From an uncultured Candidatus Saccharibacteria bacterium (GTDB lineage Bacteria; Patescibacteriota; Minisyncoccia; Phycocordibacterales; UBA5272): a stretch of DNA of 64,000 nucleotides. The stretch lies in assembly GCA_964621595.1 (NCBI GenBank), contig CAZUPO010000001.1:14758-78757 (forward strand), read 5' to 3'. Shown here in pieces: positions 1 to 64,000 of this stretch (positions are counted from its first letter, which is position 1; the number at the start of each line of letters is the position of its first letter). The position numbers were made by a program, and so were the translations under genes. The notes beneath the pieces were generated by a model. The model searched no databases, was not told where the DNA came from, and saw only the letters and a program-made list of their open reading frames with translations.

Positions 1-2492
1 CCATTGCATCATCAAACGCTTCTATTCCTGTTGGGAATATTACCGTTGATACTATAAATTATCCAATAAAATTCTCTGGGGAATTTGAGAACGCGAAAGA
101 ACTTCCTGACATAGCAATAACTACTACACAAGGAGTTCCGGTATACCTACGTGATATAGCATTCATCGTGGACGGATTAGAGGTGCCAAGTACATATTCT
201 CGTGTCTCTATGAAAGGCACTCCTAGCGAACAAGCGCTGACATTGAACATCTATAAAAAATCTGGTGGTGATGTAACAAAAATCACTCGCGATGTAAAAG
301 AGAAGATTGAAGAACTCAAACAGGACAAACTTCTAGGTGCACAGGTTGTGATTTCTTTTGATAGAGGTCACCTTGTCGAAAAAGATTTGAAAGAACTAAC
401 ACGCGTAGGACTAGAAACAGTCACCTTGGTGATGATCATGCTCTTCCTCACAATTGGCTGGCGCGAAGCACTTGTGGCCGGCCTCTCGATTCCCCTTTCG
501 TTTGTCATTGCTTTTATTGGCCTCTATGCATCGGGAAATTCTATTAACTTCGTTTCTCTCTTCTCTCTTATCTTGGCAATTGGCATTCTTGTTGATTCTG
601 GTATTGTGGTTGCTGAAGCAATACACACCAGACGTAAACTACTTGGCTCTAGTTATGATGCTGCGGTTGCATCGATACGAGAATATGCCTGGCCACTTAT
701 TGCCGGAACAATGACCACGGTTGCGGTGTTCGTACCACTATTTTTTATATCTGGAACAACAGGTAAATTTATTGCCTCTATTCCGTTTACGATTATATTT
801 GTCCTCATTGCGTCTATCTTTGTAGCCCTCGGTATGGTGCCACTTCTTGCGATACTACTTACCAAGGACCATAAAAATCGTTTTGAGGATATGCAAGAAG
901 AGTGGTCGGAGAAAGCAAAAACGTGGTATAAGGCAAAACTCCTAACCATTCTCCACTCTAAGAAAATACAAAATATCTTTCTCGTGTCACTTGGTGTTGG
1001 ATTTGTGGTTGCCCTCTCACTTCCAGTAGCGGGTCTTGTGAAGGTACAATTCTTCCCTCAGGATAATCAAGATTTTATTTTTGTAAGTATTGAAAAGCAA
1101 GAAGGTACACCGCTTGCTCAAACAGATCTATCTGTTAGAGAGGTGGAGGAAATGCTCTACAGTAGTGAGCATGTTGATTCTTTTGTCACGACTATTGGAG
1201 AATCATCGGCATTTACAAATAATGGGTCAAGCAGGAATACAAAGTTAGCGAGTATCACTGTCTTACTCAAAAAAGACAGGGTGCTTACCTCTACCCAAAT
1301 TGTTGAGAAATTACGAACAGAATTCTTACCAATCACATCTGCCACCATCAAGGTTGACCAAGGAAATAATGGACCGCCAAGTGGGGCACCTGTGGTAATA
1401 AAATTCTTGGGAAATAACTTAGGGGAACTATCTATCGCCTCTGATAAAGCAGAATCTATTCTTAATGAGATTGCCGGTACGCAGGATGTTCAAACATCAC
1501 TCCGAGATGACGGAATACAATTTAATATTCATATTAATCGAACGAAAGCGTCACTGGTTGGCCTCTCTCCACTTAGTGTTGCACAAATTCTTCGAACATC
1601 TGTCTCTGGAACAACCGCGACGACCATTAAAGATGGGTCCGATGATGTAGATGTCGTTGTAAAACTAAACCTTAACAGTGCCTATATCAATCCAGAAGAC
1701 ACTATAAAGACCAACATAGATACGATCCGGCAACTTCCTGTAGTTACACCAACCGGAGGATCCATTCTTCTTGGATCAATATTGGATGTAGAACTTGGAC
1801 AGAGCAGAGCAATCATCAGCCACGAAGGAAAAGAACGTGTTGCGTCCGTTACAAGTAACGTAAAGCCTTCATTCACGGCCGTGGAGATTGTAAATGATTT
1901 CAAAAAACGAGAAAAGGAACTTAATCTTCCTCCAACCGTGAGTATAGACTATGGTGGTGAAAATGAAGAAGTAAACAGATCCTTTAGAGACATGTTCCTA
2001 GCCCTTATTGCTGGCATGGTTGGTATGCTGGCGATCCTTGTGCTCGAATTTAACTCAGTACGTTTTGCGATGTATTTACTATTTGCAGTTCCCCTTTCCC
2101 TCATTGGTGTCTTGGGAGGTCTTGCTATCACGGGAAAAACATTATCCTTCTCTTCCATGCTTGGATTTATTGCGCTTGCTGGAGTAATCATTAACCATGC
2201 CATCATATTGTTAGACTCGATACTCCACAGACTTCACAAAGAACAAGAACTTCGATCTCCTGCAACACTAGATATAATTATTACAGAATCATCCGCGGTT
2301 CGACTCCGACCAATCTTCCTTACAACAGTAACAACCGTTATCGGAATGATACCACTTGCTGGAGCCTCCGCACTCTGGGGACCACTTGCATTTGCAATTA
2401 TGTTTGGACTCACCTTTGCAATGATACTTACACTTGTTCTCGTTCCAGTACTGTTCTATCGTTACCCAGGAATCTACAAGGGTATGAAGTAA
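1..2492 (+). CDS. RND-family efflux transporter permease (AcrB/HAE1-like), 5'-partial at the window edge
   Basis: Frame is open from nt 3 with no stop until 2490-2492. Multi-TM C-terminal half with a large periplasmic loop typical of RND pumps; AT-rich native composition. Confidence 0.85.
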   Translation, partial: IASSNASIPVGNITVDTINYPIKFSGEFENAKELPDIAITTTQGVPVYLRDIAFIVDGLEVPSTYSRVSMKGTPSEQALTLNIYKKSGGDVTKITRDVKEKIEELKQDKLLGAQVVISFDRGHLVEKDLKELTRVGLETVTLVMIMLFLTIGWREALVAGLSIPLSFVIAFIGLYASGNSINFVSLFSLILAIGILVDSGIVVAEAIHTRRKLLGSSYDAAVASIREYAWPLIAGTMTTVAVFVPLFFISGTTGKFIASIPFTIIFVLIASIFVALGMVPLLAILLTKDHKNRFEDMQEEWSEKAKTWYKAKLLTILHSKKIQNIFLVSLGVGFVVALSLPVAGLVKVQFFPQDNQDFIFVSIEKQEGTPLAQTDLSVREVEEMLYSSEHVDSFVTTIGESSAFTNNGSSRNTKLASITVLLKKDRVLTSTQIVEKLRTEFLPITSATIKVDQGNNGPPSGAPVVIKFLGNNLGELSIASDKAESILNEIAGTQDVQTSLRDDGIQFNIHINRTKASLVGLSPLSVAQILRTSVSGTTATTIKDGSDDVDVVVKLNLNSAYINPEDTIKTNIDTIRQLPVVTPTGGSILLGSILDVELGQSRAIISHEGKERVASVTSNVKPSFTAVEIVNDFKKREKELNLPPTVSIDYGGENEEVNRSFRDMFLALIAGMVGMLAILVLEFNSVRFAMYLLFAVPLSLIGVLGGLAITGKTLSFSSMLGFIALAGVIINHAIILLDSILHRLHKEQELRSPATLDIIITESSAVRLRPIFLTTVTTVIGMIPLAGASALWGPLAFAIMFGLTFAMILTLVLVPVLFYRYPGIYKGMK

Positions 2493-2498
2493 AACCCC

Positions 2499-2533
2499 CT
2501 ACCCATTCTGCTTTTTCCATTTGTAGAGTGTTG
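2499..2533. repeat. Direct repeat copy 1 (32/35 nt identical to 3201-3235), immediately upstream of GC-rich cassette A
   Basis: ctacccattctgctttttccatttgtagagtgttg versus ctacccattctgctttctccattcgtagagtgtta. Confidence 0.7.
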
Positions 2534-2552
2534 TATATTTAATTTAAGCAAA

Positions 2553-2581
2553 TTGACCTACTGTTTTTAAACTGATAGTGT
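2553..2581 (+). promoter_or_regulatory. sigma70-like promoter TTGACC-17-TAGTGT for cassette A
   Basis: Hexamer spacing 17 nt; followed by AAGGAAAGGG RBS and ATG at 2630. Confidence 0.5.
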
Positions 2582-2629
2582 GTTACGAGCAGGTTCCCAA
2601 ATTGCAGCACACTAAGGAAAGGGCGGCAC

Positions 2630-3145
2630 ATGATAAGAAACATCGTAACCGGGGATATCACCGATCCGATGATCAATCCCGGCGACATCATCATCGGCAT
2701 GAACTCGAAACTCACACAGGCTTCCGCGATCGGGAGGCCGTTCGTACGCAACGTGGAGGTGATCAAGCAGATCGATCTCGGATCGGTGCTCACTTTCAAC
2801 TTCGAGCCGGGGCGCTTGCTCCACATGCTCATCTGCCACAAGATCGGCAAGGGTGGTTGGGCGTCGGCAGACAAGTTCGTGCGCTTCTGCCTGGACTACC
2901 TGTGGAAGGAACACGGGCGTCGGCAATACGGAGTCGTCCAGATCGGAACTGGTTCCATCGGCAAGCGTGACGGCGCCGACTCGGCCGCCATCAGGACGGC
3001 GATGACCACCAGCTTCCTCGAGATGGATCTCTTCATCAGACCCGAGGAAGAGGAGGCGGCGACACGGGTTACACAAACCCCGCTCGTCCCCTTCCGCACC
3101 TGGAGCATGGACAAGGGTGAACGCGAGATCCGCGTCCATCACTGA
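2630..3145 (+). CDS. Macro-domain-like protein (ADP-ribose-binding fold); GC-rich cassette A
   Basis: High GC in an AT-rich context. N-terminal VTGDITD...DIIIGMNSKL...AIGR and a later G-rich IGTGSIGK loop resemble Macro-domain motifs (V.GDIT / hhhNAAN..L / G.G.yG), but the NAAN motif is degenerate (GMNS). Confidence 0.45.
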   Translation: MIRNIVTGDITDPMINPGDIIIGMNSKLTQASAIGRPFVRNVEVIKQIDLGSVLTFNFEPGRLLHMLICHKIGKGGWASADKFVRFCLDYLWKEHGRRQYGVVQIGTGSIGKRDGADSAAIRTAMTTSFLEMDLFIRPEEEEAATRVTQTPLVPFRTWSMDKGEREIRVHH

Positions 3146-3162
3146 AACGAAGGCATGTCCAG

Positions 3163-3196
3163 AAGGCCCCCGTCCGAAAGGAAGGGGGCCTTTTGA
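3163..3196 (+). terminator. Intrinsic terminator (AAGGCCCCC / GGGGGCCTT stem followed by a T-run)
   Basis: GC-rich hairpin followed by TTTTG, directly after the cassette A stop. Confidence 0.7.
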
Positions 3197-3200
3197 AATA

Positions 3201-3235
3201 CTACCCATTCTGCTTTCTCCATTCGTAGAGTGTTA
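3201..3235. repeat. Direct repeat copy 2 (native 3' end of rlmB)
   Basis: Overlaps the rlmB stop codon and last codons; pairs with 2499-2533. Confidence 0.7.
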
Positions 3236-3947
3236 CAGCAATTGCATTAGACGCGTTCAGCGACTCACATAAGCCGTTAATAGGTATCGAGAGTTTGAAA
3301 TCACAATGTTCAAGAGTTTTGTGTGCTATCCCCTGACCTTCACTGCCAACGACTATAACAGTATTTTCATCAAAAACAGTCTCTGTTAGACGTGAATCAC
3401 CTCCCCCCGTTAAGCCGTATACCCAGAAACCTTTTTCTTTAAGAGATAAAAGGGTGTTGTTAACATTACTCACTGAAATTATTGGTATAGAAAAAATGGC
3501 ACCAGAGGATGCTTTGGCAACGACACTCGTTATTTGTGCCTGATTATGTTCTGGCATAATAACTGCATCAACACCAAAGGCCAGACAACTTCTCATGATT
3601 GCACCGACGTTGTGCGGATCTTCAAGATGATCTAGAACAACAATGATCTTTTTACCTTCCTTTTCTTCTGCTAAAACCTCGGGAAGAGTCTGATACAAAC
3701 TACCCCCATCGATCAATACCGCCACCCCCTGATGAACAGCACCCCTCCCAACATGATGTTCCAATTCTTCTTCTGTAACAATGCTGTACGTGAGACGATT
3801 AGACTGAATTGTACTCATGATGAAAGAGTCTTTTTCCCCAGCTCGTGTGAGATACACTTTTTGAATAGGAACACGGGCACCTCGTACACGCGCTTTAAAT
3901 AATTCTTCGACCGTATTTTTACCGTAGATATATAATCCCTGTGACAT
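3201..3947 (-). CDS. rlmB: 23S rRNA (guanosine-2'-O)-methyltransferase RlmB / SpoU-TrmH family
   Basis: N-terminal L30e-like substrate domain plus C-terminal SPOUT motifs (VVLDHLEDPHNVGAIMRS, VYGLTGGG, ESLNASNA). Confidence 0.85.
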   Translation of the reverse strand: MSQGLYIYGKNTVEELFKARVRGARVPIQKVYLTRAGEKDSFIMSTIQSNRLTYSIVTEEELEHHVGRGAVHQGVAVLIDGGSLYQTLPEVLAEEKEGKKIIVVLDHLEDPHNVGAIMRSCLAFGVDAVIMPEHNQAQITSVVAKASSGAIFSIPIISVSNVNNTLLSLKEKGFWVYGLTGGGDSRLTETVFDENTVIVVGSEGQGIAHKTLEHCDFKLSIPINGLCESLNASNAIAVTLYEWRKQNG

Positions 3948-4004
3948 ACTAGACAGTATAGCACAAATATTGTGATATAAAAATGCGGGACCTTTACTAC
4001 TATC

Positions 4005-4541
4005 CTATTTTTGTTTTAGATCTGTAAAGGTAACATCTTTTGGCAGATCAAAAGTTTCTTCTGTATATAACCAATCTTCGCATGAGTAATCACCCACCGT
4101 TTCCGCATTCCAAGAATACATGCGGGGCGTATCGGTTGCTGTTTCAGTATTTGAGACAGTTTTTGTCTTGTAACCCACACCCTTCATAAGCGGTGTCCAT
4201 GTATAGGTGTATCCATCACGAACAATGATATCTGTATCGATTGTTTTGTTGACAATAGAGGTTGTAAAATGGCCCTTCACCCTGTCCTTGTGTATAAACA
4301 CGTCTCCGGTTACAACATTTGCTCCAAGATTTTGAGATACATGGCAATGATACGTTCCCCCTTGTGCAAGAAGTTCTGTGAATGGAATTTTTTTAGTACT
4401 TGTAGATACGATGTCTTGTTCTTGGGTGGTTACTGTCGTTGATGGAATAACTTGGTCTTCTTTGTGACTCATGTAGTACACACCTATGAAAATGCTCCCA
4501 AGCACGATTACTGAGAAAACAAGTTTACCAAGTAACGTCAT
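4005..4541 (-). CDS. Hypothetical membrane-anchored protein
   Basis: N-terminal TM helix; AT-rich; followed by the giant surface-protein gene on the same strand. Confidence 0.55.
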   Translation of the reverse strand: MTLLGKLVFSVIVLGSIFIGVYYMSHKEDQVIPSTTVTTQEQDIVSTSTKKIPFTELLAQGGTYHCHVSQNLGANVVTGDVFIHKDRVKGHFTTSIVNKTIDTDIIVRDGYTYTWTPLMKGVGYKTKTVSNTETATDTPRMYSWNAETVGDYSCEDWLYTEETFDLPKDVTFTDLKQK

Positions 4542-4563
4542 AATAAGACTAGTATACCACGCG

Positions 4564-7500
4564 CTATTTAACGGTGACAGAATCGCGTACTACATAAGTA
4601 CCACGACAAGTGAGTGTATATGTTTTTCCGGTGACACTACTATAGAGACCGACATCTTCTGATCCAGTAGTATTCTTACCATTAGACCACGCGCCACTTG
4701 CCATACAAGACTTTAGATTCTCACCAGTCCAGGACAGAATAACTCTTCGTTTTCCATCTACCATTTTTGTGGAGTAGTTTAATGTAACAGCAGGATTCTT
4801 GTTTGTGTCTTTTGTTAACACAGTCTCAACAGCAGAAGAAATTGATTTTACCGGTGAGGCAATTGCGCCAAGTGCTTTATCTTTTAGAGCAGTGGCGGCA
4901 CGAACACCGTAATTCTTTGTGTCAAAACGAATTTCGCGAGATATCTCCCCGCCTGGTCCTCCACAGGTTAGTTTGAATCCTTGGGTTCCACCAACCTTAT
5001 CGACAGCATATGAACCTGATGTTTCCTGTGCACCGGACCATGAACCTGACGCCTTACACCAAAGTGCGTTCGTCGTTTCCCAGAGGAGTGACACTGGCTT
5101 TCCATATTGAATGATGTGAGGAGTTGCTACAAAGGAAAGTGTTGGCGGTGGAGAGTCTGAGAAATTAACCTCAACAAAACTTGAGATAGATCCCCCGTCG
5201 CCGGTACACGAGAGTACATAGTTTTTACTTCCTGTTATTGGTTGCGTAGTAAAGGTACCCGCAACATTCTTTACACCGTCCCAATCACCAGAAGCATCAC
5301 AAGATGAAACGTTTTCCGCTTTCCAAACAAGAGTAATTGGTTTATTTGGCGTAATCTTACTCTCCTGCATAGAGAATCGTAATTTTGGCTGTGGGGGCGG
5401 GTTCGTAGAAACAACCTCACGTCTAGGAGATCTAATTGTTTGAATAACAATGACTGGTTGCTCAGCGTTTATTGTTATAGGTAATGGTACAGATGGATCA
5501 CGATCGGGTATCACATTTTGTTGAGTAATTGTTTGTCGTACAGTCTCCAATATCTGAGGCACCGCAACTGTCTGTTCTTGTGCTACCGTTGCAACCGAAG
5601 TTGTATTCGAAACCGCTTCTCCTGAGGTAGTAACTGCGGCTGTAGAGAAAGTTTCTGCTGGTACAACCTGTGGAGCAACTGAAATACCGACCGATTGAGT
5701 TATTTCGCCTCCATCACCTGTACACGTAAGAAGATATGATTTGTCACTGGTGAGTGAATTTACTTGCTGTTCTCCTGCAAGACCTCTATTTACCGTCACC
5801 CAATCACCCCCAGAACTATAACACTCTGTTGCATTTCTTGCCCTCCATGAAAGAGTTGCTGTGCCACCATAAGAAACCGCATTCTCAGATGAACTAAAAG
5901 TAAGCGTCGGTGGTACTTTTCTAATTATTTCTACAGCCGTTACAGCTGGTGCCTGGTTTACAGTAATAATAGCTGACTGACTAGCCTTTCCACCGGGGCC
6001 CGTGCATTCAATTGTATATGTTGTATTTGCGCGCGGAGACACTGTTTGTGTATCAGATGTCGATGTTTTATCTGTCCATGGAGCACTACACGCCGTTGTG
6101 TTAGTGGAAGACCACGTGAGTATACTAGATTGCCCTTCAGTAATAGTTGTCTGTGATGAATCCAAACTCACTTGTGGTAATGGTTTAGTTTCTGCAACTA
6201 CCTGTGGAGCAGAAACAGTTACGGTAATTGCCTGCTCACCCCTTCCCCCTTCTCCAGTACACGAAATTCTATACGTGGTAGTTGTAGATGGCGAAACTGT
6301 CTCTGATCCAGATATAGCCGAATTATTTCCCCATGATGACGTACACGTCGTCGCGTTAGTAGAACTCCAAGATAACCTTGTGCTTTGCCCTTGGGTAAGG
6401 GTCGAGGGAGACGCATCGAGTGTGACCGTTGCTGGTTGAGCAACTTGGACTACCGGGGCTGGACCTACAGCGATATTTACAGAATCTCGTGCTTCTCCAC
6501 CAACTCCTGAACAAGTAATTGTAAATACAGAACTTTCAGTAAGTGGAGGTGTTGTAAAAGAGGAAACAGTGGCAACTGGACCCGTTCTCCATGAACCTGT
6601 ACATGAATCCGCGGCTGTGGAAGACCAGTTAAGCACCGTTGCTGTGTTGTATGTTAGATTATTTGATCTTGAAGTCAATGAAACTGTTGGTACAGGTGGA
6701 GGCGGTGCCACAGTGATGGTGATAGATTTTTTTGTTTCTTGTCCGGCAGCATTATAACAACTAATAGTGAATCTTTTATCTTGGACCAATCTAGGAAGAT
6801 CTTCTTGGCCCGATAGTGACTTATTACCAGACCAATCGTCACTTGCTACACATCGTGTAGCGTTCCCGGAGGACCAATACAGGGTTGCTGGTGAATTATA
6901 TGGGAGACTATTTCCCGAAGAAGAAAAATCTATTGTTGCTACTGGCGTTGTACATGTGCTTGCAGTATTCACCCAACTCCCCCAGACAGGCTGACCATAT
7001 GAATCGGGACATGTACTCGTGCGCGTCTGGGTTACAGTACCATTCTGACCCGTTGGACATGAGATGGTCTGCTGTTCTGAAGATGTTCTACATGTGGGAG
7101 TTGGGGTAACGCATGTGTTTGTAGTATTCACCCAACCGCCCCAGACAGGCTGACCGTATGGATCAGGGCATGTACTCGTACGTGTCTGTGTTATAGAGCC
7201 TGTTTGCCCAGTTGGACAAGACACAGTCTGGTTTTCTGACGATGTCCTGCACGTGGGAGTTGCTGGTGCGTCGTTCATGGTCACAAACGCAGACTCTTCT
7301 GGTAACCATGTCCCCACAGGATTTACGTTATAACAACTAAGCACAAAGAATGGTTTTGTAAACGTACTTTTTGCAGGAAGATTTCTAATGACTTCTGTTC
7401 CACTTACTGGTTTGTACCCGGAAGACCATAATCCAACTGGGACACTTCTTCCGTAACAACTATTCCCCTGAAAGACACCAACATTTTTTGCATCCCAAGA

Positions 7501-8400
7501 AAGAGTAACGCTACCACCAGCGTCTGCTGTAGTCGGGGTAACAGAGATACTAATAGTTGGTGTACCTGCTGTTGCTGTAAGACTAGTATCAGCCGCCGCC
7601 GTAGTGGTAACAGGAACTTGTGAAGGAAAATAATTTTCAACATCTGCATAACTTGGCTGTAAATCTCCGTTATAACAAGTAACCCTAAGAGTAAACGATG
7701 CTATTCCGTAATATGCAGGTACGGTTGATAGAACTTTGGACCCAGTACCACACTGACTACTGGTACATAAATAGCCAAGACCTGCTGGCACACCAGGTCT
7801 TCCTAAAGTACAGTAGAGTGCATTTGTTGTGTTCCAGTTTATTGTTGTTTTTACCCCATCTTGATTGGGTAAACTTGGAAACAAGTTGGGGACACTAGTA
7901 TATGTCTTGGAAAGCGTCACCGTTGCTGCTGGACCTGATGCGGGCGGACTAGAGACTGTTTGAGTACCGAAGTAATTTGTTGCTGTGGTAATTGTTCTCA
8001 CTTTGACATTCTGTTGTTGCCCTGTCATTGCCCAAAAGATCACCTTGTACGAAGAAGCACTACCTATTTGAAACGTTGTTGAATACGTATTTCCACTACG
8101 CCACACCGTCCTCTGAACACCAGAATCAAGTAACGCTTGGGGATTATTAAAATTTGGATTATCGGAATCAAAGATACTGAAATACCCAACATCTGGCGGA
8201 AGTTGCGCAGAAGTGTCCACACTCACCGTTATCGTTGAACCAGGAGCAGCAGATGTTGGTGTAGGAGACACGAAGTTAAATGGCACTGTTCCGGTCTGGA
8301 GTGGAGAGAGGGTAACACCTTGTGCATTAACAAGAAAACAAGAGGAGAATATTCCTAGAAATATCCCTACAAAAAGACTTCTGCGTATGTGCTGTGACAT
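4564..8400 (-). CDS. Giant secreted/cell-surface protein (1278 aa), Thr/Ser-rich with Cys-containing Ig-like repeats
   Basis: Signal peptide (…FLVNAQG). Repeated L.WSS.NA..C modules. Two tandem 53-aa Cys-rich repeats (TPTCRTSSE.QT.SCPTGQ…) encoded by ~159-bp tandem DNA repeats near 6955-7275. Confidence 0.8.
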   Translation of the reverse strand: MSQHIRRSLFVGIFLGIFSSCFLVNAQGVTLSPLQTGTVPFNFVSPTPTSAAPGSTITVSVDTSAQLPPDVGYFSIFDSDNPNFNNPQALLDSGVQRTVWRSGNTYSTTFQIGSASSYKVIFWAMTGQQQNVKVRTITTATNYFGTQTVSSPPASGPAATVTLSKTYTSVPNLFPSLPNQDGVKTTINWNTTNALYCTLGRPGVPAGLGYLCTSSQCGTGSKVLSTVPAYYGIASFTLRVTCYNGDLQPSYADVENYFPSQVPVTTTAAADTSLTATAGTPTISISVTPTTADAGGSVTLSWDAKNVGVFQGNSCYGRSVPVGLWSSGYKPVSGTEVIRNLPAKSTFTKPFFVLSCYNVNPVGTWLPEESAFVTMNDAPATPTCRTSSENQTVSCPTGQTGSITQTRTSTCPDPYGQPVWGGWVNTTNTCVTPTPTCRTSSEQQTISCPTGQNGTVTQTRTSTCPDSYGQPVWGSWVNTASTCTTPVATIDFSSSGNSLPYNSPATLYWSSGNATRCVASDDWSGNKSLSGQEDLPRLVQDKRFTISCYNAAGQETKKSITITVAPPPPVPTVSLTSRSNNLTYNTATVLNWSSTAADSCTGSWRTGPVATVSSFTTPPLTESSVFTITCSGVGGEARDSVNIAVGPAPVVQVAQPATVTLDASPSTLTQGQSTRLSWSSTNATTCTSSWGNNSAISGSETVSPSTTTTYRISCTGEGGRGEQAITVTVSAPQVVAETKPLPQVSLDSSQTTITEGQSSILTWSSTNTTACSAPWTDKTSTSDTQTVSPRANTTYTIECTGPGGKASQSAIITVNQAPAVTAVEIIRKVPPTLTFSSSENAVSYGGTATLSWRARNATECYSSGGDWVTVNRGLAGEQQVNSLTSDKSYLLTCTGDGGEITQSVGISVAPQVVPAETFSTAAVTTSGEAVSNTTSVATVAQEQTVAVPQILETVRQTITQQNVIPDRDPSVPLPITINAEQPVIVIQTIRSPRREVVSTNPPPQPKLRFSMQESKITPNKPITLVWKAENVSSCDASGDWDGVKNVAGTFTTQPITGSKNYVLSCTGDGGSISSFVEVNFSDSPPPTLSFVATPHIIQYGKPVSLLWETTNALWCKASGSWSGAQETSGSYAVDKVGGTQGFKLTCGGPGGEISREIRFDTKNYGVRAATALKDKALGAIASPVKSISSAVETVLTKDTNKNPAVTLNYSTKMVDGKRRVILSWTGENLKSCMASGAWSNGKNTTGSEDVGLYSSVTGKTYTLTCRGTYVVRDSVTVK

Positions 8401-8453
8401 AAATATACCTTACTGCGAAGTATATCGGGTCTTTAGTATACGGTAAACCCTCC

Positions 8454-9593
8454 TTATGCACGCACGTCATCGTACGGCACAAATGTGCAACTCACTTTCT
8501 TCCCCTTGTATTCCCGTACAATAACTTCTAGTTCTGCAGCAACATCTTTTTCAGTAGTTAGTTTTTCATTTTTTAAAAAACCATACTGCACACTACCAGA
8601 CTCTGTTTTTATAGTTATCACCCCACGTTGTTTCATAGTAACAATAGACTTTAGAAGACCTTTTTCAGTATCGGAGGTTTGCAATGAATCAATAATTGAA
8701 AAACAAGAATCGACGGAACGTTCGTAACGATACAGAGCATTCATCCAATCAAGGACTCTGTCGACGGGTAACCCACCCTGCAGAACCTTCTTCAATCGGC
8801 CTTGAAAATCTCTTTGGTATTTATCACTAAAGAGATTATGCACATTGTTTCCTGATAAAGCAGCATCAAATGCTTGTGCCACTTGACTATATACCATCTT
8901 GTGATCGTGAACAAATGAATCTAATTCGTCAACTTGTTGACTGTATTGCACCTCTTCATTCTCATCAGGAACATTTGCTTCGCTCTCTTGCTCAGTACTA
9001 GGGGTAGCAATTTTTCTTATTACAATAGACTTAAGGGCAGAGTCTTCTTTTAAACATACATGAATAACATCTCGCAATTCTTTCACGAATTCCTTTTTCA
9101 TTTTAAGTCTGTTGGTGGTCAGGAGAACAACGGGTAATGAAAAAATTCTTGTTGTTCCGTCAGCAAAAGTTGCTTTAATATTTGAAGAAATTGGGGTTTT
9201 AACAAGGTTAATAAGCGCTTCCTTCTCTTCATTTCTTACATTGAGAAAAGCAATCTCTCCTACTAACCCCTGATAACTCGAAACTTCTACCCGTTCAATT
9301 TTTTTGAGAAGTTCCTCCAACGTCTCTCGTTGTACACCGTGTTCAATCGCCGCTTTAATTTCTTGTATACAATTCTGTAAACGTTTATCTAAAGAAGTTA
9401 TCTTTGCATCAGTGTCTTCGGCGATATGCAGTGCGAGAGAAAATTCTTCCGACGATACGTCATGCTGCCATACGAACGTTTCGAGTGCTCGCATTTTTTC
9501 TTTTTCGTTATTGTGAGTTAGTTTCTCTGGTGGTCCTTCTCTGTCCATATAGTTCTTAGAAAAGATTGTACTAGTAAACGAAAATTTCTCCAA
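8454..9593 (-). CDS. Hypothetical protein
   Basis: Long AT-rich ORF, acidic and coiled-coil-like; no recognisable motif. Confidence 0.55.
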   Translation of the reverse strand: MEKFSFTSTIFSKNYMDREGPPEKLTHNNEKEKMRALETFVWQHDVSSEEFSLALHIAEDTDAKITSLDKRLQNCIQEIKAAIEHGVQRETLEELLKKIERVEVSSYQGLVGEIAFLNVRNEEKEALINLVKTPISSNIKATFADGTTRIFSLPVVLLTTNRLKMKKEFVKELRDVIHVCLKEDSALKSIVIRKIATPSTEQESEANVPDENEEVQYSQQVDELDSFVHDHKMVYSQVAQAFDAALSGNNVHNLFSDKYQRDFQGRLKKVLQGGLPVDRVLDWMNALYRYERSVDSCFSIIDSLQTSDTEKGLLKSIVTMKQRGVITIKTESGSVQYGFLKNEKLTTEKDVAAELEVIVREYKGKKVSCTFVPYDDVRA

Positions 9594-9800
9594 AGGAGTG
9601 TTGTGATTCCCTTGCGACTACTTTTAGATCTCTACGTACGACTTTTTGCTGATTAACAATAGTAGAGATACCGTGTTTTTCCAAAAATATCTCTCGATAT
9701 ATGAGCGCTCCGAGAATCAACCCGGCCACAAAAAGCGCCCATTGTACCTTCGTTCTTTTTCTTGGTGGAAGATGAGAGATCATGGTGAACTGGCACGTAC

Positions 9801-10688
9801 TTAAGAATTTCTTTTTTCAGTATACAGGTCCTGTCCATACCCACCCACACCGATGTATTCAACTTTATCCTCTTGCTTGTGGAGGATATACTCATATATT
9901 CGACAATGCATGCATCCGCCGCTCCCAGTTCCGGGATCATACGCGCCACGAGGACAAACGAGAGTCTCCTCACCGCTACGTGCACGATCGCGCGCATCTT
10001 TAACTTTTAGTGCCACCTCGAGCACGTCGCGCCTTGCTGTATCGATCTCTGGTAACTCTTTTTCAACCACAGTATTGCTCTCTAAGTACCAGTATGATGC
10101 TTTTGTGACTTTTCGTGATTGCAATGCATTACAAAGTAATAAATAAATTGGTAATTGAAGAGAAGAATCTTTTTCTTCATATTTACCAGTTTTGAAGTCA
10201 ATAATATGCAGCGAGTCAGTAAGTGGCACGTACTCTATCCAATCAATTAAACCATTTAAAATAATATTATCTTCTTCACTAAGATAGAAGTTAGGCGGCA
10301 TGGTATCACGCTTTAATCGTAAACACTTATTTGTAAGAAATTTGGGGTCCTTGATGACGTTATTGATCATTTCTTTTCCGCGCATTTTAAACACTTCTTC
10401 TTCTTTGTCGTCCTTAAATCCACCCTGTTTACCAGTTACTTTTTCCCAAGCTTCTTCAAACTTGGCACGAAGATCTTTGTTCATTCTTTCATTATTCGGA
10501 TACGCACTTAATCCTTCTAAGACTTCGTGTACAGCAATACCAAGAGACATATGTGGGGTGACGAGAGAAATTTTTCTTCCTGTTGCTGGTGACTTGTACA
10601 TATTGTGCAAATAGTAAAGACGAGGGCACTTCAAAAAATCTCCCATGGAAGAATGCGACACCCATACTGCAGAATATTTATCAGCCAT
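9801..10688 (-). CDS. PD-(D/E)XK nuclease, RecB/Cas4-like with a 4-Cys cluster (AddB-nuclease-like)
   Basis: IIDFKTGKY RecB-nuclease motif; Cys at the N-terminus (KCPR) plus C-terminal CPRG…C..C; lies downstream of the AddA-like helicase. Confidence 0.75.
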   Translation of the reverse strand: MADKYSAVWVSHSSMGDFLKCPRLYYLHNMYKSPATGRKISLVTPHMSLGIAVHEVLEGLSAYPNNERMNKDLRAKFEEAWEKVTGKQGGFKDDKEEEVFKMRGKEMINNVIKDPKFLTNKCLRLKRDTMPPNFYLSEEDNIILNGLIDWIEYVPLTDSLHIIDFKTGKYEEKDSSLQLPIYLLLCNALQSRKVTKASYWYLESNTVVEKELPEIDTARRDVLEVALKVKDARDRARSGEETLVCPRGAYDPGTGSGGCMHCRIYEYILHKQEDKVEYIGVGGYGQDLYTEKRNS

Positions 10689-10775
10689 AGTTTATGTAGT
10701 AATCCTAAGTATACATGACCCACACGCTAACTATGTTATAATATCCAACCAGATCCTAACCCGGAAGGAAACGTC

Positions 10776-11129
10776 GTGGAAACCAGCGAAATGAAGGTAT
10801 ACCCGTTTGGACTGATGTTCCAGATCGCCGTGAGCGCCCTGCCGGCAATGAGGCGGCTCATTTGCTTGCATGTCTATGGCGGGGTTCAAACTACCACCAT
10901 TCGGTCGCAAACAGGGCTCTCGAGGAAGTTCCGCCTGCGCGTTGGAGAGAAAATTCAGGACCTCCCGGTTCCTCTACCCAGAAGCGAAGAGGTGCCCGAA
11001 CTCTCGTCCAGGGAGGTACGAAAATTGCTTGAGGACCTCGGCATCACGCCCAAGAAGTTGTCGGAAATGTTCAACATCCCCGAGGAGATCCTGAAGGAGA
11101 TGTGCCCACCCCAGCCTCCACTACAATGA
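10776..11129 (+). CDS. Hypothetical protein, GC-rich cassette B (GTG start)
   Basis: GGAAGGA RBS 5 nt before GTG at 10776; extended -10 TGTTATAAT at 10734-10742; high GC; no family recognised. Confidence 0.45.
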   Translation: METSEMKVYPFGLMFQIAVSALPAMRRLICLHVYGGVQTTTIRSQTGLSRKFRLRVGEKIQDLPVPLPRSEEVPELSSREVRKLLEDLGITPKKLSEMFNIPEEILKEMCPPQPPLQ

Positions 11130-11138
11130 AGCACCAAG

Positions 11139-11170
11139 CCCGGCCCGAATAAGGCCGGGCCAGTTTGTTT
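11139..11170 (+). terminator. Intrinsic terminator (GCCCGGCC…GGCCGGGC followed by TTTGTTTAT)
   Basis: Perfect GC hairpin followed by a T-rich tract after the cassette B stop. Confidence 0.7.
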
Positions 11171-11200
11171 ATACACTACAGAAACAACCCCAAGAATCCA

Positions 11201-14200
11201 CTACACCGCCCCACTGAGCAAATCTTCTTCGAATTGCTCTACGCCTTTGCGTGAGAGTTCGTACGTACTCGTGTCAGGAAAATCGAGATTAATAATTTTG
11301 TCATACACAACTGACACCAATTTTTGGAACCGAGAATACTCATCACCAGATATCTGAGAAAAAACTAGTTCAAGCGATGTGGTTACATCTCCATCATCTT
11401 CTTCTACAAACATAAGCACCCCGCGATCTACACTCTCGCGCCTATAGTCTCGCGAATGTTCTATAAGCATTTTATACATCATGAGCTGATACTTATAATT
11501 CCTGATCTTCATATCCTCATGAATACTTGTGCCTTTGTCCCAGCGCAAAAGCGGTTTACCTGTCTTTATATCCATGACAGTCCAACCACCTTCTTTACGT
11601 GCAATAACCCGATCAATTTTCCCTGTAATGTGTGCACCATCTACAACAACACCTTGTCTCTTGAAATCAAGTTCTGCATAAACAATATCTGGAAGTCTCT
11701 TCTTTTCTTCAGGATAATACCGCGCAAGCATTTCGACTCCGCGTGCACACATCTTCTCTTCTTCATACCCCATGAGCCGCCCACGTCGCAACTCTTTCTC
11801 AAACGAATTAGTAACGAAGGAGAGTGCTGGGACCGTTCCTTTTTCTTTATATGATTTATACATATCCTCGAGTGCTTTATGGACAGCAGTTCCATAAACA
11901 GAACTCGCATGCTTTGCTTGTGGGAAACGTAAAAGATTTTGTTCCAAGAATTTCATAGGCCCCCCGTCTATAATATTGAGAAAGTTATTCAAATGCGTTG
12001 GGGAGAGTTGATATCCTTCAAGAACTTTTTTAAGGAGTGCCTTCTCGTTGTTTGCAAATGGTGGAGCGTGGTGAACTTTGAGACCCAGAGCAAGTAGTTC
12101 CTTTGTCTTTACCACCTCTTGATCTTGCACGTACGAAGAAAGAGATTCGTGTTGTAATACTCTAAACATTTGATCGTGATACGTAATAGTTATTGAATGT
12201 CGCGCGCGCGTAAGTGCCACATAGAACAACCGTATGAAATCATCTTCATCATCGGGAGATTGCGCAAGTGGTAAGTTAATAGGGAATCGAAGTTTTGCAC
12301 TCTTACTACCACTCGCCCAGATATCATCATGAGCAGAAATAATAAACACATTACCAAATTCCAACCCCTTGGCACCGTGTGAGGTAAGGAGTGTGATTGA
12401 TTCTTCGTTGTGAGCAAATGGTGTGTTATTGATAAGGGCAATGTTGTACGCCAGATGCATATCGACAAACGGCCCCACATCACGCGTATAGAGAATCTCG
12501 CCATCTTTATATTCTCGAAGCGCTTTCACGAACACCCGAAGTGATGACAAAAAGTGTATGTAACTACTGGGATTTTTTGCGTATACCTCCTTACCAAAAT
12601 AATACTCTTTATATGGTGAAGAATAATCAACATCAACTCGAATCGGAGCGAGCACCTCGTAGAGATCATCATGCTCGTCGTCACTTACCAATGGCACATC
12701 TCTACTTCCGATCAATGTATCCAAAATAATTTCTAGAGGTGTTGTCTTTGCAAGTACCGATAGTTCAATAAGAAAATGTGCGATGAGGCGCACCTTCTCT
12801 CCTGTAGAATCTTTCATCGCAGCAAGCCACGAACAGTGTTCGCGTTTTGCATATTCTGCTATTTCCCACACTGTGATACGATCCAATCCCCAAAATGGAA
12901 ATGACAAAATCTCTGGTAAAAGGTGATCTGCATCCCCTCGTTCGTCTAACATCGCAGAGAGGAAACGACAGAGTATTACGAGTTCTTTTACATGTTGTTC
13001 ATCGAACACATTTTCTTCTCGTGTGTATGTATACGGGATAGAGAGTGCATCAAGGTATGGGAGTATCGCACGCAATTGCTTGTGCTCACGTGCGATGACA
13101 ACAATCTCCTCTTTCTTTTCTCCTTTTTCGATGAGTGCCTGTACCTGCTCTGCGACGAATGAATACTCCTCCACATCAGAATGAAATCCATACATCCCGA
13201 TTGACCCTTTGGAGATTTTTTTATTATTCGCACGAAGATCCTTTCGAAGAGTTGGATCATGGCGCTCGAGACGATTCTTCCCTTGGGTAATTACCTCTCG
13301 CGCAACCGTAAGCACCTCCTGTGTCGAACGATAGTTTTCAACAAGGACGATTGTCGTCACGTCGGTATACAGTTTTTTGAAACGCGCAATGTTAGAAGTA
13401 TCCGCCCCTTGGAATTTGTACACCGCCTGATCATCATCCCCCACCACACACACATTCGCCCGACCTTCGTGTACCTGATTGCTAGAGAGAGCCTTCACAA
13501 GAGTGAGTTGTGCTGTGTTAGTGTCCTGGAATTCATCCACCATGATGTACTGGTACTGCTCTTCAAGTTCAGTTCGAAGTGTAGAATGTTTCTCCAGGGC
13601 ACTCACAACCTCAATAATCATATCTTCGTAATCAAAGTACCCTCTAGAAAACAATGTCTCTTGGTACTCTTTGTAGATATCTGCGAGAGCTAATAATTTC
13701 TCTGTTTGCAAACTATCTTTTAATACACGTGACTCATCCTCATCCTTGGTGGTGTAGTGTTGCTTCCATGCAGTGAGTGGGGCTGTTGTTCCCGTTGCAT
13801 CATACTCTTCGAGTGCCTCTTGTATTGCCGCTCCATAGAGCATACCAAGAGGTTCCACACGAGACATCTTCTCTTCCAAATGTTCAAACGCCTCTACTGC
13901 GCTTTTAGAAATACGCTCCGGTAAGTGCTCTTGTAGGAGCGCATTGAGTGTTGCATAGTGGCGCGCGTTTTCTTCTATGTAGGTGCGAAATGTTGCCGGA
14001 TCTAGATTCCCCTTTTTGATATCTTGTATTTTTGTTTTGACATCTTTCAAATAAGAATACCCGAGTTCTTTGTGATACGCACCAAGAGGATGCTTGTGTG
14101 GTAGACGAGAAAAAATCCTCTCAAGGATTTCGTTCTGCACAAGGTCGCTTGCCGGACGCACCCGAGCGGCATTATAAAAATATTCTGGATATTTACCCAT

Positions 14201-14509
14201 CACCTCGGTACAGAATCCGTGAAATGTGTAAATGGCCACCCGGTGCGCATCAGGGCCGATGAACTGTAACAATCTGTCACGCATGTTTGTGGACGCAGTT
14301 TCGGTAAAAGTAAGACAGAGAATATTCTCCGCGCGAGCATTTCCCACTCGCAATATCTCTCCTATACGTAGTGCAATAAGTTCCGTCTTCCCAGTTCCTG
14401 GACCCGCCAAAACAAGGAGAGGACCCTCGGTAGTTTGTACTGCTTTTTTCTGCTCTTTATTAAGGAGAGAAAACCGTTCATCAAATGTATGTATAGTCTT
14501 CTTTGCCAT
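11201..14509 (-). CDS. UvrD/PcrA-type helicase with a C-terminal RecB-like nuclease (AddA-like)
   Basis: Walker A LAGPGTGKTE, UvrD helicase motifs, and a C-terminal MDIKTGKP nuclease motif. Confidence 0.85.
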   Translation of the reverse strand: MAKKTIHTFDERFSLLNKEQKKAVQTTEGPLLVLAGPGTGKTELIALRIGEILRVGNARAENILCLTFTETASTNMRDRLLQFIGPDAHRVAIYTFHGFCTEVMGKYPEYFYNAARVRPASDLVQNEILERIFSRLPHKHPLGAYHKELGYSYLKDVKTKIQDIKKGNLDPATFRTYIEENARHYATLNALLQEHLPERISKSAVEAFEHLEEKMSRVEPLGMLYGAAIQEALEEYDATGTTAPLTAWKQHYTTKDEDESRVLKDSLQTEKLLALADIYKEYQETLFSRGYFDYEDMIIEVVSALEKHSTLRTELEEQYQYIMVDEFQDTNTAQLTLVKALSSNQVHEGRANVCVVGDDDQAVYKFQGADTSNIARFKKLYTDVTTIVLVENYRSTQEVLTVAREVITQGKNRLERHDPTLRKDLRANNKKISKGSIGMYGFHSDVEEYSFVAEQVQALIEKGEKKEEIVVIAREHKQLRAILPYLDALSIPYTYTREENVFDEQHVKELVILCRFLSAMLDERGDADHLLPEILSFPFWGLDRITVWEIAEYAKREHCSWLAAMKDSTGEKVRLIAHFLIELSVLAKTTPLEIILDTLIGSRDVPLVSDDEHDDLYEVLAPIRVDVDYSSPYKEYYFGKEVYAKNPSSYIHFLSSLRVFVKALREYKDGEILYTRDVGPFVDMHLAYNIALINNTPFAHNEESITLLTSHGAKGLEFGNVFIISAHDDIWASGSKSAKLRFPINLPLAQSPDDEDDFIRLFYVALTRARHSITITYHDQMFRVLQHESLSSYVQDQEVVKTKELLALGLKVHHAPPFANNEKALLKKVLEGYQLSPTHLNNFLNIIDGGPMKFLEQNLLRFPQAKHASSVYGTAVHKALEDMYKSYKEKGTVPALSFVTNSFEKELRRGRLMGYEEEKMCARGVEMLARYYPEEKKRLPDIVYAELDFKRQGVVVDGAHITGKIDRVIARKEGGWTVMDIKTGKPLLRWDKGTSIHEDMKIRNYKYQLMMYKMLIEHSRDYRRESVDRGVLMFVEEDDGDVTTSLELVFSQISGDEYSRFQKLVSVVYDKIINLDFPDTSTYELSRKGVEQFEEDLLSGAV

Positions 14510-14597
14510 GTATCTTAGTATACGTGTTATTTATAAAATAAAAATGCTGGGGAAATGTGATGTAAAAGTAGCACAATAATTTCTATATTTGTCACTA

Positions 14598-14626
14598 TTG
14601 ACAAAATACTATAATAATAGTAGTAT
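14598..14626 (+). promoter_or_regulatory. sigma70-like promoter TTGACA-17-TAGTAT for cassette C
   Basis: Consensus -35 with correct spacing, upstream of the GC-rich ORF at 14683. Confidence 0.5.
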
Positions 14627-14682
14627 TAAAAGTTAAGTAGTACCCCAAATAACCCCCCCGATATCCCCTAAAAGGAACCGCC

Positions 14683-15171
14683 ATGAAAGTGCTCCAAAAA
14701 CTCGTCGACGTGGTGTGGAACCACGTCATGCAGTCCATCTTCACCCTCTTCCTCTTCAGCGCCATGGGCTTCATTACCAAGTACTCCTACAAGAGCCTCC
14801 TCCAGGAAACCGGGGTGAGCGGCCTCATCCTCCCCCTCGTGATCCTCACCTTCATCGCCACCCTCTTCTTCTGGGGGATGTGCCAGAAGGAGCCCTTCCT
14901 GCGGCTGAAGTCCCCCTGGATGTTCTTCGGGAATGGCGTTGGCGCCCTAGCGATGCTCATCATCATCATCGCGTGGATGGCCCTCGCGTGGACCATGTCG
15001 GAAGGCCTGGGCTGGTACTTCAGCCCCGAAGACGCCCACTATCTGATCCACGGGTCGGTTAACATCTCCGGCTTGGCGATGATCGGCTGCGCGGCGCTGT
15101 ACTTCTTCGATGTCGGGGTGGCGGACTGGATCCGCCAACGGCTCGAGAAGTTCCGCTTCATCAAGAAGTAA
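14683..15171 (+). CDS. Hypothetical polytopic membrane protein (~4 TM), GC-rich cassette C
   Basis: AAAAGGAACCGCC RBS; hydrophobic segments; high GC. Confidence 0.5.
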   Translation: MKVLQKLVDVVWNHVMQSIFTLFLFSAMGFITKYSYKSLLQETGVSGLILPLVILTFIATLFFWGMCQKEPFLRLKSPWMFFGNGVGALAMLIIIIAWMALAWTMSEGLGWYFSPEDAHYLIHGSVNISGLAMIGCAALYFFDVGVADWIRQRLEKFRFIKK

Positions 15172-15175
15172 ACCC

Positions 15176-15235
15176 AACCTGGACGACGGAGGCGTCCAGG
15201 TGTAGTACCCCCCGGTTAACCATACCGGGGGTTAT
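15176..15235 (+). terminator. Two consecutive intrinsic terminator hairpins
   Basis: ctggacgacggaggcgtccagg and cccccggttaaccataccgggggtt, followed by T-rich sequence. Confidence 0.6.
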
Positions 15236-15328
15236 AGTTTTATATACAGAAAAAATTTCTTACCAGTTTCGAATATCTAAACAAATTTTAATAAAAAAAA
15301 TAGACAGATTAATTTTAAAACAATGTAT

Positions 15329-15358
15329 TTGACAGATCGTCAATATATATGGTATAAT
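15329..15358 (+). promoter_or_regulatory. Consensus sigma70 promoter TTGACA-18-TGgTATAAT (extended -10) for cassette D
   Basis: Perfect -35 and -10 hexamers with a TG extension; RBS AAAGG before ATG at 15399. Confidence 0.65.
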
Positions 15359-15398
15359 ATATATTAGTCGTCCCCTACAACCAACGAAAGGTCCGCCC

Positions 15399-15881
15399 AT
15401 GACCACCGAATACCGCACTCTCGAACCGAACGTGTTCACCCCCGTCGACGCGACGTTCATCACCAACAACCCGAACCTCCCCTTCAACTGGCTGATCCCG
15501 GGCATCGACGACATCCTCATGAACCTCGAGATCTGGCAGATCGGCCTGGTCATCCTCGCCTTCATCATGCTGAACTTCATCAACCGGCTGCGCGATCGCA
15601 TCAAGCAGCACGAGCAGTGGAAGTCGCAAGCCGCGCCGGAAATCGTCGCGAAGTACGCGGCGGAGAACACTCCGGCCGCGTGCGTGAAGAAGGTCATCGC
15701 CTTCTTCCGCGAGTACAAGTTCGGCGCGGCGTTCAAGCGCGTCGTGATGGTGGTCGGCGGCACGATCTGCGCCGCCATCATCATGTACTTCTTCGCCGGC
15801 ACCGCCGGCGCCTTCTGGGCCGCCGCAAGCGCCCTCGGCATGTTGTACCAAGCGACGAAAAAAAAGGAGGTGACGGACTAG
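15399..15881 (+). CDS. Hypothetical membrane protein (2-3 TM), GC-rich cassette D
   Basis: High GC; hydrophobic helices; own promoter and terminator. Confidence 0.5.
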   Translation: MTTEYRTLEPNVFTPVDATFITNNPNLPFNWLIPGIDDILMNLEIWQIGLVILAFIMLNFINRLRDRIKQHEQWKSQAAPEIVAKYAAENTPAACVKKVIAFFREYKFGAAFKRVVMVVGGTICAAIIMYFFAGTAGAFWAAASALGMLYQATKKKEVTD

Positions 15882-15907
15882 AAACCCCACCCACCCCCTG
15901 CGGCACA

Positions 15908-15938
15908 ACGGCCGGAGCCTCGCGCTCCGGCCGTTTTA
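15908..15938 (+). terminator. Intrinsic terminator (ACGGCCGGAGC…GCTCCGGCCGT followed by TTTT)
   Basis: 11-bp GC stem plus a T-run after the cassette D stop. Confidence 0.7.
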
Positions 15939-16112
15939 ACTTTTATACTGCCGACAAACAAACTATTTTACCTTCTTTGGTTTCTTTTTTTCTTTACGAT
16001 GAAATTTTTCTTCTTTTGCCATATGCAGAGAAGTGTATATCAAAAATCAATCCTCATATGTGGATAGGATCACTTTTTGGTACATGGTGTAAATCTATGG
16101 TAGAGTGATTCT

Positions 16113-16360
16113 ACCTAGCCGTTTCTTGCCCCCGCTTGTGTCTCCCACTTGCACAGGGTGCCGGACTAATGAGAGATCTCTATCTCGCACAAGCGCTTGA
16201 CCAAAAAGAGTCGCCTGCGCAGTGTTGACGGCCATGGTCTGCATTTCGTCGTGTGAGTATCTAGTAGGAGTGGGGGTTTCCTCTGAGCCCCTGGGGTCCG
16301 ACCGAACCACGACGTAAATGCTCCCTCGATTACTTCCTCCGGGAAGTGCTCGAGGGTTCT
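16113..16360 (+). ncRNA. Candidate structured ncRNA (~250 nt, ORF-free and GC-enriched), class unassigned
   Basis: Upstream promoter TTGGTA-18-TGgTAGAGT at 16077-16106. Internal long-range pairing (CGCTTGTG / CACAAGCG). Ends in a nested hairpin with a UCCG tetraloop plus T-run (16323-16368). No RBS-led ORF. Confidence 0.3.
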
Positions 16361-16376
16361 TTGTTTATACATCATA

Positions 16377-16727
16377 CTAGTTACACATTTTTGATATAGT
16401 TCTGCCGTGATTACGTGCATCCTCGTCATTTGCAAAATAGATTCTATTTTTAGTGAGAATGTTTTGACTCCCCTTACACCAAGAGAATGTATACGTTGTT
16501 CCGTGAACGCTTCCAAAGGGTCGTGTATCTGTTCCACTACGAACCTGAGGAACCGTTGCTGATTCCCTATAAACAATGTCCTTGCTGTCTCCATTTTCAA
16601 ACGATTGGTAGAGGAGCAATCCCGCTAGCGGTATAAGTAATAAGAAAAGAGCAAGTATGTCCCCTATCTGTATACTGCTATTGATTTTTTGCAACTTTTC
16701 TTGTATACTAGTGTCCATAATCATCAA
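16377..16727 (-). CDS. Hypothetical membrane-anchored protein with a C-terminal Cys-containing domain
   Basis: N-terminal TM; AT-rich; faint resemblance to Ada-type Zn-binding domains (not secure). Confidence 0.5.
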
Positions 16728-16744
16728 GTTATAAGTATACCTCT

Positions 16745-17026
16745 ATGGCAACAAGAAAGGCCGCAGGTTCGGCAAAAAACCTAACAGACAGTAAGCCAAA
16801 GTACTTAGGTACCAAGCTTTACGCAGGCGAAATGGCGTCCGCTGGGGCTATTATCGTTCGTCAGCGTGGAACAAAGATCATCGCTGGTAAAAACGTAGGT
16901 ATGGGCAAGGATCACACCCTCTACGCACGAAAGAGTGGCGTAGTATCATTCAGTGAAAAGAGAATGAAGCACCTCGACGGTTCCATGAAGCGAAAGAAGG
17001 TAGCGAATATAACCGAAGCAAAGTAG
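16745..17026 (+). CDS. rpmA: 50S ribosomal protein L27
   Basis: [26 protein letters not shown] matches the L27 core. Confidence 0.9.
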
Positions 17027-17050
17027 TACCAAAAGTACTCTAGAACTAAC

Positions 17051-17089
17051 AAAAATACCGCCAGTTGACCTGGTGGTATTTTTGTTTTT
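17051..17089. terminator. Bidirectional intrinsic terminator between rpmA (+) and rplI (-)
   Basis: A-run, then ATACCGCCAG / CTGGTGGTAT hairpin, then T-run. Confidence 0.6.
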
Positions 17090-17109
17090 CTTTAACCATC
17101 TAGGTACGG

Positions 17110-17550
17110 TTACATCACTGTGACCTTGATCGTTTCTTTTCTTCCAGACTCTTCCAAGATACACACGTGCTCTCCGAGAGATTTTATAATTTTTGGAAAA
17201 TGAATTTGCTTATTGGAAACAGATATCTTTGTTCGAGAAAAAATTGCATCCATTATATCAACGTCTTTGATCTGCGCAAAGAGTTGTCCTTTCTCATCAT
17301 GGCGCTTGCCAGTTATAACAATTGGATCTTTTTTGAGCGCTTCCACTACTTGCACAAAAGTATTGGTTGCTAATTCTTTTTCCCGACGTTTTGCATCTTC
17401 TTTTGACTTCCACTTTGCAAGTTCGCTTGATGTTGCAAGTACTGCTTGTCCCTTTTTAATAAGCACGTTAGTGCCGTATCCATCTGCTACATCTTTCACC
17501 TCGCCACGTCTTCCCACTCGCGCAATATCTTGCAGTAATATCACTTTCAT
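17110..17550 (-). CDS. rplI: 50S ribosomal protein L9
   Basis: MKVILLQDIARVGRRGEVKDVADGYGTNVLIKKGQAV matches the L9 N-domain; start taken at the MKV codon (17548-17550) rather than the upstream ORF-track M. Confidence 0.85.
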   Translation of the reverse strand: MKVILLQDIARVGRRGEVKDVADGYGTNVLIKKGQAVLATSSELAKWKSKEDAKRREKELATNTFVQVVEALKKDPIVITGKRHDEKGQLFAQIKDVDIMDAIFSRTKISVSNKQIHFPKIIKSLGEHVCILEESGRKETIKVTVM

Positions 17551-17625
17551 ATTGGCAAGTATACCATTTTTACTCATCTGTTTACATAGCCACACAGCAC
17601 GTGCTTTGTTGAATTTTGTATCTAC

Positions 17626-17690
17626 TATTCCCTACCACCTACAACCTATTCCCTACCACCTACCACCTATCCCCTATTACCTATCCCTAC
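17626..17690. repeat. Degenerate tandem repeat: two 21-bp units (tattccctaccacctacaacc / …ccacc) plus two shorter units, abutting the ctpA stop
   Basis: Direct reading of 17626-17690. Confidence 0.7.
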
Positions 17691-18940
17691 TTCATCCCTT
17701 TTACTACTTCGATTGCTTTCTTCAACTGTACATCAACCGGTGTCCCATCTTTGTTCTTTGGAGTACTAGTTCCAATCTCTACTTTTACATCAGGAACGAT
17801 ACCACTTTCTGAAATGTTAACGCCACCCGGTGTGTACCACTTAGCAACAGTTACTTTGAGAGATGAGCCATCGGTAAAGTTGAGTAATTCTTGAACAGAT
17901 CCTTTTCCAAATGTCTTTGTACCAACAACTTTTGCAATGCCATGATCCTTGAGCGCTCCGGAGAAAATTTCTGAAGCCGATGCAGATCCACCATCAACAA
18001 GCACAACTATTTTTATTCCAGTAGGAAGACCTTTGATGCCAGTACTTCGATGATTTAATTCTGTTTCGTTCTTGCCTTGCTTTTCGCTCACCACCACCTG
18101 ACCCTCACTTAAGAAGTAACTAGACATATTCACCGCCGCTTCCAAATACCCACCTGGGTTACCACGAAGATCGATAATCAAGTACTTCAATTTAGAATTA
18201 ACAAATTCTTCTAGACCCTTGCGGAAAAGATCTGGTGATTCTGCAGAGAAATTGTAAAGTTTAATAATAAAGACGCCATCTTTCTTCTCTGTATCGAGTG
18301 TTGGGATTTTGATCTCTTTTCTCACAATAGAAATATCTTTCGTTACTTTTTCCCCAGGATGAAGTACAGTTATAGTTACCTTTGTATCGAGTTCACCACG
18401 TATCAACGAAACTGCTTCATCAGATTGCATACCAATCATATTCTTTCCGTCCACCGCAGTGATGATATCTCCAGCTTTTATACCAGCTTTCATTGCAGGA
18501 GAATCCTTGAGCGGAGCGATAACCACGATGTTCCCATCCTTCATTCCGACATTCATACCAACTCCACCGAATGACCCTTTCACATTCTCGGCAAAATTCT
18601 TTGCTTCTTTTGGTGGAAAGAATATCGTATACGGATCTTTGTAACTTGCTACATAACCACTGATCATTCCATATTCACGCTCTTTGAGTGTTGGAAGTGT
18701 TGAAGATGACTTCCAGAAAACGAACTTCTCATCGATTTTGGACTGAACCTGGGTGAGCAAATCAAGACTGATAGCATTTGAATCTACGTTTTGTGCATAA
18801 GACACAGAACTAGTCGCATTACCAAGAAGAAATCCTGTCGCAAAGATTCCAAAGACAAGACTTCCGATTGCAATGCTTTTAATAACTAAACCTTTTGTGA
18901 TGTGGCTTGATGTGTGTGGGTGTGAAGATTCGTGATCCAT
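17687..18940 (-). CDS. ctpA: C-terminal processing peptidase, S41 family, with PDZ domain
   Basis: PDZ (GDIITAVDG) plus S41 catalytic region (LIIDLRGNPGG, GGSASASEIF, KTFGKGSVQ). Confidence 0.9.
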   Translation of the reverse strand: MDHESSHPHTSSHITKGLVIKSIAIGSLVFGIFATGFLLGNATSSVSYAQNVDSNAISLDLLTQVQSKIDEKFVFWKSSSTLPTLKEREYGMISGYVASYKDPYTIFFPPKEAKNFAENVKGSFGGVGMNVGMKDGNIVVIAPLKDSPAMKAGIKAGDIITAVDGKNMIGMQSDEAVSLIRGELDTKVTITVLHPGEKVTKDISIVRKEIKIPTLDTEKKDGVFIIKLYNFSAESPDLFRKGLEEFVNSKLKYLIIDLRGNPGGYLEAAVNMSSYFLSEGQVVVSEKQGKNETELNHRSTGIKGLPTGIKIVVLVDGGSASASEIFSGALKDHGIAKVVGTKTFGKGSVQELLNFTDGSSLKVTVAKWYTPGGVNISESGIVPDVKVEIGTSTPKNKDGTPVDVQLKKAIEVVKGMK

Positions 18941-19019
18941 ACGTTACCTTTATATTTCTTATGTTATAGAGAAGAGTATACACAAGATATGCTACAATGA
19001 AAGGAATATCCGGGAACCC

Positions 19020-20402
19020 ATGCAATCACTTCGTATCTATAATACAAAAACGAGAACTGTAGAAGAATTCAAATCCATTACTCCAGGAGTAGCACTTGTC
19101 TACTCGTGTGGACCAACAGTCTATCATTATGCTCATCTTGGAAATTTGCGTGCCTTTATCTTTGCAGATATCTTACGAAGAACACTAGAGGCGCACAACT
19201 ATAGTGTTAAACATGTGATCAACATAACAGATGTTGGCCACCTTACATCCGACGGTGACACAGGTGAAGACAAACTCGAGAAAGGTGCGAGTCGTGAAGG
19301 AAAGACTGTCTGGGAAGTAGCACAGTATTACGAAAATGAATTTAGAAAAGATCTCACACTATTACAGATCCCCTTAACTGCATACCAATTTCCGCGAGCT
19401 ACCGATTACATACAAGAACAAATTGACCTTATCCGAGTTCTTGAAGAAAAAGGATTCACCTACGACACAAGTGATGGGATATATTTTGATACTGCGAAAT
19501 TCCCTCACTATGGAGAACTGGCTCACCTCGATATCGAAGGATTACGTAGTGGCGCTCGAGTTGAAGAAAATACAGAGAAGAGAAACGTAACCGACTTTGC
19601 ACTTTGGAAATTTTCACCAAAAAATGAAAAGCGGCAGATGGAATGGGATTCTCCATGGGGAATTGGCTTTCCTGGGTGGCATATCGAGTGTTCTGCCATG
19701 TCACAAAAATTACTCGGCAAACATTTTGATATCCATACCGGAGGAATTGATCATATTTCTGTACACCATGAAAACGAAATTGCTCAGAGTGAATCTGCTA
19801 CAGGAGAACCATTTGTAAACTATTGGATGCACGTTAACTTCTTACTAGATACTACTGGTAAAATGTCAAAGTCTTCTGGTGATTTCTTGCGCCTCCAAAC
19901 TCTTACGGATAAGGGCTTGAACCCACTTGCGTATCGTTACTTCACTCTCACTGCCCACTATCGTAAAGAATTAACCTTCTCCTATGAAGCCCTCCAAGCA
20001 TCGAGCGTAGCGTACACGAAGTTGGTACATTTCGTCCTTGCTCATAGAAAGAACGGCGGAGAGATACTCCCAACGTATCTTGATGCGTGCAAGGAAGCAC
20101 TAGCAAATGACCTGAACTCTCCAGAAGCAATCGCCGTGATATGGAAAATGATGAAAGATACTACATTTGAAAAAAGTCACATCTGCGCCACATTGCTTGC
20201 GATAGACTCTATGCTTGGCCTTGGGCTACGAGAACTCCAGGAAGTACACATTCCACATGAAGTGGAACATCTTCTCGTAGAACGAACCACCGCACGTGAG
20301 AAGAAGGATTGGGCAACATCCGATCGAATCCGTGACGAAATACAAGCTAAAGGATTCACCGTACAAGATACTGACGAAGGACAAATCCTTCTCCAAGGAT
20401 AG
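19020..20402 (+). CDS. cysS: Cysteine--tRNA ligase
   Basis: CGPTVYHYAHLGN (HIGH-like motif) and KMSKSSGD. Confidence 0.95.
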   Translation: MQSLRIYNTKTRTVEEFKSITPGVALVYSCGPTVYHYAHLGNLRAFIFADILRRTLEAHNYSVKHVINITDVGHLTSDGDTGEDKLEKGASREGKTVWEVAQYYENEFRKDLTLLQIPLTAYQFPRATDYIQEQIDLIRVLEEKGFTYDTSDGIYFDTAKFPHYGELAHLDIEGLRSGARVEENTEKRNVTDFALWKFSPKNEKRQMEWDSPWGIGFPGWHIECSAMSQKLLGKHFDIHTGGIDHISVHHENEIAQSESATGEPFVNYWMHVNFLLDTTGKMSKSSGDFLRLQTLTDKGLNPLAYRYFTLTAHYRKELTFSYEALQASSVAYTKLVHFVLAHRKNGGEILPTYLDACKEALANDLNSPEAIAVIWKMMKDTTFEKSHICATLLAIDSMLGLGLRELQEVHIPHEVEHLLVERTTAREKKDWATSDRIRDEIQAKGFTVQDTDEGQILLQG

Positions 20403-20531
20403 ACACTCCTCGTGATGTGTGTTCCTTTTCCTTTATAGAATTTACGTTTTTTACTATCCACGCTATCCACGTCTAAAAACATATTTTTTCTTTGCGCAAG
20501 TAAGATTGTTTCCTGTACAATGTGACTCATC

Positions 20532-22004
20532 ATGTTACCACTAGATCAACTAAGTTCTGGACGAGGAGGAAAGAAACGGACCGGCAAAGGACCCTCAGAC
20601 AAACGCTCTTCAGTACTCGAGGATCCACTTCGCGGACCACGCGTTCCCCCACAAGACCTCGAAAGTGAGAAGGCACTTCTTGGATCTCTCTTATTGCAAG
20701 GCGACGCGCTTTTTGAAATTTCTGACATCGTAAATGCAAAGAGTTTTTATGCACGCAAACACCAAGTTATCTATGAAGTACTGGAGGAGTTGGTTAACAA
20801 GAAAGAACCGGTCGACATCCTCACTGTATCTGCACAACTTCGTGCACGAAAAGAGTTTGATCAAATTGGTGGCGCGCCGTACCTCTCTGAACTTCTTGGA
20901 CTTGTTGGATCAGCAGCAAATATAAAATACTACGCTCAGATCGTAAGAAAGAAAGAACTCCTCCGTAAACTAATCGAGGCAAGTTCTTATATCTCAGAAA
21001 TATCATACGAGGAAAGTGAACCCCTTGAATCTATTCTCGAAGAAGCAGAAAAAACTGTATACGAAATAACCACCTCTGGCGGATCATCGGATCGTCTCAT
21101 CGCATTTCAAGAAATGATTGAAGAAACGTGGGAACGTATTGAAAAACTTTCTGAAAACACTGGTGAGTTGCGTGGTGTGCCGAGCGGCTTCAAAGATCTG
21201 GATAACAAACTCTCCGGATTCCAAAAATCAGACCTTATCATTCTCGCAGCACGACCATCCGTTGGTAAGACATCCCTTGCGCTTGATTTTGCTCGCCATG
21301 CTGCTGTGAAATCAAATATCCCCGTAGCCATCTTCTCACTCGAAATGAGTAAAGAGCAGTTGGTGGACAGAATGCTCTCAGCACAGTCTCAAGTCGATGG
21401 CTGGAAACTCCGCACATCACGTCTCTCTCTTGATGAAGAGTTTGCTCGACTTCAGCAAGGTATGCACGACCTCATGAAGGCTCCTATCTTTGTTGATGAC
21501 AAAGCAGCGAACTCAATTCTTAACATGCGCAGTGTGTTGCGACGTCTAAATTCTGATAGACCAATTGGTCTTATTATCGTGGACTACCTCCAACTCATGA
21601 ATACTGCAAAGTCCTATGACAACATGGTAAATCAAGTGACAGAAATTTCTCGGTCTCTTAAAGGACTCGCGAAGGAATTCAATGTACCAGTGATCGCTCT
21701 CTCCCAACTCTCGCGTGCCGTTGAATCTCGTGGTGGTAGACCTCGCCTTTCAGACCTACGTGATTCTGGTTCCATCGAACAAGATGCTGACGTTGTGATG
21801 TTCATTCACCGAGAAGACAAGTACGGAACAAATGATGGTGGTGATAAGAAAAATGTGGTCGAGATACTTATCGAAAAGCATCGTAACGGCCCAACTGGTA
21901 TTGTCGAACTCTACTTCGATGATAAGAAGACTTCATTCCTCTCTGTCGAGAAAAGTGAATTTGGTGACTTCGTCATGCCACAGGTGAATGCTCCTGAGTT
22001 TTAA
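20532..22004 (+). CDS. dnaB: Replicative DNA helicase DnaB (with a short N-terminal basic extension)
   Basis: N-domain, then Walker A ARPSVGKTSLALDFA, RecA-like core and SQLSRAVE. Confidence 0.9.
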   Translation: MLPLDQLSSGRGGKKRTGKGPSDKRSSVLEDPLRGPRVPPQDLESEKALLGSLLLQGDALFEISDIVNAKSFYARKHQVIYEVLEELVNKKEPVDILTVSAQLRARKEFDQIGGAPYLSELLGLVGSAANIKYYAQIVRKKELLRKLIEASSYISEISYEESEPLESILEEAEKTVYEITTSGGSSDRLIAFQEMIEETWERIEKLSENTGELRGVPSGFKDLDNKLSGFQKSDLIILAARPSVGKTSLALDFARHAAVKSNIPVAIFSLEMSKEQLVDRMLSAQSQVDGWKLRTSRLSLDEEFARLQQGMHDLMKAPIFVDDKAANSILNMRSVLRRLNSDRPIGLIIVDYLQLMNTAKSYDNMVNQVTEISRSLKGLAKEFNVPVIALSQLSRAVESRGGRPRLSDLRDSGSIEQDADVVMFIHREDKYGTNDGGDKKNVVEILIEKHRNGPTGIVELYFDDKKTSFLSVEKSEFGDFVMPQVNAPEF

Positions 22005-22009
22005 CAAAT

Positions 22010-22047
22010 AAAAACTAAAAGGCCGGGTCGCTGTCGCGACCCGGCCC
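22010..22047 (-). terminator. Intrinsic terminator oriented for the minus-strand GC-rich genes E1/E2
   Basis: GGCCGGGTCGC…GCGACCCGGCC stem with a T-run on the minus strand. Confidence 0.6.
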
Positions 22048-22064
22048 TGCCTCGTGCCCGAGAC

Positions 22065-22253
22065 CTACTTCTTCTTCAGTCTCCGATTGCGAGGTACCAC
22101 TTCCACTTTGCGGCTGCTACGCACATCCGGCGGGCACTCGCGATGGATCCTCTGGAGTGCCGCCAGGTGGCGCGGCCCAACCACGAGGCGCGCACCCTCC
22201 GCCATCTCCTCCATGTGCCTGGCGGCATCGTTCTCGGGGTTACGCGTTGCCAT
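22065..22253 (-). CDS. Small hypothetical protein E2 (62 aa), GC-rich, overlapping the E1 stop
   Basis: Start lies 11 nt upstream of the E1 stop (possible translational coupling); stop at 22065, just before the terminator. Confidence 0.35.
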   Translation of the reverse strand: MATRNPENDAARHMEEMAEGARLVVGPRHLAALQRIHRECPPDVRSSRKVEVVPRNRRLKKK

Positions 22254-22767
22254 GACGACCCCGCCTTCTGGACTTCATCACCCCCTTCGGCCTCACGCGG
22301 GTCTTGCGACGCTTCGTGGGCTTGAGACCCTCCTTGCTCTTCATGACGCCGTTGATCAGGCGCTTCAACTTCCGGAGGCAGATCTTCTCCTCGTCCGAGA
22401 GGTTGGACGGGTAGGGCAAGATGGGCTTGCTCGCAATGAGGTTGCGCACGAGGCCACGCTGCATTTCCCGCGAGTGAGCCATCACCTTCAACCAGATCTC
22501 GCGCGCAAGTTCCCACGAAAGACCCAGACGTTCGAAGATGCTCTCCATCGCCAAACCTTGAGCGACTTCGCCTTCCGGGTCGAAAACGCTCAGGCGGTGA
22601 ACCCACCTCCTGTAGCCGACACCCTGTGTCGACCGAGAGCGTTCGCGCAAGAGGATCGCGAGCATGATGTCGATCACCTTGGTGCGTTCGCGGTACGGCC
22701 TGAACAACGGCTCCATCATGCGCTCCTGTGAGAGCCTGGCGCGTTCCTTGATACTTTCCGTAGTCAT
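22240..22767 (-). CDS. Hypothetical protein E1 with a Lys/Arg-rich C-terminal tail, GC-rich cassette E
   Basis: GGGAGG RBS 5 nt before ATG at 22767; high GC; the three frames all carry long spurious ORFs, so gene-level confidence is moderate. Confidence 0.45.
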   Translation of the reverse strand: MTTESIKERARLSQERMMEPLFRPYRERTKVIDIMLAILLRERSRSTQGVGYRRWVHRLSVFDPEGEVAQGLAMESIFERLGLSWELAREIWLKVMAHSREMQRGLVRNLIASKPILPYPSNLSDEEKICLRKLKRLINGVMKSKEGLKPTKRRKTRVRPKGVMKSRRRGRHGNA

Positions 22768-22926
22768 CTGTCCTCCCGGACGATTATAATGCGTTGTTGG
22801 GTTTGTGCTGCTTCCACGCAGTACTCTATCAAAAAATACCCACTTTGTTAAACGCACACTCTCCAAGAGGTAAACCCATGCGACCTTATCATGCATCTGC
22901 TATACTTTAGAAACTTACAATTTTCC

Positions 22927-23556
22927 ATGAATCCAACAGACAAACTAACAGAACTGTTCATGCGATTTCCGGGCATCGGTCCAAAGCAAGCACGTCGTTT
23001 TGTATATTTTCTCTTGCGTGAACATTTTCATTTCAAAGAAGAACTAATAAAGACACTTACGGATTTAAAATTCACCGGGAAACAGTGTGGAAAGTGTTAC
23101 CGATACTTTGGAGATGCTCGCCAGGATGAGACAACTAAAATCTGCTCACTTTGCACAAGCACATCTCGAGATACAAAGACTCTCATGATCGTCGAAAAAG
23201 AACTCGACATGGATGCTGTTGAAAAAACAGGTTCATACAATGGTTTGTATTTTATCTTGGGTGGTCTGGTCCCTCCCCTTGCAGAAAAACCAACGGACCT
23301 TATTCGTATCAAAGAATTAACTTCGCGAATTTATAATGATGTGAATGCAAACGAATTGAGCGAGATTATTTTTGCCCTCCCAGTAACTGATTACGGTGAT
23401 ACTACGAAAGAGTATGTTGAGAAAACAATAAAACAAATAGTGGGTATCGATCAGGTCAAACTTACAGCACTTGCTCGTGGCCTCTCATCTGGGCTCGAAT
23501 TAGAATACGTCGATAAAAATACATTCAAGAGCGCGCTCGATCATCGTTTGCAATAA
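22927..23556 (+). CDS. recR: Recombination protein RecR
   Basis: HhH motif FPGIGPKQARR, C4 zinc finger (C..C…C..C) and Toprim domain; start taken at MNPTDKL. Confidence 0.9.
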   Translation: MNPTDKLTELFMRFPGIGPKQARRFVYFLLREHFHFKEELIKTLTDLKFTGKQCGKCYRYFGDARQDETTKICSLCTSTSRDTKTLMIVEKELDMDAVEKTGSYNGLYFILGGLVPPLAEKPTDLIRIKELTSRIYNDVNANELSEIIFALPVTDYGDTTKEYVEKTIKQIVGIDQVKLTALARGLSSGLELEYVDKNTFKSALDHRLQ

Positions 23557-23575
23557 AAAAAGCCAGCGAACTGGC

Positions 23576-23940
23576 ATCTGGAGAACCACGAGACGAGGGA
23601 CCTGCGCACGTAACGCAGTGCATAGACTTCGCAAAGGAATCGACCTGACGGACAACTCTCGTGAAGCCGATCCCTACGCCTTAATCTCGTGGCCTCCAGA
23701 CAAATATAAGTATATACCACCAGAAAACGAAAACCCCCTCACATGAGGCATGTACAATGGGGGCGCAGGCCGGGGATGGACGACGAGGTTAAGGAGAACC
23801 CTTTCACACAGGAGACGGGCGCCTCCGCAAAGGCCCTAGGTAGGATGCCGCGGGCAGGGATGTGCCTTCGGCAATCCCTCCTGTCACCTCGTCGTCCTCC
23901 CGGCAATACCTATAGTATCACAAACTTCTATAACCAGAAA
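23576..23940. ncRNA. GC-rich ORF-free structured region between recR and rplU; candidate ncRNA(s), strand and class unresolved
   Basis: No RBS-led ORF. Terminator hairpin at the low-coordinate end (23555-23575, T-run on the minus strand) and a bidirectional terminator at 23944-23975. 12-bp long-range stem GGACGACGAGGT / ACCTCGTCGTCC (23790-23907). An AT-rich promoter-like patch at 23697-23730 may split it into two RNAs. Confidence 0.25.
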
Positions 23941-23943
23941 AAC

Positions 23944-23975
23944 AAAAACGACCCCTGGGGTCGTTTTTGTTTTTC
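23944..23975. terminator. Bidirectional intrinsic terminator (A-run, AACGACC…GGTCGTT, T-run)
   Basis: Symmetric A and T tracts flank a GC stem; lies downstream of rplU (-) and of the GC-rich region (+). Confidence 0.7.
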
Positions 23976-23988
23976 TTACAAATCGAGA

Positions 23989-24306
23989 TTACTTAATTGC
24001 GTCTACGGTAACCTTCATGAATGGCTGACGATGACCATTTCGCTTGTGGTATCGTGACTTCTGACGATAGCGTACCACCATCACCTTCTTATGCTTACCG
24101 ATTTCACTAATAGTTGCAGAAACGGTTGAACCTTTGATAAATGGTGCGCCGAGATCTGTGGTCTTTCCATCATCTGTAAGGACAACAGTATCAAATGTTA
24201 CCTTGTCTCCAACCTTGAGATCATCAGACAACTTCTCAATTGTTACAGTGTCCCCTTTGGAGACCTTGTACTGCTTTCCACCTGTTTGAATAACTGCGAA
24301 TGACAT
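23989..24306 (-). CDS. rplU: 50S ribosomal protein L21
   Basis: MSFAVIQTGGKQYKVSKGD…KVMVVRYRQKSRYHKRNGHRQPF is typical L21. Confidence 0.9.
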   Translation of the reverse strand: MSFAVIQTGGKQYKVSKGDTVTIEKLSDDLKVGDKVTFDTVVLTDDGKTTDLGAPFIKGSTVSATISEIGKHKKVMVVRYRQKSRYHKRNGHRQPFMKVTVDAIK

Positions 24307-24364
24307 AGTGATGGGTATTATACATTAATTTACTTATATTTGCAAGTGGTACGATTAAAAAGAT

Positions 24365-24393
24365 TTGACTCTATACTGTATATATTGTATAAT
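24365..24393 (+). promoter_or_regulatory. Consensus sigma70 promoter TTGACT-17-TATAAT for cassette F
   Basis: Perfect spacing and -10; RBS GAAAGGA before ATG at 24442. Confidence 0.6.
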
Positions 24394-24441
24394 GATATAT
24401 AACGCAGTTCCACGCAAAAAACCATAGAAAGGACCCACCCG

Positions 24442-24756
24442 ATGTTCACGCACTCCTCGTTTTTGCTTTCTCTGCTGTGCGTCTTGGCATGGCTCACCCT
24501 GGGACTCCTGAGTGTCCTGGTGCACTTCCAAGATTTGCACTTCCGCGAGGAGGTGCTCGATGACCTCGACGGAAGCAACGGCCCGGTGGCGTTCGTATCC
24601 GGGTGGATAGCGGGCGTGATCTACGTCTGCATCATCGGCGGGTTTTATGCCATTGCCCACATCGTGGAGAAGATCAAAGCCGGTCTCCAGGCAATCAAGG
24701 AGACCCTGCAACTCTACTACGAGTTGCTCTTCCCTGACGACGATGCCGAGGCCTGA
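24442..24756 (+). CDS. Small hypothetical membrane protein (2 TM), GC-rich cassette F
   Basis: Two hydrophobic helices and an acidic C-terminus; high GC. Confidence 0.45.
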   Translation: MFTHSSFLLSLLCVLAWLTLGLLSVLVHFQDLHFREEVLDDLDGSNGPVAFVSGWIAGVIYVCIIGGFYAIAHIVEKIKAGLQAIKETLQLYYELLFPDDDAEA

Positions 24757-24787
24757 CCAGCGTCATTAGCCCCCAACCCGTTCGCTT

Positions 24788-24816
24788 CAAACCCCCGCCC
24801 GTGCGGGGGTTGTTTC
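24788..24816 (+). terminator. Intrinsic terminator (CCCCCGC…GCGGGGG followed by a T-run)
   Basis: AAA, then a 7-bp GC stem, then TTGTTTC. Confidence 0.7.
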
Positions 24817-24833
24817 ATTCTAGAGAAACATTT

Positions 24834-25877
24834 TTATTCTTCCTCAAAATTTGGTTTATCAAGGAGTGATGGTGTGACACCGTGCTCTTCTCCGGTAATA
24901 CGAAGCACGTCTTTATCAATCTTTTTTAATTCTTTGTATGCGGTATTGTAATGATTCACTGTTGTACCGAGCGTAAGGCCGAGTTTCTTCATGTATTCTT
25001 CATACACAGCGATATGTCGACCGAGTTCCCCTACGCGCTTTTCTATATGTTTTGCACTTTCTTCAATTTGAAATGCTTTGAATCCAAAGAGTACTGATTG
25101 CAGATATGCGTAGAATGTCGTCGGAGAAACAATCACAACCTTTTTCTTATGATATGCGTACTCAATCAAATTCTGTGTATTGATGGCACCGGCCGCAACT
25201 TTATTAACCAAAAGATCGTAGTAAATGCCTTCGGCTGGTATGAACATAAATGCAAACGGTAGCGTCCCCTCATCTGGGCGAATATATTTCGCCGTCTCAT
25301 CGATGCGCTCTTTTATGTCTTTCTTAAACTCTGTTTGATAGTATGCCTCGTCTTCCTCGTCGACGGCATTCATGAGACGATGATAGTTATCGAGTGAATA
25401 CTTTGCGTCGATCGGAATGATGCCATCTTTGGTACGGATGATTGCGTCTACCACCTCACTGTTGTCGAATCGATACTGCATCTCATACTGACCTGGGGCG
25501 AGCATGTTGGAGAGAATGAGCTCAAGAGACGCTTCTCCTAAATTTCCACGTTGCTTTTGATGAGTAAGTACTTTCTCCAAATTTTGTAATTGCTCTGTCA
25601 TGGAAAACACTTGTTTGTTCCCCTCTTTGACTTCAGTTAATTCTCGTGTGATTTCGGTGATCAGCCTCTTCGCTTCCGAGTCCTGTCGATGAAGCACTTG
25701 GTGCAATTCTGATTGTGATCGCTCCAATTTATGCTCGACTGCATTACGCAACTTTTCCAACTGATCCTGAAGAATGAGTAACCCTTGATCAGAATTTTCC
25801 TCTTTTGGTTTCTTAAAAATAATAACAAGGAGTAAGACAATGACAACCCCACTTAGAATATAAAAAGATACTTCCAT
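24834..25877 (-). CDS. rmuC: DNA recombination protein RmuC
   Basis: N-terminal TM plus coiled coil, C-terminal RmuC nuclease-like domain; start taken at MEVSFYIL. Confidence 0.8.
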   Translation of the reverse strand: MEVSFYILSGVVIVLLLVIIFKKPKEENSDQGLLILQDQLEKLRNAVEHKLERSQSELHQVLHRQDSEAKRLITEITRELTEVKEGNKQVFSMTEQLQNLEKVLTHQKQRGNLGEASLELILSNMLAPGQYEMQYRFDNSEVVDAIIRTKDGIIPIDAKYSLDNYHRLMNAVDEEDEAYYQTEFKKDIKERIDETAKYIRPDEGTLPFAFMFIPAEGIYYDLLVNKVAAGAINTQNLIEYAYHKKKVVIVSPTTFYAYLQSVLFGFKAFQIEESAKHIEKRVGELGRHIAVYEEYMKKLGLTLGTTVNHYNTAYKELKKIDKDVLRITGEEHGVTPSLLDKPNFEEE

Positions 25878-25898
25878 ATGTAGTAATGGTACCACACC

Positions 25899-25927
25899 TT
25901 AGATAAAATATTTCTATGTGGTATAAT
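25899..25927 (+). promoter_or_regulatory. sigma70-like promoter TTAGAT-17-TGgTATAAT (extended -10) driving the ORF-free GC-rich region
   Basis: Read directly; followed by the ORF-free GC-rich region. Confidence 0.5.
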
Positions 25928-25933
25928 CCCCTG

Positions 25934-26255
25934 ATCATTCTCGTAACTCCCTCCACCGTAACGGTTGGGCATAGCGGGGATGACACCGGGGGTCTGTGGT
26001 CGCGCGTTGTGCAACCGTGCGTTCACACGTAGATGCCCGGGTTCCGCCGGTTACACGAATGTAACACTATAAGTCTCAGCTAGATTAGGGTCGCAAGAAT
26101 CCAAAAGACAGCCCAATCAACCCTGATGCATTCGCCGTAGCCGGTTTACTCGATGCCCCTTCCAGAGGGGTAATGACCCTTAACCAGGGTCGGTCAACAT
26201 GACCATCGCTGTACCCGCCCGGGCCACCATCGTGTGTGCCCGGGCAAACTCTTTA
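25934..26255 (+). ncRNA. Candidate structured ncRNA (~320 nt, GC-rich, no ORF), class unassigned
   Basis: Promoter just upstream; many GC hairpins (the GCCCGGGC palindrome twice, CCCCT…AGGGG); ends before the yqeY promoter. tmRNA and RNase P signatures were looked for by eye but not confirmed. Confidence 0.3.
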
Positions 26256-26276
26256 TGTGGTATACTTATGTACACT

Positions 26277-26720
26277 ATGCAAGAAAAAATTAAATCAGCT
26301 ATCAAACCAGCAATGCTCGCGAAGGATACAGTGCGTCTGGGCACTCTTCGTATGCTCGTTGCTGCTTTTACAAATGAACTTGTCTCTCAAGGACACCCTC
26401 CTACAGACCCTCTTTCTGACGAAGATTGCATGAAAGTGATCAAGCGTCTCGCAAAGCAGCGCAAGGACTCTATCGACCAATTCATCGCTGGTGGACGACC
26501 AGAACTTGCAGAAGATGAAAAAGCAGAACTTGCTATCATCGAAGAATTTCTCCCGCAACAGATGAGTGAAGCAGAAATCGAAGCAAAGATAAAAGAAAAG
26601 ATTGCCGCGTCTCCTGTAGACCCAACCAAGAAAGGCCAGTTTGTCGGCATGATGATCAAGGAACTTGGCGACAGTGCTGACGGTGCTGTGGTGAAGAGGA
26701 TAATAGACTCTCTTGTCTAA
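26277..26720 (+). CDS. yqeY: GatB/YqeY domain-containing protein
   Basis: MQEKIKSAIKPAMLAKD…VRLGTLRML…AKQRKDSIDQF is typical YqeY; start taken at MQEK (GC drops here). Confidence 0.8.
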   Translation: MQEKIKSAIKPAMLAKDTVRLGTLRMLVAAFTNELVSQGHPPTDPLSDEDCMKVIKRLAKQRKDSIDQFIAGGRPELAEDEKAELAIIEEFLPQQMSEAEIEAKIKEKIAASPVDPTKKGQFVGMMIKELGDSADGAVVKRIIDSLV

Positions 26721-26729
26721 AGAACTACC

Positions 26730-27038
26730 ATGCCACAACAACTTGGATTTCAATTCGACGGTGAAAGAATTCCTCCTAACCCCTCCTCTTTGGTAACAGA
26801 GAGTCCAGAGAATATGCAGCGTATTAAAGACCTGGAAACTCTCCGGAAAATAGAATCTAAAGAAGTAACTAGTTTTTTTGAAATACAGTCTTTTTTTGTG
26901 AGGATTCTTGGTGATTCTATAATTAGTAAAGAAAAAGACCCTTATACGGGAGAGCCTGATAACGGAATCAATCTAAATGAATCAATAGCAGCAGCACGAG
27001 AAGTATTAACCAAAGGAGAAACCCCTACTCATCACTAA
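26730..27038 (+). CDS. Hypothetical protein
   Basis: AT-rich ORF starting 10 nt after yqeY. Confidence 0.4.
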   Translation: MPQQLGFQFDGERIPPNPSSLVTESPENMQRIKDLETLRKIESKEVTSFFEIQSFFVRILGDSIISKEKDPYTGEPDNGINLNESIAAAREVLTKGETPTHH

Positions 27039-27089
27039 AGTTCTTGCAGACACTCGTAGTATTTTAAATAGGTGGAAAAACTAGGTGTA

Positions 27090-27118
27090 TTGACTTAGTA
27101 AGTTTTTTATTTTATTAT
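27090..27118 (+). promoter_or_regulatory. sigma70-like promoter TTGACT-17-TATTAT for the G operon
   Basis: Read directly; RBS GAGGAG before ATG at 27167. Confidence 0.55.
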
Positions 27119-27166
27119 TAAGGTCGGAAAGTTCCCACCACCCCGCAACCAGAGTGAGGAGACCCC

Positions 27167-27517
27167 ATGGGGAAACGTCAGTACAGCCATGAGGACGCCC
27201 TCCTCGCGGTGCGTTTCGCAGTGTGGTACGCAGCCGCACGCGAGAGTTGGAAAAAAGGTGAACCTCACCCGATCCGGCTCACCCGCAAGTTCGCAGAGGA
27301 TAAGGATATTCTGGCCCGACATATGGGTCATGATTCCTACCGAGCGATGCCTGCCGATACGAAAAGTTTGATCGGTATGGCTGCTGCCAAGATGAAGAAG
27401 CAAAAGAAGGAGTTGAGAGATGGCGCCCGTAATGATCTCGACCCCTTCGAACTCGTCCTTCGCGACGTCATCGCTGACCTCACGAAGGGCGAGCAGATCA
27501 ACGCCGTACCGAAATAA
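27167..27517 (+). CDS. Hypothetical protein G1 (116 aa), GC-rich
   Basis: High GC; operon with G2 (11-nt gap, RBS GGAGACCC). Confidence 0.45.
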   Translation: MGKRQYSHEDALLAVRFAVWYAAARESWKKGEPHPIRLTRKFAEDKDILARHMGHDSYRAMPADTKSLIGMAAAKMKKQKKELRDGARNDLDPFELVLRDVIADLTKGEQINAVPK

Positions 27518-27528
27518 GGAGACCCATC

Positions 27529-27774
27529 ATGTCGGACCCCGACACTTTGAAGGAAATCGAGACGACACTTGCGGGGGTGATCAACCCCAACACGGTCGTT
27601 GCGATCATGAGCGAATTCCTCGGCATCACCAAGGAACAGCTCGAGAAGAATCACGACGGCTCGACCCCGTGGGTGCGCCAAGAAGTGCTGAAGGTCGCAT
27701 CCAAGAAGAACTCCGCTGATCGAACGCACATGCTGGCGAAAATCCAGCAGATCATCGCAGAGAACTCGCGATGA
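27529..27774 (+). CDS. Hypothetical protein G2 (81 aa), GC-rich
   Basis: Immediately downstream of G1; followed by a strong terminator. Confidence 0.45.
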   Translation: MSDPDTLKEIETTLAGVINPNTVVAIMSEFLGITKEQLEKNHDGSTPWVRQEVLKVASKKNSADRTHMLAKIQQIIAENSR

Positions 27775-27792
27775 GGCACGAACCGGCGGAAA

Positions 27793-27826
27793 GAAGCCCG
27801 CCCCGGAACAACGGGGGCGGGCTTCA
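27793..27826 (+). terminator. Intrinsic terminator (AGCCCGCCCC…GGGGGCGGGCT)
   Basis: 10-bp GC stem and a weak T tract. Confidence 0.6.
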
Positions 27827-27856
27827 ATACTTTATATACCACGAACCCTTTTTTAA

Positions 27857-28576
27857 TTATCTAAAACTGCAGACGACCGGCATAGACACCCGCGTTACGT
27901 CGCTGGCAGACACCGCATTACCTGATTGAAAGATCATCATGCACTGTAACTTATCAGGAAGAGTACCTTCTATTTTTACTTGAAAACGTTTCCAACCAAG
28001 CGGTGACCATGCATTTGTCATATACGCAGTGGATGCGGCAATAGGTCTACCTTGACTATCAGCGATAAGAACCACGAATTTCCCATCACGGAAAAAAGTT
28101 TCTTTTGCCTCACCACCAAAGGTCAAACCACCGTAAACGTATCCCCCTTGATAGATAGAGAGGTTGCGAATATATGACTCTTTGGACGCGTATGCCTGTC
28201 GTACCACCTCCCCATTATTTGTAACAGGATTACCAGAAGAATCCACGACAACTGCACCATCATTGGTAAATGTTAAAAACTTCGTCTCCGTCCATGTATA
28301 TCCAGACTGATACGGTGCTGTACCATACCCGTTGTACGGCGCTGTGGGGACAAATTCTCGTGGTTGTGCCGGCTCTGCTTTGTACGCAAGCAACCCCGTT
28401 AAACTTCCTGGTGGAGGCAACCATGTAAATGACATCGTAGTAGTATCAAACGATACAAAATTGCGCAAACGCACAGTAGGGAAAAGTTCTGTGATGAGCC
28501 ACCACACAATCGCAAAGAAAAGCAATGCAACTGCAAACCGTACGAGAAATGATAGAAGGTAGCGAATAATATCCAT
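27857..28576 (-). CDS. Hypothetical membrane-anchored extracellular protein
   Basis: N-terminal TM; beta-rich Gly/Tyr/Thr composition. Confidence 0.55.
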   Translation of the reverse strand: MDIIRYLLSFLVRFAVALLFFAIVWWLITELFPTVRLRNFVSFDTTTMSFTWLPPPGSLTGLLAYKAEPAQPREFVPTAPYNGYGTAPYQSGYTWTETKFLTFTNDGAVVVDSSGNPVTNNGEVVRQAYASKESYIRNLSIYQGGYVYGGLTFGGEAKETFFRDGKFVVLIADSQGRPIAASTAYMTNAWSPLGWKRFQVKIEGTLPDKLQCMMIFQSGNAVSASDVTRVSMPVVCSFR

Positions 28577-28589
28577 ACATTACTAAAAA

Positions 28590-29180
28590 TTACTGAGAAA
28601 AGTTTTTACTACCAGAACATGTCTCTGGTGCCCAGAGACCACGCTTGGATGTACGTGCGAGATTTTGTAATTCTCTAAATTCTTTCTGATATGCGTATGG
28701 AGTCATGTATGTATATTCATATGCATACCCCTCAGCAATTAACTGACGATTCACCATGACTCCATCTTCGAGGTACACATAAGCAAGGATTCTGTTGTAC
28801 GCATCACGAGTCCCCTGCGAATCATCATACTCGAGCCGGACTATCTTTCCAGACATCAATTCTTTTGCACGTGCAGAGGCCTCTTTTCCGAAACACTGTA
28901 CTGGTCTTCGTGGATCGACTGTTTCGGGAGTGTTAATACCAAGGAGCCGAACTTTTTCATTCACACCTTGCATCTCGAGCGTAACTGTATCTCCATCAAC
29001 AACCTTCACCACCTTATAATAGACAGATGATGTGTGTAGTGATGACGTCGCTTCATGCATCTTGTCTGCCACAGTCTCAACTGCAACAATGTCCCTATGA
29101 ATCTGAGAATAAAAAGCGAGTAAAAGAAGTATGATACCGCCTATTCCCAACTTTTTTGCTACTGGAGGGGTGAGTGACAT
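28590..29180 (-). CDS. Thermonuclease (staphylococcal nuclease homologue), membrane-anchored
   Basis: VVDGDTV…RLLGINTPE…YDRYGRLLA-like SNase motifs. Confidence 0.85.
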   Translation of the reverse strand: MSLTPPVAKKLGIGGIILLLLAFYSQIHRDIVAVETVADKMHEATSSLHTSSVYYKVVKVVDGDTVTLEMQGVNEKVRLLGINTPETVDPRRPVQCFGKEASARAKELMSGKIVRLEYDDSQGTRDAYNRILAYVYLEDGVMVNRQLIAEGYAYEYTYMTPYAYQKEFRELQNLARTSKRGLWAPETCSGSKNFSQ

Positions 29181-29198
29181 ACAAAGAAGTGTATCACA

Positions 29199-29804
29199 TT
29201 AGCATGTGAGCGGACTGTTAACTTTCTTAGATAAATGGTATGTGGCCATGAACAAAAAGAGTAATCCTATGTATCCGATCTCTTCACCTCCGTAGGGCAA
29301 ATACGAAAGCATGGAAGAGAAACCAAGAAGCGAAAGTACGACACTTAAGAATGCACTTCCGCATGCCGCACAACCAATACCCAAGAATGCAACAATGAGT
29401 CCGAGGCCATTATACATACCACTGTCCAGCAAGACTTCTCCACGCAATCTCATATACGTATACGCAAGCGAGATATTGATACCACCGATTAAGGATCCAA
29501 GTACTGCGAGAATGAGCGTCCCCGATGTAAACGTGCCTGATATATCAAACAATGTTTTCCAAGCAAGAACAAGTCGCTTACCAAATGGTAAAATAGTGAA
29601 ACCAAGTGCATCACGTACAAGAGAAAAATTTTGTATGAGGAGTAATAAGGAAAATAAAATCCCTGCTGATACGATGATGACCAGTCGACTATCCCCTCTT
29701 CGCATCAACAAAGAAAAACTAGATGCTATATCTTTCATACCACATATACGAAGTATACAGTGAGTCTCTACATAGTGCACATACCTAACACACATACCCC
29801 ACAC
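29199..29804 (-). CDS. Hypothetical polytopic membrane protein with a GCAAC motif
   Basis: Five or six hydrophobic segments. Confidence 0.5.
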   Translation of the reverse strand: MWGMCVRYVHYVETHCILRICGMKDIASSFSLLMRRGDSRLVIIVSAGILFSLLLLIQNFSLVRDALGFTILPFGKRLVLAWKTLFDISGTFTSGTLILAVLGSLIGGINISLAYTYMRLRGEVLLDSGMYNGLGLIVAFLGIGCAACGSAFLSVVLSLLGFSSMLSYLPYGGEEIGYIGLLFLFMATYHLSKKVNSPLTC

Positions 29805-29821
29805 ACAATCTGAAGAGAATC

Positions 29822-30112
29822 TTATCGTATTTCGTTACCAACGCGACGCTTACCAATGTAGTCTTCTAACTGTGATATCTCGGTCTCAATTGCTTCCATC
29901 CATTCTTTATCTGTTCCGTTAACAGCACGCAATTTCGCCTTGAAGTTTATATAGAGTGGGTATAGTAGTTCTGGGTCTTGCTTAAGGATATCTAGAAATT
30001 CCTGTTGTTCGTCATCTGTGAGCAACGAAAGACCAGTTTCAAAAGCCCTTGCCTCTTCAAAGGTAAGTGCAGATTCTTCCAAAAATTGTTCTAAATCCTT
30101 GCGCAACGCCAT
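29822..30112 (-). CDS. Hypothetical protein
   Basis: AT-rich ORF, acidic. Confidence 0.45.
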   Translation of the reverse strand: MALRKDLEQFLEESALTFEEARAFETGLSLLTDDEQQEFLDILKQDPELLYPLYINFKAKLRAVNGTDKEWMEAIETEISQLEDYIGKRRVGNEIR

Positions 30113-30250
30113 AATTTCCTTATTTTGCCTTTATTTTAAAGGCTCGAATGTACCCCAAATCTCTCATAAACTCTGCAAGTCGTCAAGGGCACCCTGTGCA
30201 TAGAGAATTTTAGCCAAGATACGTAGATAGGTACTATTTATGAAGAAAGA

Positions 30251-30529
30251 TTATGATACATCTGCACCACGAACCGCAGCGATTGAGAGTAATTCTGCAG
30301 CGAGGACTGCATTCATATAAAATGGAATCTCTGTTTGTGCTGTATCGTCTGCCCTCTCTGCGGTTGCTTCTGCTTCGGAATAACGCTTCTTTGCAACATC
30401 TAATTTTTTCTGTAGTGAGTCGCGACGCAATACAGTAGGAACATCACTTCTACTTTCTGTATGAATTTCTGGTGGTTGTGGTGTGAATTCGTGTGTCATA
30501 CAAAACGTGATGTAATTATCCCTTCGCAA
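30251..30529 (-). CDS. Hypothetical protein
   Basis: AT-rich ORF; a 14-bp perfect palindrome AGGAGTATACTCCT lies in its upstream region (30566-30579). Confidence 0.4.
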   Translation of the reverse strand: MRRDNYITFCMTHEFTPQPPEIHTESRSDVPTVLRRDSLQKKLDVAKKRYSEAEATAERADDTAQTEIPFYMNAVLAAELLSIAAVRGADVS

Positions 30530-30737
30530 GTAATAGGTAGGAGTATACTCCTATTATTTTGATTCGTGCAAGTGAATTTTGTGTGGTGTTGTGTGGATGT
30601 ATAAATATGTTTTAAAAACATCTGCAATACTAGTCAAAAATTTGACTTTTTCATTAAAACTATGTGAAGAAGAAAGAATAACCCTTAAAGTGTTGGGTTA
30701 TTTTTTCGGTTCACTGGTACTAATAATTTATCCTGTC

Positions 30738-31148
30738 TTACCAAAGCACCAAGGTCACTGCCATAGACACAATTACCACAAGAGAGGCAGCCATCTCAAA
30801 AAGACCGTGTTTCACCTTCCTTCCCATCCAAATGACTTCGATTGCCGCATTTGTAGCACTAAATCCAAGCCACAACCAAAATCCAATGATAGCGGCACGT
30901 AGCGCGGTAGGCTCCCCCATAAATGGCGATGAAAATGCTACCCACATCGCAAGTGATAGAACAAACGCCGTCACAATATTTGCAACGTAGTTCTGTATCA
31001 TCTGCGGAATCATATCAGAAAACTTCTCCTTCCCTGTTGGATGAATATTAGCAAGACGCATCCAAAGTTTTCCAAAGAGTGGCCCGTGAATAAGGAATCC
31101 AACAACGAATCCAACTGCTGCCGCAACCAAAATAGCAATAATACTCAT
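30738..31148 (-). CDS. DUF1761-like integral membrane protein
   Basis: Four TM helices; pattern matches the DUF1761 family (moderate). Confidence 0.55.
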   Translation of the reverse strand: MSIIAILVAAAVGFVVGFLIHGPLFGKLWMRLANIHPTGKEKFSDMIPQMIQNYVANIVTAFVLSLAMWVAFSSPFMGEPTALRAAIIGFWLWLGFSATNAAIEVIWMGRKVKHGLFEMAASLVVIVSMAVTLVLW

Positions 31149-31205
31149 ATAATAATTCTAGTATTTAGTAATAAAGAATCTACACCCTACAGTATACCAA
31201 GTAAA

Positions 31206-31880
31206 TTACTCCCCTAGGTGTGCGTGATCATTGTGTATCCAAAGTCTCCAATTATTCATACTATCGAATCCTCCTTGGTAGCGAAGAACTGTAATGCCTG
31301 TATTTTCTAAGAAAATGTATCGATGAAAGTTACGAAATGCTTCTGGAGTAAGTGATTCCCGGAGCAGGATTCGCGCAAGGATAGTGTGTATAAAATAACT
31401 ATGACTCACTACAACAATATTTTTTTCTGATCTTCTTTCAAGAAATGCGAGAGCGTCGTCTGCTCGCTGTACTATTTCCTCAAAGTTCTCTCCATCGAGT
31501 ACTTTCTCGCCGGTTGTGTGCATGGTTTTTCTCCACTCTTTATAAACTTCGGTTGCGGCAAGATCGGTAAATGGTTTCCCGTTAACAACTGTTGGCTTGA
31601 TTCGCTCGACAAATAAGTTGGAGTACTCGACGTCTTTACCGGTAAGCGTGGATATCTCCTCAGCAGTTGATTTCGCACGAGCAAACGGGCTCGAGATGAG
31701 TGTGTCAAAAGAAATAGCCGCGATGCGTTGTGCTATCTTGCTTGCTTGTACCTTCCCATGATTGCTTAGTTCTGCTGTGGGTGCTTGGTACACCGGTAAA
31801 ATATTATGTTCGGACTGGCCATGTCGTATCAAGTACACAACTTTTTCTATTGGATATGACGACATGGCGCCATTATACAC
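31206..31880 (-). CDS. Histidine phosphatase family protein (PGM-like branch)
   Basis: LIRHGQSEHN catalytic motif. Confidence 0.8.
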   Translation of the reverse strand: MYNGAMSSYPIEKVVYLIRHGQSEHNILPVYQAPTAELSNHGKVQASKIAQRIAAISFDTLISSPFARAKSTAEEISTLTGKDVEYSNLFVERIKPTVVNGKPFTDLAATEVYKEWRKTMHTTGEKVLDGENFEEIVQRADDALAFLERRSEKNIVVVSHSYFIHTILARILLRESLTPEAFRNFHRYIFLENTGITVLRYQGGFDSMNNWRLWIHNDHAHLGE

Positions 31881-31933
31881 GACAATGACCTGAAATTCAC
31901 GTGAGGAATATACGTGTAGAAAACAAAAACAAA

Positions 31934-32296
31934 CTACTGTGTTTGAAGAACTCCTATGAAGAAACTATCGAGCACACCTTGAGCGTTCTTTTCTGCGTGT
32001 TCATCTTCTCGATCAAAGAGAGTCGTGGCATCCTTCCCACACGCCTTTATAATCTCTTTTCCTCCTGGGTGACTGGGGATGAATTTCGTAACATCATAGA
32101 CATAGCCACGTACCACCGTCCAACAATCCATTTCTGTTGCATGCTTTGCAACATCTGAAAGAGCATATCGTGCTGTAGAAGACGAGACAACAACTTTCGA
32201 AGGAGTAACCTCTGCAGGCGCCATACGACCCTGCATCAGCACGTATAGAACACCAAGGATCGCAACACAGAAAATAATGAGTATGTATTTCTTCAT
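31934..32296 (-). CDS. Cytochrome b5-like heme-binding domain protein, membrane-anchored
   Basis: HPGG motif and Y/H ligands pattern. Confidence 0.65.
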   Translation of the reverse strand: MKKYILIIFCVAILGVLYVLMQGRMAPAEVTPSKVVVSSSTARYALSDVAKHATEMDCWTVVRGYVYDVTKFIPSHPGGKEIIKACGKDATTLFDREDEHAEKNAQGVLDSFFIGVLQTQ

Positions 32297-32335
32297 AGAG
32301 TTATAGTAATTTAGTTAATGTGTAACGACTCGCCA

Positions 32336-33241
32336 CTATAGCACGGTCATGTACTTATTTTTACCTTGTGAGAACATTGTTTCGTACGCTTTTTTAATTT
32401 TATTCGTTATTGTGCGATCACCTGTACCAATAGCACGCGCATCTACCTCAGATATAGGTGCGACAAAGGCTGACGTCCCGCAAGCAAATACTTCCTCTGC
32501 AATGTAGAGTTCTGTTAAATCTATAGCACGCTCGATAACTGGAATACGTAGACTCTTCGCCAACTCAAGTACTACCGCTCTGTTAATACCCTCTAGAATA
32601 TCGCTGGATCTCTCTGGTGTAATAAGTGTTCCATTTCTCACCATGAATATGTTCGCTGCACTTAGTTCACACACATGACCATTAGCATCCAAGAACAAAC
32701 AATCGTCGTATCCACTATCAATTGCATCTTGTTTACCTAAAACAGAGTTCACGTAGGCACCATTTACCTTTGCACGAGATGGAATAGCGTAGTCAGGAAC
32801 CCTTCTCCAAACACTTGTCTTAAGGCGTGCGCCATTCTGCGGAATAATCGGTGTCGCCTCATAGATAAACATACTCACAACCGTCTTTAAACCACGGGAT
32901 CGTGTACCAGGAACAAGTTCAGATACATGCACCGTAGCACGCACGAAGACCCTCTCCTTGATTGGATTTTTCTTAATGAGCGCTGTAACCGCATTCTTAA
33001 ACTTTTTGTAATCCCACGTGGATTCAAATGTATCGATACCGATAATCTTTGCAGAATTCACAAGCCGCGCATAGTGCTCCGGAAGACAAAAAGCTGCTAC
33101 CCCCTTTCCAACGGGAACAATAGGAAATACTGTATACACACTCAATCCATACAACACTGCTGAACTTGCCACAGAGAGTGTCGCGTCCTTTATATCTACC
33201 ACCTTATCATTGAAATATGCGTATGTATATACTTTTGCCAT
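32336..33241 (-). CDS. Class IV aminotransferase (branched-chain / D-amino-acid aminotransferase)
   Basis: Fold-type IV PLP motifs (E..F.CGT, catalytic K region). Confidence 0.85.
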   Translation of the reverse strand: MAKVYTYAYFNDKVVDIKDATLSVASSAVLYGLSVYTVFPIVPVGKGVAAFCLPEHYARLVNSAKIIGIDTFESTWDYKKFKNAVTALIKKNPIKERVFVRATVHVSELVPGTRSRGLKTVVSMFIYEATPIIPQNGARLKTSVWRRVPDYAIPSRAKVNGAYVNSVLGKQDAIDSGYDDCLFLDANGHVCELSAANIFMVRNGTLITPERSSDILEGINRAVVLELAKSLRIPVIERAIDLTELYIAEEVFACGTSAFVAPISEVDARAIGTGDRTITNKIKKAYETMFSQGKNKYMTVL

Positions 33242-33321
33242 AGTAATTTAAATTGTACCACACGATATAGAGAGGTTGGTGACTAGAGCATTGTCATGAC
33301 TCAAGTTCATGACACCAAACA

Positions 33322-33627
33322 CTAACGAAGGTATGAATACAAAAGGGTGGAGAAAAATACAAAAACAGTTACTGAAAAATATAAGACGGTGGTGGTAAAG
33401 AATTTCAGTGCTTCTTGTTTCTTATTTTCAGCATATAGGCACAGTGGCTTATAAAAAAATAAAAATGCCATTACCGTAACAGATAGAACAAGGAGTGAGA
33501 GCATAAACATTGGTATAAGGAGTGTGTCTTGCTTGTCGTGTCCGTATTTAGTTAACACCTGTATAAGAGCAATTACGAAACCAATGTAACAGGTGGCCCC
33601 GAGAGCATTTAGAAGTGGTGTTTTCAT
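33322..33627 (-). CDS. Small hypothetical membrane protein
   Basis: Three hydrophobic helices. Confidence 0.45.
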   Translation of the reverse strand: MKTPLLNALGATCYIGFVIALIQVLTKYGHDKQDTLLIPMFMLSLLVLSVTVMAFLFFYKPLCLYAENKKQEALKFFTTTVLYFSVTVFVFFSTLLYSYLR

Positions 33628-33668
33628 AGAGTAAAGTGTACCACGACTTGCGATTAAGAAATGTGAAA

Positions 33669-33722
33669 GCCCCCGGCCACCCGCCCGCGTTTTCCTTTCG
33701 CGAGGCGAGGTGGCTGGGGGCC
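33669..33722 (-). terminator. Imperfect GC-rich hairpin terminator downstream of the H operon
   Basis: GCCCCCGGCCACC…GGTGGCTGGGGGC. Confidence 0.4.
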
Positions 33723-33733
33723 TTTGCCGCCTT

Positions 33734-33982
33734 TCACGGCGCCTCCATTGTGCAGACCATCGGGTCGGCGTTGATCGCGTCGCACAGCGCCTGCAAGTGC
33801 CGACGCAACTGCCGCGGGGTCATCTCCTCCACCGGGTCGGTGAGCAACTCGTGTTTTCCGTCCAGAGTTGCCAGCACCTCACTGGCTTTCTCGATCTCGG
33901 AGAGGAGATTACTGCGCTCCACTTCCGGTGACGCGTGTCCGCAGGGTTTCGCGGTGTACGGCATGATTCTCCTTTCTGCCAC
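33734..33982 (-). CDS. Hypothetical protein H2 (82 aa), GC-rich
   Basis: Second gene of a two-gene GC-rich operon; RBS AAGGAG. Confidence 0.45.
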   Translation of the reverse strand: MAERRIMPYTAKPCGHASPEVERSNLLSEIEKASEVLATLDGKHELLTDPVEEMTPRQLRRHLQALCDAINADPMVCTMEAP

Positions 33983-33992
33983 AAGGGCAAGT

Positions 33993-34241
33993 TTACGTAG
34001 TCAAGGTTTGGATTGTCTTCTGCAAGTCCGCTTGGTACTTCTCGAGGGCCTTCACGAACTCGAGATCACCTACCGGCTTGCGTCCGTCATTCCACTTTGC
34101 CAGATGATTGTCGATATCATCTGAGCCCCGGAGAAGTTTGTGCTTCGGGTCGAGTTTGCGCAACTCACCTTCGGCACCAGCAACCATCTCGGATAGTTGG
34201 TTGAGTGCAACCATAGCCTCCCGTTTTACTAGGGTGTTCAT
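33993..34241 (-). CDS. Hypothetical protein H1 (82 aa), GC-rich
   Basis: First gene; RBS GAGGGGAGACGGAGC; coiled-coil-like. Confidence 0.45.
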   Translation of the reverse strand: MNTLVKREAMVALNQLSEMVAGAEGELRKLDPKHKLLRGSDDIDNHLAKWNDGRKPVGDLEFVKALEKYQADLQKTIQTLTT

Positions 34242-34486
34242 GCTCCGTCTCCCCTCATAACTACAGTTATAAACGCGTCCTCACTACCACAAGGGAGGAA
34301 GACATTTGTACAGATTGATCTCCATAGTACCCTATTACCAAGAAGATTTCAAACCATATTAATGTTCTAAGATCAAAGTAATTACAAAAGCAAGATAGAA
34401 GATTCATTCTGTCAGCCGATATATACATAAATGAAAAAGTTTAAAATTTGTAAAACATTTGCCATGTGTTCTACGTGATACAAATA

Positions 34487-34551
34487 TAACGCAACCAAGT
34501 TGCTATATTAAATAAAATGATGTAGTATATAATAGCAACTTAGTTGCGTTA
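34487..34551. promoter_or_regulatory. Operator-like inverted repeat (TAACGCAACCAAGTTGCTAT … ATAGCAACTTAGTTGCGTTA) overlapping the -10 of the ATPase gene
   Basis: 19/20-bp arms, 25-bp spacer containing TATAAT; shares the TAGTTGCGTTA half-site with 36598-36630. Confidence 0.55.
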
Positions 34552-34557
34552 TTATTT

Positions 34558-35397
34558 ATGAGAATTGCCTTTGTTGGTAAGGGAGGAAGTGGAAAAAGTT
34601 CAGTTGCTTGGCTTGCCGTAAAAACCTTAGAAGAAAGCGGTGTTTTTGTTCTTGCTATAGATGCTGACCACAATATGGACTTAACTAGCAATCTTGGATT
34701 GGATCCTGAAAAAACTCCGCTCATGCACAAAACTGATCGAGTCTTTATGGAAAAAGTTGGTTTATCTGAAGATAAACAATGGTCTCGCATTATCACAGAA
34801 AGCGATAAAATTCTCCCCACGTTTACTCTTTCCCCAATGGATCCATACACCTCGTCTATTAGTACTACAATCTCTCCCAATCTTTCTCTCATCAACATCG
34901 GACTTGGATCACCAGATGTACTTTTCAGTGATAAATGTGCTCATGGGCTTTCTGGACCGCTTAAATACTATCTGGGACTACTCGACGAAAAAGATGCTTG
35001 GGTTGTTGCTGATAGTGTTGCCGGTTCCGATATGATTAATTATGGATTATATTCTGGTATTGATGCGGTTATCGGTGTTGTAGAACCACATCGAAACAGT
35101 ATAAAAGTATTTGAACAAATTCGGGAGATATGTAGAAAAACTATGATCCCCTGCTACGCAATTATAAACAAACCAGCAAAAAATGAGTTTTATGATTTAT
35201 TCATGGAACAACACAAGACTGTGGTTATTGGAGAAGTTCCACTAGATCCAGGTATATTAGCGTACAATTTTCATACCGTCAGCAACGAAACAAAGGAATC
35301 TATAAAAACAATCATTGCAAAAATAAAAACATTTAAGAAACGAAAAGGTATTTCTGGTCTGCAAACATTCCACGAAGTAAAAAAATCTAGTAAGTAA
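34558..35397 (+). CDS. ParA/MinD-superfamily ATPase (CooC/Mrp-like deviant Walker A)
   Basis: AFVGKGGSGKSS deviant Walker A; Asp-rich switch regions. Confidence 0.75.
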   Translation: MRIAFVGKGGSGKSSVAWLAVKTLEESGVFVLAIDADHNMDLTSNLGLDPEKTPLMHKTDRVFMEKVGLSEDKQWSRIITESDKILPTFTLSPMDPYTSSISTTISPNLSLINIGLGSPDVLFSDKCAHGLSGPLKYYLGLLDEKDAWVVADSVAGSDMINYGLYSGIDAVIGVVEPHRNSIKVFEQIREICRKTMIPCYAIINKPAKNEFYDLFMEQHKTVVIGEVPLDPGILAYNFHTVSNETKESIKTIIAKIKTFKKRKGISGLQTFHEVKKSSK

Positions 35398-35510
35398 ATT
35401 ACTCCCCGGATCTATGTATATAAACTATGTGAGTTTGTATGCATATATGTGGGGAGAAATACCCCACAAAAATTGTCTTTTCACCACCAACCAAAGTCAG
35501 GAGATTACCC

Positions 35511-36278
35511 ATGTGCACAGTCAATGATGGTAGTTCGTTCTTCCGGCCGATGACCATGATGGACATCGCCTTCATTGCCACCAAGTACAACGAGTTGCCG
35601 AGGCAATTGCTGTACGACCTCTACGAGGCAATGACGGATCACAACACGGTCCGGCCGGCGGTTATGCTGGTGATCCTCGAGAGCCTTCACCGGCTCAAGA
35701 GCGGTCATCTGGGTGCCAGCGCCTACGGTGCCGTCTTCGCCTACAGCGCCCTTCAGATCAAGGATGGTGGTGATGGCAACATCTTCCACCGGTACCAGGA
35801 TCCGATCATGTCGCACATCCACGACGCGATGCTTCAATTCGCTCTCGCGGAACGCAACATGCGCAAGGTTCAGGAAGTCCTCCGTCGCTATCAGTACGAC
35901 TTCGTCCACTTTTGCGATTGCGGCTGCATAACCACTGTGGTCGACGTCGATTTCATGGAGACGGAGGAGTACAAGGCGGTGAACCTCATCCGCTCCTATG
36001 GCGAATCGATTGGGGCGCCGGTGCACCAGGTGAAATCGATCGACGATCTCCCCCTTCACCTGACCGACATGCATCCGCACGAGGTCGCCGGTTACAAGAA
36101 GATCTGGGGCACCCTGCAGATGCTCCCCGTCCATCCCTTCGAGGGTACGCTGGAACTCTCGCAGGCATTCGAATACTTGACCAGCATGAAGGAGGGTAGC
36201 AATGCCGGTAGCGGCCGTCGTTCGTGTATCAACGCAGTGGGGGCCAAGACACCGGTTGCAGATCACGCTGCCCGATAA
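35511..36278 (+). CDS. Hypothetical protein I1 (255 aa), GC-rich cassette
   Basis: AGGAG RBS 8 nt before ATG at 35511, where GC rises; the 35439 start in the ORF track lacks an RBS. Confidence 0.45.
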   Translation: MCTVNDGSSFFRPMTMMDIAFIATKYNELPRQLLYDLYEAMTDHNTVRPAVMLVILESLHRLKSGHLGASAYGAVFAYSALQIKDGGDGNIFHRYQDPIMSHIHDAMLQFALAERNMRKVQEVLRRYQYDFVHFCDCGCITTVVDVDFMETEEYKAVNLIRSYGESIGAPVHQVKSIDDLPLHLTDMHPHEVAGYKKIWGTLQMLPVHPFEGTLELSQAFEYLTSMKEGSNAGSGRRSCINAVGAKTPVADHAAR

Positions 36279-36501
36279 CGATGTGGTTAACGTACGCCTC
36301 CATGCGTGCGAAGACTGCAGCTTCATCGAGTGGAGTAAAGCAACCGGAAAAGAGGTTGCTCAGACAACCGTAAGTGAAGCATTCCTCCGGGCTGTGGCGA
36401 ATTTGGTCACCTCCGGAGAAAACCGAAAACTCCCTGAACTTGTCGCCGAAGGGCAGCAAGCACTTGGAGATTACGCCAAGAACCCGCCCTTCAACACATA
36501 G
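36202..36501 (+). CDS. Hypothetical protein I2 (99 aa), GC-rich, overlapping the I1 3' end out of frame
   Basis: 77-nt overlap with I1; followed by a weak terminator at 36519-36550. Confidence 0.35.
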   Translation: MPVAAVVRVSTQWGPRHRLQITLPDNDVVNVRLHACEDCSFIEWSKATGKEVAQTTVSEAFLRAVANLVTSGENRKLPELVAEGQQALGDYAKNPPFNT

Positions 36502-36597
36502 GGACCAGGATTGTGGCAAGCCGTCCTCGTGAGGGGGCGGTTTATTTTTATAATTCTAATCTTTGTGCCTCCAATAGACTCCAGAACATATTGCAAT

Positions 36598-36630
36598 ATA
36601 GTTGCGTTAATGCTATACTAATGCAACTAT
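36598..36630. promoter_or_regulatory. Operator-like imperfect palindrome ATAGTTGCGTTAA…TTAATGCAACTAT overlapping the start codon of the Fur-family gene
   Basis: 13/15 outer positions are palindromic; likely an autoregulatory box. Confidence 0.55.
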
Positions 36631-37036
36631 GAAATTTGAAGAGATTTTAAAAGAACATGGTTACCGAGTAACGTCTAAGCGTATCAAGCTACTATCCTTT
36701 CTTAGTTCTGCAAAAAAACCTTTAACTGTTTCTGAAATACGTTTAAAGATGCACATGGACAAAGTAACCCTTTATCGAGCATTAGAGGATTTTGTCTCCT
36801 CTCATCTTATTGCAAAAATAAACCTTCATGATAAGGCTGCGTATTATGAATTCATCCATACGAACCATCACCATCACCATATTATTTGCGAAATCTGTGG
36901 GAAACTAGAAGACATTGAGCATTGCAATCCGATTCTACTCCAAAAAGAAATTTTAAAATTTTCTAAAAAATTCAAAGTTATTAATTCCCATTCGCTAGAA
37001 TTTTTTGGTGTATGCACTACCTGTAGTAAGATATAA
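36629..37036 (+). CDS. Fur-family metalloregulator (Zur/Fur/PerR-like)
   Basis: N-terminal wHTH, HHHHH plus CxxC…CxxC metal sites. Confidence 0.85.
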   Translation: MKFEEILKEHGYRVTSKRIKLLSFLSSAKKPLTVSEIRLKMHMDKVTLYRALEDFVSSHLIAKINLHDKAAYYEFIHTNHHHHHIICEICGKLEDIEHCNPILLQKEILKFSKKFKVINSHSLEFFGVCTTCSKI

Positions 37037-37039
37037 TTA

Positions 37040-38185
37040 ATGACACAGACACGTAACTTACATTATTACATGCGTAACATAGTTATATCCTTTATTCTCG
37101 CTAGTACTATTGTTGGTGTTGCATGTGCACAGGCAACCCTTGTACCTGATATAGATGTCATTGAAAAAGCTAAGGTACTTGAGGTCTCAGATGCCACAAC
37201 CAGTTCAGAACTTGCTATAGAAAGAAAAATACAAACGCTTAAGGTGGAAATACTTGAGGGTCTTGATGAAGGGAAAATAATTACATTCAAAAATGACTCA
37301 CCAACACAACTTAGTAAAGATGAATTATTTTATATACGACATCAAAAAGACACCTTTTCAGATAACGACTACTGGATAGTATCAGACCCCTATCGCCTAG
37401 ATGTACTACTATATCTGTTACTGATGTTTCTTGTTCTACTCTTTTTGTTCGGAGGGCTACAAGGTATTCGTGGGTTAGCATCTCTTGCTGGTAGTCTGGT
37501 ATTAATTTTTTATGTTTTGATTCCTGGCATACTAGAGGGATATTCAGCTACAATTACAAGCATTGGTGTCGCTTCACTGATTATCATTACTGGATCCTAT
37601 ATAACTCATGGATTTACAAGAACCACCTCTTCTGCCGTACTTGGTATGATCGCAACTGTGATCGTCGTTGGTTTGGTAACTTACTATGCTATTTATTCTG
37701 GGCGACTCACAGGTTTTAGTTCTGAGGAAAGCATGTACCTTAGCATGAATTCTCAAGGGATAATTAATATGGTTGGATTGTTATTCGGGGGCATTATGAT
37801 AGGTCTTCTTGGTGTCCTCTACGACATAGCCATTGGTCAAGCCGTTGCAGTAGAAGAACTCTACCGAGCAGGACACCACCTAACACGAAAAGAAATTTAT
37901 AGGCGTGCGATTCGTATTGGAAGAGAACATATTGGCGCACTTGTAAATACACTCGCTATTGCTTACGTTGGTGTCGCGCTTCCACTTATTCTTCTAGCTA
38001 CACAAACCAAAGGAACAGGGCTACTGCCTATTATCAACAGTGAAATATTTGCCACTGAAGCCGTTCGTATTCTTGTGGGAAGTATGGGGCTTATTATTGC
38101 AGTACCAATCACCACAGGTATTGCCACATACATGCTTTCTCATATGGAGGGTAAGGGCGGTTCCACACATAGCCACAAACATTAG
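37040..38185 (+). CDS. YibE/F-family membrane protein with a His-rich C-terminus
   Basis: N-terminal extracellular domain plus a polytopic YibE/F-like core; co-oriented directly after the Fur-family gene. Confidence 0.7.
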   Translation: MTQTRNLHYYMRNIVISFILASTIVGVACAQATLVPDIDVIEKAKVLEVSDATTSSELAIERKIQTLKVEILEGLDEGKIITFKNDSPTQLSKDELFYIRHQKDTFSDNDYWIVSDPYRLDVLLYLLLMFLVLLFLFGGLQGIRGLASLAGSLVLIFYVLIPGILEGYSATITSIGVASLIIITGSYITHGFTRTTSSAVLGMIATVIVVGLVTYYAIYSGRLTGFSSEESMYLSMNSQGIINMVGLLFGGIMIGLLGVLYDIAIGQAVAVEELYRAGHHLTRKEIYRRAIRIGREHIGALVNTLAIAYVGVALPLILLATQTKGTGLLPIINSEIFATEAVRILVGSMGLIIAVPITTGIATYMLSHMEGKGGSTHSHKH

Positions 38186-38214
38186 GTGTTTAAAACATAC
38201 TGATCAATGTTTAA

Positions 38215-38745
38215 TCACAACTCCTTTTCTCTAAACAAAGTTGTGTAATCAACCCCGGGTGTTGTTTCTGTGGCATAGAGTTTGAACTCTAGTTTTTCAT
38301 ACAAAATTTGCGCAGTTGCTTCACCTGGATGTGTTGTTGTGTATAGCCGCATTCTTTTATAACCCATATCACGGGCGCGATCTATGGTCCATTCCAAAAT
38401 CTCTTTGCCAAATCCTTTTCTTCGTTCTTCTTTGCTTACACAATACCACCCCAGCCAAATGATATCTTTTGGTTCATCCAAAACGGTATACCAACCTGTA
38501 ACTCCAATTGTTTTCTGTTCCTCATTTTTTACGATAAAGTATTTCAATATATCTAAACGGTGCCTCGTGATAAATTCTTTATGAGCCTCTCCATCAACAC
38601 TTACACGATAGGCAACTTCAGGACTATCATCCGTATCAAAATCATCAGGAAACACTTCCCGCACCAACCTAATCGCGTCATCAATATTTTCTGAAGAAAG
38701 TGGGAAGTACGAGAGCATACGCCTAAGTATATCGAAAAATAGCAC
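38215..38745 (-). CDS. GNAT-family N-acetyltransferase
   Basis: RRKGFGKEILEW acetyl-CoA-binding motif. Confidence 0.75.
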   Translation of the reverse strand: MLFFDILRRMLSYFPLSSENIDDAIRLVREVFPDDFDTDDSPEVAYRVSVDGEAHKEFITRHRLDILKYFIVKNEEQKTIGVTGWYTVLDEPKDIIWLGWYCVSKEERRKGFGKEILEWTIDRARDMGYKRMRLYTTTHPGEATAQILYEKLEFKLYATETTPGVDYTTLFREKEL

Positions 38746-38808
38746 GCGATACGAATCACTACCCTAAATACAGGCTACTATTCGCAATCGGAGAGAATTT
38801 AAAAAATA

Positions 38809-39261
38809 CTACTTCCCCTTCTCCACAATTTTTTTGAGTTCGTCTATCACTGCTTTTTCCCAGAATTTCATTGAGTACCACTTGATAAGTGGGGTTGCTA
38901 CCACTCGTAGCCATGCTTTATGAATAGTGACTTGGTATGTGTAGTCGATGAGTGCACCACCTTCGTGCGGCGATATGAGAAGTTCTTCATGACCTGAGGT
39001 TCCAAACTGATAACTATCATTATCTGATATGAATCCCCTACCCGGAAGAATTTCTGTTTTCATCTTCACGCGAAACTGACTCCCAAACGATTTCACTGTT
39101 GCTTCCATCTCTAAATGATTTCCATCTTGTTTAAGAACATCTATCGACTGTGCAACTTTTGGAAAATGTTTCGGAAAATTTTTGAAATCAGCCATGATAC
39201 CAAACACATCTTCTGGAGTTGCTTTGATAATCCACGTTTTATGAAGTGTGGTGTGATTCAT
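38809..39261 (-). CDS. SRPBCC-superfamily protein (START/Bet v1-like)
   Basis: Length and pattern fit the polyketide cyclase / AHSA1-like fold. Confidence 0.55.
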   Translation of the reverse strand: MNHTTLHKTWIIKATPEDVFGIMADFKNFPKHFPKVAQSIDVLKQDGNHLEMEATVKSFGSQFRVKMKTEILPGRGFISDNDSYQFGTSGHEELLISPHEGGALIDYTYQVTIHKAWLRVVATPLIKWYSMKFWEKAVIDELKKIVEKGK

Positions 39262-39509
39262 AGGCGTCCCAAATAAGCGAGTGTTGTTAGTATAAGAAGT
39301 TGCACAAGGATAGCAAGAGGAAGTTTTTTAGATTCTGAAAGGGATGAGAGGAATACCGTGAAAGATAACGCATAGACAACACCTGCGGTTACAACAACGA
39401 TTAAAAGATTCGGTCCCTCCGGATCATCAAAAAATGCAAACATCGACCTCGAACCCAAAAGCGCGGTGACCGCAAGAAGGGTTAGTGAGATTTTTTTAGA
39501 TAGGTGCAT
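39258..39509 (-). CDS. Small hypothetical membrane protein
   Basis: Two or three TM helices; 4-nt overlap with the upstream gene. Confidence 0.4.
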   Translation of the reverse strand: MHLSKKISLTLLAVTALLGSRSMFAFFDDPEGPNLLIVVVTAGVVYALSFTVFLSSLSESKKLPLAILVQLLILTTLAYLGRL

Positions 39510-39512
39510 ATA

Positions 39513-39992
39513 TTACTCCCCTCGTCGGGCGGCGTCTATTTTTGCTACATCTATTTTCTGCATGGTCATCATAGCGTCGAATGCTCGCTTCGCCTCATCT
39601 CCTCCTTTTGTGAGTGCTTCTGTTAGTGTTCGTGGGGTGATCTGCCATGACACTCCCCACTTGTCCTTACACCAACCACAAGCACTTTCCACTCCACCAT
39701 TTCCAACTATTGCATTCCAGTACTTATCTGTCTCTTCTTGATCATCTGTTGCAATCTGAAAAGAAAATGATTCACTTTGTTTGAATGTTGGCCCACCATT
39801 TATTCCCATACACTGTATTCCACACACGGTAAAGTATGCCGTGAGTACATCGCCCTCCTTTCCATCTGGAAAATCGCTCGGGGCATTAAACACGTGAATT
39901 AATTTACTGTCAGGAAACGTTGCCTCATAAAATTTTGCTGCATCTTCTGCTCCCTTCTCGAACCACAAACAAATTGTATTTTTAGGTATCAT
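39513..39992 (-). CDS. PhnB-like VOC-superfamily protein (3-demethylubiquinone-9 3-methyltransferase-domain type)
   Basis: ICLWFEKGAEDAAKFY…GWCKDKWGVSWQI typical of PF06983. Confidence 0.75.
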   Translation of the reverse strand: MIPKNTICLWFEKGAEDAAKFYEATFPDSKLIHVFNAPSDFPDGKEGDVLTAYFTVCGIQCMGINGGPTFKQSESFSFQIATDDQEETDKYWNAIVGNGGVESACGWCKDKWGVSWQITPRTLTEALTKGGDEAKRAFDAMMTMQKIDVAKIDAARRGE

Positions 39993-40041
39993 GAAAATAA
40001 GTATAGCAGGTAAAATTTCGAAAATTTATAACCCATCTAAA

Positions 40042-40650
40042 CTAGATATTTTTATACCCTTTCCATTCTCTTTTCAGAAGACTGTAAAGAAGATCGTTTT
40101 GATATTCTCCGTTTACCTTGTGATAGTCTCTTAAAATTCCTTCGCACGTAAATCCGAGTCTTTCTGGTATTGCTTTGCTTTTGAGATTATTCATCTCACA
40201 CTGGATTTCAATACGATTGAGATTTAATTCCGTAAAACCATAGTTGATGATTGCTTTCACACACGCAGTCATGATCCCCTTACCCTGATACTCTCTATCG
40301 AGCCAATACCCTATGGCGGCCCTGTGGTGATCGTGTCGGATATCATGAAAGCCCATTGAACCGACCCACTTCCCCTCGTACAGAACTCCGAAGTCGGCGC
40401 TTGTTTTTTCTTCAAAACCCTTTTTACATTTCAGAATAAAATCTTCTACATCTTTATCAGATGTTGTTGTATCGATCCAATCCAAATATGGACGAAACGC
40501 TTCTCGATTCTTTTCCACCAACTGAAAAAAGTGTTGAGCATCTTCCGGCTTTCTTAATCGTAAAGAAAGATTATCGTGTACTTTTAGTTCAAAATCCATA
40601 CTGGAAGTATACCACTTGGGTTGTTGGGCAGGATTGAAATTTAAAAGCAA
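40042..40650 (-). CDS. GNAT-family N-acetyltransferase (RimJ/RimL-like)
   Basis: GYWLDREYQGKGIMTACVKA motif. Confidence 0.8.
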   Translation of the reverse strand: MLLNFNPAQQPKWYTSSMDFELKVHDNLSLRLRKPEDAQHFFQLVEKNREAFRPYLDWIDTTTSDKDVEDFILKCKKGFEEKTSADFGVLYEGKWVGSMGFHDIRHDHHRAAIGYWLDREYQGKGIMTACVKAIINYGFTELNLNRIEIQCEMNNLKSKAIPERLGFTCEGILRDYHKVNGEYQNDLLYSLLKREWKGYKNI

Positions 40651-40695
40651 AAACCCGCAGAAGCGGATCGTTGCTAATGCGAGTGGTATTGGGCC

Positions 40696-41061
40696 CTAGG
40701 GCTGGACGGTCGTCGCCTTGAAGAGGTCGAATTCGTCGTCACCCAGCGGGTTGTTGTAGTCCGGCATGAAGTCCATGTCGCGACGCGCATCCACGGAACT
40801 ATCGTGAGTGCGGAAGTCGCAGTCGTCACCGAAGGTGATGCCGGGATCACCGTTGGCGGCAGCCCCTTCGCAGATGTGCCGCTGGAGTTCCTCCGCCTTG
40901 GGAGTCATGACGCGGAGCACCTTCATGCCACCCATCCGACCACGCTGCACCTTGGTGATGCCGAAACCCGTGGCCGTGTTCCTCAGGTACTTGATGAGCC
41001 GCTCCACCTCCACGGAGGTGTCGTAGCCGGTGTAGACATCCAAGCAGTACGATTCTTGCAA
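40696..41061 (-). CDS. Hypothetical protein J, GC-rich cassette (probable TTG start)
   Basis: AAGGAG RBS 7 nt before TTG at 41061, where GC rises; the alternative ATG at 41121 lacks an RBS. Confidence 0.4.
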   Translation of the reverse strand: MQESYCLDVYTGYDTSVEVERLIKYLRNTATGFGITKVQRGRMGGMKVLRVMTPKAEELQRHICEGAAANGDPGITFGDDCDFRTHDSSVDARRDMDFMPDYNNPLGDDEFDLFKATTVQP

Positions 41062-41184
41062 GGCAATTCTCCTTTTCAAAATTACTCTATTAAGGGAAGG
41101 GTTGTACCCGTCTTGTAACATACTACAATATGAAAATAATTCTGTCTAGTTGCTGGTCGAATCGAACTAAAAATTCTTGGAACA

Positions 41185-41474
41185 AAATTGGATGTATTAT
41201 ACATTCCTCTAATCTTCAGATTTACTATCAAACTCCGTCTGCATTCTGGTCATCCATGCGTTTTTATTTTCACCAGTTCTGGCTTCCATACTCATAATAC
41301 TAGCCGTGTGTGCTTCATCAGATGTCATGTGAGGCATTCCTTTCTGGATAACTTCCATAAAAGTATCTCCAGAAAATTTCTCGTCGCAAGTTCCTCCCAA
41401 TTCTCGACATGTAAATGTTTTGCTCATATGAATTGAGTATACCATTTTTTCTGCGCTATTTTTGTGTGTTGCTG
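41185..41474. repeat. 290-bp direct repeat R1a (100% identical to 44141-44430) carrying a DUF1059 gene
   Basis: Identical ORF translations at +2956 offset; nucleotide-level identity over 290 bp. Confidence 0.9.
41209..41427 (-). CDS. DUF1059-family small protein (copy 1)
   Basis: MSKTFTCRELGGTCDEKFSG…H…H fits the DUF1059 C..G.CD pattern; the plus-strand 82-aa ORF is antisense noise. Confidence 0.6.
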   Translation of the reverse strand: MSKTFTCRELGGTCDEKFSGDTFMEVIQKGMPHMTSDEAHTASIMSMEARTGENKNAWMTRMQTEFDSKSED

Positions 41475-41580
41475 AGCGTCTCGGGTTAGAACCAAAGGGT
41501 TCATTGCACTGTAAGGCTTTGGTGGCTATTTTTAGTATAGCATTTCCACGCGTCTCGAGCGCTGTAAAATTACTGTCGAA

Positions 41581-42996
41581 TTACTTATAGTTGTTTCTTT
41601 TGTGTTCAATATAATCAACGAGCAATTCATAAAATAAACTCTCGTCTCTAACATCTTCTGCCTTTACAAAAGAATTTTCAAAAGTATCCCATTCAATTAG
41701 ATATTTTTTCCAATAGAATGATTTTTCTGGTCTTTCTGGTTTTAGCGATTTAAGCATAGCCGTTATATAAGGCTTGAACGGCATTCTCTCTTGTGTTCTT
41801 CGTGGTGATTCTTTGATGATAGAAATGACTTTTAGGAAGCCTTTTATGTCTGTAAAGCTTAATATTGCGACCCGGATAGCAATATTAAAATACATTTCAA
41901 ATTCATCAGTTCTCAAGTTTTGAATATTAAATCCACCCTTTTTTAACTCTAGGAATTGAAACCGAGTAGGCTTAAGCAACCCTCGAAGTGTCAACGCCTG
42001 ACTTTCAACTGCACGAACAAAAATATGTTCAAGAAACAATTTAATATATCCTCCCTCCCCAATAGCACTTATCATTTGAGGATTTTCATTTTTTATACTT
42101 TTAACTATTTCTTCAACAGTATCTACCACAGCTTGCTGGTTATCGAAGCGATACGGAGCAATAGTAAAAAACTTATTCACGTAACCTGAAAAGTCCGTCT
42201 CAACGCCATACTTGTGATGAAATATGTGCTCAAGATTTGCGTAATCTGCGACAACGATTATGATATCGAACCCAAACCTATTCTCATTTTCTCGTTCAAA
42301 AAAGGCAGAGAGGAGATTTAGCACCCTAAATATATGCTCTGGATCTACCCTGTCTAAATCATCCAAAATAAGAACACTTTTCTTTATGCCTTTTTGTTGT
42401 GAAATTTTTTCTTTTACCAGATTGCTAACATAATCCGGCTCAGTAATATTCTTAGATTTTATTTCAGCAGTATATTTTTCTATTAGGCCTTTATCACCTG
42501 CCTTATATTCTGTCTTAAACTCCTGAAAATCCTTATCGAGATCTAGTAAGTCTTTCAACGGTCTGCCTAATTTTGCTAAAACACTGGTTATTGGATCGGC
42601 AGACAACGAGGCAACATCTTCACCTCCTGAAATAATTTTCTGAAGAACATCGTTTACTGTATATCTATCTTTTATCCACGACCAAAATAGTAGAGACGAT
42701 TCTTTGATCCCGTTCACAGATTTTTCTTCAAAAATATCTTTATTCTTTTTTAGAAGCTCGATAATGACATCGTATTTAAGGAGACCCACAATATCATCAT
42801 TAGCACTAATTTGATAGTTTATTGGATACAAATGAAAGGCTTCATATGAATCATGATTTTCTTTGAAAAACTCATTGAGAAAATGTGTCTTTCCTGCACC
42901 AAACTTACCTGAAAATAGAATTCGAGAATTTTCTTCCATTGAAAGAAACTCACTGAAATCTTTCTTTGCGGTATCAATTGGTATTTTAATAGCCAT
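41581..42996 (-). CDS. KAP-family P-loop NTPase
   Basis: Walker A GKFGAGKTHFL and the KAP-specific Walker B VLILDDLDRVDP; 471 aa. Confidence 0.75.
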   Translation of the reverse strand: MAIKIPIDTAKKDFSEFLSMEENSRILFSGKFGAGKTHFLNEFFKENHDSYEAFHLYPINYQISANDDIVGLLKYDVIIELLKKNKDIFEEKSVNGIKESSLLFWSWIKDRYTVNDVLQKIISGGEDVASLSADPITSVLAKLGRPLKDLLDLDKDFQEFKTEYKAGDKGLIEKYTAEIKSKNITEPDYVSNLVKEKISQQKGIKKSVLILDDLDRVDPEHIFRVLNLLSAFFERENENRFGFDIIIVVADYANLEHIFHHKYGVETDFSGYVNKFFTIAPYRFDNQQAVVDTVEEIVKSIKNENPQMISAIGEGGYIKLFLEHIFVRAVESQALTLRGLLKPTRFQFLELKKGGFNIQNLRTDEFEMYFNIAIRVAILSFTDIKGFLKVISIIKESPRRTQERMPFKPYITAMLKSLKPERPEKSFYWKKYLIEWDTFENSFVKAEDVRDESLFYELLVDYIEHKRNNYK

Positions 42997-43060
42997 GAGT
43001 TGATTATATCGCTGTTAGTAAAAAAACAGAATGGACGCATCCTGAGCGACGCTCTTGTTT

Positions 43061-43251
43061 GCTGGGGTACAAGGACTCGGTCACGAAGTCTATTTTTAGA
43101 TTACAAAAAATATAAGACTTCTCGACCCCGTATTCGAGTCCTTGCCGAAAGTGACGCAGGTCACTTTCTTACCCCATCAAAGCGTAAGTTTAAAGAATGC
43201 TACGCATACAGTATATAATTCGCTTTGCTGGGGTACAAGGACTCGAACCTC
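43061..43251. repeat. 191-bp direct repeat R2a (copy of 46597-46786) containing two tRNA-Gln 3'-end fragments
   Basis: tRNA 3'-end copies at 43059-43080 and 43227-43252; internal 9-bp perfect hairpin GAAAGTGAC-GCAG-GTCACTTTC. Confidence 0.85.
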
Positions 43252-43381
43252 TTCGGATGCCAGGAACTCAGCTCAAGTTGGGTTGATATGGACAAAGTAT
43301 AAAAAATATTGTAGTGTACTTTTTAGCGGGTCACTCTTCCCCAACCAATTAAGAGGATCATTCCACCTATGAGGAGGCTCT

Positions 43382-43981
43382 ATGCCCGCACTCGATCGAC
43401 AAGAAGGATACTTGGTAGCGCACGAAACCCTGCTGGCCGAACTCAAGGCCATGTGGGCAGATCCCAAGGTCCAGCTCTACAACGATGCGGAGCTTCCCGC
43501 GTTCAGCGATACCGCCGTGTTCCTGGCCGGGCCGACGTCGCGCAACCAGATCCTGGAATGCCAGTGGCGTGCCAAAGCGGTCGCGTTTCTGCGCAAATAC
43601 GGCTTCGAAGGATGGATCTACTGCCCGGAACCGCGGGGATTCGAAGCTCCCGGCGATTTCACCGAACGGGGCTACATCCACCGCTGGGAATCCAGTCGGC
43701 TCTTCACGCCCACCACGTGTGCTGAGTACGCCGTGTTCTGGATCCCGCGCAAGGCCGACGAACTGCTCGGGCTCAACACGAACCTCGAGCTCGGCATCAT
43801 GATCGGCAAGTGCATGATGCGAAACGATTACGAGCGGAGGAAGCTCTTCGTCGGTTGGCCGGACAGCGCGGAGCGCATGGGACTCCCGAACCATTACATG
43901 GGCGAGATCGTCCTCGAGCGGTACACCGCGCTTGACACAATCTGCGCCGACCTGGCCGCATCCGTCAGGAATCGCCGTTAG
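43382..43981 (+). CDS. Nucleoside 2-deoxyribosyltransferase / DNPH1(Rcl)-like protein, GC-rich cassette K
   Basis: AVFLAGPTSRN (cf. YFCGSIRGG) and NTNLELGIMIGK (cf. S.GVGYELG, catalytic Glu); RBS AGGAGG. Confidence 0.5.
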   Translation: MPALDRQEGYLVAHETLLAELKAMWADPKVQLYNDAELPAFSDTAVFLAGPTSRNQILECQWRAKAVAFLRKYGFEGWIYCPEPRGFEAPGDFTERGYIHRWESSRLFTPTTCAEYAVFWIPRKADELLGLNTNLELGIMIGKCMMRNDYERRKLFVGWPDSAERMGLPNHYMGEIVLERYTALDTICADLAASVRNRR

Positions 43982-44001
43982 GATCTCTTCACGAGGTCCG
44001 G

Positions 44002-44030
44002 AAGCCACCTTCGGGTGGCTTTTTTCTTTC
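44002..44030 (+). terminator. Intrinsic terminator (GCCACC-TTCG-GGTGGC followed by TTTTTTCTTTC)
   Basis: UUCG tetraloop hairpin plus T-run. Confidence 0.75.
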
Positions 44031-44140
44031 ATAAAATAAGTTAAAAGTTCGAGTGCCCTAAGAGGGTCAATAAAACTACATTTTTTGTTCACACAAAACC
44101 CTTATGAATTCAGTGCAACTTGGACGCTAGAACCTAGCTC

Positions 44141-44430
44141 AAATTGGATGTATTATACATTCCTCTAATCTTCAGATTTACTATCAAACTCCGTCTGCAT
44201 TCTGGTCATCCATGCGTTTTTATTTTCACCAGTTCTGGCTTCCATACTCATAATACTAGCCGTGTGTGCTTCATCAGATGTCATGTGAGGCATTCCTTTC
44301 TGGATAACTTCCATAAAAGTATCTCCAGAAAATTTCTCGTCGCAAGTTCCTCCCAATTCTCGACATGTAAATGTTTTGCTCATATGAATTGAGTATACCA
44401 TTTTTTCTGCGCTATTTTTGTGTGTTGCTG
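44141..44430. repeat. 290-bp direct repeat R1b (identical to 41185-41474)
   Basis: See R1a. Confidence 0.9.
44165..44383 (-). CDS. DUF1059-family small protein (copy 2, identical)
   Basis: Identical to copy 1. Confidence 0.6.
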   Translation of the reverse strand: MSKTFTCRELGGTCDEKFSGDTFMEVIQKGMPHMTSDEAHTASIMSMEARTGENKNAWMTRMQTEFDSKSED

Positions 44431-44506
44431 GGAGTTGGGTGGGAAGTTGAAACTTTTTTGTTTGTAAATGGGGTATAATTCAATTATATATATTAATTAT
44501 AAAAAA

Positions 44507-45121
44507 ATGAAAAAAACACTTGTTTTTGTCTTTTGTTTCTTGCTAACACAATCAGTTTTTGCTCTAACTCTAACTCCACCAAGAATTGAACTCACACTAA
44601 GTAGGGGTGAGAGCGCCTCAAGTGAACTTGTTGTAATAAATGAAGAACTTCCAAACAATACACCAGATAAAACTTATTATATTTCTGTTGAAAAACTCAA
44701 TAACAAGAAGTCAGGAATATCTTTTACATCAGGTGACTATAGTAATTTAGTTAAAGTGCCCGAGAAGATTACAATTAGGAACGGGGCAACTGTAAAAATA
44801 CCATTCTTAGTCACTCTTCCAGACGACGCTATCCAAACATACAATTTTACGATATTTTTGAGTACTTATAAACCCGAAGATGAAGGGGAAGTTGTTGGAG
44901 CAAAAGTGGGTTCTTTTCTTTTGATTCATGTGCCAAATGGTTACACAGAATCAGCGGTAGTTACTCAACCTGTAAAAGTAAATTTAGTTAAGAAAGCTCC
45001 TGCAATAACCCTAGTAAGTACCAGCACAAAAGAACAACCTGTTTCTGGTTCAGTAAGAAGTTTTAGGGATAAATTTATGAATTGGATTATCTCTTTTAAA
45101 AACATTTGGGTTAATAATTAA
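44507..45121 (+). CDS. Hypothetical secreted protein
   Basis: Signal peptide MKKTLVFVFCFLLTQSVFA; start taken at the MKKT codon. Confidence 0.55.
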   Translation: MKKTLVFVFCFLLTQSVFALTLTPPRIELTLSRGESASSELVVINEELPNNTPDKTYYISVEKLNNKKSGISFTSGDYSNLVKVPEKITIRNGATVKIPFLVTLPDDAIQTYNFTIFLSTYKPEDEGEVVGAKVGSFLLIHVPNGYTESAVVTQPVKVNLVKKAPAITLVSTSTKEQPVSGSVRSFRDKFMNWIISFKNIWVNN

Positions 45122-45241
45122 TACTTTATTAAATTAGTTATTTTGTTTCTGATCTCATCGGATTCGGATATTTCCATACCTTACCCAGCAAACTTTTATA
45201 AGCATTTTCAGTTGTACTATTTTAATGCACTTCGGAACAAC

Positions 45242-45679
45242 CTAATTCCACCTGAGGAGGTATAGGAAACCTCCAATAATTACCCCTGCTACAACAGCAA
45301 GAAAAACTATTCCAAATGGTTTTTCATACCAATTTTTCGGATGTCGTTTTTCATTTTTTTGATTTTCGAACTTTATAAGAGTGCCGTCACCAACTATAGT
45401 GTTATCTTTAATTACCCCGCTGAAATAATTGTGATTTTCCTGACTGTGGCTACTCACACTATTACCAGTTCTACTTTTTACCGAAAGCCTTTCATATAAA
45501 AGTTTTCTTTTGTATTCGGTATCAGCAATATCTTTTTTAATTAAATAGATATCTCTACCTCTCCAACGATATGATTCTTCACTAGCATTCTTCTCTTCAC
45601 GTAATTGAATTAGCCTAGAATCAAGAAGCTCTAGTTGTTGTTCTTCGGGGAGTCCTCTTCTCCAAAAATAATTGTCCAT
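45242..45679 (-). CDS. Hypothetical protein with a C-terminal TM anchor
   Basis: AT-rich ORF; C-terminal hydrophobic helix. Confidence 0.5.
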   Translation of the reverse strand: MDNYFWRRGLPEEQQLELLDSRLIQLREEKNASEESYRWRGRDIYLIKKDIADTEYKRKLLYERLSVKSRTGNSVSSHSQENHNYFSGVIKDNTIVGDGTLIKFENQKNEKRHPKNWYEKPFGIVFLAVVAGVIIGGFLYLLRWN

Positions 45680-45711
45680 AGTTATGTTGTATTTAACTTC
45701 TCCTACACATT

Positions 45712-46554
45712 TTATTTTTCTGAAATTTCTTCTATCGCCTCGCGTGTGGTTTTTATTTGTTTACCATTTGGTAATGTTAGAATTGTCTCAATCCGAGCGA
45801 GCAACTCTGTTGGTTCCTGTCTATTATCCTCAACTCGAATCTCTCCTGTTTTACCATCAATAATCAAATGGGCTTTTTCACTAGTACCATCCCTTTTTCC
45901 TATTAAAAGATGTTGATCCTCGCCTTGGGAACGGGACTCAACGAAAAGACCTTCTGTCTCAAGTCGTTTCTTGATTGTTTTTTCAGCTTCATGCTGAGAA
46001 AGTAAATCGAGATAAGGTTGAAATGAGGGCCAGGCGGCCGGGTACGGATATCCGTCCTCAGTAGACCACCAAATTTGTCTTACAGTTTGAAGTTTTCTAA
46101 ATCGTAATCCAGGTAAGCTGTCTGGAGATAAGGTGACTTTTAAATGCTCAATTAATCCTTCGTGTAAAACCTGAACCTCGCTTGTAGTCAGCAAGTTTTC
46201 TTTTATAGCCGTTTCCTTTGCCCAAATTTCTTTTAAAACAGATTTATCTGTTTTTTCTGAACTAACAACAATGGGCAGAGATTCTTTTACTTCAGAAAGA
46301 AGGCCGTTTAAGATACGCTTTCTATTGTCTAATTCTTTGAGGTATTGAGAGCGATTAAAACTCGGATCAATATAAGAAGTTGTCATAGTCCTCTGTTGTT
46401 TAAAAAGATTTAAACCATCCCCTCCAAAAATCTGTCTTACAAGTTTTTCTGTAGACTGTTCCCATATTTGGTATTCCGGTCCCCAATTTTCAATACCTCT
46501 TAATGTATCAATTTTTGAGATTTGTTCTTTTAATTTTGAAAGGTTTTCATCCAT
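45712..46554 (-). CDS. Hypothetical protein (280 aa)
   Basis: AT-rich ORF; no motif recognised. Confidence 0.5.
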   Translation of the reverse strand: MDENLSKLKEQISKIDTLRGIENWGPEYQIWEQSTEKLVRQIFGGDGLNLFKQQRTMTTSYIDPSFNRSQYLKELDNRKRILNGLLSEVKESLPIVVSSEKTDKSVLKEIWAKETAIKENLLTTSEVQVLHEGLIEHLKVTLSPDSLPGLRFRKLQTVRQIWWSTEDGYPYPAAWPSFQPYLDLLSQHEAEKTIKKRLETEGLFVESRSQGEDQHLLIGKRDGTSEKAHLIIDGKTGEIRVEDNRQEPTELLARIETILTLPNGKQIKTTREAIEEISEK

Positions 46555-46596
46555 ATAGCTTTAATGTTTTAATACTCTTCGAACTCGCTCAACGTG

Positions 46597-46786
46597 GCTG
46601 GGGTACAAGACTCGGTCACGAAGTCTATTTTTAGATTACAAAAAATATAAGACTTCTCGACCCCGTATTCGAGTCCTTGCCGAAAGTGACGCAGGTCACT
46701 TTCTTACCCCATCAAAGCGTAAGTTTAAAGAATGCTACGCATACAGTATATAATTCGCTTTGCTGGGGTACAAGGACTCGAACCTC
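46597..46786. repeat. 190-bp direct repeat R2b; its last 24-26 nt are the genuine 3' end of tRNA-Gln
   Basis: Differs from R2a by a single G deletion in the first tRNA-fragment copy. Confidence 0.85.
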
Positions 46787-46833
46787 GATACTCAGGACCA
46801 AAACCTGATGTCCTACCATTAGACGATACCCCA
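46763..46833 (-). tRNA. tRNA-Gln (anticodon UUG)
   Basis: The reverse complement gives TGGGGTATCGTCTAATGGTAGGACATCAGGTTTTGGTCCTGAGTATCGAGGTTCGAGTCCTTGTACCCCAG: 7-bp acceptor, TTTTGGT anticodon loop, GGTTCGAGTCC T-loop; close to E. coli tRNA-Gln. Confidence 0.85.
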
Positions 46834-46855
46834 AGATAGTTATTAGTTCTTAGTT

Positions 46856-46880
46856 ATTCGTAATTAGTTACATTACGAAT
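46856..46880. promoter_or_regulatory. Perfect 9-7-9 inverted repeat ATTCGTAAT-tagttac-ATTACGAAT upstream of the M15 peptidase promoter
   Basis: Half-sites equal the Bacillus-type Zur-box half-sites (TCGTAAT / ATTACGA), but with a 7-nt rather than 1-nt spacer. Confidence 0.45.
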
Positions 46881-46983
46881 ACCAGGTAAACACCAAATAA
46901 CGCTTGCGTATAATACCACTTTTTCTCAAATTTTGGAAGGTGGGGAAGAAGAATGCATACGCGGTGCTATACTCGTATTCAGT

Positions 46984-47919
46984 ATGGACCATAGATCAAA
47001 TGATGCGAACAAGCGACGGCTCTCCCCTCTTGAAATCACAAGCACAATACTCCTTCTTGTGGTTGCGTACCAAGCATTCAAAATGCACTCCCTCGAAACA
47101 CGCGTGAACACTCTCTCAAGCGAACTCGCCTCCACCACAGAGAGTTACAGGACAACGATGGACATCCTCTCGCAAGGTTTTTCATCATTAAGCAGAGAGA
47201 CTCTAGGACTCTCTACTACCATCACCTCGACCAAAGAACATGTCGAGGCTGTTAGTTCCCAGGTTGCAGGCGTACAGGAAACTGTTGGCTCTATTTCTGG
47301 TACCGTCAACACACTACAAAAACTCTCAACCGTAGATGCAGAAATATTGAAAAAGTATTCCAAAATATTTTTCTTAAGCGAGAACTATGTGCCAGCCCAT
47401 CTCTCTATCATTCCCCCGACATATACCTACAGTTCATCTCGTACAGAAAAAATAGTTTCTGAGGTGTGGCCATTTTTAGAAAAACTACTGATACAAGCAA
47501 ATAATGACGGTGTTGCGTTGTACGTAAAGTCTGGCTACCGATCTTTCGCAGAACAAAAATCTCTTAAATCTACATACTCTGTTATCTATGGTGCTGGTAC
47601 TGCTAACACTTTCTCTGCAGATCAAGGATATTCTGAACATCAGTTGGGTACAACCGTCGATTTCATCACGAGCGGCCTTGGAGGAAATCTAGGTGGGTTC
47701 GACTCGACCAAAGCATACGAATGGTTAGAGGCGAATGCATACCGGTACGGATTTGTCCTCTCGTACCCAAAAGATAATGCGTACTACATCTACGAACCGT
47801 GGCACTGGAGATTCGTTGGAATACGTCTAGCTACGTACCTCCACAACAACAACCAACATTTTTACGACCTGGACCAGCGCACTATCGACACCTATTTAGC
47901 AAACACCTACGATTATTAA
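46984..47919 (+). CDS. M15-family D-Ala-D-Ala carboxypeptidase (VanY-like), membrane-anchored
   Basis: SGYRSFAEQ, EHQLGTTVDF, EPWHWRF zinc-peptidase motifs; extended -10 promoters at 46903-46912 and 46966-46974; start taken at MDHRS. Confidence 0.8.
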   Translation: MDHRSNDANKRRLSPLEITSTILLLVVAYQAFKMHSLETRVNTLSSELASTTESYRTTMDILSQGFSSLSRETLGLSTTITSTKEHVEAVSSQVAGVQETVGSISGTVNTLQKLSTVDAEILKKYSKIFFLSENYVPAHLSIIPPTYTYSSSRTEKIVSEVWPFLEKLLIQANNDGVALYVKSGYRSFAEQKSLKSTYSVIYGAGTANTFSADQGYSEHQLGTTVDFITSGLGGNLGGFDSTKAYEWLEANAYRYGFVLSYPKDNAYYIYEPWHWRFVGIRLATYLHNNNQHFYDLDQRTIDTYLANTYDY

Positions 47920-47953
47920 ACCGCGTTACAAGAATGATATACTGCCCGACATC

Positions 47954-49468
47954 ATGAAAGCACACAGAGCAACTATTGGCGAACTAAAAAGACGATTACA
48001 AGAACACAAAAGACTCAGCTCGATTATCTTCATTCTCGAATGGGACCAAACGGTGAATATGCCGGCGAAAGCAGCGAAATCTCGTGGTGAATCAATCTCA
48101 GAATTAAGTAGTATCGTGCACACAAAATTCTTGGCCCTCAATGAAGATGGGCTACTCACAAAACTCAAGAAACAAGTCGACACTGGCGCACTGCGTGGTA
48201 GCGATGTCGCACTTGTAGAAGAAACATGGCGCGACTACACGCGTGCGAAGAAACTTCCCGACGCATTCATCCGCGAACGAGCGCTCCTCATCACCCAAGC
48301 ACACACTGCCTGGGAACAAGCACGCCACCAGAAACGACGAGAACTCTTTCTCCCCTATCTCGAAAAAATAATCGCACTCAAACGAAAAGAAGCAAAACTT
48401 CTTGGTTACAAGGATCATCCATATGACGCACTGCTTGATGAATTCGAACCAGGTATGAAAACAAAAGAAGCAGAAGTAATTCTAGAAGAACTGAAGACAT
48501 TCCTTGTTCCCTTTCTACGAAAGACGCAAAAGGCATCAAAGAAAAGAAAAAGTCTTCGCGTTCAAGGACATTTTCCAATTGAAAAACAGGTTGCATTTAA
48601 TACTATGATGGCAAAAGAAATAGGCTTTGACTTCGAAATGGGACGTCTGGATACATCTGTGCACCCATTTACTACAACCATTCACGCAGAAGATGTACGC
48701 ATCACAACGCGCTACAAGGAAAATGACGCACTCTATGCTCTATCGTCGACCATCCATGAAACAGGTCACGCCCTCTACGAACAAGGGCTGCTTGCAGAAC
48801 ATTTCGGTACGCCTCTTGGAGATTACATCTCTCTTGGAATACATGAATCCCAATCACGTATGTGGGAAAGAATTATCGGGACGAGTAAACCATTTTGGAA
48901 ATATTTCTATCCCAAATTACAAAAAGCATTTCCACAGCCATACAAAAAAGTTTCGTTTGATGATTTCTACCACCACATCAACACCGTGACTCCGTCTTTC
49001 ATCCGCACAGAAGCAGATGAAGTAACGTATAATCTCCACATCATCCTCCGATTTGAACTAGAAAAAGAGCTCATCTCTGGGAAACTCTCCGTGCGAGATC
49101 TACCAAATGCTTGGAATAAGAAAATGAAAGAATACTTCGGTATCACAGTGAAAGAAGACAATTTAGGATTCCTTCAAGATGTTCACTGGTCAATTGGTGC
49201 GTTTGGATATTTCCCTACGTATACATTTGGGAATCTCTACTCTGCACAATTCTACAATGCAATGAAACGAGACATACCAACCCTCGAAAAAGATTTCGAG
49301 AAAGGAAATTTCAAGAAAGCGCTCGCGTGGCTACGCGCCAAGATTCATAACCACGGCAAACTCTACAAAGCAAAAGATCTGGCACACCAGGTGACGGGAG
49401 AGGCTCTCACAAGCGTCCACTTTACAAACTATTTGAAAGAAAAGTATACGAATCTGTACAATCTATAG
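47954..49468 (+). CDS. M32 carboxypeptidase (Taq-like)
   Basis: HETGHALYEQG (HExxH), HESQS, IRTEADE, GYFPTYTFG motifs. Confidence 0.85.
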   Translation: MKAHRATIGELKRRLQEHKRLSSIIFILEWDQTVNMPAKAAKSRGESISELSSIVHTKFLALNEDGLLTKLKKQVDTGALRGSDVALVEETWRDYTRAKKLPDAFIRERALLITQAHTAWEQARHQKRRELFLPYLEKIIALKRKEAKLLGYKDHPYDALLDEFEPGMKTKEAEVILEELKTFLVPFLRKTQKASKKRKSLRVQGHFPIEKQVAFNTMMAKEIGFDFEMGRLDTSVHPFTTTIHAEDVRITTRYKENDALYALSSTIHETGHALYEQGLLAEHFGTPLGDYISLGIHESQSRMWERIIGTSKPFWKYFYPKLQKAFPQPYKKVSFDDFYHHINTVTPSFIRTEADEVTYNLHIILRFELEKELISGKLSVRDLPNAWNKKMKEYFGITVKEDNLGFLQDVHWSIGAFGYFPTYTFGNLYSAQFYNAMKRDIPTLEKDFEKGNFKKALAWLRAKIHNHGKLYKAKDLAHQVTGEALTSVHFTNYLKEKYTNLYNL

Positions 49469-49493
49469 AAATGCTATACTTCTAAGTATCTCT

Positions 49494-49817
49494 ATGAACG
49501 ATCCACAAACAATACAAGAACTGATGAACTACATAGCGGAGCGCTACGCCTTCACAGAAGAAAAATATCCAGAACTTAGACTTCTCGACGAACAAGGTAG
49601 GTACGCTTTTGCAGTACGTCACTTGGGTATCCACTTTGCAAAAACCGCAGGGAAAATAGTTACGGTAAGTGAAGCAGTGGATCATGGGGGGGGCGATCGA
49701 CGAAGAGAGTCTGAAAGTAGACGTAGCAAAATCTCTCCTAAGCACACTACGACTCGCAGAACTTTTGCATATGAATACCGATGATCTTGTTTCTCGTATT
49801 AAGCAATACGTTAAATA
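49494..49817 (+). pseudogene. Small hypothetical gene interrupted by a G8 homopolymer frameshift (G-run at 49686-49693)
   Basis: Frame 0 reads …VDHGGGDRRRE to a stop at 49784; with 7 Gs the reading continues in frame +1 as …HGGAIDEESLKVDVAKSLLSTLRLAELLHMNTDDLVSRIKQYVK to the stop at 49815-49817. Confidence 0.5.
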
Positions 49818-49820
49818 ACT

Positions 49821-50060
49821 ATGAAGGAAGGAACATATTGTCACAGTTGCCTCATGCCATTTGAAAAAGATCCGGGTGTAAGAGAACACGATAACTATTG
49901 TAGTTTGTGTTTTAAAAATGGGAAACTATGTTATGAAGGAAATGACCTACGAGAGTTTAAAAGAATGTGTTACAAAAGTATGCTCGGGCGTGGCACACCC
50001 ACACTTTTAGCAAAATTCTACACGTTTATGGTGCAATTTGCTCCGCGCTGGAAACAATAG
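49821..50060 (+). CDS. Small Cys-rich zinc-ribbon-like protein
   Basis: C.H.C…C.LC pattern; AT-rich. Confidence 0.45.
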   Translation: MKEGTYCHSCLMPFEKDPGVREHDNYCSLCFKNGKLCYEGNDLREFKRMCYKSMLGRGTPTLLAKFYTFMVQFAPRWKQ

Positions 50061-50062
50061 TC

Positions 50063-50347
50063 ATGCAGATACGCTCTCGTGCAAAATTATGGAAATATGA
50101 GGGACCCGCCTCGTGGTATTTCATTACACTGCCAACAAAAACTAGTGATGAAATACAGAAAAGTCAGGTACACAAATCATCATGGGGTATTGTGCGAGTA
50201 CAAGCAACTATTGGTACCAGCACCTGGAAAACATCTCTCTTCCGAGACACAAAAAGAAACGCCTATCTCTTACCGATAAAGAAAGACATTCGTACACGAG
50301 AAAATCTCAGTGACGGAAAGACTGTCTCGTTTGTCCTTACGCTATAA
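50063..50347 (+). CDS. DUF1905-like small protein
   Basis: ASWYFITLPTK… pattern; start taken at the internal ATG (MQIRS). Confidence 0.5.
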   Translation: MQIRSRAKLWKYEGPASWYFITLPTKTSDEIQKSQVHKSSWGIVRVQATIGTSTWKTSLFRDTKRNAYLLPIKKDIRTRENLSDGKTVSFVLTL

Positions 50348-50364
50348 ATAGCAACACTCCGGAA

Positions 50365-50823
50365 CTACTTCTTCTTTGATTTCTTTATTGCAGGATACGA
50401 AAAATCTTTTCGGAACGATACTCCGTGTGGCATGTACCCAAGAGATTTATAAAATGTATGAAGCCATTCCTTGCTGGTGTGAAGACTAGACTTGTAGTGA
50501 CCTCCCTCTTCTGTAATTTGATTTATTTTGTCCATAATTGCTCTTCCTACACCTCCACCTCGATACGCCTCGTCAACAAGAAGTCCTTCGAATATAGCGT
50601 ACGGACGACCGTCATGCTTCTTGCGATCAACACCAGGATCATGAACACCTGTTATCACCATCCCCCAACCAAATTCCTTCTTTGTTTTCTTATCGACCGC
50701 AACAACAATCTTTGGAATAAGCGGTTTACCACGGACAACTTTAAGTGTGTAGGAACTATTCTTAGATGCTCCAGAAACTTTTGCAGGAACTTTTTTTGTA
50801 GCGTTTGCTTTTTTAGTTGCCAT
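50365..50823 (-). CDS. GNAT-family acetyltransferase
   Basis: LLVDEAYRGGGVGRAIM motif; start taken at MATKK. Confidence 0.7.
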   Translation of the reverse strand: MATKKANATKKVPAKVSGASKNSSYTLKVVRGKPLIPKIVVAVDKKTKKEFGWGMVITGVHDPGVDRKKHDGRPYAIFEGLLVDEAYRGGGVGRAIMDKINQITEEGGHYKSSLHTSKEWLHTFYKSLGYMPHGVSFRKDFSYPAIKKSKKK

Positions 50824-50890
50824 GGTGATTATTATTGTATGAGTATGGTGTAAGCGTACCACTTAGGCTAGAGTGGTGTCAAAATGACAT

Positions 50891-50915
50891 AGGAAAAGCC
50901 GCGCGTGGGCGCGGC
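50891..50915 (-). terminator. Intrinsic terminator for L1 (GCCGCGC-GTGG-GCGCGGC, T-run on the minus strand)
   Basis: Sits inside a 46-bp segment identical to 51382-51427. Confidence 0.65.
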
Positions 50916-50938
50916 GTCTTCCAACCAGCGGGTGATGA

Positions 50939-51283
50939 TCATTGCTGCGGGCGCGGTGGACCGATGAAGGGACTCCACTTCAACACCCCGCCGAAGGGCT
51001 CCTCCTCGCGAGCGACAACTTCAGTGCGTTCGAGGTCTTCGAGAACCTTCAGCACCTCTTCGTCGGTACATGGGCTGTAGCCCCATTCCATCAACTGACG
51101 ACCGATAGCGACGACTATCTGCCCGGTGCGCAAGGGCCCACCTTGCTCGAGGACCTCATACCTGACCATTCGGGCGAGTATCCCTAAACGCCGCTTCCCC
51201 TGCTCACGGATCCTGAGAATCTCGACCCCTCCGTAGAGAAGGGCTATGAACAGAACGGGCCAGAAATCCTGGATGACTTGCAT
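50939..51283 (-). CDS. Small membrane-anchored protein L1 (N-terminal TM plus C-terminal wHTH-like), GC-rich
   Basis: Promoter TTGACT-17-TAGTAT; 5'UTR motif TATTCCAA; RBS GGAGGAGG. Confidence 0.5.
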   Translation of the reverse strand: MQVIQDFWPVLFIALLYGGVEILRIREQGKRRLGILARMVRYEVLEQGGPLRTGQIVVAIGRQLMEWGYSPCTDEEVLKVLEDLERTEVVAREEEPFGGVLKWSPFIGPPRPQQ

Positions 51284-51384
51284 GACACACCTCCTCCAAT
51301 TGGAATATATTCATACTAGAATAGAGGTGAGGCGAAGTCAAATACTTTCAAATAATTTAGATAGTATAAAAATAAAATTACCAT

Positions 51385-51409
51385 AGGAAAAGCCGCGCGT
51401 GGGCGCGGC
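51385..51409 (-). terminator. Intrinsic terminator for L2 (identical to the L1 terminator)
   Basis: Same hairpin within the 46-bp perfect repeat. Confidence 0.65.
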
Positions 51410-51433
51410 GTCTTCCAACCAGCGGGTAAAGGG

Positions 51434-51799
51434 TTACGACGAGAGTGGCTCCCATATGTAACTCTCACCCTCCTTCTTCCGAATCACCCTCCCTTCTCGG
51501 TGCAGTTTCTCGAGAATGGTCATCACCCTTTCTTCGGATACGGGTGGTCTGAACGGGATGCTCCAGTAGTCATTGACGATGCTAGTAACCCCCACGACGT
51601 TTCCCCTACCGATCATAGGAAGTCCCCGAGTTTCGATGAACAACTCGAGCGTTTTCTCGCTCGTCTTCTTCCAAGTCAATTTGAGGTAAGCATGTTCCAC
51701 GAGCCACCGCAGGAAAGGAAACAGGCAGATCAATAACAACAACCAGGCAATCCAGTGTTGATACTTCTCCAAGATCGTGGTAACCATGGAGAGTTGCAT
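51434..51799 (-). CDS. Small membrane-anchored protein L2 (paralogous architecture)
   Basis: Promoter TTGACC-17-TATAAT; TATTCCAA motif; RBS GGAGGAGG. Confidence 0.5.
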   Translation of the reverse strand: MQLSMVTTILEKYQHWIAWLLLLICLFPFLRWLVEHAYLKLTWKKTSEKTLELFIETRGLPMIGRGNVVGVTSIVNDYWSIPFRPPVSEERVMTILEKLHREGRVIRKKEGESYIWEPLSS

Positions 51800-51896
51800 G
51801 ACACCTCCTCCTTACTAGGTTGGAATAATTTAATTATACAATAAAAAAATATTTTGGTCAATTCATCTTACAGCATTGAAATATAAAAATTTCCAT

Positions 51897-51924
51897 AGGA
51901 AAAGCCGCGTGTACAAACGCGGCT
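51897..51924 (-). terminator. Intrinsic terminator for L3 (AGCCGCG…CGCGGCT)
   Basis: Degenerate version of the L1/L2 terminator. Confidence 0.6.
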
Positions 51925-51946
51925 GATCCAACAGCGAGTGAGACCG

Positions 51947-52282
51947 CTACGCAGGGGTGATTTTCCACCCCACGACTGCCCTGGTCGGTACCCATACCTG
52001 GGCAACGTTACCTAGGCGTTTACGCTCAGAGAGAATGCTGAGCACCTCTTCTTGGGTAAAGCGATCTCCGTTGTCGATGAAGCCCTCATGCCACTTCATC
52101 GCGTAATCGTTAACCTGCATGAGAATTTCGTCGATCGAGGCGGGATCATTGGAGAGGTGCTGGTTGAGCAACCCCTCCAGGTATTTCCTCCTCTGTTCGA
52201 TATTCTTGCGCACAAGGAAATCTATACCCCGTGCAAAGCAGACAATCGCCAGTATGGCGATTGCAAATACGGTCATTTTCAT
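51947..52282 (-). CDS. Small membrane-anchored protein L3 (paralogous architecture)
   Basis: Promoter TTGACC-17-TATAAT; TATTCCAA motif; RBS GGAGGAGGG. Confidence 0.5.
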   Translation of the reverse strand: MKMTVFAIAILAIVCFARGIDFLVRKNIEQRRKYLEGLLNQHLSNDPASIDEILMQVNDYAMKWHEGFIDNGDRFTQEEVLSILSERKRLGNVAQVWVPTRAVVGWKITPA

Positions 52283-52344
52283 TGTAACAAACCCTCCTCC
52301 GTTGGAATACCGTTATTATACAACAAAAAATGTTCTGGGTCAAT

Positions 52345-52755
52345 CTACTGTCCTTGAGATCGCATTTGAGGTAAGCCATCACGTAACTGTAATGTTTCCG
52401 CTGTGATACTTCCATCACTATTTTGCGTGCCCATAATGACAACAGATGATCCGGTCTTCACATCACTTTTTACACCAGTGACTGACTTCAATACTTTGGT
52501 GGTATCTGTGACAACGATTACCTTGCTTCCACCATCACGCCCCTTGAGAGTTAACATTTGATTGTCGAAAGAAATGACTTCTCCTTGAGTTACTCCCCCT
52601 CCTCCGAAACCCCTTGAAGCACGTTGTCCCCCTTGAAACTGCCGTGGAGAATCAGAAGAAGATTTCTTCATTCCAGCATAATATCCTAGACCAGAAAAAA
52701 TAACTGCGGTAATAATGAGTGAACTGTATATTTGTTTTTTCGAATGTATAAACAT
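52345..52755 (-). CDS. Hypothetical membrane-anchored Gly/Ser-rich protein (last gene of the ABC efflux operon)
   Basis: N-terminal TM; AT-rich. Confidence 0.5.
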   Translation of the reverse strand: MFIHSKKQIYSSLIITAVIFSGLGYYAGMKKSSSDSPRQFQGGQRASRGFGGGGVTQGEVISFDNQMLTLKGRDGGSKVIVVTDTTKVLKSVTGVKSDVKTGSSVVIMGTQNSDGSITAETLQLRDGLPQMRSQGQ

Positions 52756-52790
52756 AGTTGTATATCTACGTGTGTAATTAGTTAGTAACC

Positions 52791-54014
52791 CTACTCATGC
52801 CGCAGGGCATCAATTGGGTTAAGAGCAGATGCTTGTCGTGCGGGGTAGTAGCCAAAGACAACTCCAATAGCAGCAGAAACGCTAAATGATAAGAGAATGG
52901 ATGAAAGAGAGGTTGAAGTTGCTATATTCATGAGACTACTTACCAAAAAAGAAATAATACTTCCTAAGACTATTCCTATCGCACCACCAACGAATGTAAG
53001 CATGAGAGCTTCAAGAAGAAACTGGAGTCGAATATCTTTATTCTTTGCTCCGATTGCCTTTCGAAGGCCAATCTCTCGTGTGCGTTCTGTTACTGTGGTA
53101 AGCATCATATTCATAATCCCTATACCACCAACAAGGAGAGAAATGCTCGCGACCGCACCGAGAAACACGGTGAAGGTTGTCGTGACACTTGTTGCCGTTG
53201 CGACGATGTCCGATTGATTAAGTACACTAAAATCAGCTTGTAATGGATTTGTTATCTTGTGGCGAGAGAGAAGTAACGCTGTCACATCGTTTTGCAATGT
53301 TACCATTGCATCCTGAGAGTTTGCAGAGATACTGATTGTGTTTACATACTCACTCCCCGCCAAGTAGCGAGACATAGTTGAGAGTGGAATAATGATTCTG
53401 TCGTCTTGGTTGTTAAAACCTGTCCCCCCTTTTGCTTTTGTAATACCTATCACGGTAAAGACGAGCCCGTTAATACGTACTGTTTGACCAAGAGGATCAT
53501 TCCCTTCTCCGAAAAGATCAATTGCGGTGGTGGGTCCAAGAACTGCGACTCTCGAGAGGCTGCGCTCATGGGTGTCTGTGATAAACGACCCTGTATCGAC
53601 TTCGATGTTTCGTACCATCGCATAATCAGAAAGAGTGCCAATTACTTGTGTATTGGTATTTTTCCCTTTAGTTGCAACCTGGTACCGCTTTGTTATATCA
53701 GGTGCTATAGCCTGGATATTTTGCACACTTTCTTTGATGGCAAGAGCATCGTCGAGAGTCAGCGTCTGCGCACTACCACGGCCTTGATTTAACCCACCGC
53801 CAAAACTACGCTGATTACCAGGCATAACCATGATGAGGTTAGAGCCGATTGACTGTATGTTGCTCTGAATAGATTGAGATGCCCCCTGTCCAATCGAGAT
53901 AAGCGCAATTACAGATCCTATACCGATCACAATACCAAGCATGGTAAGTCCGCTTCGAATTTTATTCGCGGTAATGGAAATATATGTTTCGTGAAGTAAA
54001 TCTTTGGTGGTCAT
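52791..54014 (-). CDS. ABC transporter permease, FtsX/MacB-like
   Basis: N-terminal TM, large periplasmic domain, three C-terminal TMs. Confidence 0.85.
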   Translation of the reverse strand: MTTKDLLHETYISITANKIRSGLTMLGIVIGIGSVIALISIGQGASQSIQSNIQSIGSNLIMVMPGNQRSFGGGLNQGRGSAQTLTLDDALAIKESVQNIQAIAPDITKRYQVATKGKNTNTQVIGTLSDYAMVRNIEVDTGSFITDTHERSLSRVAVLGPTTAIDLFGEGNDPLGQTVRINGLVFTVIGITKAKGGTGFNNQDDRIIIPLSTMSRYLAGSEYVNTISISANSQDAMVTLQNDVTALLLSRHKITNPLQADFSVLNQSDIVATATSVTTTFTVFLGAVASISLLVGGIGIMNMMLTTVTERTREIGLRKAIGAKNKDIRLQFLLEALMLTFVGGAIGIVLGSIISFLVSSLMNIATSTSLSSILLSFSVSAAIGVVFGYYPARQASALNPIDALRHE

Positions 54015-54727
54015 ACGTGGTGATGTTCGCCATGTCGAACGACACTATGATTCTTTTTATCGGATATAATCTCGCCATCTTTAATATGAATAATACGATC
54101 TGCGTAAGAAGCCACGTCTGGCTCGTGAGTGATGAGTATAATTGTACCCCCTTGCTCTTTATTTATTGCTTGAAAAGTACTGAGTACAATTTGTCCAGTT
54201 TTTGTATCGAGATTCCCTGTTGGTTCATCTGCCAAAATGATACTAGGATTGTTAACAAGAGCACGCGCGATTGCAACACGCTGAATTTGTCCACCGGAAA
54301 GTTGATTTGATAAATGGTAGTAGCGAGATTCATCCAGACCTGCTTTCTGTAGAGCTTCTCGGGCTAGGTGTTCACGTTTCTCTTCTTGTATGTCGGTATA
54401 CAATAGCGGCAACATAACATTACGAAGTACCGTCGTTCTTGGAAGTAAGTTAAACGCCTGAAATACAAACCCTATCTTTGTTTTTCGAATGTCAGCGAGC
54501 GCGTCGTCTGAAAGTTTTGAAACATCGTGACCATCGAGTACGTATGTACCACTTGATGGTGTATCGAGTGCTCCCAAAATATGCATCATGGTAGATTTTC
54601 CTGATCCAGATGGCCCCATAATTGCAACGAACTCACCATCTTGTATTGTGAAAGAAACGTTTTTTAAAACTTTTGTTTCTGTATCACCATTTATATATGT
54701 TTTTGTAATGTTCTTAATTTCTATCAT
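54011..54727 (-). CDS. ABC transporter ATP-binding protein (MacB/LolD-like)
   Basis: Walker A GPSGSGKST, signature LSGGQIQRVAIARAL, Walker B ILADEPTGNLD. Confidence 0.9.
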   Translation of the reverse strand: MIEIKNITKTYINGDTETKVLKNVSFTIQDGEFVAIMGPSGSGKSTMMHILGALDTPSSGTYVLDGHDVSKLSDDALADIRKTKIGFVFQAFNLLPRTTVLRNVMLPLLYTDIQEEKREHLAREALQKAGLDESRYYHLSNQLSGGQIQRVAIARALVNNPSIILADEPTGNLDTKTGQIVLSTFQAINKEQGGTIILITHEPDVASYADRIIHIKDGEIISDKKNHSVVRHGEHHHV

Positions 54728-54730
54728 TGT

Positions 54731-56452
54731 TTATCGTCCAGTCGTCGCGCGAACAGCGCCACCACCTTGGTTACGAGAAGAACCTAGAAGTGAGAAGCCT
54801 GTTTGCTGTGTTTGGGCAGTAGTGGTTTGTGATATTGTTCTAGAAACAACCCAATCACCCTCCTCGAGACCGGAAATAATTTCTGTTACTGAATCGTTGG
54901 AAATACCTACTATAACAGATTTTCTGGTAGGAGATGTTGGGAGCTTAACCCCAGAAGTTGCATTAGTAAATGTTTGAGAAGAATCTCCGGCAGTATCCAC
55001 ATATGAAGTTGTTCCTTGGTGTTTAACTGCTTGATTAGAAACAACGAGTACATCTGGATGAATGTCAGTGATGATGTTTGCGTTCACACTCATCCCTGGT
55101 TTGATAACCTCTTCATCTGTATCGAATGCAACTTTTACATTATAGGTAACAACTCCTTGTGACACGGTACCGAGCGGACTCACTTCACTTACCGTACCAG
55201 CAAGTGTTAGATCTTCTATCGCATCAAAGGTGAGTGTGACTTTTTGGCCTAGTTTAATTTTCGTTGCATCAACTTCGTTAAGGGAGAGGTCGGCGAACTT
55301 GTTAGCTGTAATAAGTGTCACGGCACTACTTCCGGAACTGGCGCTATCACCAATCTTTACGCCAATGGCGCCTACAACTGCATCAAACGGTGCACGGATA
55401 ATTGTATTTGCATAATTCTGTTGTGCAGATAAATAATTTGCCTCCGCGCTCACAAGTTGTGCTTTTGCAATTGTTAGATCATCTTCTGTTGGTGGAGCAA
55501 CTTTGAGCGTATACGAGAGATTATTTTGTGCGAGTGTGGTGGAGGCGGCATCGATAGACTGTCCTGCTGTGATTGTACTAGAAATGAGCGAACTGACTGA
55601 GGATCGCGCCGTAGAAACTGTATTTTTGTAACTATCAATCGAGGTTGATTGAGTACCATTAAGGACAGAACTGATTGCGTCGAGGTATTGTGCTACTTGA
55701 TTAAGTCTATCTGTTGTCTTGGTTAAGTCGGTGGAAAGAGATGAATCAACGGTGAGTGTATTTAGATCATTTTTCCAAAGTGGCAACATCGCGACAATTG
55801 CAGAACGACTTGTCTCGATTTGTGATTGAACATTCTGATTGTTAAGAGGTAGTCCTGTTATAGAAAATGTTGGTGAGAGTGTGTTGGGGTTTAAGAAAAA
55901 ACTAGCCGTCTTGGTGTACACAACATCAGAGGCTTGAATATACGCGTCCTGCATCTTTGCTATAGCGTTTTGTTTTGCAGAAATAAGAGAAAGTTTGCTC
56001 GAATCTACTGCAGACTTACTAGCAAGAATCGTTTCCTCTGTAGCCCCACTTTCTGTCTTCTTATATGTTGCTTTTGCACTTTCGTAAGAAGCCTCTGCTT
56101 GTTTAAGGGAAATGAGTGCTGAACGAGAATCAAGTGAGACAAGGATTTGACCTCGTTGCACCTTTTGACCAACTGTTATTGGTATATACGTAACTGTACC
56201 ACTTGTTTGTGGCTTTAGGTCAATCTGATTTTTGACAACAACCTGACCAGTAGAAGACAGGCTGGCAATAACTGTTTCTCTTTTTACCTGTTCGAGACCA
56301 TAGAGAGTATTGTTTGAACCAACAAGAAGTGATCCGCCATAATACACTGCAACAAAGGTAACCACCACGCCACCTAGAGACCTGTACGGGTGAATGCGTA
56401 TATATTCCTTGCTTTTGTTGTAGATAGATATAATGTGATCTCGTGTGAACAT
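54731..56452 (-). CDS. HlyD/MacA-family periplasmic adaptor (long coiled coil)
   Basis: N-terminal TM, extended coiled coil, beta-barrel-type C-terminal region. Confidence 0.75.
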   Translation of the reverse strand: MFTRDHIISIYNKSKEYIRIHPYRSLGGVVVTFVAVYYGGSLLVGSNNTLYGLEQVKRETVIASLSSTGQVVVKNQIDLKPQTSGTVTYIPITVGQKVQRGQILVSLDSRSALISLKQAEASYESAKATYKKTESGATEETILASKSAVDSSKLSLISAKQNAIAKMQDAYIQASDVVYTKTASFFLNPNTLSPTFSITGLPLNNQNVQSQIETSRSAIVAMLPLWKNDLNTLTVDSSLSTDLTKTTDRLNQVAQYLDAISSVLNGTQSTSIDSYKNTVSTARSSVSSLISSTITAGQSIDAASTTLAQNNLSYTLKVAPPTEDDLTIAKAQLVSAEANYLSAQQNYANTIIRAPFDAVVGAIGVKIGDSASSGSSAVTLITANKFADLSLNEVDATKIKLGQKVTLTFDAIEDLTLAGTVSEVSPLGTVSQGVVTYNVKVAFDTDEEVIKPGMSVNANIITDIHPDVLVVSNQAVKHQGTTSYVDTAGDSSQTFTNATSGVKLPTSPTRKSVIVGISNDSVTEIISGLEEGDWVVSRTISQTTTAQTQQTGFSLLGSSRNQGGGAVRATTGR

Positions 56453-56539
56453 GGGATGGTAATGATTGTTACTAATTAACTACAAGACACCTCTCTCGTA
56501 CATAGTACGAGTATACGCTATTTTTATTTCAAACAACAC

Positions 56540-57001
56540 TTAATGAAGATTTGTCTCTTCAAACATATCCCCCTTTCGCATTACCGCAAAGTTACCAGCG
56601 CGAACCCAGGTAGGTGTGATCTTTATAAATAACATCTTACTGCCTTCCATTTGCGCAACCGGAGGAATGGCACTATGTTCTGTTGCTCGTTTAATAAGTT
56701 TTGAAAAGTAAGCATTCTCTTCGTGGGCATCTGTTACCATCTGAGCAGTACCTTCGAATTGAATGGTTTTAGGCGGATTCTCCTCTGTAACGACGAAGGC
56801 GACGTGGGGGTTAGCAAGAATGTTTTCATATTTTTTGCTCCCTTCACGTGCAAGAAAATATAGATTCAATTGTTCATCTGCAATATAAAACACCGATGTG
56901 GCATGTGGTACACCGTCTTTGGAAATTGTAGCAAGAACACCAAGGGGCTGATTAAGAGTTTCTATTTCATTAAAAATTGTTTGGGTGGTTATAGCCATAT
57001 A
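56540..57001 (-). CDS. Pyridoxamine 5'-phosphate oxidase-like FMN-binding split-barrel protein
   Basis: Pattern typical of the family; start taken at MAITTQ to avoid overlap with eno. Confidence 0.6.
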   Translation of the reverse strand, partial: YMAITTQTIFNEIETLNQPLGVLATISKDGVPHATSVFYIADEQLNLYFLAREGSKKYENILANPHVAFVVTEENPPKTIQFEGTAQMVTDAHEENAYFSKLIKRATEHSAIPPVAQMEGSKMLFIKITPTWVRAGNFAVMRKGDMFEETNLH

Positions 57002-57029
57002 TGCTTTATAGTGTACTTTGTTTCTTGGT

Positions 57030-58304
57030 CTATTGTCCAGGAAAAAATGGTCGTGAATATGCAGGCACTTCCTCAGAAATGCGAAGTAATTCATTGTACT
57101 TCGCAAGTCGCTCAGTACGTGATAGAGATCCAGTTTTTATCTGGCCAGCACCGGAGGCCACTGCGATGTGTGCAATAGTAACATCCTCTGTCTCTCCAGA
57201 GCGATGTGAGATGATTGTTCGAAATCCATTACTGTGGGCAAGTTCTATCGCATCAACCGTCTCCGAAAGAGTGCCAATTTGATTTACTTTTATAAGAACA
57301 GCATTTCCTGCGTGCTCTTCGATACCTTTTTTGATATATGTTGTATTTGTAACAAAAAGATCATCCCCGACGAGTTGCGTTGTAGTTCCGAGTACGCTAG
57401 TTAATTTTTTCCAACCCTCCCAATCATCCTCACTCAAACCGTCTTCGATTGATACGATAGGAAAATGATCACGAAGTTTTTTTAGATACTCAATCATCTC
57501 ATCGCTTGTATACGAAACACCATCACAAGCAAGTGTATACATACCACCCTCATAAAACTCGCTTGAAGCAGCATCGAGAGCAAACACAATGTCTTCTCCT
57601 GGGTTAAGACCCGCCTCTTTCACAGCACGGGTAAGCATGATGAGTGCTTCACGGTTACTGATAGCACCAACAATCGGGAATCCTCCCTCGTCCCCTACGC
57701 CACTTACACCACGCTTATGCATAATCTCACGAAGTCGATAGAAGACTTTTGTGAGTTGCTCTAGCGCTAGTGGAAATGTCTCTGCGCGAACGGGAACAAT
57801 CATCCATTCTTGGATATCCGTAGAGTGTGGCGCGTGCTTGCCTCCATTTAAGACATTAACAAGCGGGGTTGGCAGTGAAGGCTCTTTCTGGAATGTAAAA
57901 TCTTGGCGCAAGGATTGATAAAGAGGGATATTCCTTTGGGAAGCAATTGCTTTTGCTACAGCAAGAGACAAAACAAGGAGAGTGTTTGCTCCGAGCCGGG
58001 ACTTGTTAGGAGTGCCATCTAGTTGAAGCAAGTGCATATCAAACTCTCGCTGAGAAGCAAATTCTCGGGAGATAACACTTGGAATAACTTCATTACGAAG
58101 ATAGGTAAGCGCAGTCTCAACACCCTTTCCATCAAACTTCTCACCACCATCTCGTAATTCAAGCGCTTCTCTCGAGCCAGTAGATGCGCCGGAGGGAACA
58201 CTCGCACGCCCTGTACCCCCTCCTAGAAGAGTGACATCAACCTCAAGCGTTGGGTATCCGCGAGAATCAAATATCATACGAGGTGTTACGTGCTCTAGTT
58301 TCAT
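57030..58304 (-). CDS. eno: Enolase
   Basis: Canonical enolase motifs (SIEDGLSEDDWEGW, metal ligands). Confidence 0.95.
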   Translation of the reverse strand: MKLEHVTPRMIFDSRGYPTLEVDVTLLGGGTGRASVPSGASTGSREALELRDGGEKFDGKGVETALTYLRNEVIPSVISREFASQREFDMHLLQLDGTPNKSRLGANTLLVLSLAVAKAIASQRNIPLYQSLRQDFTFQKEPSLPTPLVNVLNGGKHAPHSTDIQEWMIVPVRAETFPLALEQLTKVFYRLREIMHKRGVSGVGDEGGFPIVGAISNREALIMLTRAVKEAGLNPGEDIVFALDAASSEFYEGGMYTLACDGVSYTSDEMIEYLKKLRDHFPIVSIEDGLSEDDWEGWKKLTSVLGTTTQLVGDDLFVTNTTYIKKGIEEHAGNAVLIKVNQIGTLSETVDAIELAHSNGFRTIISHRSGETEDVTIAHIAVASGAGQIKTGSLSRTERLAKYNELLRISEEVPAYSRPFFPGQ

Positions 58305-58343
58305 ATCTATAAGTATATATCACAATTACAAAATCACCTTAGC

Positions 58344-60023
58344 GTGATACACTTATCTACTATAGATATGACTCGTTTATATTTTTATGACATTCAAGAG
58401 GCAGAAAAAGAGCCGCTCCAGAGATCTCTCACACACCTAGAACCCGTATATATAGAGCAACCGATACGTTTGGACCTTGTTCATGAAGATGCAGAAATTG
58501 TGTCGCTCTTTGTTTCAAGCACTCTCACAAGAGAAATGATCGACAAGATGCCAAATTTAAAACTAGTCGTCACACGCTCTACTGGATTTGATCACATTGA
58601 TATACAAGCACTGAGTGAACGCACCATCCCAGTACTCAATGTACCAAGTTACGGCGAACACACCGTTGCAGAATACGGATTTGGATTACTCCTTGGTCTT
58701 ACTAGAAAAATTCCGATCGCAACTAAAATGACGCGAGAAAACGTGTGTGTACCTCCAGAGGAGGTACGTGGTGTTGATCTTTCCGGAAAAACTCTTGGGG
58801 TTGTTGGCGCTGGAAGAATCGGTAGAAAAATGATTGCTATGGGAAGAGGTTTTGGTATGAATGTGCTCGCATATGACCCGCACGAGGACGCCGCTTCTGC
58901 TACATCGCTTGGTTTCCGTTACGCCCCACTTGAAGAAGTTCTAAGAGCTTCTGATGTTATTAGTCTTCACATGCCAGCAACGCCAGAAAATCATCACATG
59001 ATTTCGCGTGATGTTTTGCAACATGTCGTGAAAAAAGGAGTTTACATCATTAATACCGCTCGTGGTGAACTTATCGATACTGAGGCTCTCATAGAAGCAC
59101 TTCAGGGTGGAATTGTTGCGGGTGCCGGACTCGATGTGTGTGAAGGAGAAGAGTTACTTAAACGTCGTTGTTCGATAGAAGTCTTTAATGCAGCTAACAG
59201 TACTGAATTATTGAAAGAGTCGGCACATATTTCTATATTGAAGAGTCTTCCTAATGTACTTCTTACACCTCACATCGCATATGACACTGTAGAGGCGCTC
59301 GGTAGAATTTGTGATACAACCGCCTCCAACATACAATCATTTTTGCAAGGCACAATCGTCAATCAAGTAAAATCTGGAGTAAAACCGTTTGGGAAACTTA
59401 TTCTCATTCGTCACGCAGAGTCAGAATGGAATGCTCAGGGTATGTGGACTGGTACACGAGACAAACATCTTACCGACAAAGGATTCCAAGATGCCCGAGT
59501 GCTGGGTACCATTATTGAAGATATCCATATCGATCATGCTTTTGCGTCGACACAACTACGTACAATCGAAACACTGTCTTCTATCTTGGGGACTATGCAC
59601 CAACTGACGGTTCCAATATCTCGAGATTCGTCACTCAATGAACGCGACTATGGTGACTATACCGGAAAAAATAAACATGAGATGAAAGAAATCCTTGGTG
59701 AAGAACAATTTGAAAAAGTTCGACGAGGATGGAATGTGCCTATTCCAAACGGTGAGACGTTAGAGATGGTCTATAACCGTACAGTACCCTACTACCAGTC
59801 TAGTATTGTGCCACGCTTACAGAAGGGAGAAAATGTTCTCATTGTGTCTCATGGAAATGCTTTACGTGCTCTTATGAAATATATTGAATCGCTTTCGGAT
59901 GAACAGATAGAGCATACCGAGATGATGTTTGGCGGTGCTGTCGTCTATACCGTTAATGAGCAAGGTCTGATGACTCACAAAGAAACTCGCGAGACCCCCT
60001 CCCTCTCATACGATCATGTTTAA
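58344..60023 (+). CDS. Fusion protein: D-isomer-specific 2-hydroxyacid dehydrogenase (PGDH-like) + 2,3-bisphosphoglycerate-dependent phosphoglycerate mutase (GpmA)
   Basis: N-terminal GVVGAGRIGRKM Rossmann region plus catalytic R/E/H; C-terminal LILIRHAESEWN and downstream dPGM motifs from ~59360; one uninterrupted 559-aa frame. Confidence 0.8.
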   Translation: MIHLSTIDMTRLYFYDIQEAEKEPLQRSLTHLEPVYIEQPIRLDLVHEDAEIVSLFVSSTLTREMIDKMPNLKLVVTRSTGFDHIDIQALSERTIPVLNVPSYGEHTVAEYGFGLLLGLTRKIPIATKMTRENVCVPPEEVRGVDLSGKTLGVVGAGRIGRKMIAMGRGFGMNVLAYDPHEDAASATSLGFRYAPLEEVLRASDVISLHMPATPENHHMISRDVLQHVVKKGVYIINTARGELIDTEALIEALQGGIVAGAGLDVCEGEELLKRRCSIEVFNAANSTELLKESAHISILKSLPNVLLTPHIAYDTVEALGRICDTTASNIQSFLQGTIVNQVKSGVKPFGKLILIRHAESEWNAQGMWTGTRDKHLTDKGFQDARVLGTIIEDIHIDHAFASTQLRTIETLSSILGTMHQLTVPISRDSSLNERDYGDYTGKNKHEMKEILGEEQFEKVRRGWNVPIPNGETLEMVYNRTVPYYQSSIVPRLQKGENVLIVSHGNALRALMKYIESLSDEQIEHTEMMFGGAVVYTVNEQGLMTHKETRETPSLSYDHV

Positions 60024-61044
60024 GGTACTTACACATACACCCGAGGTTATAGCAACAATAGGACCAAGTTCTGAAAGTGAAGAAGTGCTTCGTACTATGC
60101 TTTCGAATGGGTTACGTATTGGTCGTTTTAATTTTAGTCACGGTGATTACGAAACACAAAAAAAGCGAGTGGATCTTTTCCTTTCACTTGCACAAGAAGG
60201 GTCTATACCCCATCTTGTATTCGCAGATCTTTCTGGACCAAAAGTCCGTGTAGGCAAATTAGAGAATGGCTCTGTCGAACTTCTTGTTGGCGCTTCGTTT
60301 AGTCTCACAACCAAGGAAATCGTTGGCTCAGCGATCTGTGCACATGTCACGTACGCACATTTTACAAAAGGTATCCAAGCAGGAATGAAAATCCTTCTGG
60401 ATGATGGCAGAATTGAACTGGTGGTAGAAAATGTTACCGAGGATACTGCTCAAACACGCGTGCTTCGTGGTGGAATGCTTCTTGAAGAAAAAGGAGTGAA
60501 TGTGCCCGAAGCGCTCTGGAGTCTCTCTTCGCTTACAGAAAAAGATCTTCAGGACCTATCATTTATCATGAATGAGAACTATCACGCAATCGCCCTTTCA
60601 TTTGTACGCTCAAAAGAAAACATCGAGGAAGCAAGGAAGTACATGCAAACCACATTTAATAAAACCTTGCCAATTATTACAAAGATAGAAACCAGGCAAG
60701 CGCTTCACAACTTAGAGACCATCATAGAAAGTTCGGACGTTGTCATGGTCGCTCGCGGAGACTTGGGAGTGGAGATTGGTCTCGAACATGTGCCGATGCA
60801 TCAGAAACGTATTTGTGAAGTTGCTTCTCGCTACAACAAGCCTGTGATCGTAGCAACACAACTGCTTGAATCTATGGTGGAGTCACCGACACCTACACGG
60901 GCAGAGGTGAGCGATGTCGTAAACGCGATACTTGATGGCGCATCATACATTATGCTTTCTGATGAAACAACCACAGGTAAATACCCTATTGAGGCCGTCT
61001 CAACGCTTTCTACTATTATCAAAGACTACAACGCAACTGTGTAA
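60016..61044 (+). CDS. pyk: Pyruvate kinase, short form lacking the C-terminal regulatory domain
   Basis: MVARGDLGVEIG, KPVIVATQLLESM motifs; 342 aa; 8-nt overlap with the upstream gene. Confidence 0.85.
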   Translation: MFKVLTHTPEVIATIGPSSESEEVLRTMLSNGLRIGRFNFSHGDYETQKKRVDLFLSLAQEGSIPHLVFADLSGPKVRVGKLENGSVELLVGASFSLTTKEIVGSAICAHVTYAHFTKGIQAGMKILLDDGRIELVVENVTEDTAQTRVLRGGMLLEEKGVNVPEALWSLSSLTEKDLQDLSFIMNENYHAIALSFVRSKENIEEARKYMQTTFNKTLPIITKIETRQALHNLETIIESSDVVMVARGDLGVEIGLEHVPMHQKRICEVASRYNKPVIVATQLLESMVESPTPTRAEVSDVVNAILDGASYIMLSDETTTGKYPIEAVSTLSTIIKDYNATV

Positions 61045-61050
61045 ATTATC

Positions 61051-62016
61051 TTATCGAGTGAAGGTAAATGTCTTTGCTATGTCTCCTGCTGTTGTGTAGT
61101 AACCGCTGAGCGCTGCCTCACTTAATCCTGGCTTCATGGTGTCATCTTTGTATGTTGATTGATGGCGTATCTGCTCAATAACGTAACACATATTATTGTG
61201 AACGGTACGATAACTTTCTCCCTTCATCATTTTCATCATTCCCGCATCCTCAAAACTAAAGCGCTTGAACGTCACACCGTTAATACTTACGTTAAGAATT
61301 TTTTGTGATGTATACCCAGGATCCATGGAGTAACACTCTTGTACATTTGGACTAACTCCAACGCGTGTCTCCGCTACGTAAAATAGTGGATAATTCTTTC
61401 CAGAGGATACGGTTCCCTGATCAATTCGATATACTGGGAACGACACGACGACTTTACCTTGATTATTAAGTGCTGCATTTATTCTCCAGTTACTTGCTAC
61501 ATCGTAAAAGGTTGTGAAGTATGGCTGTGAAGTTACTGTAGCTGGAAATCTCATCGAAAATCCATACTCACTATTTGCATAACTGCGAGGAAACGATGAT
61601 TTGGTGGCAGTCTTTTGTGATGGCCCAGTACTAGATGAAGAACTTTTTGTAGTGGTGGTAGCTACGGTGCTCGTAACCGCACTCTGGTCGGATGGCGTGG
61701 TGCAGTTTGAATATGTTGTACTTGATCCTTCCGTGAGCCATGCAGTGTCGCCCTTATTCCAAAACACAACACTCTCGTCTTTGTTTCCATAACGAGCACC
61801 GGAGGCAGACACAAGATGGGCAAGTGCCATAACGCGCCCATCACTTAGCCGAAGAGAAACTTTTTCATCATCTTTAGGATAAAATGTCGCCCGGATAGTA
61901 GAACTCCCTTCACAAGAAAATAAGTATGTTTGTTTCTCTTGTTTAATAAAAAATGCCCATACTAAAATAAGAATTCCGACGCCTACAAGAAATGCTTTTG
62001 AAGTGACAATTTTCAT
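61051..62016 (-). CDS. Membrane-anchored protein with an N-terminal MliC-like (lysozyme-inhibitor fold) domain and a Thr/Ser-rich linker
   Basis: C…Y…V.L……SGA.Y……FW.KG……C pattern; start taken at MKIVTSK. Confidence 0.5.
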   Translation of the reverse strand: MKIVTSKAFLVGVGILILVWAFFIKQEKQTYLFSCEGSSTIRATFYPKDDEKVSLRLSDGRVMALAHLVSASGARYGNKDESVVFWNKGDTAWLTEGSSTTYSNCTTPSDQSAVTSTVATTTTKSSSSSTGPSQKTATKSSFPRSYANSEYGFSMRFPATVTSQPYFTTFYDVASNWRINAALNNQGKVVVSFPVYRIDQGTVSSGKNYPLFYVAETRVGVSPNVQECYSMDPGYTSQKILNVSINGVTFKRFSFEDAGMMKMMKGESYRTVHNNMCYVIEQIRHQSTYKDDTMKPGLSEAALSGYYTTAGDIAKTFTFTR

Positions 62017-62119
62017 ATATGGTGTATATAACAAGTGTATCACTGGGGTATGGTACCTGTATATAAGGGTATAAAAACCTTTGTTTTACATAGGTAACGT
62101 GTGGTATGCTTGAAATTAT

Positions 62120-62815
62120 ATGAAACAGCAAGTAACTACAGCCATTATTCTTTGTGCGGGTCGTGGTACTCGTATGGGAACGCTTACTGATACATTACCT
62201 AAACCCCTTCTCCCCCTTTCAACGGGGGTCACTCTTCTTGAAGCCAAGTTACAAGCCCTCCCGGAGAGTATCACCCGCATCATTCTTATTGTTGGATATA
62301 TGGGTGACAAAATTCGCCAACACATCGGCACAATGTACCAAGGCAAGGAAGTTCTCTACATTGAGCAAGATATCGAGAAATCCTACGGCGTGGGTGCGGC
62401 ACTCTACCTATGTAAACCATATATACATGACGAAATAGTACTTGTCATGATGGGGGATGATATTTATGCAAAAGAAGATCTGCGGAAACTTTGTGAGTAT
62501 GAATATTCTATCCTCTTGGCATATCTTGGGGAACAAAAATATAACGCTAAGTGGCAAGTTGCCGTACGAGATAACTCTACTCTACAAGAATTTTATCCTG
62601 AGGTTCCACCCAAAGAAAAGCAGACCGGCATCATCAACGCCGCTGCGTACACATTCGGACCAAAATATTTTGATCTAGAGCCGGTACAAGGACTAAGTGG
62701 GGAACTAGAAATACCTCCAACAATGATGAAACTAATAGCGCTTGGAACAGATTTCCATGTTGTGCGTGCAACATATTGGAAACAAGTAACTGCACCGGAA
62801 GATTTAGTTCTTTAG
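62120..62815 (+). CDS. Sugar-phosphate nucleotidyltransferase (NTP_transferase family)
   Basis: AIILCAGRGTRMG signature. Confidence 0.8.
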   Translation: MKQQVTTAIILCAGRGTRMGTLTDTLPKPLLPLSTGVTLLEAKLQALPESITRIILIVGYMGDKIRQHIGTMYQGKEVLYIEQDIEKSYGVGAALYLCKPYIHDEIVLVMMGDDIYAKEDLRKLCEYEYSILLAYLGEQKYNAKWQVAVRDNSTLQEFYPEVPPKEKQTGIINAAAYTFGPKYFDLEPVQGLSGELEIPPTMMKLIALGTDFHVVRATYWKQVTAPEDLVL

Positions 62816-63249
62816 AGTGGGAGACGTTTTGGCATAGCCAAGATTCTTTTTGGATCTTTTTTCCACGCATCACTTACGTCAACATAGAGTTCCAATTCAT
62901 TATTATCTGGATCAAGAATATAGAGGCTATGGGTAACATGATGATCTGCACTCCCTACTATTTGCACTTCGCGAGAAATAAGTTCCCGCTGCACCTCGCG
63001 TAATTCCTCGGTACTATTCCCAACCTTGAATCCAATGTGATAGAGGCCGGGCTCTGGCCGCCCCATGGTTCTTGGCTCTCCACCAACTTCGATGAGTAAT
63101 AATTCATGATGCGTCCTTCCACCAGAATATAGTGCGGTGTGCAAATCTCGATGTATCTCATGAAAACCTAAAATATCTCTATAGAATGATGCTGATTTTC
63201 CGAGGTTTGAAACATACAGCACAACGTGCCCAAGTTCAAGTATCTTCAT
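62812..63249 (-). CDS. VOC-family glyoxalase / dioxygenase-like protein
   Basis: Paired beta-alpha-beta-beta-beta modules with H/E metal ligands. Confidence 0.7.
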   Translation of the reverse strand: MKILELGHVVLYVSNLGKSASFYRDILGFHEIHRDLHTALYSGGRTHHELLLIEVGGEPRTMGRPEPGLYHIGFKVGNSTEELREVQRELISREVQIVGSADHHVTHSLYILDPDNNELELYVDVSDAWKKDPKRILAMPKRLPL

Positions 63250-63305
63250 ATCTAGGAGTATACCAAATACTGAAAAACGACCGTTTTACTATGGTACACT
63301 TAATT

Positions 63306-64000
63306 CTACGTACATGAAAAGTGTCCTCATTTCACTCTATAGTTCCTTTGCGGTGTTTGCATCATTTCTGCTTGGTATTTTGCTCTATGGACCACGTACT
63401 GCGGTTTCCCCTGCCCCTCTTATAACAAAAAACATAGAGATGGTCGCGACAACATCTCTGCTTGTTGTACAACAAGAGCAATCAACTAAGCCAATAGCTA
63501 CAACATCCTCAAACGTAGCCATTAAGGCTCCAATAAAAAAAGTACTTCCACAAGTTACTAAACCTGTTGCCATAACACCAACAACAGATACACACATCGA
63601 TACGATGACTGACACGGTTCGTTCTTCATCGTACAAAAATCCATGTCTTGAAACAGTAACGTACGGTCTTGGGAAATTTGATGAACGTTTTGGAATTTCA
63701 AAAGACGCATTACTTTCCACACTTGAACGATCTGTAACCACATGGAATACGGCGGGACAAAAAATATTCTTTAGGGTTGCAACGTCATCTCCAGATATAC
63801 GCGTCGATCTTATATATGATGAACGTCAAGAAAACACGGTTAGTAATAATTTCTTAAAAGCAGAAATCGATAACTCCAAACAAAATGCCGAAGGAATACG
63901 CAATGAGTACGAAGCTATGAAGGTGTCATTCACCACAAAAAAAACTACCTACCTAAACGACTCTGAAGTATTTACACAACAACAAAAGCAATACAACGAT
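63306..64000 (+). CDS. Hypothetical secreted/membrane-anchored protein, 3'-partial at the window edge
   Basis: Open frame from ATG 63306 to the window end; N-terminal hydrophobic segment. Confidence 0.5.

Follow-up and report, generated by a model that had tools for sequence, protein, structure and literature searches.

A soluble KAP-family P-loop NTPase in a patescibacterial tRNA-Gln recombination hotspot, a candidate defence protein

In most prokaryotic members of the KAP family the NTPase domain is accompanied by transmembrane (TM) helices, and the action of KAP NTPases against phages has been shown experimentally only recently. TM helices are not universal in the family: PifA of the F plasmid, which excludes phage T7, is a KAP defence protein that has none (PMC13001434). 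EF_KAP, whose Walker B motif and C-terminal region (322 aa) are both required for defence, carries two TM helices and is associated with small serine recombinases (EF_KAP study). Tmn, a transmembrane NTPase of the YobI family, has two TM helices inserted in its P-loop domain and forms a membrane decamer; ATP turnover contributes to its defence effect. PrrC, TgvAB and the 'guilt by embedding' candidates of PADLOC lie within type I restriction-modification (R-M) operons (hsdM/hsdS/hsdR), where embedded genes are often defence genes that act independently or guard the R-M system (10.1101/2024.01.29.577857; PMC11411939).

We analysed a KAP gene in a 64-kb stretch of DNA from an uncultivated member of the Patescibacteria (the window). 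The gene and its parts are as follows.

41581–42996, minus strand: gene of a KAP-family P-loop NTPase of the soluble subfamily (471-aa ORF with a PF07693 match)
42886–42909, minus strand: Walker A motif, GKFGAGKT (residues 30–37)
42340–42372, minus strand: Walker B region, LILDDLDRVDP (residues 209–219; Walker B itself, 209–216)
41584–42144, minus strand: C-terminal alpha/beta domain, a candidate sensor or effector region (residues 285–471, about 190 aa)

An earlier note, made from the letters alone, had proposed a 471-aa KAP NTPase with both Walker motifs. ORF and motifs were found as described, and an HMM search placed the Pfam KAP_NTPase domain (PF07693) at residues 20–279 with 51.7 bits against a curated cutoff of 20 (E = 1e-13); the same domain is precomputed for nearly all of the homologues listed. 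The KAP motif pattern, GxxxxGK[ST] and hhhhDD followed by [DE]R, is present as GKFGAGKT and LILDDLDR. The close homologues, more than 160 in number, are uniform in length and have invariant Walker A and B and other residues in common. In an alignment of 42 of them, G30, G33, G35 and K36 of Walker A and L209, L211, D212, D213, R216, D218 and P219 of the Walker B region do not vary, and the window protein keeps every residue that is invariant in the family. Comparison with relatives gave a dN/dS of about 0.08; the ORF is intact and under purifying selection. The protein is predicted to hydrolyse NTP. We conclude that the gene encodes a genuine, intact KAP-family ATPase of the soluble subtype.

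The TM-helix feature of typical KAP members is missing from this protein. Kyte-Doolittle profiles in 19-residue windows revealed no hydrophobic segment between Walker A and B, where an insert of about 170 residues is helical and free of TM helices; the highest mean (1.68, residues 376–394) falls within a helix of the modelled C-terminal domain. The full-length model has an AAA+/STAND-like fold, with best matches to BrxC (the BREX ATPase), HslU, ORC/Cdc6 and RdrA (RADAR). BrxC and RdrA are the defence ATPases among these best or recurrent matches, but the likeness is weak (TM-score 0.3–0.38, E of about 1e-4 to 1e-2), and the partner genes of both systems are absent. When the C-terminal domain (AF2 model, pLDDT 87.7, pTM 0.86) was submitted to Foldseek, no match was returned from the PDB (best E = 3) or from BFVD. 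Neither Foldseek nor the family alignment revealed a recognisable effector domain, and the conserved C-terminal residues in the alignment of 42 form no obvious catalytic set. Searching PDB sequences with the family profile gave chance matches only, NCBIfam gave nothing meaningful, and PHROGs a single weak match, to a family of unknown function.

Each of the described systems resembles the window protein in part. Like PifA, which acts as a single-gene defence, it is a KAP P-loop NTPase without TM helices, but PifA differs in length and in its C-terminal region, and is borne on a plasmid, whereas the window gene is chromosomal in Patescibacteria. The PADLOC PifA model did not match the window protein at E ≤ 0.01 and matched four of 42 family members weakly (best 2e-5). 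With EF_KAP it shares an architecture in which a C-terminal region without a recognisable fold comes after the KAP NTPase domain; in contrast to EF_KAP, the window protein is soluble, its C-terminal domain comprises 190 aa, and the main association of its relatives is with type I R-M. Tmn shares the P-loop NTPase domain and the D...R signature of Walker B. The window protein has no TM insert and no PADLOC Tmn match, and its score against the Pfam YobI-ATPase model (PF20693) is 20.5 bits, under the cutoff of 27. Relatives of the window protein are embedded in type I R-M operons as PrrC is, but no PrrC homology was detected, the KAP protein has no nuclease or effector domain, and the window copy lies outside any such operon. 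Finally, the PADLOC candidate PDC-S20 gave a partial, weak match to the window protein (28 bits, residues 157–303) and weak matches to all 42 aligned family members (best E 6e-12), which points to PDC-S20 as a related, though probably distinct, family.

The soluble subfamily of about 475 aa comprises 1,292 clusters at 50% identity (E ≤ 1e-30). Since some 1,300 clusters fall in this one subfamily, the description of KAP NTPases as rare in the earlier note was overstated. The taxonomic spread is patchy, over Patescibacteria, DPANN and Bacteroidota. Plasmids almost lack the subfamily (2 of 72,556), and none was found in the phages searched.

In the window, KAP lies in a region of repeats and of genes of unusual composition next to a tRNA-Gln gene, composed of the following features.

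46762–46833, minus strand: tRNA-Gln(ttg), the anchor of the hotspot (ARAGORN; Rfam tRNA, 59.9 bits)
43061–43251: D2a, a 191-nt structured tRNA-Gln-derived repeat directly upstream of KAP
46597–46786: D2b, the other 191-nt repeat copy, in which the final 25 nt form the 3′ end of the real tRNA-Gln
41185–41474: D1a, a 290-nt exact direct repeat with a DUF1059-like gene (ORF 41209–41427, minus strand)
44141–44430: D1b, the second copy of the 290-nt repeat with a DUF1059-like gene (ORF 44165–44383, minus strand)
43382–43981, plus strand: 199-aa nucleoside 2-deoxyribosyltransferase-like gene (GC3 79%), which has a terminator of its own (44000–44023)
44468–46554: three genes of a neighbouring 3.5-kb unit, for a secreted protein of 217 aa (plus strand), a membrane-anchored protein of 145 aa (minus strand) and a 280-aa protein (minus strand) of a family conserved across Patescibacteria
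40696–41121, minus strand: 141-aa high-GC ORF (GC3 78%), the distal neighbour of D1a, with junctions seen in contigs L083 and L085

Both repeats that were said to bound KAP, D1a on one side and D2a on the other, are present as described. D2a is made up of a degenerate att copy, a 140-nt spacer and an exact 25-nt att core (43227–43251); its RNA fold has a z-score of –7.5, and it is 99.5% identical to D2b. Because independent assemblies reproduce the window junctions at D1a, D2a, D1b and D2b (that of KAP, D2 and the 199-aa gene in contig L001), we rejected an assembly chimera as the source of the arrangement and of the high-GC neighbours. An actinobacterial host origin of the high-GC 199-aa gene is likewise unsupported, since all of its source-named homologues are from Patescibacteria. 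Around eight other high-GC islets no flanking repeats of at least 16 nt were found; the locus shows no integrase and, beyond D2, no attC-like repeats of an integron-like cassette array.

Structural variants were also seen. In the sister contig L083 the 217-aa gene is followed by D1 and then by the 141-aa gene, and the 2,956-bp segment that is absent holds KAP and the 199-aa gene; this variant is explained by homologous recombination between the two D1 copies. Contigs L183, L178 and L179 span a circle or tandem junction formed by the neighbouring 3,535-bp unit; KAP lies outside that unit. Another sister contig, L185, has an element with a large serine recombinase directly next to this same att core of 25 nt. 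We conclude that the locus is a strain-variable, low-GC tRNA-Gln recombination hotspot.

The earlier note had taken KAP to be cargo of a repeat-bounded unit, and several observations agree with KAP being carried by an integrative element whose site-specific target is the tRNA-Gln 3′ end. A tRNA gene stands at one boundary, and its 3′-end motif is directly repeated, with four copies in the window (three exact and one with an indel, 0.02 being expected by chance). The gene has an atypically low GC content (33.7%, GC3 28.6%, against a GC3 of 34–46% in housekeeping genes), a variant without it exists, the element in L185 adjoins the same att core, and a relative with 76% identity likewise begins 165 nt past the 3′ end of a tRNA-Gln. 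However, no att copy was found on the side of KAP distal to the tRNA and no recombinase among the window ORFs scanned, the loss of KAP in L083 is accounted for by the D1 repeats, the circle or tandem junctions belong to the 3.5-kb unit rather than to KAP, and the subfamily is scarce on plasmids and absent from the phages searched. Cargo status thus holds in part: the tRNA-Gln hotspot and the strain variants without KAP are real, while KAP has neither a far-side att copy nor a recombinase, and we regard an integrative element carrying KAP as unlikely.

It had also been suggested that KAP works as a two-gene module with the DUF1059-like gene beside it. Both genes are encoded on one strand with 153 nt between them, so that co-transcription is possible. 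Yet a tblastn search (E ≤ 0.01) detected a DUF1059 homologue in none of 162 loci of KAP relatives, and on this ground we reject the module, which appears extremely improbable also in view of the second, identical DUF1059 copy, which adjoins unrelated genes and diverges from them, and of contig L083, where DUF1059 occurs without KAP. The DUF1059-like ORF itself scores 20.2 bits, just under the Pfam cutoff of 21.1. Exact-protein matches for DUF1059 and VanY were obtained from internal ATG starts; an exact-DNA search of metagenome contigs with a 47-mer from D1 returned no match, although JGI contigs with D1 exist.

Around the relatives, type I R-M genes, with HsdM, HsdS and HsdR verified by Pfam, were found within four genes of KAP in 37 of 159 loci (18 of 79 genome loci and 19 of 80 metagenome loci), these being raw counts; among full-length relatives with at least four called neighbours the count was 12 of 33. 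The commonest immediate neighbour is HsdS (10 of 120), and in the genome set all R-M neighbours with a recorded strand are on the strand of KAP. The order hsdM-KAP-hsdS was observed in eight loci (L004, L006, L010, L030, L094, L096, L097 and L169), of which L004 is contig CAZTIC010000024.1 and L006 is MWCM01000004.1. Other relatives lie in different defence-linked surroundings: one with 83% identity is flanked by Abi_2 and SocA_Panacea genes, a Bacteroidales cluster joins Schlafen/AlbA_2, a PglX-like methyltransferase, an AAA_15 ATPase and KAP, and a Segatella relative is near NACHT, DUF2971 and helicase genes. The association of homologues with defence contexts, as the earlier note had anticipated, was therefore recovered by the neighbourhood analysis. 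It is not general: of the relatives with context, about two thirds lack a type I R-M gene in the four-gene neighbourhood, and some neighbours are housekeeping genes (methylmalonyl-CoA mutase, AlaRS). Only occasionally does a relative lie close to a tRNA gene. In the window, tblastn detected no homologue of HsdM, HsdS or HsdR, and Pfam and PADLOC revealed no other known defence gene beside KAP.

Two further readings were considered. The subfamily could serve type I R-M enzymes specifically, as an accessory subunit or a regulator, for example as a guard that is driven by NTP and responds to anti-restriction proteins as PrrC does, or as a factor for assembly or restriction alleviation. The window copy would then be a leftover orphan that does little or nothing by itself. 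The spacing in the four genome loci measured for hsdM-KAP-hsdS (upstream gaps of 1–6 nt, downstream overlaps of 11–26 nt) suggests co-translation, and the common strand and the absence of an effector domain fit such a role. The place of KAP in these operons is, however, not fixed (M-KAP-S, S-KAP, R-x-KAP), most relatives, including that with 76% identity, are solitary, and purifying selection acts on an intact window copy with no R-M genes in 64 kb, so that an accessory role appears unlikely. Alternatively, KAP could be a cellular NTPase unrelated to defence, such as a patescibacterial ATPase with a role in regulation or assembly. The many relatives among housekeeping genes and the missing effector domain are consistent with this, but the patchy distribution across Patescibacteria, DPANN and Bacteroidota, the atypical composition, the presence or absence of the gene within one population, and the recurrent embedding of relatives in R-M and defence clusters make it very improbable.

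A bolder pair of proposals, decidedly unlikely when taken together, concerns the R-M operons and the tRNA-Gln repeats. In the first, type I R-M systems of Patescibacteria and Bacteroidota would have a fourth component that has so far escaped notice, namely this subfamily. Driven by NTP and coupled in translation to HsdM/HsdS, it would act as a sensor and guard or regulate restriction, and orphan copies such as that in the window would work alone. In the second, the tRNA-Gln-derived repeat (att, 140 nt, att) would be the recombination site of small cassettes without a recombinase, the 3.5-kb unit being one such cassette, and their mobilisation would be provided in trans by the element with the large serine recombinase.

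As relatives often lie within R-M operons, we favour a single-gene role for KAP in defence against phages or other mobile elements, with the window copy an orphan in the tRNA-Gln hotspot, and give this a slightly better than even chance. Under this single-gene defence reading, the insert or the C-terminal region would sense a cue from the invader, and NTP binding and hydrolysis would switch the assembly state of the protein. As a result, the infected cell may be arrested or drained of NTP, or a partner may be controlled, which in many relatives would be the co-transcribed type I R-M complex; the window copy, with no R-M genes nearby, is an orphan. In part of the population it is deleted by recombination between the two DUF1059 repeats.

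Taken alone, the window KAP gene is unexceptional within a known class, the KAP NTPase candidates for defence. Its soluble subfamily is common in Patescibacteria and Bacteroidota, and its recurrent embedding in type I R-M operons makes it a defined candidate for testing. For the organism, independent assemblies document ongoing repeat-mediated gain and loss of genes beside tRNA-Gln in an uncultivated CPR population, and the exchange of small cassettes proposed above, if true, would constitute a cassette-exchange system in CPR bacteria.

The KAP gene of the window encodes an intact P-loop NTPase, and both Walker motifs that the earlier note had read from it are present:

41581-42996, minus strand: KAP open reading frame, 471 aa
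42886-42909, minus strand: Walker A, GKFGAGKT, encoded within the KAP ORF
42340-42372, minus strand: Walker B region, LILDDLDRVDP, encoded within the KAP ORF

The family assignment made in the same note was borne out by an HMM search: residues 20-279 matched KAP_NTPase (PF07693) with 51.7 bits against a curated Pfam cutoff of 20, and AAA_22, YobI-ATPase and NPHP3_N all remained under their own cutoffs. A word-indexed search returned >160 homologues, nearly all of 466-509 aa; the few with a source name are from Parcubacteria and a DPANN 'ainarchaeum'. Profile searching of 1.84 billion cluster representatives gave 1,292 clusters at E<=1e-30 versus only 1,790 at E<=1e-3, which marks out a subfamily with sharp limits and not the KAP superfamily as a whole. 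In an alignment of 42 homologues, Walker A residues G30, G33, G35 and K36 and Walker B residues L209, L211, D212, D213, R216, D218, P219 and H221 are invariant. The KYD (residues 74-76) and N-L-R (residues 336-338) motifs are invariant or highly conserved, and the latter could supply a sensor-2-like arginine. Comparison with relatives of 66-76% amino-acid identity gave dN/dS of ~0.08 (dS being saturated); as judged from these coding sequences, the gene is under purifying selection.

Kyte-Doolittle analysis of the KAP protein revealed no hydrophobic insert between Walker A and Walker B; the top 19-residue mean (1.68, residues 376-394) falls within a helix of the C-terminal domain. Thus, the protein is a soluble KAP that lacks the transmembrane segments most prokaryotic members typically have, resembling PifA, which likewise has no TM helices (PMC13001434). 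When its full-length AlphaFold2 model (pLDDT 76.8; insert segment 113-145 of low confidence) was compared with the PDB by Foldseek, only weak AAA+/STAND-like matches were obtained: BrxC of BREX (E 2.6e-4, TM 0.37), HslU, ORC/Cdc6 and RdrA of RADAR. The C-terminal 187 residues, modelled separately (pLDDT 87.7, pTM 0.86), are predicted to form helices and a small three-stranded sheet, for which neither the PDB (best E=3) nor BFVD gave a significant fold match. The family profile found no relative among PDB sequences, and no effector domain is recognisable in the KAP protein. The gene product is an intact and conserved P-loop NTPase that carries a helical insert and whose C-terminal domain is unique.

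In its gene content the window looks like any bacterial chromosome, with genes for DnaB, CysRS, an AddA-like helicase-nuclease, enolase, pyruvate kinase, RmuC, ABC transporters, VanY and an M32 carboxypeptidase. Where relatives of its proteins carry source names, these point to Patescibacteria (Parcubacteria). As described previously, KAP lies between two different repeat families, D1 and D2:

41185-41474 and 44141-44430: D1a and D1b, 290-nt exact direct repeat holding a DUF1059-like ORF
43061-43251 and 46597-46786: D2a and D2b, 191-nt repeat, 99.5% identical, its last 25 nt being the tRNA-Gln(ttg) 3' end
46762-46833, minus strand: tRNA-Gln(ttg)

Independently assembled contigs (JGI, Logan) cross D1a, D2a, D1b and D2b exactly as in the window, so the arrangement is real. 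In tRNA orientation the order is tRNA-Gln (att1), 140 nt, att2, genes for 280-, 145- and 217-aa proteins, DUF1059 (D1b), a 199-aa nucleoside 2-deoxyribosyltransferase-like gene, att3, 140 nt, att4, KAP, DUF1059 (D1a), a 141-aa gene and GNAT. The tRNA 3'-end motif occurs in three exact copies plus one with a one-base deletion (0.02 expected by chance); the 64 kb contain no att-like copy besides these four, and the far side of KAP has none. The window ORFs that were scanned included no recombinase. GC and GC3 of KAP are 33.7% and 28.6%, and those of the three genes at 44468-46554 are similar, compared to 40-45% and 34-46% for housekeeping genes; two small genes flanking the KAP unit stand at the opposite extreme (GC3 78-79%). 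The 280-aa protein (45712-46554, minus strand) has no Pfam match and belongs to a well-conserved family, with 48-90% identity over the full length in ~90 clusters, whose few source-named matches are Patescibacteria. D2 is strongly structured (MFE -76.7 kcal/mol, z = -7.5) and matches no Rfam family. Within it the tRNA-Gln 3' half is present twice in direct and once in inverted orientation, which makes the real tRNA-Gln's 3' trailer complementary to the T-arm and acceptor strand of that same tRNA.

The earlier suggestion of a two-gene module of KAP and the DUF1059 gene is essentially excluded. No homologue of the DUF1059-like, 199-aa or other local proteins was found by tblastn in any of 162 KAP-relative loci; the only matches were to contigs from the population of the window itself. 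Unrelated genes adjoin the other DUF1059 copy, which is identical, and one sister contig, L083, carries DUF1059 without KAP. The DUF1059-like ORF itself scores 20.2 bits, just below its Pfam cutoff of 21.1.

Sister assemblies show that the D1 and D2 repeats are recombinationally active. On L083 (JGI 3300045354) the 217-aa gene is joined via a single D1 copy to the 141-aa gene, the product expected of D1 x D1 recombination deleting the 2,956-bp KAP-D2-199aa segment. In contigs from three JGI samples (L183, 1-1707, JGI 3300045398, with long flanks; L178; L179) the 280-aa gene is joined via D2 to the 199-aa gene, as expected if the 3,535-bp unit at 43252-46786 were circular or duplicated in tandem. 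This unit comprises D2 and the 280-aa, 145-aa, 217-aa, DUF1059 and 199-aa genes, without KAP or a recombinase. In L185 (1-4047; JGI 3300045356, Ga0490051_004784) the 25-nt att core (GCTGGGGTACAAGGACTCGAACCTC, the tRNA-Gln 3' end) has a low-GC element on its left in place of the window sequence. The products of this element are a 374-aa AAA_25 ATPase and a large serine recombinase of 591 aa with Resolvase and Recombinase domains. The element ends exactly at the core, and the right-hand side, with the 199-aa gene and D1, is arranged as it is in the window. Thus, a recombinase-bearing integrative element uses the same att core in a sister population.

A relative with 76% identity, from another lineage, also has its KAP start 165 nt past a tRNA-Gln 3' end. 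The simplest reading would be that KAP was ancestrally the first gene downstream of tRNA-Gln, that the 3.5-kb unit then inserted between the two with duplication of D2, and that recombination between both DUF1059 copies may now delete KAP in part of the population. The junction data fit equally well a mirror-image model, in which a D1-KAP-D2-199aa circle would have inserted via D1 into an L083-type chromosome. Neither a KAP-D1-199aa nor a KAP-D2-tRNA junction was found, so neither insertion model is proven.

We also observed ~14 short (0.3-1.4 kb) high-GC stretches, with peaks of 53-66% GC, scattered in this 43% GC chromosome:

2576-3300, 10726-11275, 14626-16025, 21876-22900, 23526-23975, 24376-24875, 25926-26275: high-GC islets, first seven
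27101-27950, 33501-34225, 35451-36550, 40576-41150, 43251-44100, 50801-51350, 51376-52250: high-GC islets, other seven
2630-3145, plus strand: 171-aa islet gene, with 34-nt direct repeats at 2499-2532 and 3201-3234
50939-51283, minus strand: 114-aa islet gene, with 54-nt direct repeats at 50881-50933 and 51374-51427

Most islets consist of one small ORF, GC3 is 78-79% in both islet genes measured, and none of eight islets scanned passed a Pfam threshold. For the two islets next to KAP the junctions are spanned by independent contigs, so these are not chimeras. The 34-nt repeat is a further copy of the 3' end of the gene beside it (3201-3947), and the 54-nt one includes a terminator hairpin; both look like insertion footprints. 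Eight other islet regions checked had no flanking repeats of at least 16 nt. Elsewhere, a 1,278-aa ORF (4564-8400, minus strand) without a Pfam match contains an internal ~150-nt tandem duplication (6953-7103 and 7112-7262, 81% identity), and perfect or near-perfect palindromes lie at 23936-23976 and 17048-17086.

We fetched loci of KAP relatives from species-representative genomes (79) and metagenome contigs (80), called ORFs and clustered the neighbours. Three recurrent clusters were identified by Pfam: HsdM (N6_Mtase and HsdM_N), HsdS (Methylase_S) and HsdR (ResIII and EcoEI_R_C). Type I R-M genes are found no more than four genes away from the KAP relative in 18 of 79 genome loci and 19 of 80 metagenome loci; in the genome loci, the set with strand information, all of them share the strand of KAP. 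Restricting the count to full-length relatives for which four or more neighbours were called gives 12 of 33, with an R-M gene immediately adjacent in 8. A random gene would be expected this close to a type I R-M gene in ~1% of cases or less; by this general estimate, rather than a matched background, 23-36% would amount to a large enrichment. In a set of 120 immediate neighbours the commonest Pfam families are the HsdS domain (10) and HsdM (6), followed by RhuM, DUF559, Schlafen/AlbA_2, AAA_15 and a restriction endonuclease fold.

Other defence-like contexts were also found, in line with the association proposed in the earlier note. Three Bacteroidales loci (L033, L044, L064; about 1-9400) share a cluster of an unannotated gene, Schlafen/AlbA_2-HATPase_c_4-HTH, a ~1,150-aa Eco57I/N6_Mtase/TaqI_C (PglX-like) methyltransferase, an SMC_N/AAA_15 ATPase and KAP, which may be a multi-gene defence system including the KAP NTPase. 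The closest relative with context (83% identity; L172, 262-4350, JGI 3300037067), frameshift-split into 125- and 361-aa ORFs, is flanked by an Abi_2 gene and an HTH and SocA_Panacea antitoxin-type gene. Only 2 of 72,556 plasmids matched the family, both large Prevotellaceae replicons, and the Segatella relative lies near NACHT, DUF2971 and helicase genes; a phage search gave no match.

On these neighbourhood data and published precedent, KAP is probably a single-gene, NTP-switch defence protein. The insert or the C-terminal domain would sense an invader cue, and the protein would respond with arrest or NTP drain, or else by controlling a partner, for example the R-M complex. PifA and Tmn are further precedents for defence by KAP-type or P-loop NTPases (PMC13001434). 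Genes embedded in type I R-M operons often serve in defence (10.1101/2024.01.29.577857; PMC11411939), and KAP shares this genomic habit with PrrC-type genes. In its working the protein would be most like PifA or the single-gene KAP defences of EF_KAP type (EF_KAP having two TM helices). By their own models it falls outside both the Tmn/YobI and PifA families: PADLOC gave no Tmn match and weak PifA matches for 4 of 42 family members, and the KAP protein gave a weak, partial match to the candidate PDC-S20, probably a related but distinct family, which all 42 members also matched (best E 6e-12).

The main rival, a dedicated type I R-M accessory role with the window copy an orphan, seems rather unlikely. 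It would accord with the order hsdM-KAP-hsdS, found in eight loci (L004, L006, L010, L030, L094, L096, L097, L169) that include relatives of 42-56% identity; in four genome loci, gaps of 1-6 nt upstream and overlaps of 11-26 nt downstream suggest co-translation. Elsewhere, the operon position of KAP varies (S-KAP, R-x-KAP). Housekeeping genes, such as those for methylmalonyl-CoA mutase and AlaRS, also occur among the immediate neighbours; a cellular role outside defence is less likely again.

What is new lies at the subfamily level and is useful but incremental: a soluble KAP of ~475 aa, predicted to have a novel C-terminal fold, that recurs inside type I R-M operons in Patescibacteria and Bacteroidota. 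The dynamics seen at the tRNA-Gln hotspot and the single-gene islets of high GC dotted along the chromosome are more unusual than KAP itself.

Follow-up and report, generated by a model that had tools for sequence, protein, structure and literature searches.

What keeps the non-coding flanks of three neighboring small genes alike while the proteins they encode diverge? The question is raised by an array on the minus strand of the window (the whole 64,000-nt stretch of DNA that was analyzed), and it arises in the CPR/Patescibacteria, whose genomes are rich in small hypothetical membrane proteins and about whose gene regulation and gene acquisition, to our knowledge, almost nothing is known. Our answer, to which we give a probability of roughly 0.4, is that the array is a tandem triplication of one self-contained, horizontally acquired, and lineage-restricted expression module, the mRNAs of which would close upon themselves by pairing of leader and trailer.

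Architecture of the three units

The array comprises three back-to-back units, namely U1, U2, and U3 (window positions 50881-52344, minus strand), each containing, in order, a promoter, a leader box TATTCCAA, a Shine-Dalgarno (SD) sequence GGAGGAGG, an ORF, a conserved 3' box, and a G+C hairpin. The first-pass annotation had described three tandem modules with a common regulatory grammar, and indeed every element that it named was found at its minus-strand position. One predicted promoter of the pattern TTGAC(C/T)-17-TA(T/G)(A/T)AT serves each unit. Those of U2 (51833..51861) and U3 (52315..52343) consist of TTGACC, a 17-nt spacer, and TATAAT, match 11 of the 12 consensus positions, and are the top two sigma-70 matches in the 10 kb scanned; that of U1 (51313..51341; TTGACT, a 17-nt spacer, and TAGTAT) is weaker, with a 9/12 match. 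The U3 -35 element begins 1 nt past the stop codon of the preceding 136-aa gene, which belongs to an upstream HlyD-ABC-MacB-136-aa operon; further neighbors are GNAT, DUF1905, M32 peptidase, VanY, enolase, and tRNA-Gln. The ORFs of U1 (114 aa; 50939..51283), U2 (121 aa; 51434..51799), and U3 (111 aa; 51947..52282), all on the minus strand, start 4-9 nt past a perfect SD and ~23-27 nt past the predicted transcription start, and stop 22-24 nt ahead of the terminator. Judged by these predicted promoters and terminators, each unit is an independent transcription unit.

In all three minus-strand leaders, the box TATTCCAA sits at a constant 5-nt distance from the -10 element, and GGAGGAGG stands ahead of the ATG. 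In the U1 leader (51290..51307), the box (51300-51307) is followed by TT and the SD (51290-51297); in the U2 leader (51804..51827), an 8-nt insert, CCTAGTAA, separates the box (51820-51827) from the SD (51804-51811); and in the U3 leader (52292..52309), the box (52302-52309) precedes the SD GGAGGAGGG (52292-52300), with the predicted +1 at the A of the box (52308). The 8-mer is invariant while the spacers and flanks of the three units have diverged, and nine further copies in the window all lie within coding sequence, away from any nearby promoter or SD. A scan of viral contigs with the leader pattern returned at least 120 matches and was too unspecific.

The predicted terminators, also on the minus strand, have hairpins of 7-8 bp, rich in G+C and 18-22 nt long. 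In U1 (50888..50915) and U2 (51382..51409), they read GCCGCGC-CCAC-GCGCGGC followed by TTTTCCTATG, and both lie inside a 46-nt segment that is identical between the two trailers (50888-50933 and 51382-51427); an exact 42-mer from this segment occurs twice in the window, as compared with 0 times in 100 shuffles. The U3 terminator (51893..51924) is a hairpin, AGCCGCGT-TTGTAC-ACGCGGCT, followed by TTTCCTATGG, and the U3 trailer (51887-51939) is a 64%-identical version of the U1/U2 segment, in which the stem is kept through a two-sided change (GCCGCGC/GCGCGGC to GCCGCGT/ACGCGGC). The earlier description of this segment, as the same in the first two units and degenerate in the third, is thus borne out. 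At 50933/51427, the 100% identity drops sharply to no similarity. Moreover, U2 is a mosaic, with a promoter resembling that of U3 and an SD, start, and terminator resembling those of U1. An exact 46-nt identity beside unalignable coding sequence looks like the product of recent gene conversion rather than of selection.

We also searched for the trailer signature elsewhere; the first-pass annotation had named widespread generic elements, together with unrelated protein families, as what would refute it, and this outcome was not seen. The exact 28-mer terminator core was absent from 185,579 species genomes, and a degenerate trailer pattern gave 96 metagenome matches, all of them unrelated generic terminators outside the module architecture; 82 of the 96 are one identical sequence, apparently a single recurrent locus, largely from human-gut assemblies. 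Matches of the trailers to SorX and SorY (22.5 and 20.1 bits) fall far below the Rfam gathering thresholds and were rejected; they reflect a common "CUG(U)UGGA + hairpin + U-tract" shape.

Predicted structure and distribution of the encoded proteins

The U proteins share 23-26% pairwise identity, as against 70-74% for the 5' UTRs and 75-90% for the 3' UTRs, in agreement with the earlier claim that the non-coding scaffold is better kept than its coding cargo. Smith-Waterman z-scores of the three protein pairs against shuffles are 7.6, 5.6, and 2.2, and the proteins have a C-terminal motif, (T/S)xEEV(L/M)xIL...R...V...W, in common, with 12 invariant columns. By these sequence comparisons, the proteins are true, very diverged paralogs.

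Each protein has one predicted N-terminal TM helix (residues 7-25 in U1, 16-34 in U2, and 6-24 in U3), with a hydropathy of 1.7-2.3 across 19 residues, 0-1 positive charges ahead of it, and 4-5 in the next 15 residues. An AF2 model of U1 (mean pLDDT 75; 76-88 across residues 31-110) contains a helix at 8-47, a strand at 51-52, helices at 53-66 and 74-86, and strands at 90-94 and 101-105 (a β-hairpin, 90-105), and thereby has the winged-helix topology H1-(b1)-H2-H3-b2-b3. A single-sequence model of U3, for which a helical/winged-helix C-domain is likewise predicted, has the same helices at low confidence (pLDDT 50). The top Foldseek matches are all winged-helix proteins (BlaI, MarR, Fur, PadR, YceH, and Z-alpha), although their E-values reach only 2e-3 to 4e-2; in structure, the closest are 1sd4 (BlaI), 2gxg (MarR-like), 9ire (Fur), 5h20 (PadR), and 1xmk (Z-beta). 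Hydropathy, the U1 AlphaFold model, and Foldseek back the proposed layout of an N-terminal TM helix and a C-terminal winged-helix-like domain, and we predict that each protein crosses the membrane once, N-out/C-in, and carries its winged helix in the cytoplasm, near the membrane.

The U proteins resemble BlaI/MecI, MarR, PadR, Fur, and the minimal winged helix Z-alpha in their predicted H1-b1-H2-H3-b2-b3 topology. Their spacing xxEEVLxILxxLxRxGxV further recalls the H3-wing of BlaI, and U2 weakly matches the Pfam families Penicillinase_R (BlaI/MecI) and BLACT_WH below gathering (17.2 vs 22.6 and 17.1 vs 22.8 bits, respectively); neither family was matched in Pfam by U1 or U3. Unlike winged-helix repressors, however, the U proteins have an N-terminal membrane anchor running directly into H1, an acidic start of H3, and no second dimerization or ligand-binding domain. 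H3, which occupies the usual DNA-recognition position, opens with conserved acidic residues (T/S-x-E-E), and this makes classical operator binding appear less likely; the U1 wing is also acidic (AREEEP), and the C-domain pI values of the three proteins are 5.5, 9.1, and 7.0. Phage phi29 p16.7 is a small membrane-anchored nucleic-acid-binding protein with a homeodomain-like C-domain. It resembles the U proteins in size (~110-130 aa), N-terminal TM helix, helical linker, and small cytoplasmic helical C-domain, but its homeodomain-like C-domain differs from their predicted winged helix, and no match to it in sequence or structure was obtained. The U proteins might conceivably be membrane-tethered adaptors or regulators, binding a partner (protein or nucleic acid) at the inner membrane face. 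The rapid divergence of the proteins behind a conserved scaffold would fit an accessory, conflict-type role (exclusion, immunity, or defense).

Homology searches yielded only the array itself. A word search of 5.8 billion proteins gave self matches only, and an exhaustive HMM search against 1.84 billion protein representatives recovered the three U genes and, as its sole non-self match, a 3431-aa repetitive protein that was judged spurious. No family name came from Pfam, NCBIfam, PADLOC, PHROGs, or PDB sequences: no Pfam or NCBIfam score reached its cut-off, the PADLOC anti-phage defense models gave nothing better than E = 0.046, and there were no PHROG matches. The window holds no further U paralog, and none of 80 Patescibacteria loci sharing the HlyD-ABC-MacB-136-aa operon carries a U homolog; the closest relative is only ~64% identical in MacB. 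Metagenome copies of the array are all clonal (at least 99.6% identical), and one variant contig proved to be an inverted-repeat assembly artefact. As far as these sequence searches reach, the U family is an orphan restricted to its lineage.

Predicted leader-trailer pairing and its rivals

The 3' box of each unit (minus strand) is complementary to the leader of the same unit: that of U1, TCATCACCCGCTGGTTGGAAGAC (50916..50938), to the leader box, SD, and start codon; that of U2, CCCTTTACCCGCTGGTTGGAAGAC (51410..51433), to a stretch that includes a U2-specific UAAGG/CCUUUA pairing; and that of U3, CGGTCTCACTCGCTGTTGGATC (51925..51946), to the leader box and SD. Duplexes between each leader and its own 3' box have predicted energies of -18.6, -22.0, and -19.3 kcal/mol, as compared with -12 ± 3 for shuffles (p = 0.03, 0.002, and 0.03), and the cognate assignment is the best among six permutations. 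In minimum-free-energy folds of the whole predicted mRNAs, from which the pairs were read, the 3' box engages 11, 11, and 19 nucleotides of the leader across a distance of ~370-410 nt; six control stand-alone modules from the window gave 0, 0, 6, 0, 7, and 0. Shuffled leaders equal or beat the observed pairing in 10% (U3), 2%, and 0% of trials, and part of the signal is compositional, reflecting a G-rich SD and a C-rich trailer. The core helices depart from Watson-Crick pairing at three positions, all of them G-U in the sense RNA. Because the U3 leader box has no upstream unit and the U1 3' box no downstream unit, pairing within one mRNA is favored over pairing between neighbors. The comparison spans one organism, three paralogs, and near-identical environmental copies, and so affords no independent covariation.

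These predicted folds suggest that it is as RNA that the conserved non-coding boxes function, a proposal that we rate not far below an even chance. The transcript is predicted to start near (T)ATTCCAA, in a short leader ahead of a strong SD; once it is complete, the 3' box (a C-rich stretch and GGUUGGA, directly 5' of the terminator stem) would pair with its own leader box and SD. The resulting panhandle mRNA would mask the ribosome-binding site, so that translation would be limited mainly to the co-transcriptional period, and the duplex could also shield the RNA ends or form an RNase III site. The net effect of such closure would be a tight dosing of a small membrane protein. A 5'-3' UTR interaction is known from the icaR mRNA of Staphylococcus aureus (Ruiz de los Mozos et al. 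2013, PMC3868564). As there, a C-rich 3' UTR motif in each unit complements, in silico, the SD region of its own mRNA, the pairing is favored in the full-length fold, and it would be expected to block ribosomes. Unlike in icaR, (i) the 3' UTR is only ~50 nt long, with the box abutting the terminator, (ii) the pairing also takes in a leader box at the extreme 5' end, and (iii) three paralogous mRNAs share the design; the closure here is a purely computational prediction.

A simpler account, plausible though we would not call it probable, is that the units are plain tandem paralogs whose scaffold was kept for expression, the 46-nt identity being a recent gene-conversion tract and the complementarity arising incidentally from a G-rich SD, a C-rich trailer, and a terminator stem lengthened by an A/G-rich left arm. 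The sharp boundary of the 46-nt segment and the mosaic structure of U2 speak for it. So does the 3' UTR folded alone, in which GGAAGA pairs with the UUUUCC tail in an extended terminator stem (-24 kcal/mol), so that termination alone explains why the 3' box is in part conserved; unrelated bacteria have generic terminators of the type TTGGAAAAGCCGCG...CGCGGCTTTTCC, and at least 8 pairs are reached by 23%, 6%, and 49% of shuffled leaders (U3, U2, and U1, respectively). What this account leaves unexplained is an invariant 8-mer held at 5 nt from the -10 amid diverged surroundings, ~20 nt conserved 5' of the terminator stem beyond the needs of termination, long-range pairing in 0/6 comparable modules, and an observed pairing that beats 90-100% of composition-matched shuffles. 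The boxes could instead be DNA operators, with the winged-helix proteins binding TTCCAA/TTGGAA at +1 and at the 3' end and repressing transcription of their own and of each other's units, possibly with looping. The predicted fold, a box at the predicted start site (the classical repressor position), the U1 box lying within a 10-bp perfect palindrome, TCCAATTGGA, and the same 6-7 bp site standing inverted at the end of each unit would suit such a scheme. We nevertheless think it distinctly improbable: the palindrome is limited to U1, a similar leader, ATTCCAACC-N-GAGGAGG, precedes an unrelated gene in another genome, and the C-domains, with their acidic H3 start and pI values given above, are tethered within ~20 residues of the membrane. 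Moreover, where leader and trailer boxes fail to match, G-U pairs can form on the sense RNA only, which further favors RNA over DNA.

An integron-like or recombination cassette array, with hairpin trailers as attC-like sites (TTCCAAC/GTTGGAA as inverse core and core) and ORFs as exchangeable cargo, would share with this locus its repeated hairpin elements, better conserved than the ORFs, and its core-like motifs, as GTTGGAT (U3) fits GTTRRRY and TTCCAAC nearly fits RYYYAAC. The cassette analogy of the first-pass annotation nonetheless fails, and we regard this reading as very unlikely: each unit has a strong promoter of its own, the palindrome spans 18-22 nt instead of the 57-141 nt of attC, and the motifs stand in the reverse of the attC order, with the core-like site ahead of the hairpin and the inverse-core-like site after the promoter, so that the pair brackets the ORF. 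Neither direct repeats of at least 8 nt flanking the array nor further trailer copies, whether in the rest of the window or among reference genomes, were found, and since the U proteins are homologous, the array is one of paralogs rather than of cassettes carrying unrelated cargo. No more weight falls on a relic or relative of the phage immI-type C4 antisense-RNA system, where UUCCAACC would serve as a seed pairing with GGUUGGAA targets. Our viral-contig scan for GCCGCG-N-CGCGGCTTTTCCTATG gave four loci, and in 4/4 the hairpin abuts an Rfam C4 antisense RNA (54-64 bits) and an upstream GGG(T)TTGG(AAG/CGA)C goes with a seed within C4, (CTTCC/TCGCC)AACC, that is complementary to it; TTGGAAG/CTTCCAAC is present at three of these loci, and neither motif was part of the search pattern. 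Because these loci are related to each other, they amount to about one independent observation. Against this, no C4 antisense RNA (RF01695) was matched in the window at the gathering threshold of 45 bits, nor any C4-like RNA in the array (50700-52500) even at E <= 10; the sequence past TTTTCCTATGG is an A+T-rich promoter and not a C4 stem, the target-hairpin spacing differs (0 vs about 30 nt), and unrelated gut bacteria contain similar strings of a hairpin plus TTTTCC(C)TATG. Membership of the array in this system is close to refuted, and we keep it as a curiosity only. Finally, long frames arise readily in G+C-rich DNA, and each of the three units is overlapped on the opposite strand by ORFs of 78-101 aa, so the region might be non-coding or RNA-only. 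That the ORFs are not genes is nonetheless hardly credible, given perfect SDs and predicted starts and terminators at consistent distances from each minus-strand ORF, a GC1/GC2/GC3 pattern with coding periodicity, translations that share a motif and a confident predicted fold, and the calling of the same genes by independent pipelines.

Base composition and possible mobility

The horizontal acquisition in our preferred reading, a triplicated and self-contained module, draws on base composition. GC3 is 0.70, 0.68, and 0.65 in the ORFs of U1, U2, and U3, respectively, whereas it is 0.29-0.45 in neighboring genes. At least 11 other G+C-rich stand-alone islands lie in the window; a homolog of one of them is again a G+C-rich island, in another context, in genomes of 36% and 41% G+C, and the gene family of this recurrent island keeps its promoter, leader, and terminator in other Patescibacteria. 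Because one gene family recurs as such an island in this way, the U units look like horizontally moving, moron-like units. The GNAT gene downstream of U1 is a separate transcription unit with host-like composition, and the idea of a GNAT toxin-antitoxin system was therefore rejected.

Prophage genomes can carry added, independent units of transcription known as phage "morons" (Cumby, Davidson and Maxwell 2012, PMC3594210). Like them, each U unit is one small ORF between its own predicted promoter and its own predicted intrinsic terminator, its base composition differs from that of its neighbors, implying horizontal transfer, and many such units lie in the window, one of them recurring in other genomes and contexts. 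Unlike morons, the U units reside in a bacterial chromosome, beside housekeeping and ABC-transporter genes and no recognizable prophage; the unit is, moreover, triplicated in tandem, and the host is a CPR bacterium. A bolder reading, which we consider unlikely, is that the U units belong to an undescribed population of single-gene, self-expressing mobile modules in Patescibacteria chromosomes, equipped with an RNA "insulator." On that reading, promoter, leader, ORF, and terminator would travel together, in modules G+C-rich relative to their hosts and inserted sometimes with target duplication; RNA closure would mask the SD, so that a cassette would set its own expression level at any site of insertion; and its cargo, an orphan winged-helix protein tethered to the membrane, would be a factor in conflict or exclusion that evolves fast.

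Should neither closure nor mobility be true, the locus would be an ordinary lineage-specific paralog cluster. If leader-trailer closure is true, it would be a compact, portable device for post-transcriptional control, of which none is known to have been described in the CPR lineage. And if the G+C-rich islands are truly mobile modules for the expression of single genes, they would represent on chromosomes what morons are in phages, and would offer a tractable marker for gene flow among CPR lineages that differ in base composition.

Anatomy of the three tandem units

Three successive units, U3, U2, and U1, occupy the minus strand from 52344 to 50881, with ORFs at 51947-52282 (U3, 111 aa), 51434-51799 (U2, 121 aa), and 50939-51283 (U1, 114 aa). 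Each begins with a sigma-70-like promoter, which reads TTGACC-17-TATAAT in U3 and U2 (the top two matches in the 10 kb scanned) and TTGACT-17-TAGTAT in U1. The octamer TATTCCAA, or leader box, lies at a fixed 5 nt downstream of the -10 element in all three units, and, because of the usual -10 to +1 spacing, transcription likely starts at its second base; the nine other copies of TATTCCAA in the window are all within coding sequence, without a promoter or a Shine-Dalgarno (SD) sequence. In each unit, GGAGGAGG is found 4-9 nt upstream of the ATG. The ORF is followed on its 3' side by 22-24 conserved nucleotides, C(A)C(C/T)CGCTG(G)TTGGA..., which we call the 3' box, and the unit ends with a 7-8-bp hairpin, all G+C, and then TTTTCCTATG. 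The U1 and U2 trailers are identical over 46 nt (50888-50933 and 51382-51427), and a 42-mer of this trailer occurs twice in the window versus not once in 100 shuffles, while the U3 terminator stem is preserved by a two-sided change, C-G to U-A. Every element of the promoter, leader, SD, and terminator grammar that the first-pass annotation had ascribed to three tandem units was thus found in place.

The same 13 nt (minus strand GCTTACCTCAAAT) occur as an exact direct repeat at 51679-51691, inside the U2 ORF in another frame, and at 52364-52376, in the upstream 136-aa gene, 19 nt short of its stop; about 0.05 chance matches of this kind are expected in the region, and the repeat may be chance or a recombination scar. 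Weak, sub-threshold Rfam matches were obtained for the U3 trailer (51897-51961, minus strand; SorX, 22.5 bits, E = 0.015) and the U2 trailer (51383-51464, minus strand; SorY, 20.1 bits), which have in common with these Rhodobacter sRNAs a CUG(U)UGGA immediately 5' of a G+C terminator hairpin.

The U proteins and their neighborhood

The three products share 23-26% pairwise identity and a common C-terminal motif, (T/S)xEEV(L/M)xIL..L.R.G.V....W, as well as 12 invariant columns; local alignment z-scores against shuffles were 7.6 (U1-U3), 5.6 (U1-U2), and 2.2 (U2-U3). Given this motif, the invariant columns, and these scores, the proteins are real but old paralogues, not unrelated cargo, and the earlier reading of a diversified paralogous family was right. 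Each contains one strongly hydrophobic 19-residue segment near its N-terminus, with 0-1 positive charges before it and 4-5 in the 15 residues after it, a distribution that, by the positive-inside rule, points to an N-out/C-in anchor with a cytoplasmic C-domain. An AlphaFold model of U1, built from the three-sequence alignment, comprises a continuous helix (residues 8-47), two further helices (53-66 and 74-86), and a beta hairpin (90-105), with pLDDT values of 76-88 over residues 31-110. Its top Foldseek matches in the PDB and among viral models were all winged-helix proteins (BlaI, MarR-type, Fur, PadR, YceH, and Z-alpha/Z-beta), at modest E-values of 2e-3 to 4e-2; U3 modelled alone gave the same helices at low confidence. 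The membrane helix and winged-helix-like layout proposed earlier therefore holds, by hydropathy for all three proteins and by model and structural matches for U1.

Because the helix at the recognition position (H3) begins with conserved acidic residues, and the C-domain pI values of the three proteins are 5.5, 9.1, and 7.0, classical operator binding is not the obvious reading. The acidic start of H3, together with the closeness of the modelled winged helix to the inner face of the membrane (about 20 residues at most), suggests that the U proteins could be tethered adaptors that bind protein or nucleic acid at the membrane, an idea that we hold loosely. We hold loosely, too, an accessory role in conflict (exclusion, immunity, or defense): the U genes are foreign in composition, each with a strong promoter of its own, amplified in tandem, and quick to diverge, a combination typical of genes in such roles. 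PADLOC and PHROGs gave no support for it.

Searches of Pfam, NCBIfam, PADLOC, PHROGs, and PDB sequences returned nothing above threshold. Both a word-indexed search of 5.8 billion proteins and an exhaustive profile search of 1.84 billion representatives recovered only the three U genes and fragments, and no additional paralogue was found in the window; by sequence comparison, the family is an orphan. All environmental copies, found in assemblies at JGI and ENA and on a 209,725-bp NCBI contig, are at least 99.6% identical to the window, so that they offer no usable population or cross-species variation. A 1570-bp JGI contig (L311, 3300045394), an inverted duplication of the U2-U1 region with its junction at the U1 stop, gives rise to both a 119-aa read-through variant and a T87I substitution; the contig most likely arose in assembly.

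Upstream lies a four-gene minus-strand operon (52345-56452) encoding an HlyD-like protein (54731-56452), an ABC ATPase (54011-54727), a MacB/FtsX permease (52791-54014), and a 136-aa DUF5666-like protein (52345-52755). Of 80 Patescibacteria genomes retrieved by permease similarity (56-65% identity), at least 76 have the operon, which is kept as a block across very diverse members; in most of the 80, the 136-aa partner lies 3' of the permease. No U homologue is encoded at any of these loci; the host is thus a CPR bacterium, in which the array has been added to a conserved neighborhood. The U3 -35 element begins 1 base past the stop codon of the 136-aa gene. The GNAT gene 3' of U1 resembles the host in composition and is preceded by a leader of its own.

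G+C-rich islands in the window

G+C at third codon positions (GC3) is 0.65-0.70 in the three U ORFs versus 0.29-0.45 in ordinary window genes, and the U promoters are very A+T-rich. At least 11 further G+C-rich islands (GC3 0.6-0.93) are present in these 64 kb of 43% G+C, on the plus strand at 2630-3145, 10776-11129, 14683-15171, 15399-15881, 24442-24756, 27167-27774, 35439-36501, and 43382-43981, and on the minus strand at 22240-22896, 33734-34241, and 40696-41121. Most combine an A+T-rich, sigma-70-like TTGAC-17-TATAAT promoter, one or two G+C-rich ORFs, and a strong hairpin terminator; the ORFs of most gave no significant Pfam match.

Both island genes that were searched (43382 and 2630) belong to Patescibacteria-wide families. 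The nucleoside-deoxyribosyltransferase-like gene at 43382-43981 has homologues of 72-76% identity on two Patescibacteria contigs (L312, 4001-4606; L314, 4001-4600), which, in genomes of 36% and 41% G+C, are again isolated islands of 58-59% G+C, with the upstream region and terminator conserved amid entirely different, unrelated neighbors; both modules adjoin a tRNA-like GGACTCGAACC string. One homologue in the 2630 family has host-like composition in a 59% G+C CPR genome. Island 2630-3145 is flanked by a 34-nt direct repeat (2499-2532 and 3201-3234; 94% identical, 702 bp apart), whose right copy forms the 3' end of the neighboring minus-strand gene 3201-3947, and which looks like a target duplication from insertion of a single-gene element without its own recombinase; no flanking repeat was found at the U array itself. 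On the simplest reading, the islands correspond, on the chromosome, to phage morons (as defined in PMC3594210): they are single-gene modules that carry their own expression signals and move horizontally, and the U array is one such moron-like module, triplicated.

In a comparison of leader grammar between L312 (about 3975-4000 and 4620-4650) and the window (43336-43381), the L312 leader read CATTCCAACCATGAGGAGG, the box-plus-SD grammar of the three U units, and ATTGGAAGC lay upstream of the terminator. Within the window, 6 of 14 G+C-rich genes have CCAAC or CAACC at most 60 nt upstream, versus 1 of 45 ordinary genes.

Predicted pairing of the mRNA ends

The leader box and 3' box are complementary, UUCCAA(CC/UU/CG) against (GG/UG)UUGGA(A), and the complementarity reaches into the SD in each unit. 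Predicted duplex energies of the leaders with their own 3' boxes were -18.6, -22.0, and -19.3 kcal/mol, versus -12 ± 3 for shuffled boxes, and the cognate assignment was the best of 6 permutations. In minimum-energy folds of the whole predicted mRNAs (411-441 nt, between predicted transcript ends), 11, 11, and 19 leader nucleotides at the 5' end are paired with the 3' box, across a distance of 370-410 nt, and in U1 the pairing takes in the SD and start codon. Composition-matched shuffled leaders equalled this pairing in 10%, 2%, and 0% of trials, the units not being independent observations, and six control modules from the window had 0, 0, 6, 0, 7, and 0 nt paired. Serious caveats are that part of the signal is purine/pyrimidine composition and that the trailer folded alone prefers GGAAGA:UUUUCC, an extended terminator stem of -24 kcal/mol. 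The core helix departs from Watson-Crick pairing at three positions, each of them G-U on the sense RNA, and a U2-specific leader insert, UAAGG, lies opposite a U2-specific trailer segment, CCUUUA. No unit precedes U3 and none follows U1, yet U3 has kept its leader box and U1 its 3' box; the simplest pairing partner for each is thus the opposite end of its own mRNA.

On the strength of these energies, folds, shuffle and module controls, G-U pairs, U2-specific match, and end units, we favor a predicted closure of the U mRNAs as in the icaR 5'-3' UTR interaction (PMC3868564), at a probability of roughly 0.35-0.4. Ribosomes would load during mRNA synthesis and the SD would become masked after trailer transcription, with the paired ends perhaps shielded from exonucleases or, alternatively, an RNase III substrate.

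Quite possibly, the units have no RNA device and are ordinary paralogues whose signals are generic and in which one tract was recently converted. That the boxes are DNA operators for autoregulation is improbable, given the acidic H3, a G-U pattern specific to the sense strand, and a similar ATTCCAACC-N-GAGGAGG leader before an unrelated gene in another genome. Integron-like cassettes are very unlikely, and the earlier analogy with cassette arrays fails, because of the homologous cargo, a promoter in every unit, a hairpin that is too short, and an inverted motif order. Just as doubtful is a relic of a C4/immI antisense system: the same hairpin string adjoins Rfam C4 antisense RNAs at four viral loci on high-G+C prophage-like contigs (L091 7590-7740, L092 8910-9060, L093 6680-6830, and L094 660-803), all with complementary TTGG.../...CCAA motif pairs (TTGGAAG/CTTCCAAC in three of the four), but no C4-like RNA is detectable at the U array and similar strings are present in unrelated bacteria. 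Least credible of all is that the U ORFs are not genes.

The viral loci themselves carry, upstream of C4, a hairpin GCCGCG..CGCGGCTTTTCCTATGG and a hairpin-loop target GGG(T)TTGG(AAG/CGA)C that covaries with the (CTTCC/TCGCC)AAC seed within C4; L091 additionally carries an upstream integrase and a downstream antirepressor-like gene.

In kind, the U locus brings together features that are each known elsewhere: autonomous units resembling morons, proteins with a predicted winged helix, and, if the proposed closure holds, 5'-3' UTR control. It belongs to an under-studied lineage, provides a testable RNA mechanism, and, more broadly, hints that single-gene modules are mobile in Patescibacteria; its significance would grow if RNA closure or module mobility were confirmed.

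Follow-up and report, generated by a model that had tools for sequence, protein, structure and literature searches.

Does a single open reading frame within a 64,000-nucleotide stretch of DNA from an uncultured Candidatus Saccharibacteria bacterium (hereafter, the window) genuinely encode two metabolic enzymes, and which reactions would these catalyse? A first-pass annotation had described an in-frame fusion of an NAD-dependent D-2-hydroxyacid dehydrogenase (2HADH), of the phosphoglycerate type, with a cofactor-dependent phosphoglycerate mutase (dPGM), inside an eno/pyk cluster, and had suggested that both halves act on 3-phosphoglycerate (3-PG). The fusion and its setting are borne out by our analysis, and we find the fusion to be real and widespread in Saccharibacteria (TM7, Patescibacteria). 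The assignment of the dehydrogenase half is revised below.

A continuous fusion gene beside eno and pyk

The reading frame runs without interruption through both halves (Table 1), with neither stop codon nor frameshift at 59340–59370, the junction region singled out in the first-pass annotation. Pfam searches of the longest frame identified 2-Hacid_dh (residues 16–340), enclosing 2-Hacid_dh_C (113–312; E 1.4e-52), and, C-terminal to these dehydrogenase domains, His_Phos_1 (352–537; E 3e-36). All three matches span essentially the entire profile, in agreement with the proposal of one 559-aa frame holding two complete domains, and the motifs cited for it, GVVGAGRIGRK and LILIRHAESEWN, are both present. 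The probable start is the ATG at 58368 (MTRLYFYD...), replacing the GTG at 58344; in its favour are the identical JGI gene call P0001, of 551 aa, and the consensus of the family alignment, which begins MAxIYFYD.

Table 1 Features of the fusion locus (positions in the window)
Feature	Position	Strand	Details
Enolase (eno)	57030..58304	-	Pfam Enolase_N + Enolase_C; TIGR01060 534.5 bits (cutoff 300)
Divergent intergenic region, eno to probable fusion start	58305..58367	.	63 nt
Longest ORF of fusion gene	58344..60023	+	559 aa, GTG start, uninterrupted
Fusion gene, probable CDS	58368..60023	+	551 aa, ATG start; stop codon 60021-60023
Putative D-lactate dehydrogenase (LDHD-type 2HADH) domain	58368..59375	+	Residues 1-336 of 551-aa protein
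Key codons	58509-58511; 59061-59063; 59142-59144; 59271-59273	+	Phe48; Arg232; Glu259; His302
Glu259-to-His302 segment with long LDHD-type insert	59142..59273	+	43 residues apart
Inter-domain linker GVKPFG	59376..59393	+	Residues 337-342
Putative short dPGM domain	59394..60020	+	Phospho-acceptor His349 at 59412-59414
Short pyruvate kinase	60016..61044	+	342 aa, barrel + lid, no C-terminal regulatory domain

A missed stop codon, a frameshift or a chimeric assembly could in principle have merged two ordinary genes, and in some relatives two genes are indeed separate at the same junction. However, the frame is continuous here, and it recurs in the same form in at least 120 protein clusters that are independent of one another (JGI, NCBI, ENA and Logan assemblies); this recurrence rules out a sequencing artefact. 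The linker length is also fixed across the fusion proteins, and we give an artefactual origin virtually no credence. Counting over 124 fusion-family proteins, as for all residue conservation reported here, the segment spanning the linker measured 25 residues in 111, although its sequence is not conserved, and no in-frame ATG, GTG or TTG was found at the domain junction. A predicted model of the fusion protein had a pLDDT of 90.5 but a pTM of 0.66, and this pTM leaves the mutual orientation of the two modelled domains undefined.

As first described, the fusion gene is divergent from eno, an arrangement kept in most related loci, and it overlaps the start of a short pyruvate kinase gene. The pyk ATG lies within an 8-nt overlap with the fusion stop (60016–60023, ATGTTTAA), and the same overlap occurs in related locus L003. 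The pyruvate kinase matches Pfam PK (10–328) without PK_C, and TIGR01064 at 402 bits (cutoff 306); its missing C-terminal domain is visible in alignment to the full-length pyruvate kinase of locus L001. Downstream of the fusion in related loci lies either a short pyk or adk/ppdk/pyk/pgk/tpi. Elsewhere in the 64 kb of the window we found neither a second copy of 2HADH or PGM nor further genes of glycolysis. A promoter and terminator consensus scan of 57900–61400 gave 7 matches compared with 6.5 expected by chance, and at these chance-level counts no sigma-70-like promoter consensus was found between eno and the fusion gene. When the window was scanned for Rfam families and tRNAs, the only hit was one tRNA-Gln, unrelated to the cluster.

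Identity of the two halves

From its sequence, the C-terminal half is a putative 3-PG/2-PG mutase, a short dPGM of the Schizosaccharomyces pombe type. It passes the dPGM model TIGR01258 (164 bits; cutoff 81.7), and its best PDB match is the 211-aa S. pombe PGM 1fzt, aligned over its full length. The motifs RH..S.WN, NERDYG...G.NK, RRG, E and HGN are invariant in 124/124 fusion proteins (Arg348, His349, Ser352, Asn355, Arg398, Glu425, Arg426, Tyr428, Lys436, Arg452, Arg453, Glu463, His495, Gly496 and Asn497) and line up with their counterparts in the dPGMs of S. pombe and E. coli. Against PRK01295, a 206-aa NCBIfam model with a cutoff of 316, the domain scores 178 bits, so it is no equivalog of the PRK01295 group. 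The histidine-phosphatase superfamily does contain dPGM-like phosphatases, and this half has the short form, without the C-terminal tail and internal loop of 250-aa dPGMs. It could thus be a phosphatase instead of a mutase, for instance one acting on phosphoserine like PspA or a broad one like PhoE. We consider such an identity very unlikely: TIGR01258 is passed, dPGMs score 93–135 bits against this half compared with at most 70 for the phosphatases (PhoE 70 and PspA 60, with 135 for the equally short S. pombe PGM), the invariant residues are those shared with dPGMs, and the domain is located beside eno and pyk.

Curated models classified the dehydrogenase half ambiguously. For this domain and its nearest stand-alone relatives, the NCBIfam models for PGDH, glyoxylate reductase and VanH gave similar scores, all of them below cutoff, so we relied instead on residue discriminators and PDB ranking. 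The domain also falls short of all the curated D-LDH cutoffs (PRK08605, 148 bits versus 356; PRK12480, 124 versus 579; vanH_gen, 186 versus 540), marking it as a divergent LDHD relative that is the equivalog of no curated group. With a single sequence, phmmer against the PDB ranked the Aquifex D-LDH 3kb6 highest (209 bits, full length). With the family profile, the first nine matches were all D-LDHs (298–258 bits; 3kb6, 298), and the first PGDH, 1wwk, scored 254 bits in an alignment reaching only residue 264. All of the 25 best Foldseek matches were D-LDH structures.

LDHD enzymes are marked by an Arg/Glu/His triad, an Asp for NADH, a β3–α3 Phe (Phe51 in E. coli LdhA) that is said to confine the pocket to pyruvate-sized substrates, a Tyr and a Phe/Tyr, while in SERA enzymes the β3–α3 loop carries an Arg-Ser motif whose Arg binds phosphate and is invariant (PMC6303947). 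The catalytic triad Arg232, Glu259 and His302 and the NADH-specifying Asp170 (βB–αD loop) are found in 124/124 fusion proteins, and the signature residues Phe48 (β3–α3), Tyr95 (β5–αA) and Phe/Tyr305 (βG–α5) each in 123/124; in the alignment, the D-LDHs of Aquifex and P. aeruginosa have the same residues at these signature positions. The Glu259–His302 spacing is kept in 119/124 members; D-LDH structures align through this insert with just 7–9 gap residues, and the predicted model is less confident here (pLDDT 63–67). The best reading is that the dehydrogenase half is of the D-lactate dehydrogenase type, with a putative role in reducing pyruvate to D-lactate with NADH.

The first-pass annotation had instead made the dehydrogenase phosphoglycerate-type (PGDH, SerA-like), with both domains acting on 3-PG; on such a model they would partition it between serine synthesis and glycolysis. 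The top NCBIfam model for the N-terminal domain is indeed the SERA model TIGR01327, and the annotated PGDH 1wwk ranks second in the single-sequence PDB search (186 bits). However, TIGR01327, at 202 bits, is far from its cutoff of 454 (and PRK11790, at 149, from 404); in the single-sequence alignment, 1wwk stops at residue 265 and restarts at 293, skipping the Glu–His insert that PGDH matches do not align; and neither serC nor serB was found nearby, the neighbours being eno, pyk, ppdk, pgk and tpi. On the residue test, VRS of 1wwk lies opposite LFV of the fusion protein, and the phosphate-binding Arg of SERA is replaced by Phe in 123/124 members (criterion of PMC6303947). On that test, and with the best sequence, profile and structure matches all D-LDHs, we dropped a PGDH identity, which we regard as exceedingly improbable; the dehydrogenase half carries LDHD rather than SERA residues, and the suggestion that both halves act on 3-PG falls with it.

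Less improbable, if still unlikely, is an identity as hydroxypyruvate/glyoxylate reductase (glycerate dehydrogenase) for the dehydrogenase half, its D-glycerate, once phosphorylated, feeding PGM, enolase and pyruvate kinase in a serine/glycerate catabolic module. LDHD enzymes are promiscuous, with hydroxypyruvate and glyoxylate among their minor substrates (PMC6303947), and in a deep sister clade the 2HADH encoded directly upstream of the orthologous pgm-pyk-eno is closest to the glyoxylate/hydroxypyruvate reductases of Pyrococcus, at 286 bits over the full length. Against this stand the pocket-confining LDHD signature described above and the closest matches, which are pyruvate-reducing D-LDHs; a search for glycerate kinase and serine/hydroxypyruvate aminotransferase genes beside the window's cluster and in the deep-clade loci found none.

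Distribution and origin of the fusion

A search for the same fusion in related genomes recovered at least 120 protein clusters (90% identity) carrying the same three Pfam domains, at 534–574 aa and typically about 551. Identity ranges over 47–100%, and almost all the clusters belong to Candidatus Saccharibacteria/Saccharimonadales. Across the species genomes of GTDB, relatives are encoded in 547 stretches; among the best 80 of these loci, nearly all titled Candidatus Saccharibacteria or Saccharimonadales, 53 are fused. The description of the fusion as uncommon thus holds outside this lineage, whereas within Saccharibacteria fusion is the majority state among those 80. Databases name one half only (JGI, ‘D-lactate dehydrogenase’; NCBI, ‘dPGM’), so automated reconstructions can report a false gap in glycolysis (PGM) or in fermentation (LDH), and transcriptome results on the ‘dPGM’ of cultivated strains may concern a bifunctional gene. 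We found no description of an ldh-pgm fusion in the searchable literature, which is no proof of its never having been described.

Split ldh and pgm in relatives are translationally coupled neighbours: in loci L054, L070, L075 and L078 the two genes lie side by side, with stop/start junctions TAAATG, ATGGGTAA, ATGA and TAGacATG. In a sister clade of Patescibacteria (L060, L063 and P0162), the orthologous pgm is fused to pyk instead. Bootstrapped neighbour-joining trees need at least 3–5 transitions between the fused and split states, as a lower bound. The deep-clade 2HADH was also considered as an ortholog of the fusion’s LDH domain and was ruled out by its glyoxylate-reductase-like similarity; 2HADHs of more than one subfamily are thus found linked to pgm, and we do not claim an ancestral ldh-pgm-pyk-eno operon containing this LDH. 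The fused, split and alternatively fused forms offer a clean natural experiment on the merging of operon neighbours in streamlined genomes, and the fusion itself is a lineage-wide marker of central metabolism in Saccharibacteria.

Proposed role and known systems

We propose that the product of this gene is probably a bifunctional enzyme, serving both lower glycolysis and fermentation, and that the fusion was born when an operon in which ldh was followed directly by a translationally coupled pgm lost the stop codon separating the two. The C-terminal dPGM would interconvert 3-PG and 2-PG via phospho-His349, and 2-PG would go on to pyruvate by way of enolase, encoded by the divergent gene next door, and of the short pyruvate kinase, whose gene overlaps downstream. 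The N-terminal LDHD-type domain would then convert pyruvate and NADH to D-lactate (through Arg232/Glu259/His302, with Asp170 specifying NADH), regenerating NAD+ for GAPDH. If flux ran in this direction, the cluster would, with enolase and pyruvate kinase, cover the entire route from 3-PG to D-lactate. For a streamlined genome, the presumed selective advantage would be that one step of lower glycolysis and the step that balances redox are always co-expressed 1:1. Because the two reactions are not consecutive but lie three steps apart, direct substrate channelling is unlikely; the channelling or partitioning of 3-PG raised in the first-pass annotation gives way to the joining of two ordinary enzymes of the 3-PG-to-lactate route. 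Both halves come from well-known enzyme families, and new chemistry is not implied.

Saccharibacteria have been predicted to regenerate NAD+ via D-LDH (PMC6031116). Two D-LDH-related genes were noted in TM7 genomes (Kantor 2013), which means that fermentation could depend mainly on a stand-alone paralogue. Together with the pyruvate kinase that lacks its C-terminal domain, the fusion suggests that the 3-PG-to-lactate module of these epibionts is unusually compact and may be regulated differently. A ‘Rosetta stone’ reading of the ldh/pgm fusion and fission, and of the pgm-pyk fusion, goes further: D-LDH, dPGM and pyruvate kinase, perhaps with enolase, would form a physical lower-glycolysis complex in Saccharibacteria, in which the fixed-length linker would anchor PGM on the catalytic lobe of D-LDH, which is mobile, and occupancy by 3-PG, 2-PG or 2,3-BPG would tune NAD+ regeneration, or the reverse. 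We offer this as a speculation of low probability; if true, such a complex would be a built-in stand-in for the allosteric control lost with the pyruvate kinase C-terminal domain.

Compared with solved LDHD D-LDHs (Aquifex aeolicus 3kb6, P. aeruginosa 5z20, F. nucleatum 5z21 and E. coli LdhA 3wx0/5z1z), the dehydrogenase half shares the fold (TM-score 0.83–0.86, target-normalised), the triad, the NADH Asp, the β3–α3 Phe, the β5–αA Tyr, the βG–α5 Phe/Tyr and the long Glu–His insert, but is just 32–37% identical, and its insert is about 7–9 residues longer. It also bears a covalent C-terminal dPGM, for which the matched solved D-LDH chains (307–386 aa) are too short; the protein may assemble as a D-LDH-type dimer with two pendant PGM domains. 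The mutase half resembles S. pombe 1fzt over its full length (135 bits with a single sequence, 195 bits with a profile); both are the short form, without the roughly 25-residue loop and the C-terminal tail, and share all catalytic motifs, but unlike 1fzt the mutase here is joined to a dehydrogenase.

The PGM–pyruvate kinase fusion of the sister clade contains an orthologous short dPGM (54–55% identity) within the same four-gene block. There, the C-terminus of the dPGM is joined to a minimal pyruvate kinase, whereas in the window its N-terminus is joined to the dehydrogenase, and the 2HADH beside the sister-clade fusion is glyoxylate-reductase-like, not LDHD-like.

A precedent for joining two non-consecutive glycolytic enzymes is the phosphoglycerate kinase–triosephosphate isomerase (PGK-TIM) fusion of Thermotoga maritima, encoded by adjacent genes of one operon, where one locus yields both free PGK and the PGK-TIM fusion. 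The enzymes differ from those described here and, in contrast to Thermotoga, no internal start is evident in the Saccharibacteria gene, the two enzymes being either fused or separate according to lineage.

The fusion gene and its surroundings

The fusion gene reads without interruption through two complete domains, as the first-pass annotation had proposed. Pfam matches to 2-Hacid_dh (16–340), enclosing 2-Hacid_dh_C (113–312; E = 1.4e-52), are followed by His_Phos_1 (352–537; E = 3e-36), with near-full profile coverage for each of the three. Its divergent, adjacent enolase was also confirmed, as was the overlap with the start of a short pyruvate kinase, whose ATG at 60016 shares 8 nt with the fusion stop codon (ATGTTTAA). 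Translation likely begins at ATG 58368 rather than GTG 58344, because the JGI gene call P0001, identical to the window protein, is 551 aa long and the family consensus N-terminus is MAxIYFYD; from this point on, residues are numbered on the 551-aa protein.

Features of the window, with positions and strands
Feature	Position	Strand	Description
Fusion gene, longest ORF	58344..60023	+	559 aa, uninterrupted; GTG start
Enolase	57030..58304	-	Divergent from fusion gene; TIGR01060, 534 bits
Short pyruvate kinase	60016-61044	+	342 aa
MliC-domain protein	61051-62043	-	330 aa; N-terminal MliC (lysozyme-inhibitor), then Ser/Thr-rich stretch, then unassigned C-terminal half
PNPOx-like protein, longest ORF	56540-57106	-	TTG start; 77-nt overlap with enolase 3' end
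KAP-family P-loop NTPase	41581-42996	-	471 aa
ORF	4564-8400	-	1278 aa; no Pfam match at E<=1e-5
ORF, adjacent to the preceding	8454-9593	-	379 aa; no Pfam match at E<=1e-5

Window G+C is 43% and the neighbours are ordinary and chromosomal (AcrB-type pump, AddA-like helicase-nuclease, CysRS, DnaB, M32 carboxypeptidase and MacB). The MliC-protein gene is convergent with the pyruvate kinase gene, their ends lying 6 nt apart. The real start of the PNPOx-like gene is probably an internal Met. KAP-family proteins often occur in defence or mobile contexts.

Subfamily of each enzyme half

NCBIfam models for PGDH (202 bits), glyoxylate reductase (190) and VanH (186) scored the N-terminal domain similarly and all far below their cutoffs, so these models alone cannot assign a dehydrogenase subfamily. 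The top solved structure by sequence was Aquifex D-lactate dehydrogenase (D-LDH) 3kb6 (209 bits, whole domain aligned). When a profile of 60 family sequences was used, nine D-LDHs, all aligned end to end, headed the list of solved structures (Aquifex 298 bits, Fusobacterium 294, Pseudomonas 275, E. coli 273, others to 258); the first PGDH, 1wwk, scored 254 bits, its alignment stopping at residue 264, just ahead of a long insert that separates the catalytic Glu from the catalytic His. An AlphaFold2 model of the fusion protein (mean pLDDT 90.5) was matched by Foldseek to D-LDH chains in all of its 25 top PDB hits (target-normalised TM-scores 0.76–0.86).

Subfamily-discriminating residues were taken from a 2-hydroxyacid dehydrogenase (2HADH) classification paper (PMC6303947): in the PGDH subfamily, SERA, the beta3-alpha3 loop has an Arg-Ser motif whose phosphate-binding Arg is invariant, while a Phe of the D-LDH subfamily, LDHD (Phe51 in E. 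coli LdhA), shuts out substrates bigger than pyruvate. The VRS of 1wwk at this site aligned with LFV in the window protein, and Phe replaced the SERA Arg in 123 of 124 fusion proteins. The LDHD-conserved Tyr (beta5-alphaA) and Phe/Tyr (betaG-alpha5) were each present in 123/124, and the NADH-specifying Asp170 and the Arg232/Glu259/His302 triad in all 124. Three independent lines (sequence matches, predicted structure and discriminating residues) thus place the domain, by prediction, in LDHD; with the SERA-defining Arg replaced by Phe and the LDHD residues present, the earlier label ‘phosphoglycerate-type’ fails.

The C-terminal domain passed the dPGM model TIGR01258 (164 bits; cutoff 81.7). 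Among solved structures its closest relative was 1fzt, the short S. pombe PGM of 211 aa (135 bits, matched over the full length); dPGMs of E. coli, yeast and human came next. RH..S.WN including His349, Arg398, NERDYG..G.NK, RRG, Glu463 and HGN were invariant in 124/124. As judged from this conservation of catalytic and motif residues, both active sites are under purifying selection family-wide. The linker between the domains is fixed in length and variable in sequence.

Recurrence, gene order and split forms of the fusion

A search of 5.8 billion proteins for the same fusion in relatives found the three-domain architecture in at least 120 clusters (90% identity); the 120 best matches, from JGI, NCBI, ENA and Logan assemblies, were 534–574 aa long, with identity from 100% down to 47%. 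Recurrence of the continuous frame in separate assemblies excludes an artefact (missed stop, frameshift or chimera). Relatives were encoded on 547 stretches (GTDB contigs, one genome per species), and of the best 80 loci nearly all bore Candidatus Saccharibacteria or Saccharimonadales in their titles, while a few had other Patescibacteria labels; the fusion, previously called uncommon, is therefore not rare inside its lineage. At 50% clustering the fused family shrank to very few representatives, after which stand-alone proteins of ~335 aa followed among the matches. The closest 2HADH relatives include some of unusual architecture (P0185, P0190, P0241; P0126): 2HADH plus CHAD (619–634 aa), and a 929-aa protein with an N-terminal His_Phos_1 and then two 2HADH units.

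Across 84 loci surveyed with phmmer, the divergent upstream enolase was nearly always beside the fused gene. Downstream lay either a short pyk (the window's own clade, L003–L011) or adk(-), ppdk, full-length pyk, pgk and tpi. PGM, enolase, pyruvate kinase and D-LDH, as annotated, would make a complete route from 3-PG to D-lactate. The window kinase keeps barrel and lid but has none of the C-terminal regulatory domain PK_C (~130 aa); elsewhere in Saccharibacteria, loci with this synteny encode a full-length enzyme of 476 aa (for example, L001:14745-16175).

Six main-clade loci carried separate, adjacent ldh and pgm in unchanged order. Four had compact stop/start junctions (TAAATG in L054, ATGGGTAA in L070, ATGA in L075 and TAGacATG in L078); the others were L069 and L076, the latter with AAGGAG directly ahead of the stop codon. 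In L054:4039-5688, from a Saccharimonadales MAG, the halves share a frame and are parted by TAA then ATG only (gcaTAAatgaac), so the locus is either very recently split or a single base away from the fused state. A neighbour-joining tree of the dehydrogenase domain required a minimum of 5 fused/split transitions in the main clade (3 to 5 across 59 bootstrap replicates), by which the junction is evolutionarily labile.

A deeper, sister clade of Patescibacteria (L058–L064, L068) has 2HADH, pgm, mini-pyk and eno, in that order, along a single strand. Its PGM and that of the window are orthologues (54% identity), and its kinase (264–270 aa; for example, L059:7455-8249) is missing the lid (B) domain too. 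In L060:4965-6395, L063:792-2243 and protein P0162, the orthologous short dPGM continues at its C-terminal end into a minimal pyruvate kinase (476–484 aa in total), both loci being ordered 2HADH, pgm-pyk, eno. The 2HADH of this clade (L058, L059, L061, L064, L068; for example, L059:5851-6819) resembles Pyrococcus glyoxylate/hydroxypyruvate reductases (286 bits), is without the insert and is 34% identical to the window domain. Two 2HADH subfamilies, LDHD-like and reductase-like by sequence, thus fill the same place beside pgm-pyk-eno, and given the latter we make no claim that the ancestral operon held a window-type LDH. The 2HADH, dPGM, pyruvate kinase and enolase genes travel together, and neighbours in the set merge repeatedly.

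Function, alternatives and annotation

The evidence best supports a bifunctional D-LDH/dPGM whose gene would have arisen when the stop codon between two translationally coupled neighbours of an operon was lost. The likely benefit would be that a lower-glycolysis step and NAD+ regeneration are co-expressed at a fixed 1:1 ratio in a very small genome, which fits the prediction that Saccharibacteria regenerate NAD+ via D-LDH (PMC6031116). Direct channelling is not expected, as the two reactions lie three steps apart. D-LDHs are dimeric and PGM of the S. pombe type is monomeric, so the general behaviour of these relatives suggests a dimer with two pendant PGM domains; the AlphaFold2 model (pTM 0.66) leaves domain orientation undefined. 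It is conceivable, though not probable, that the ldh/pgm/pyk fusions point to lower-glycolysis enzymes assembled in one physical complex, with cross-talk in their regulation.

The first-pass proposal that both halves act on 3-PG, a PGDH half partitioning it, is contradicted by the Arg-to-Phe change and is extremely improbable. A hydroxypyruvate/glyoxylate reductase role would suit LDHD promiscuity and the sister clade's reductase-like neighbour; it is nonetheless unlikely, given the Phe/Tyr/Phe pocket and a neighbourhood in which no glycerate kinase or aminotransferase genes were found. That the C-terminal domain is instead a phosphatase is very unlikely in view of its invariant dPGM motifs and the much weaker scores of dPGM-like phosphatases (PhoE 70 bits, PspA 60 bits).

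Full-text search of the searchable literature found no description of the fusion, which is a new combination of two known enzymes. The main practical consequence concerns annotation and pathway reconstruction: database names cover one half only (‘D-lactate dehydrogenase’ at JGI, ‘dPGM’ at NCBI). In cultivated Nanosynbacter lyticus TM7x, the dPGM-annotated gene TM7x_03065 was expressed opposite to other glycolysis genes in several experiments, which puzzled the authors (PMC10768705). As NCBI names the fusion ‘dPGM’, TM7x_03065 might itself be a bifunctional fusion gene.
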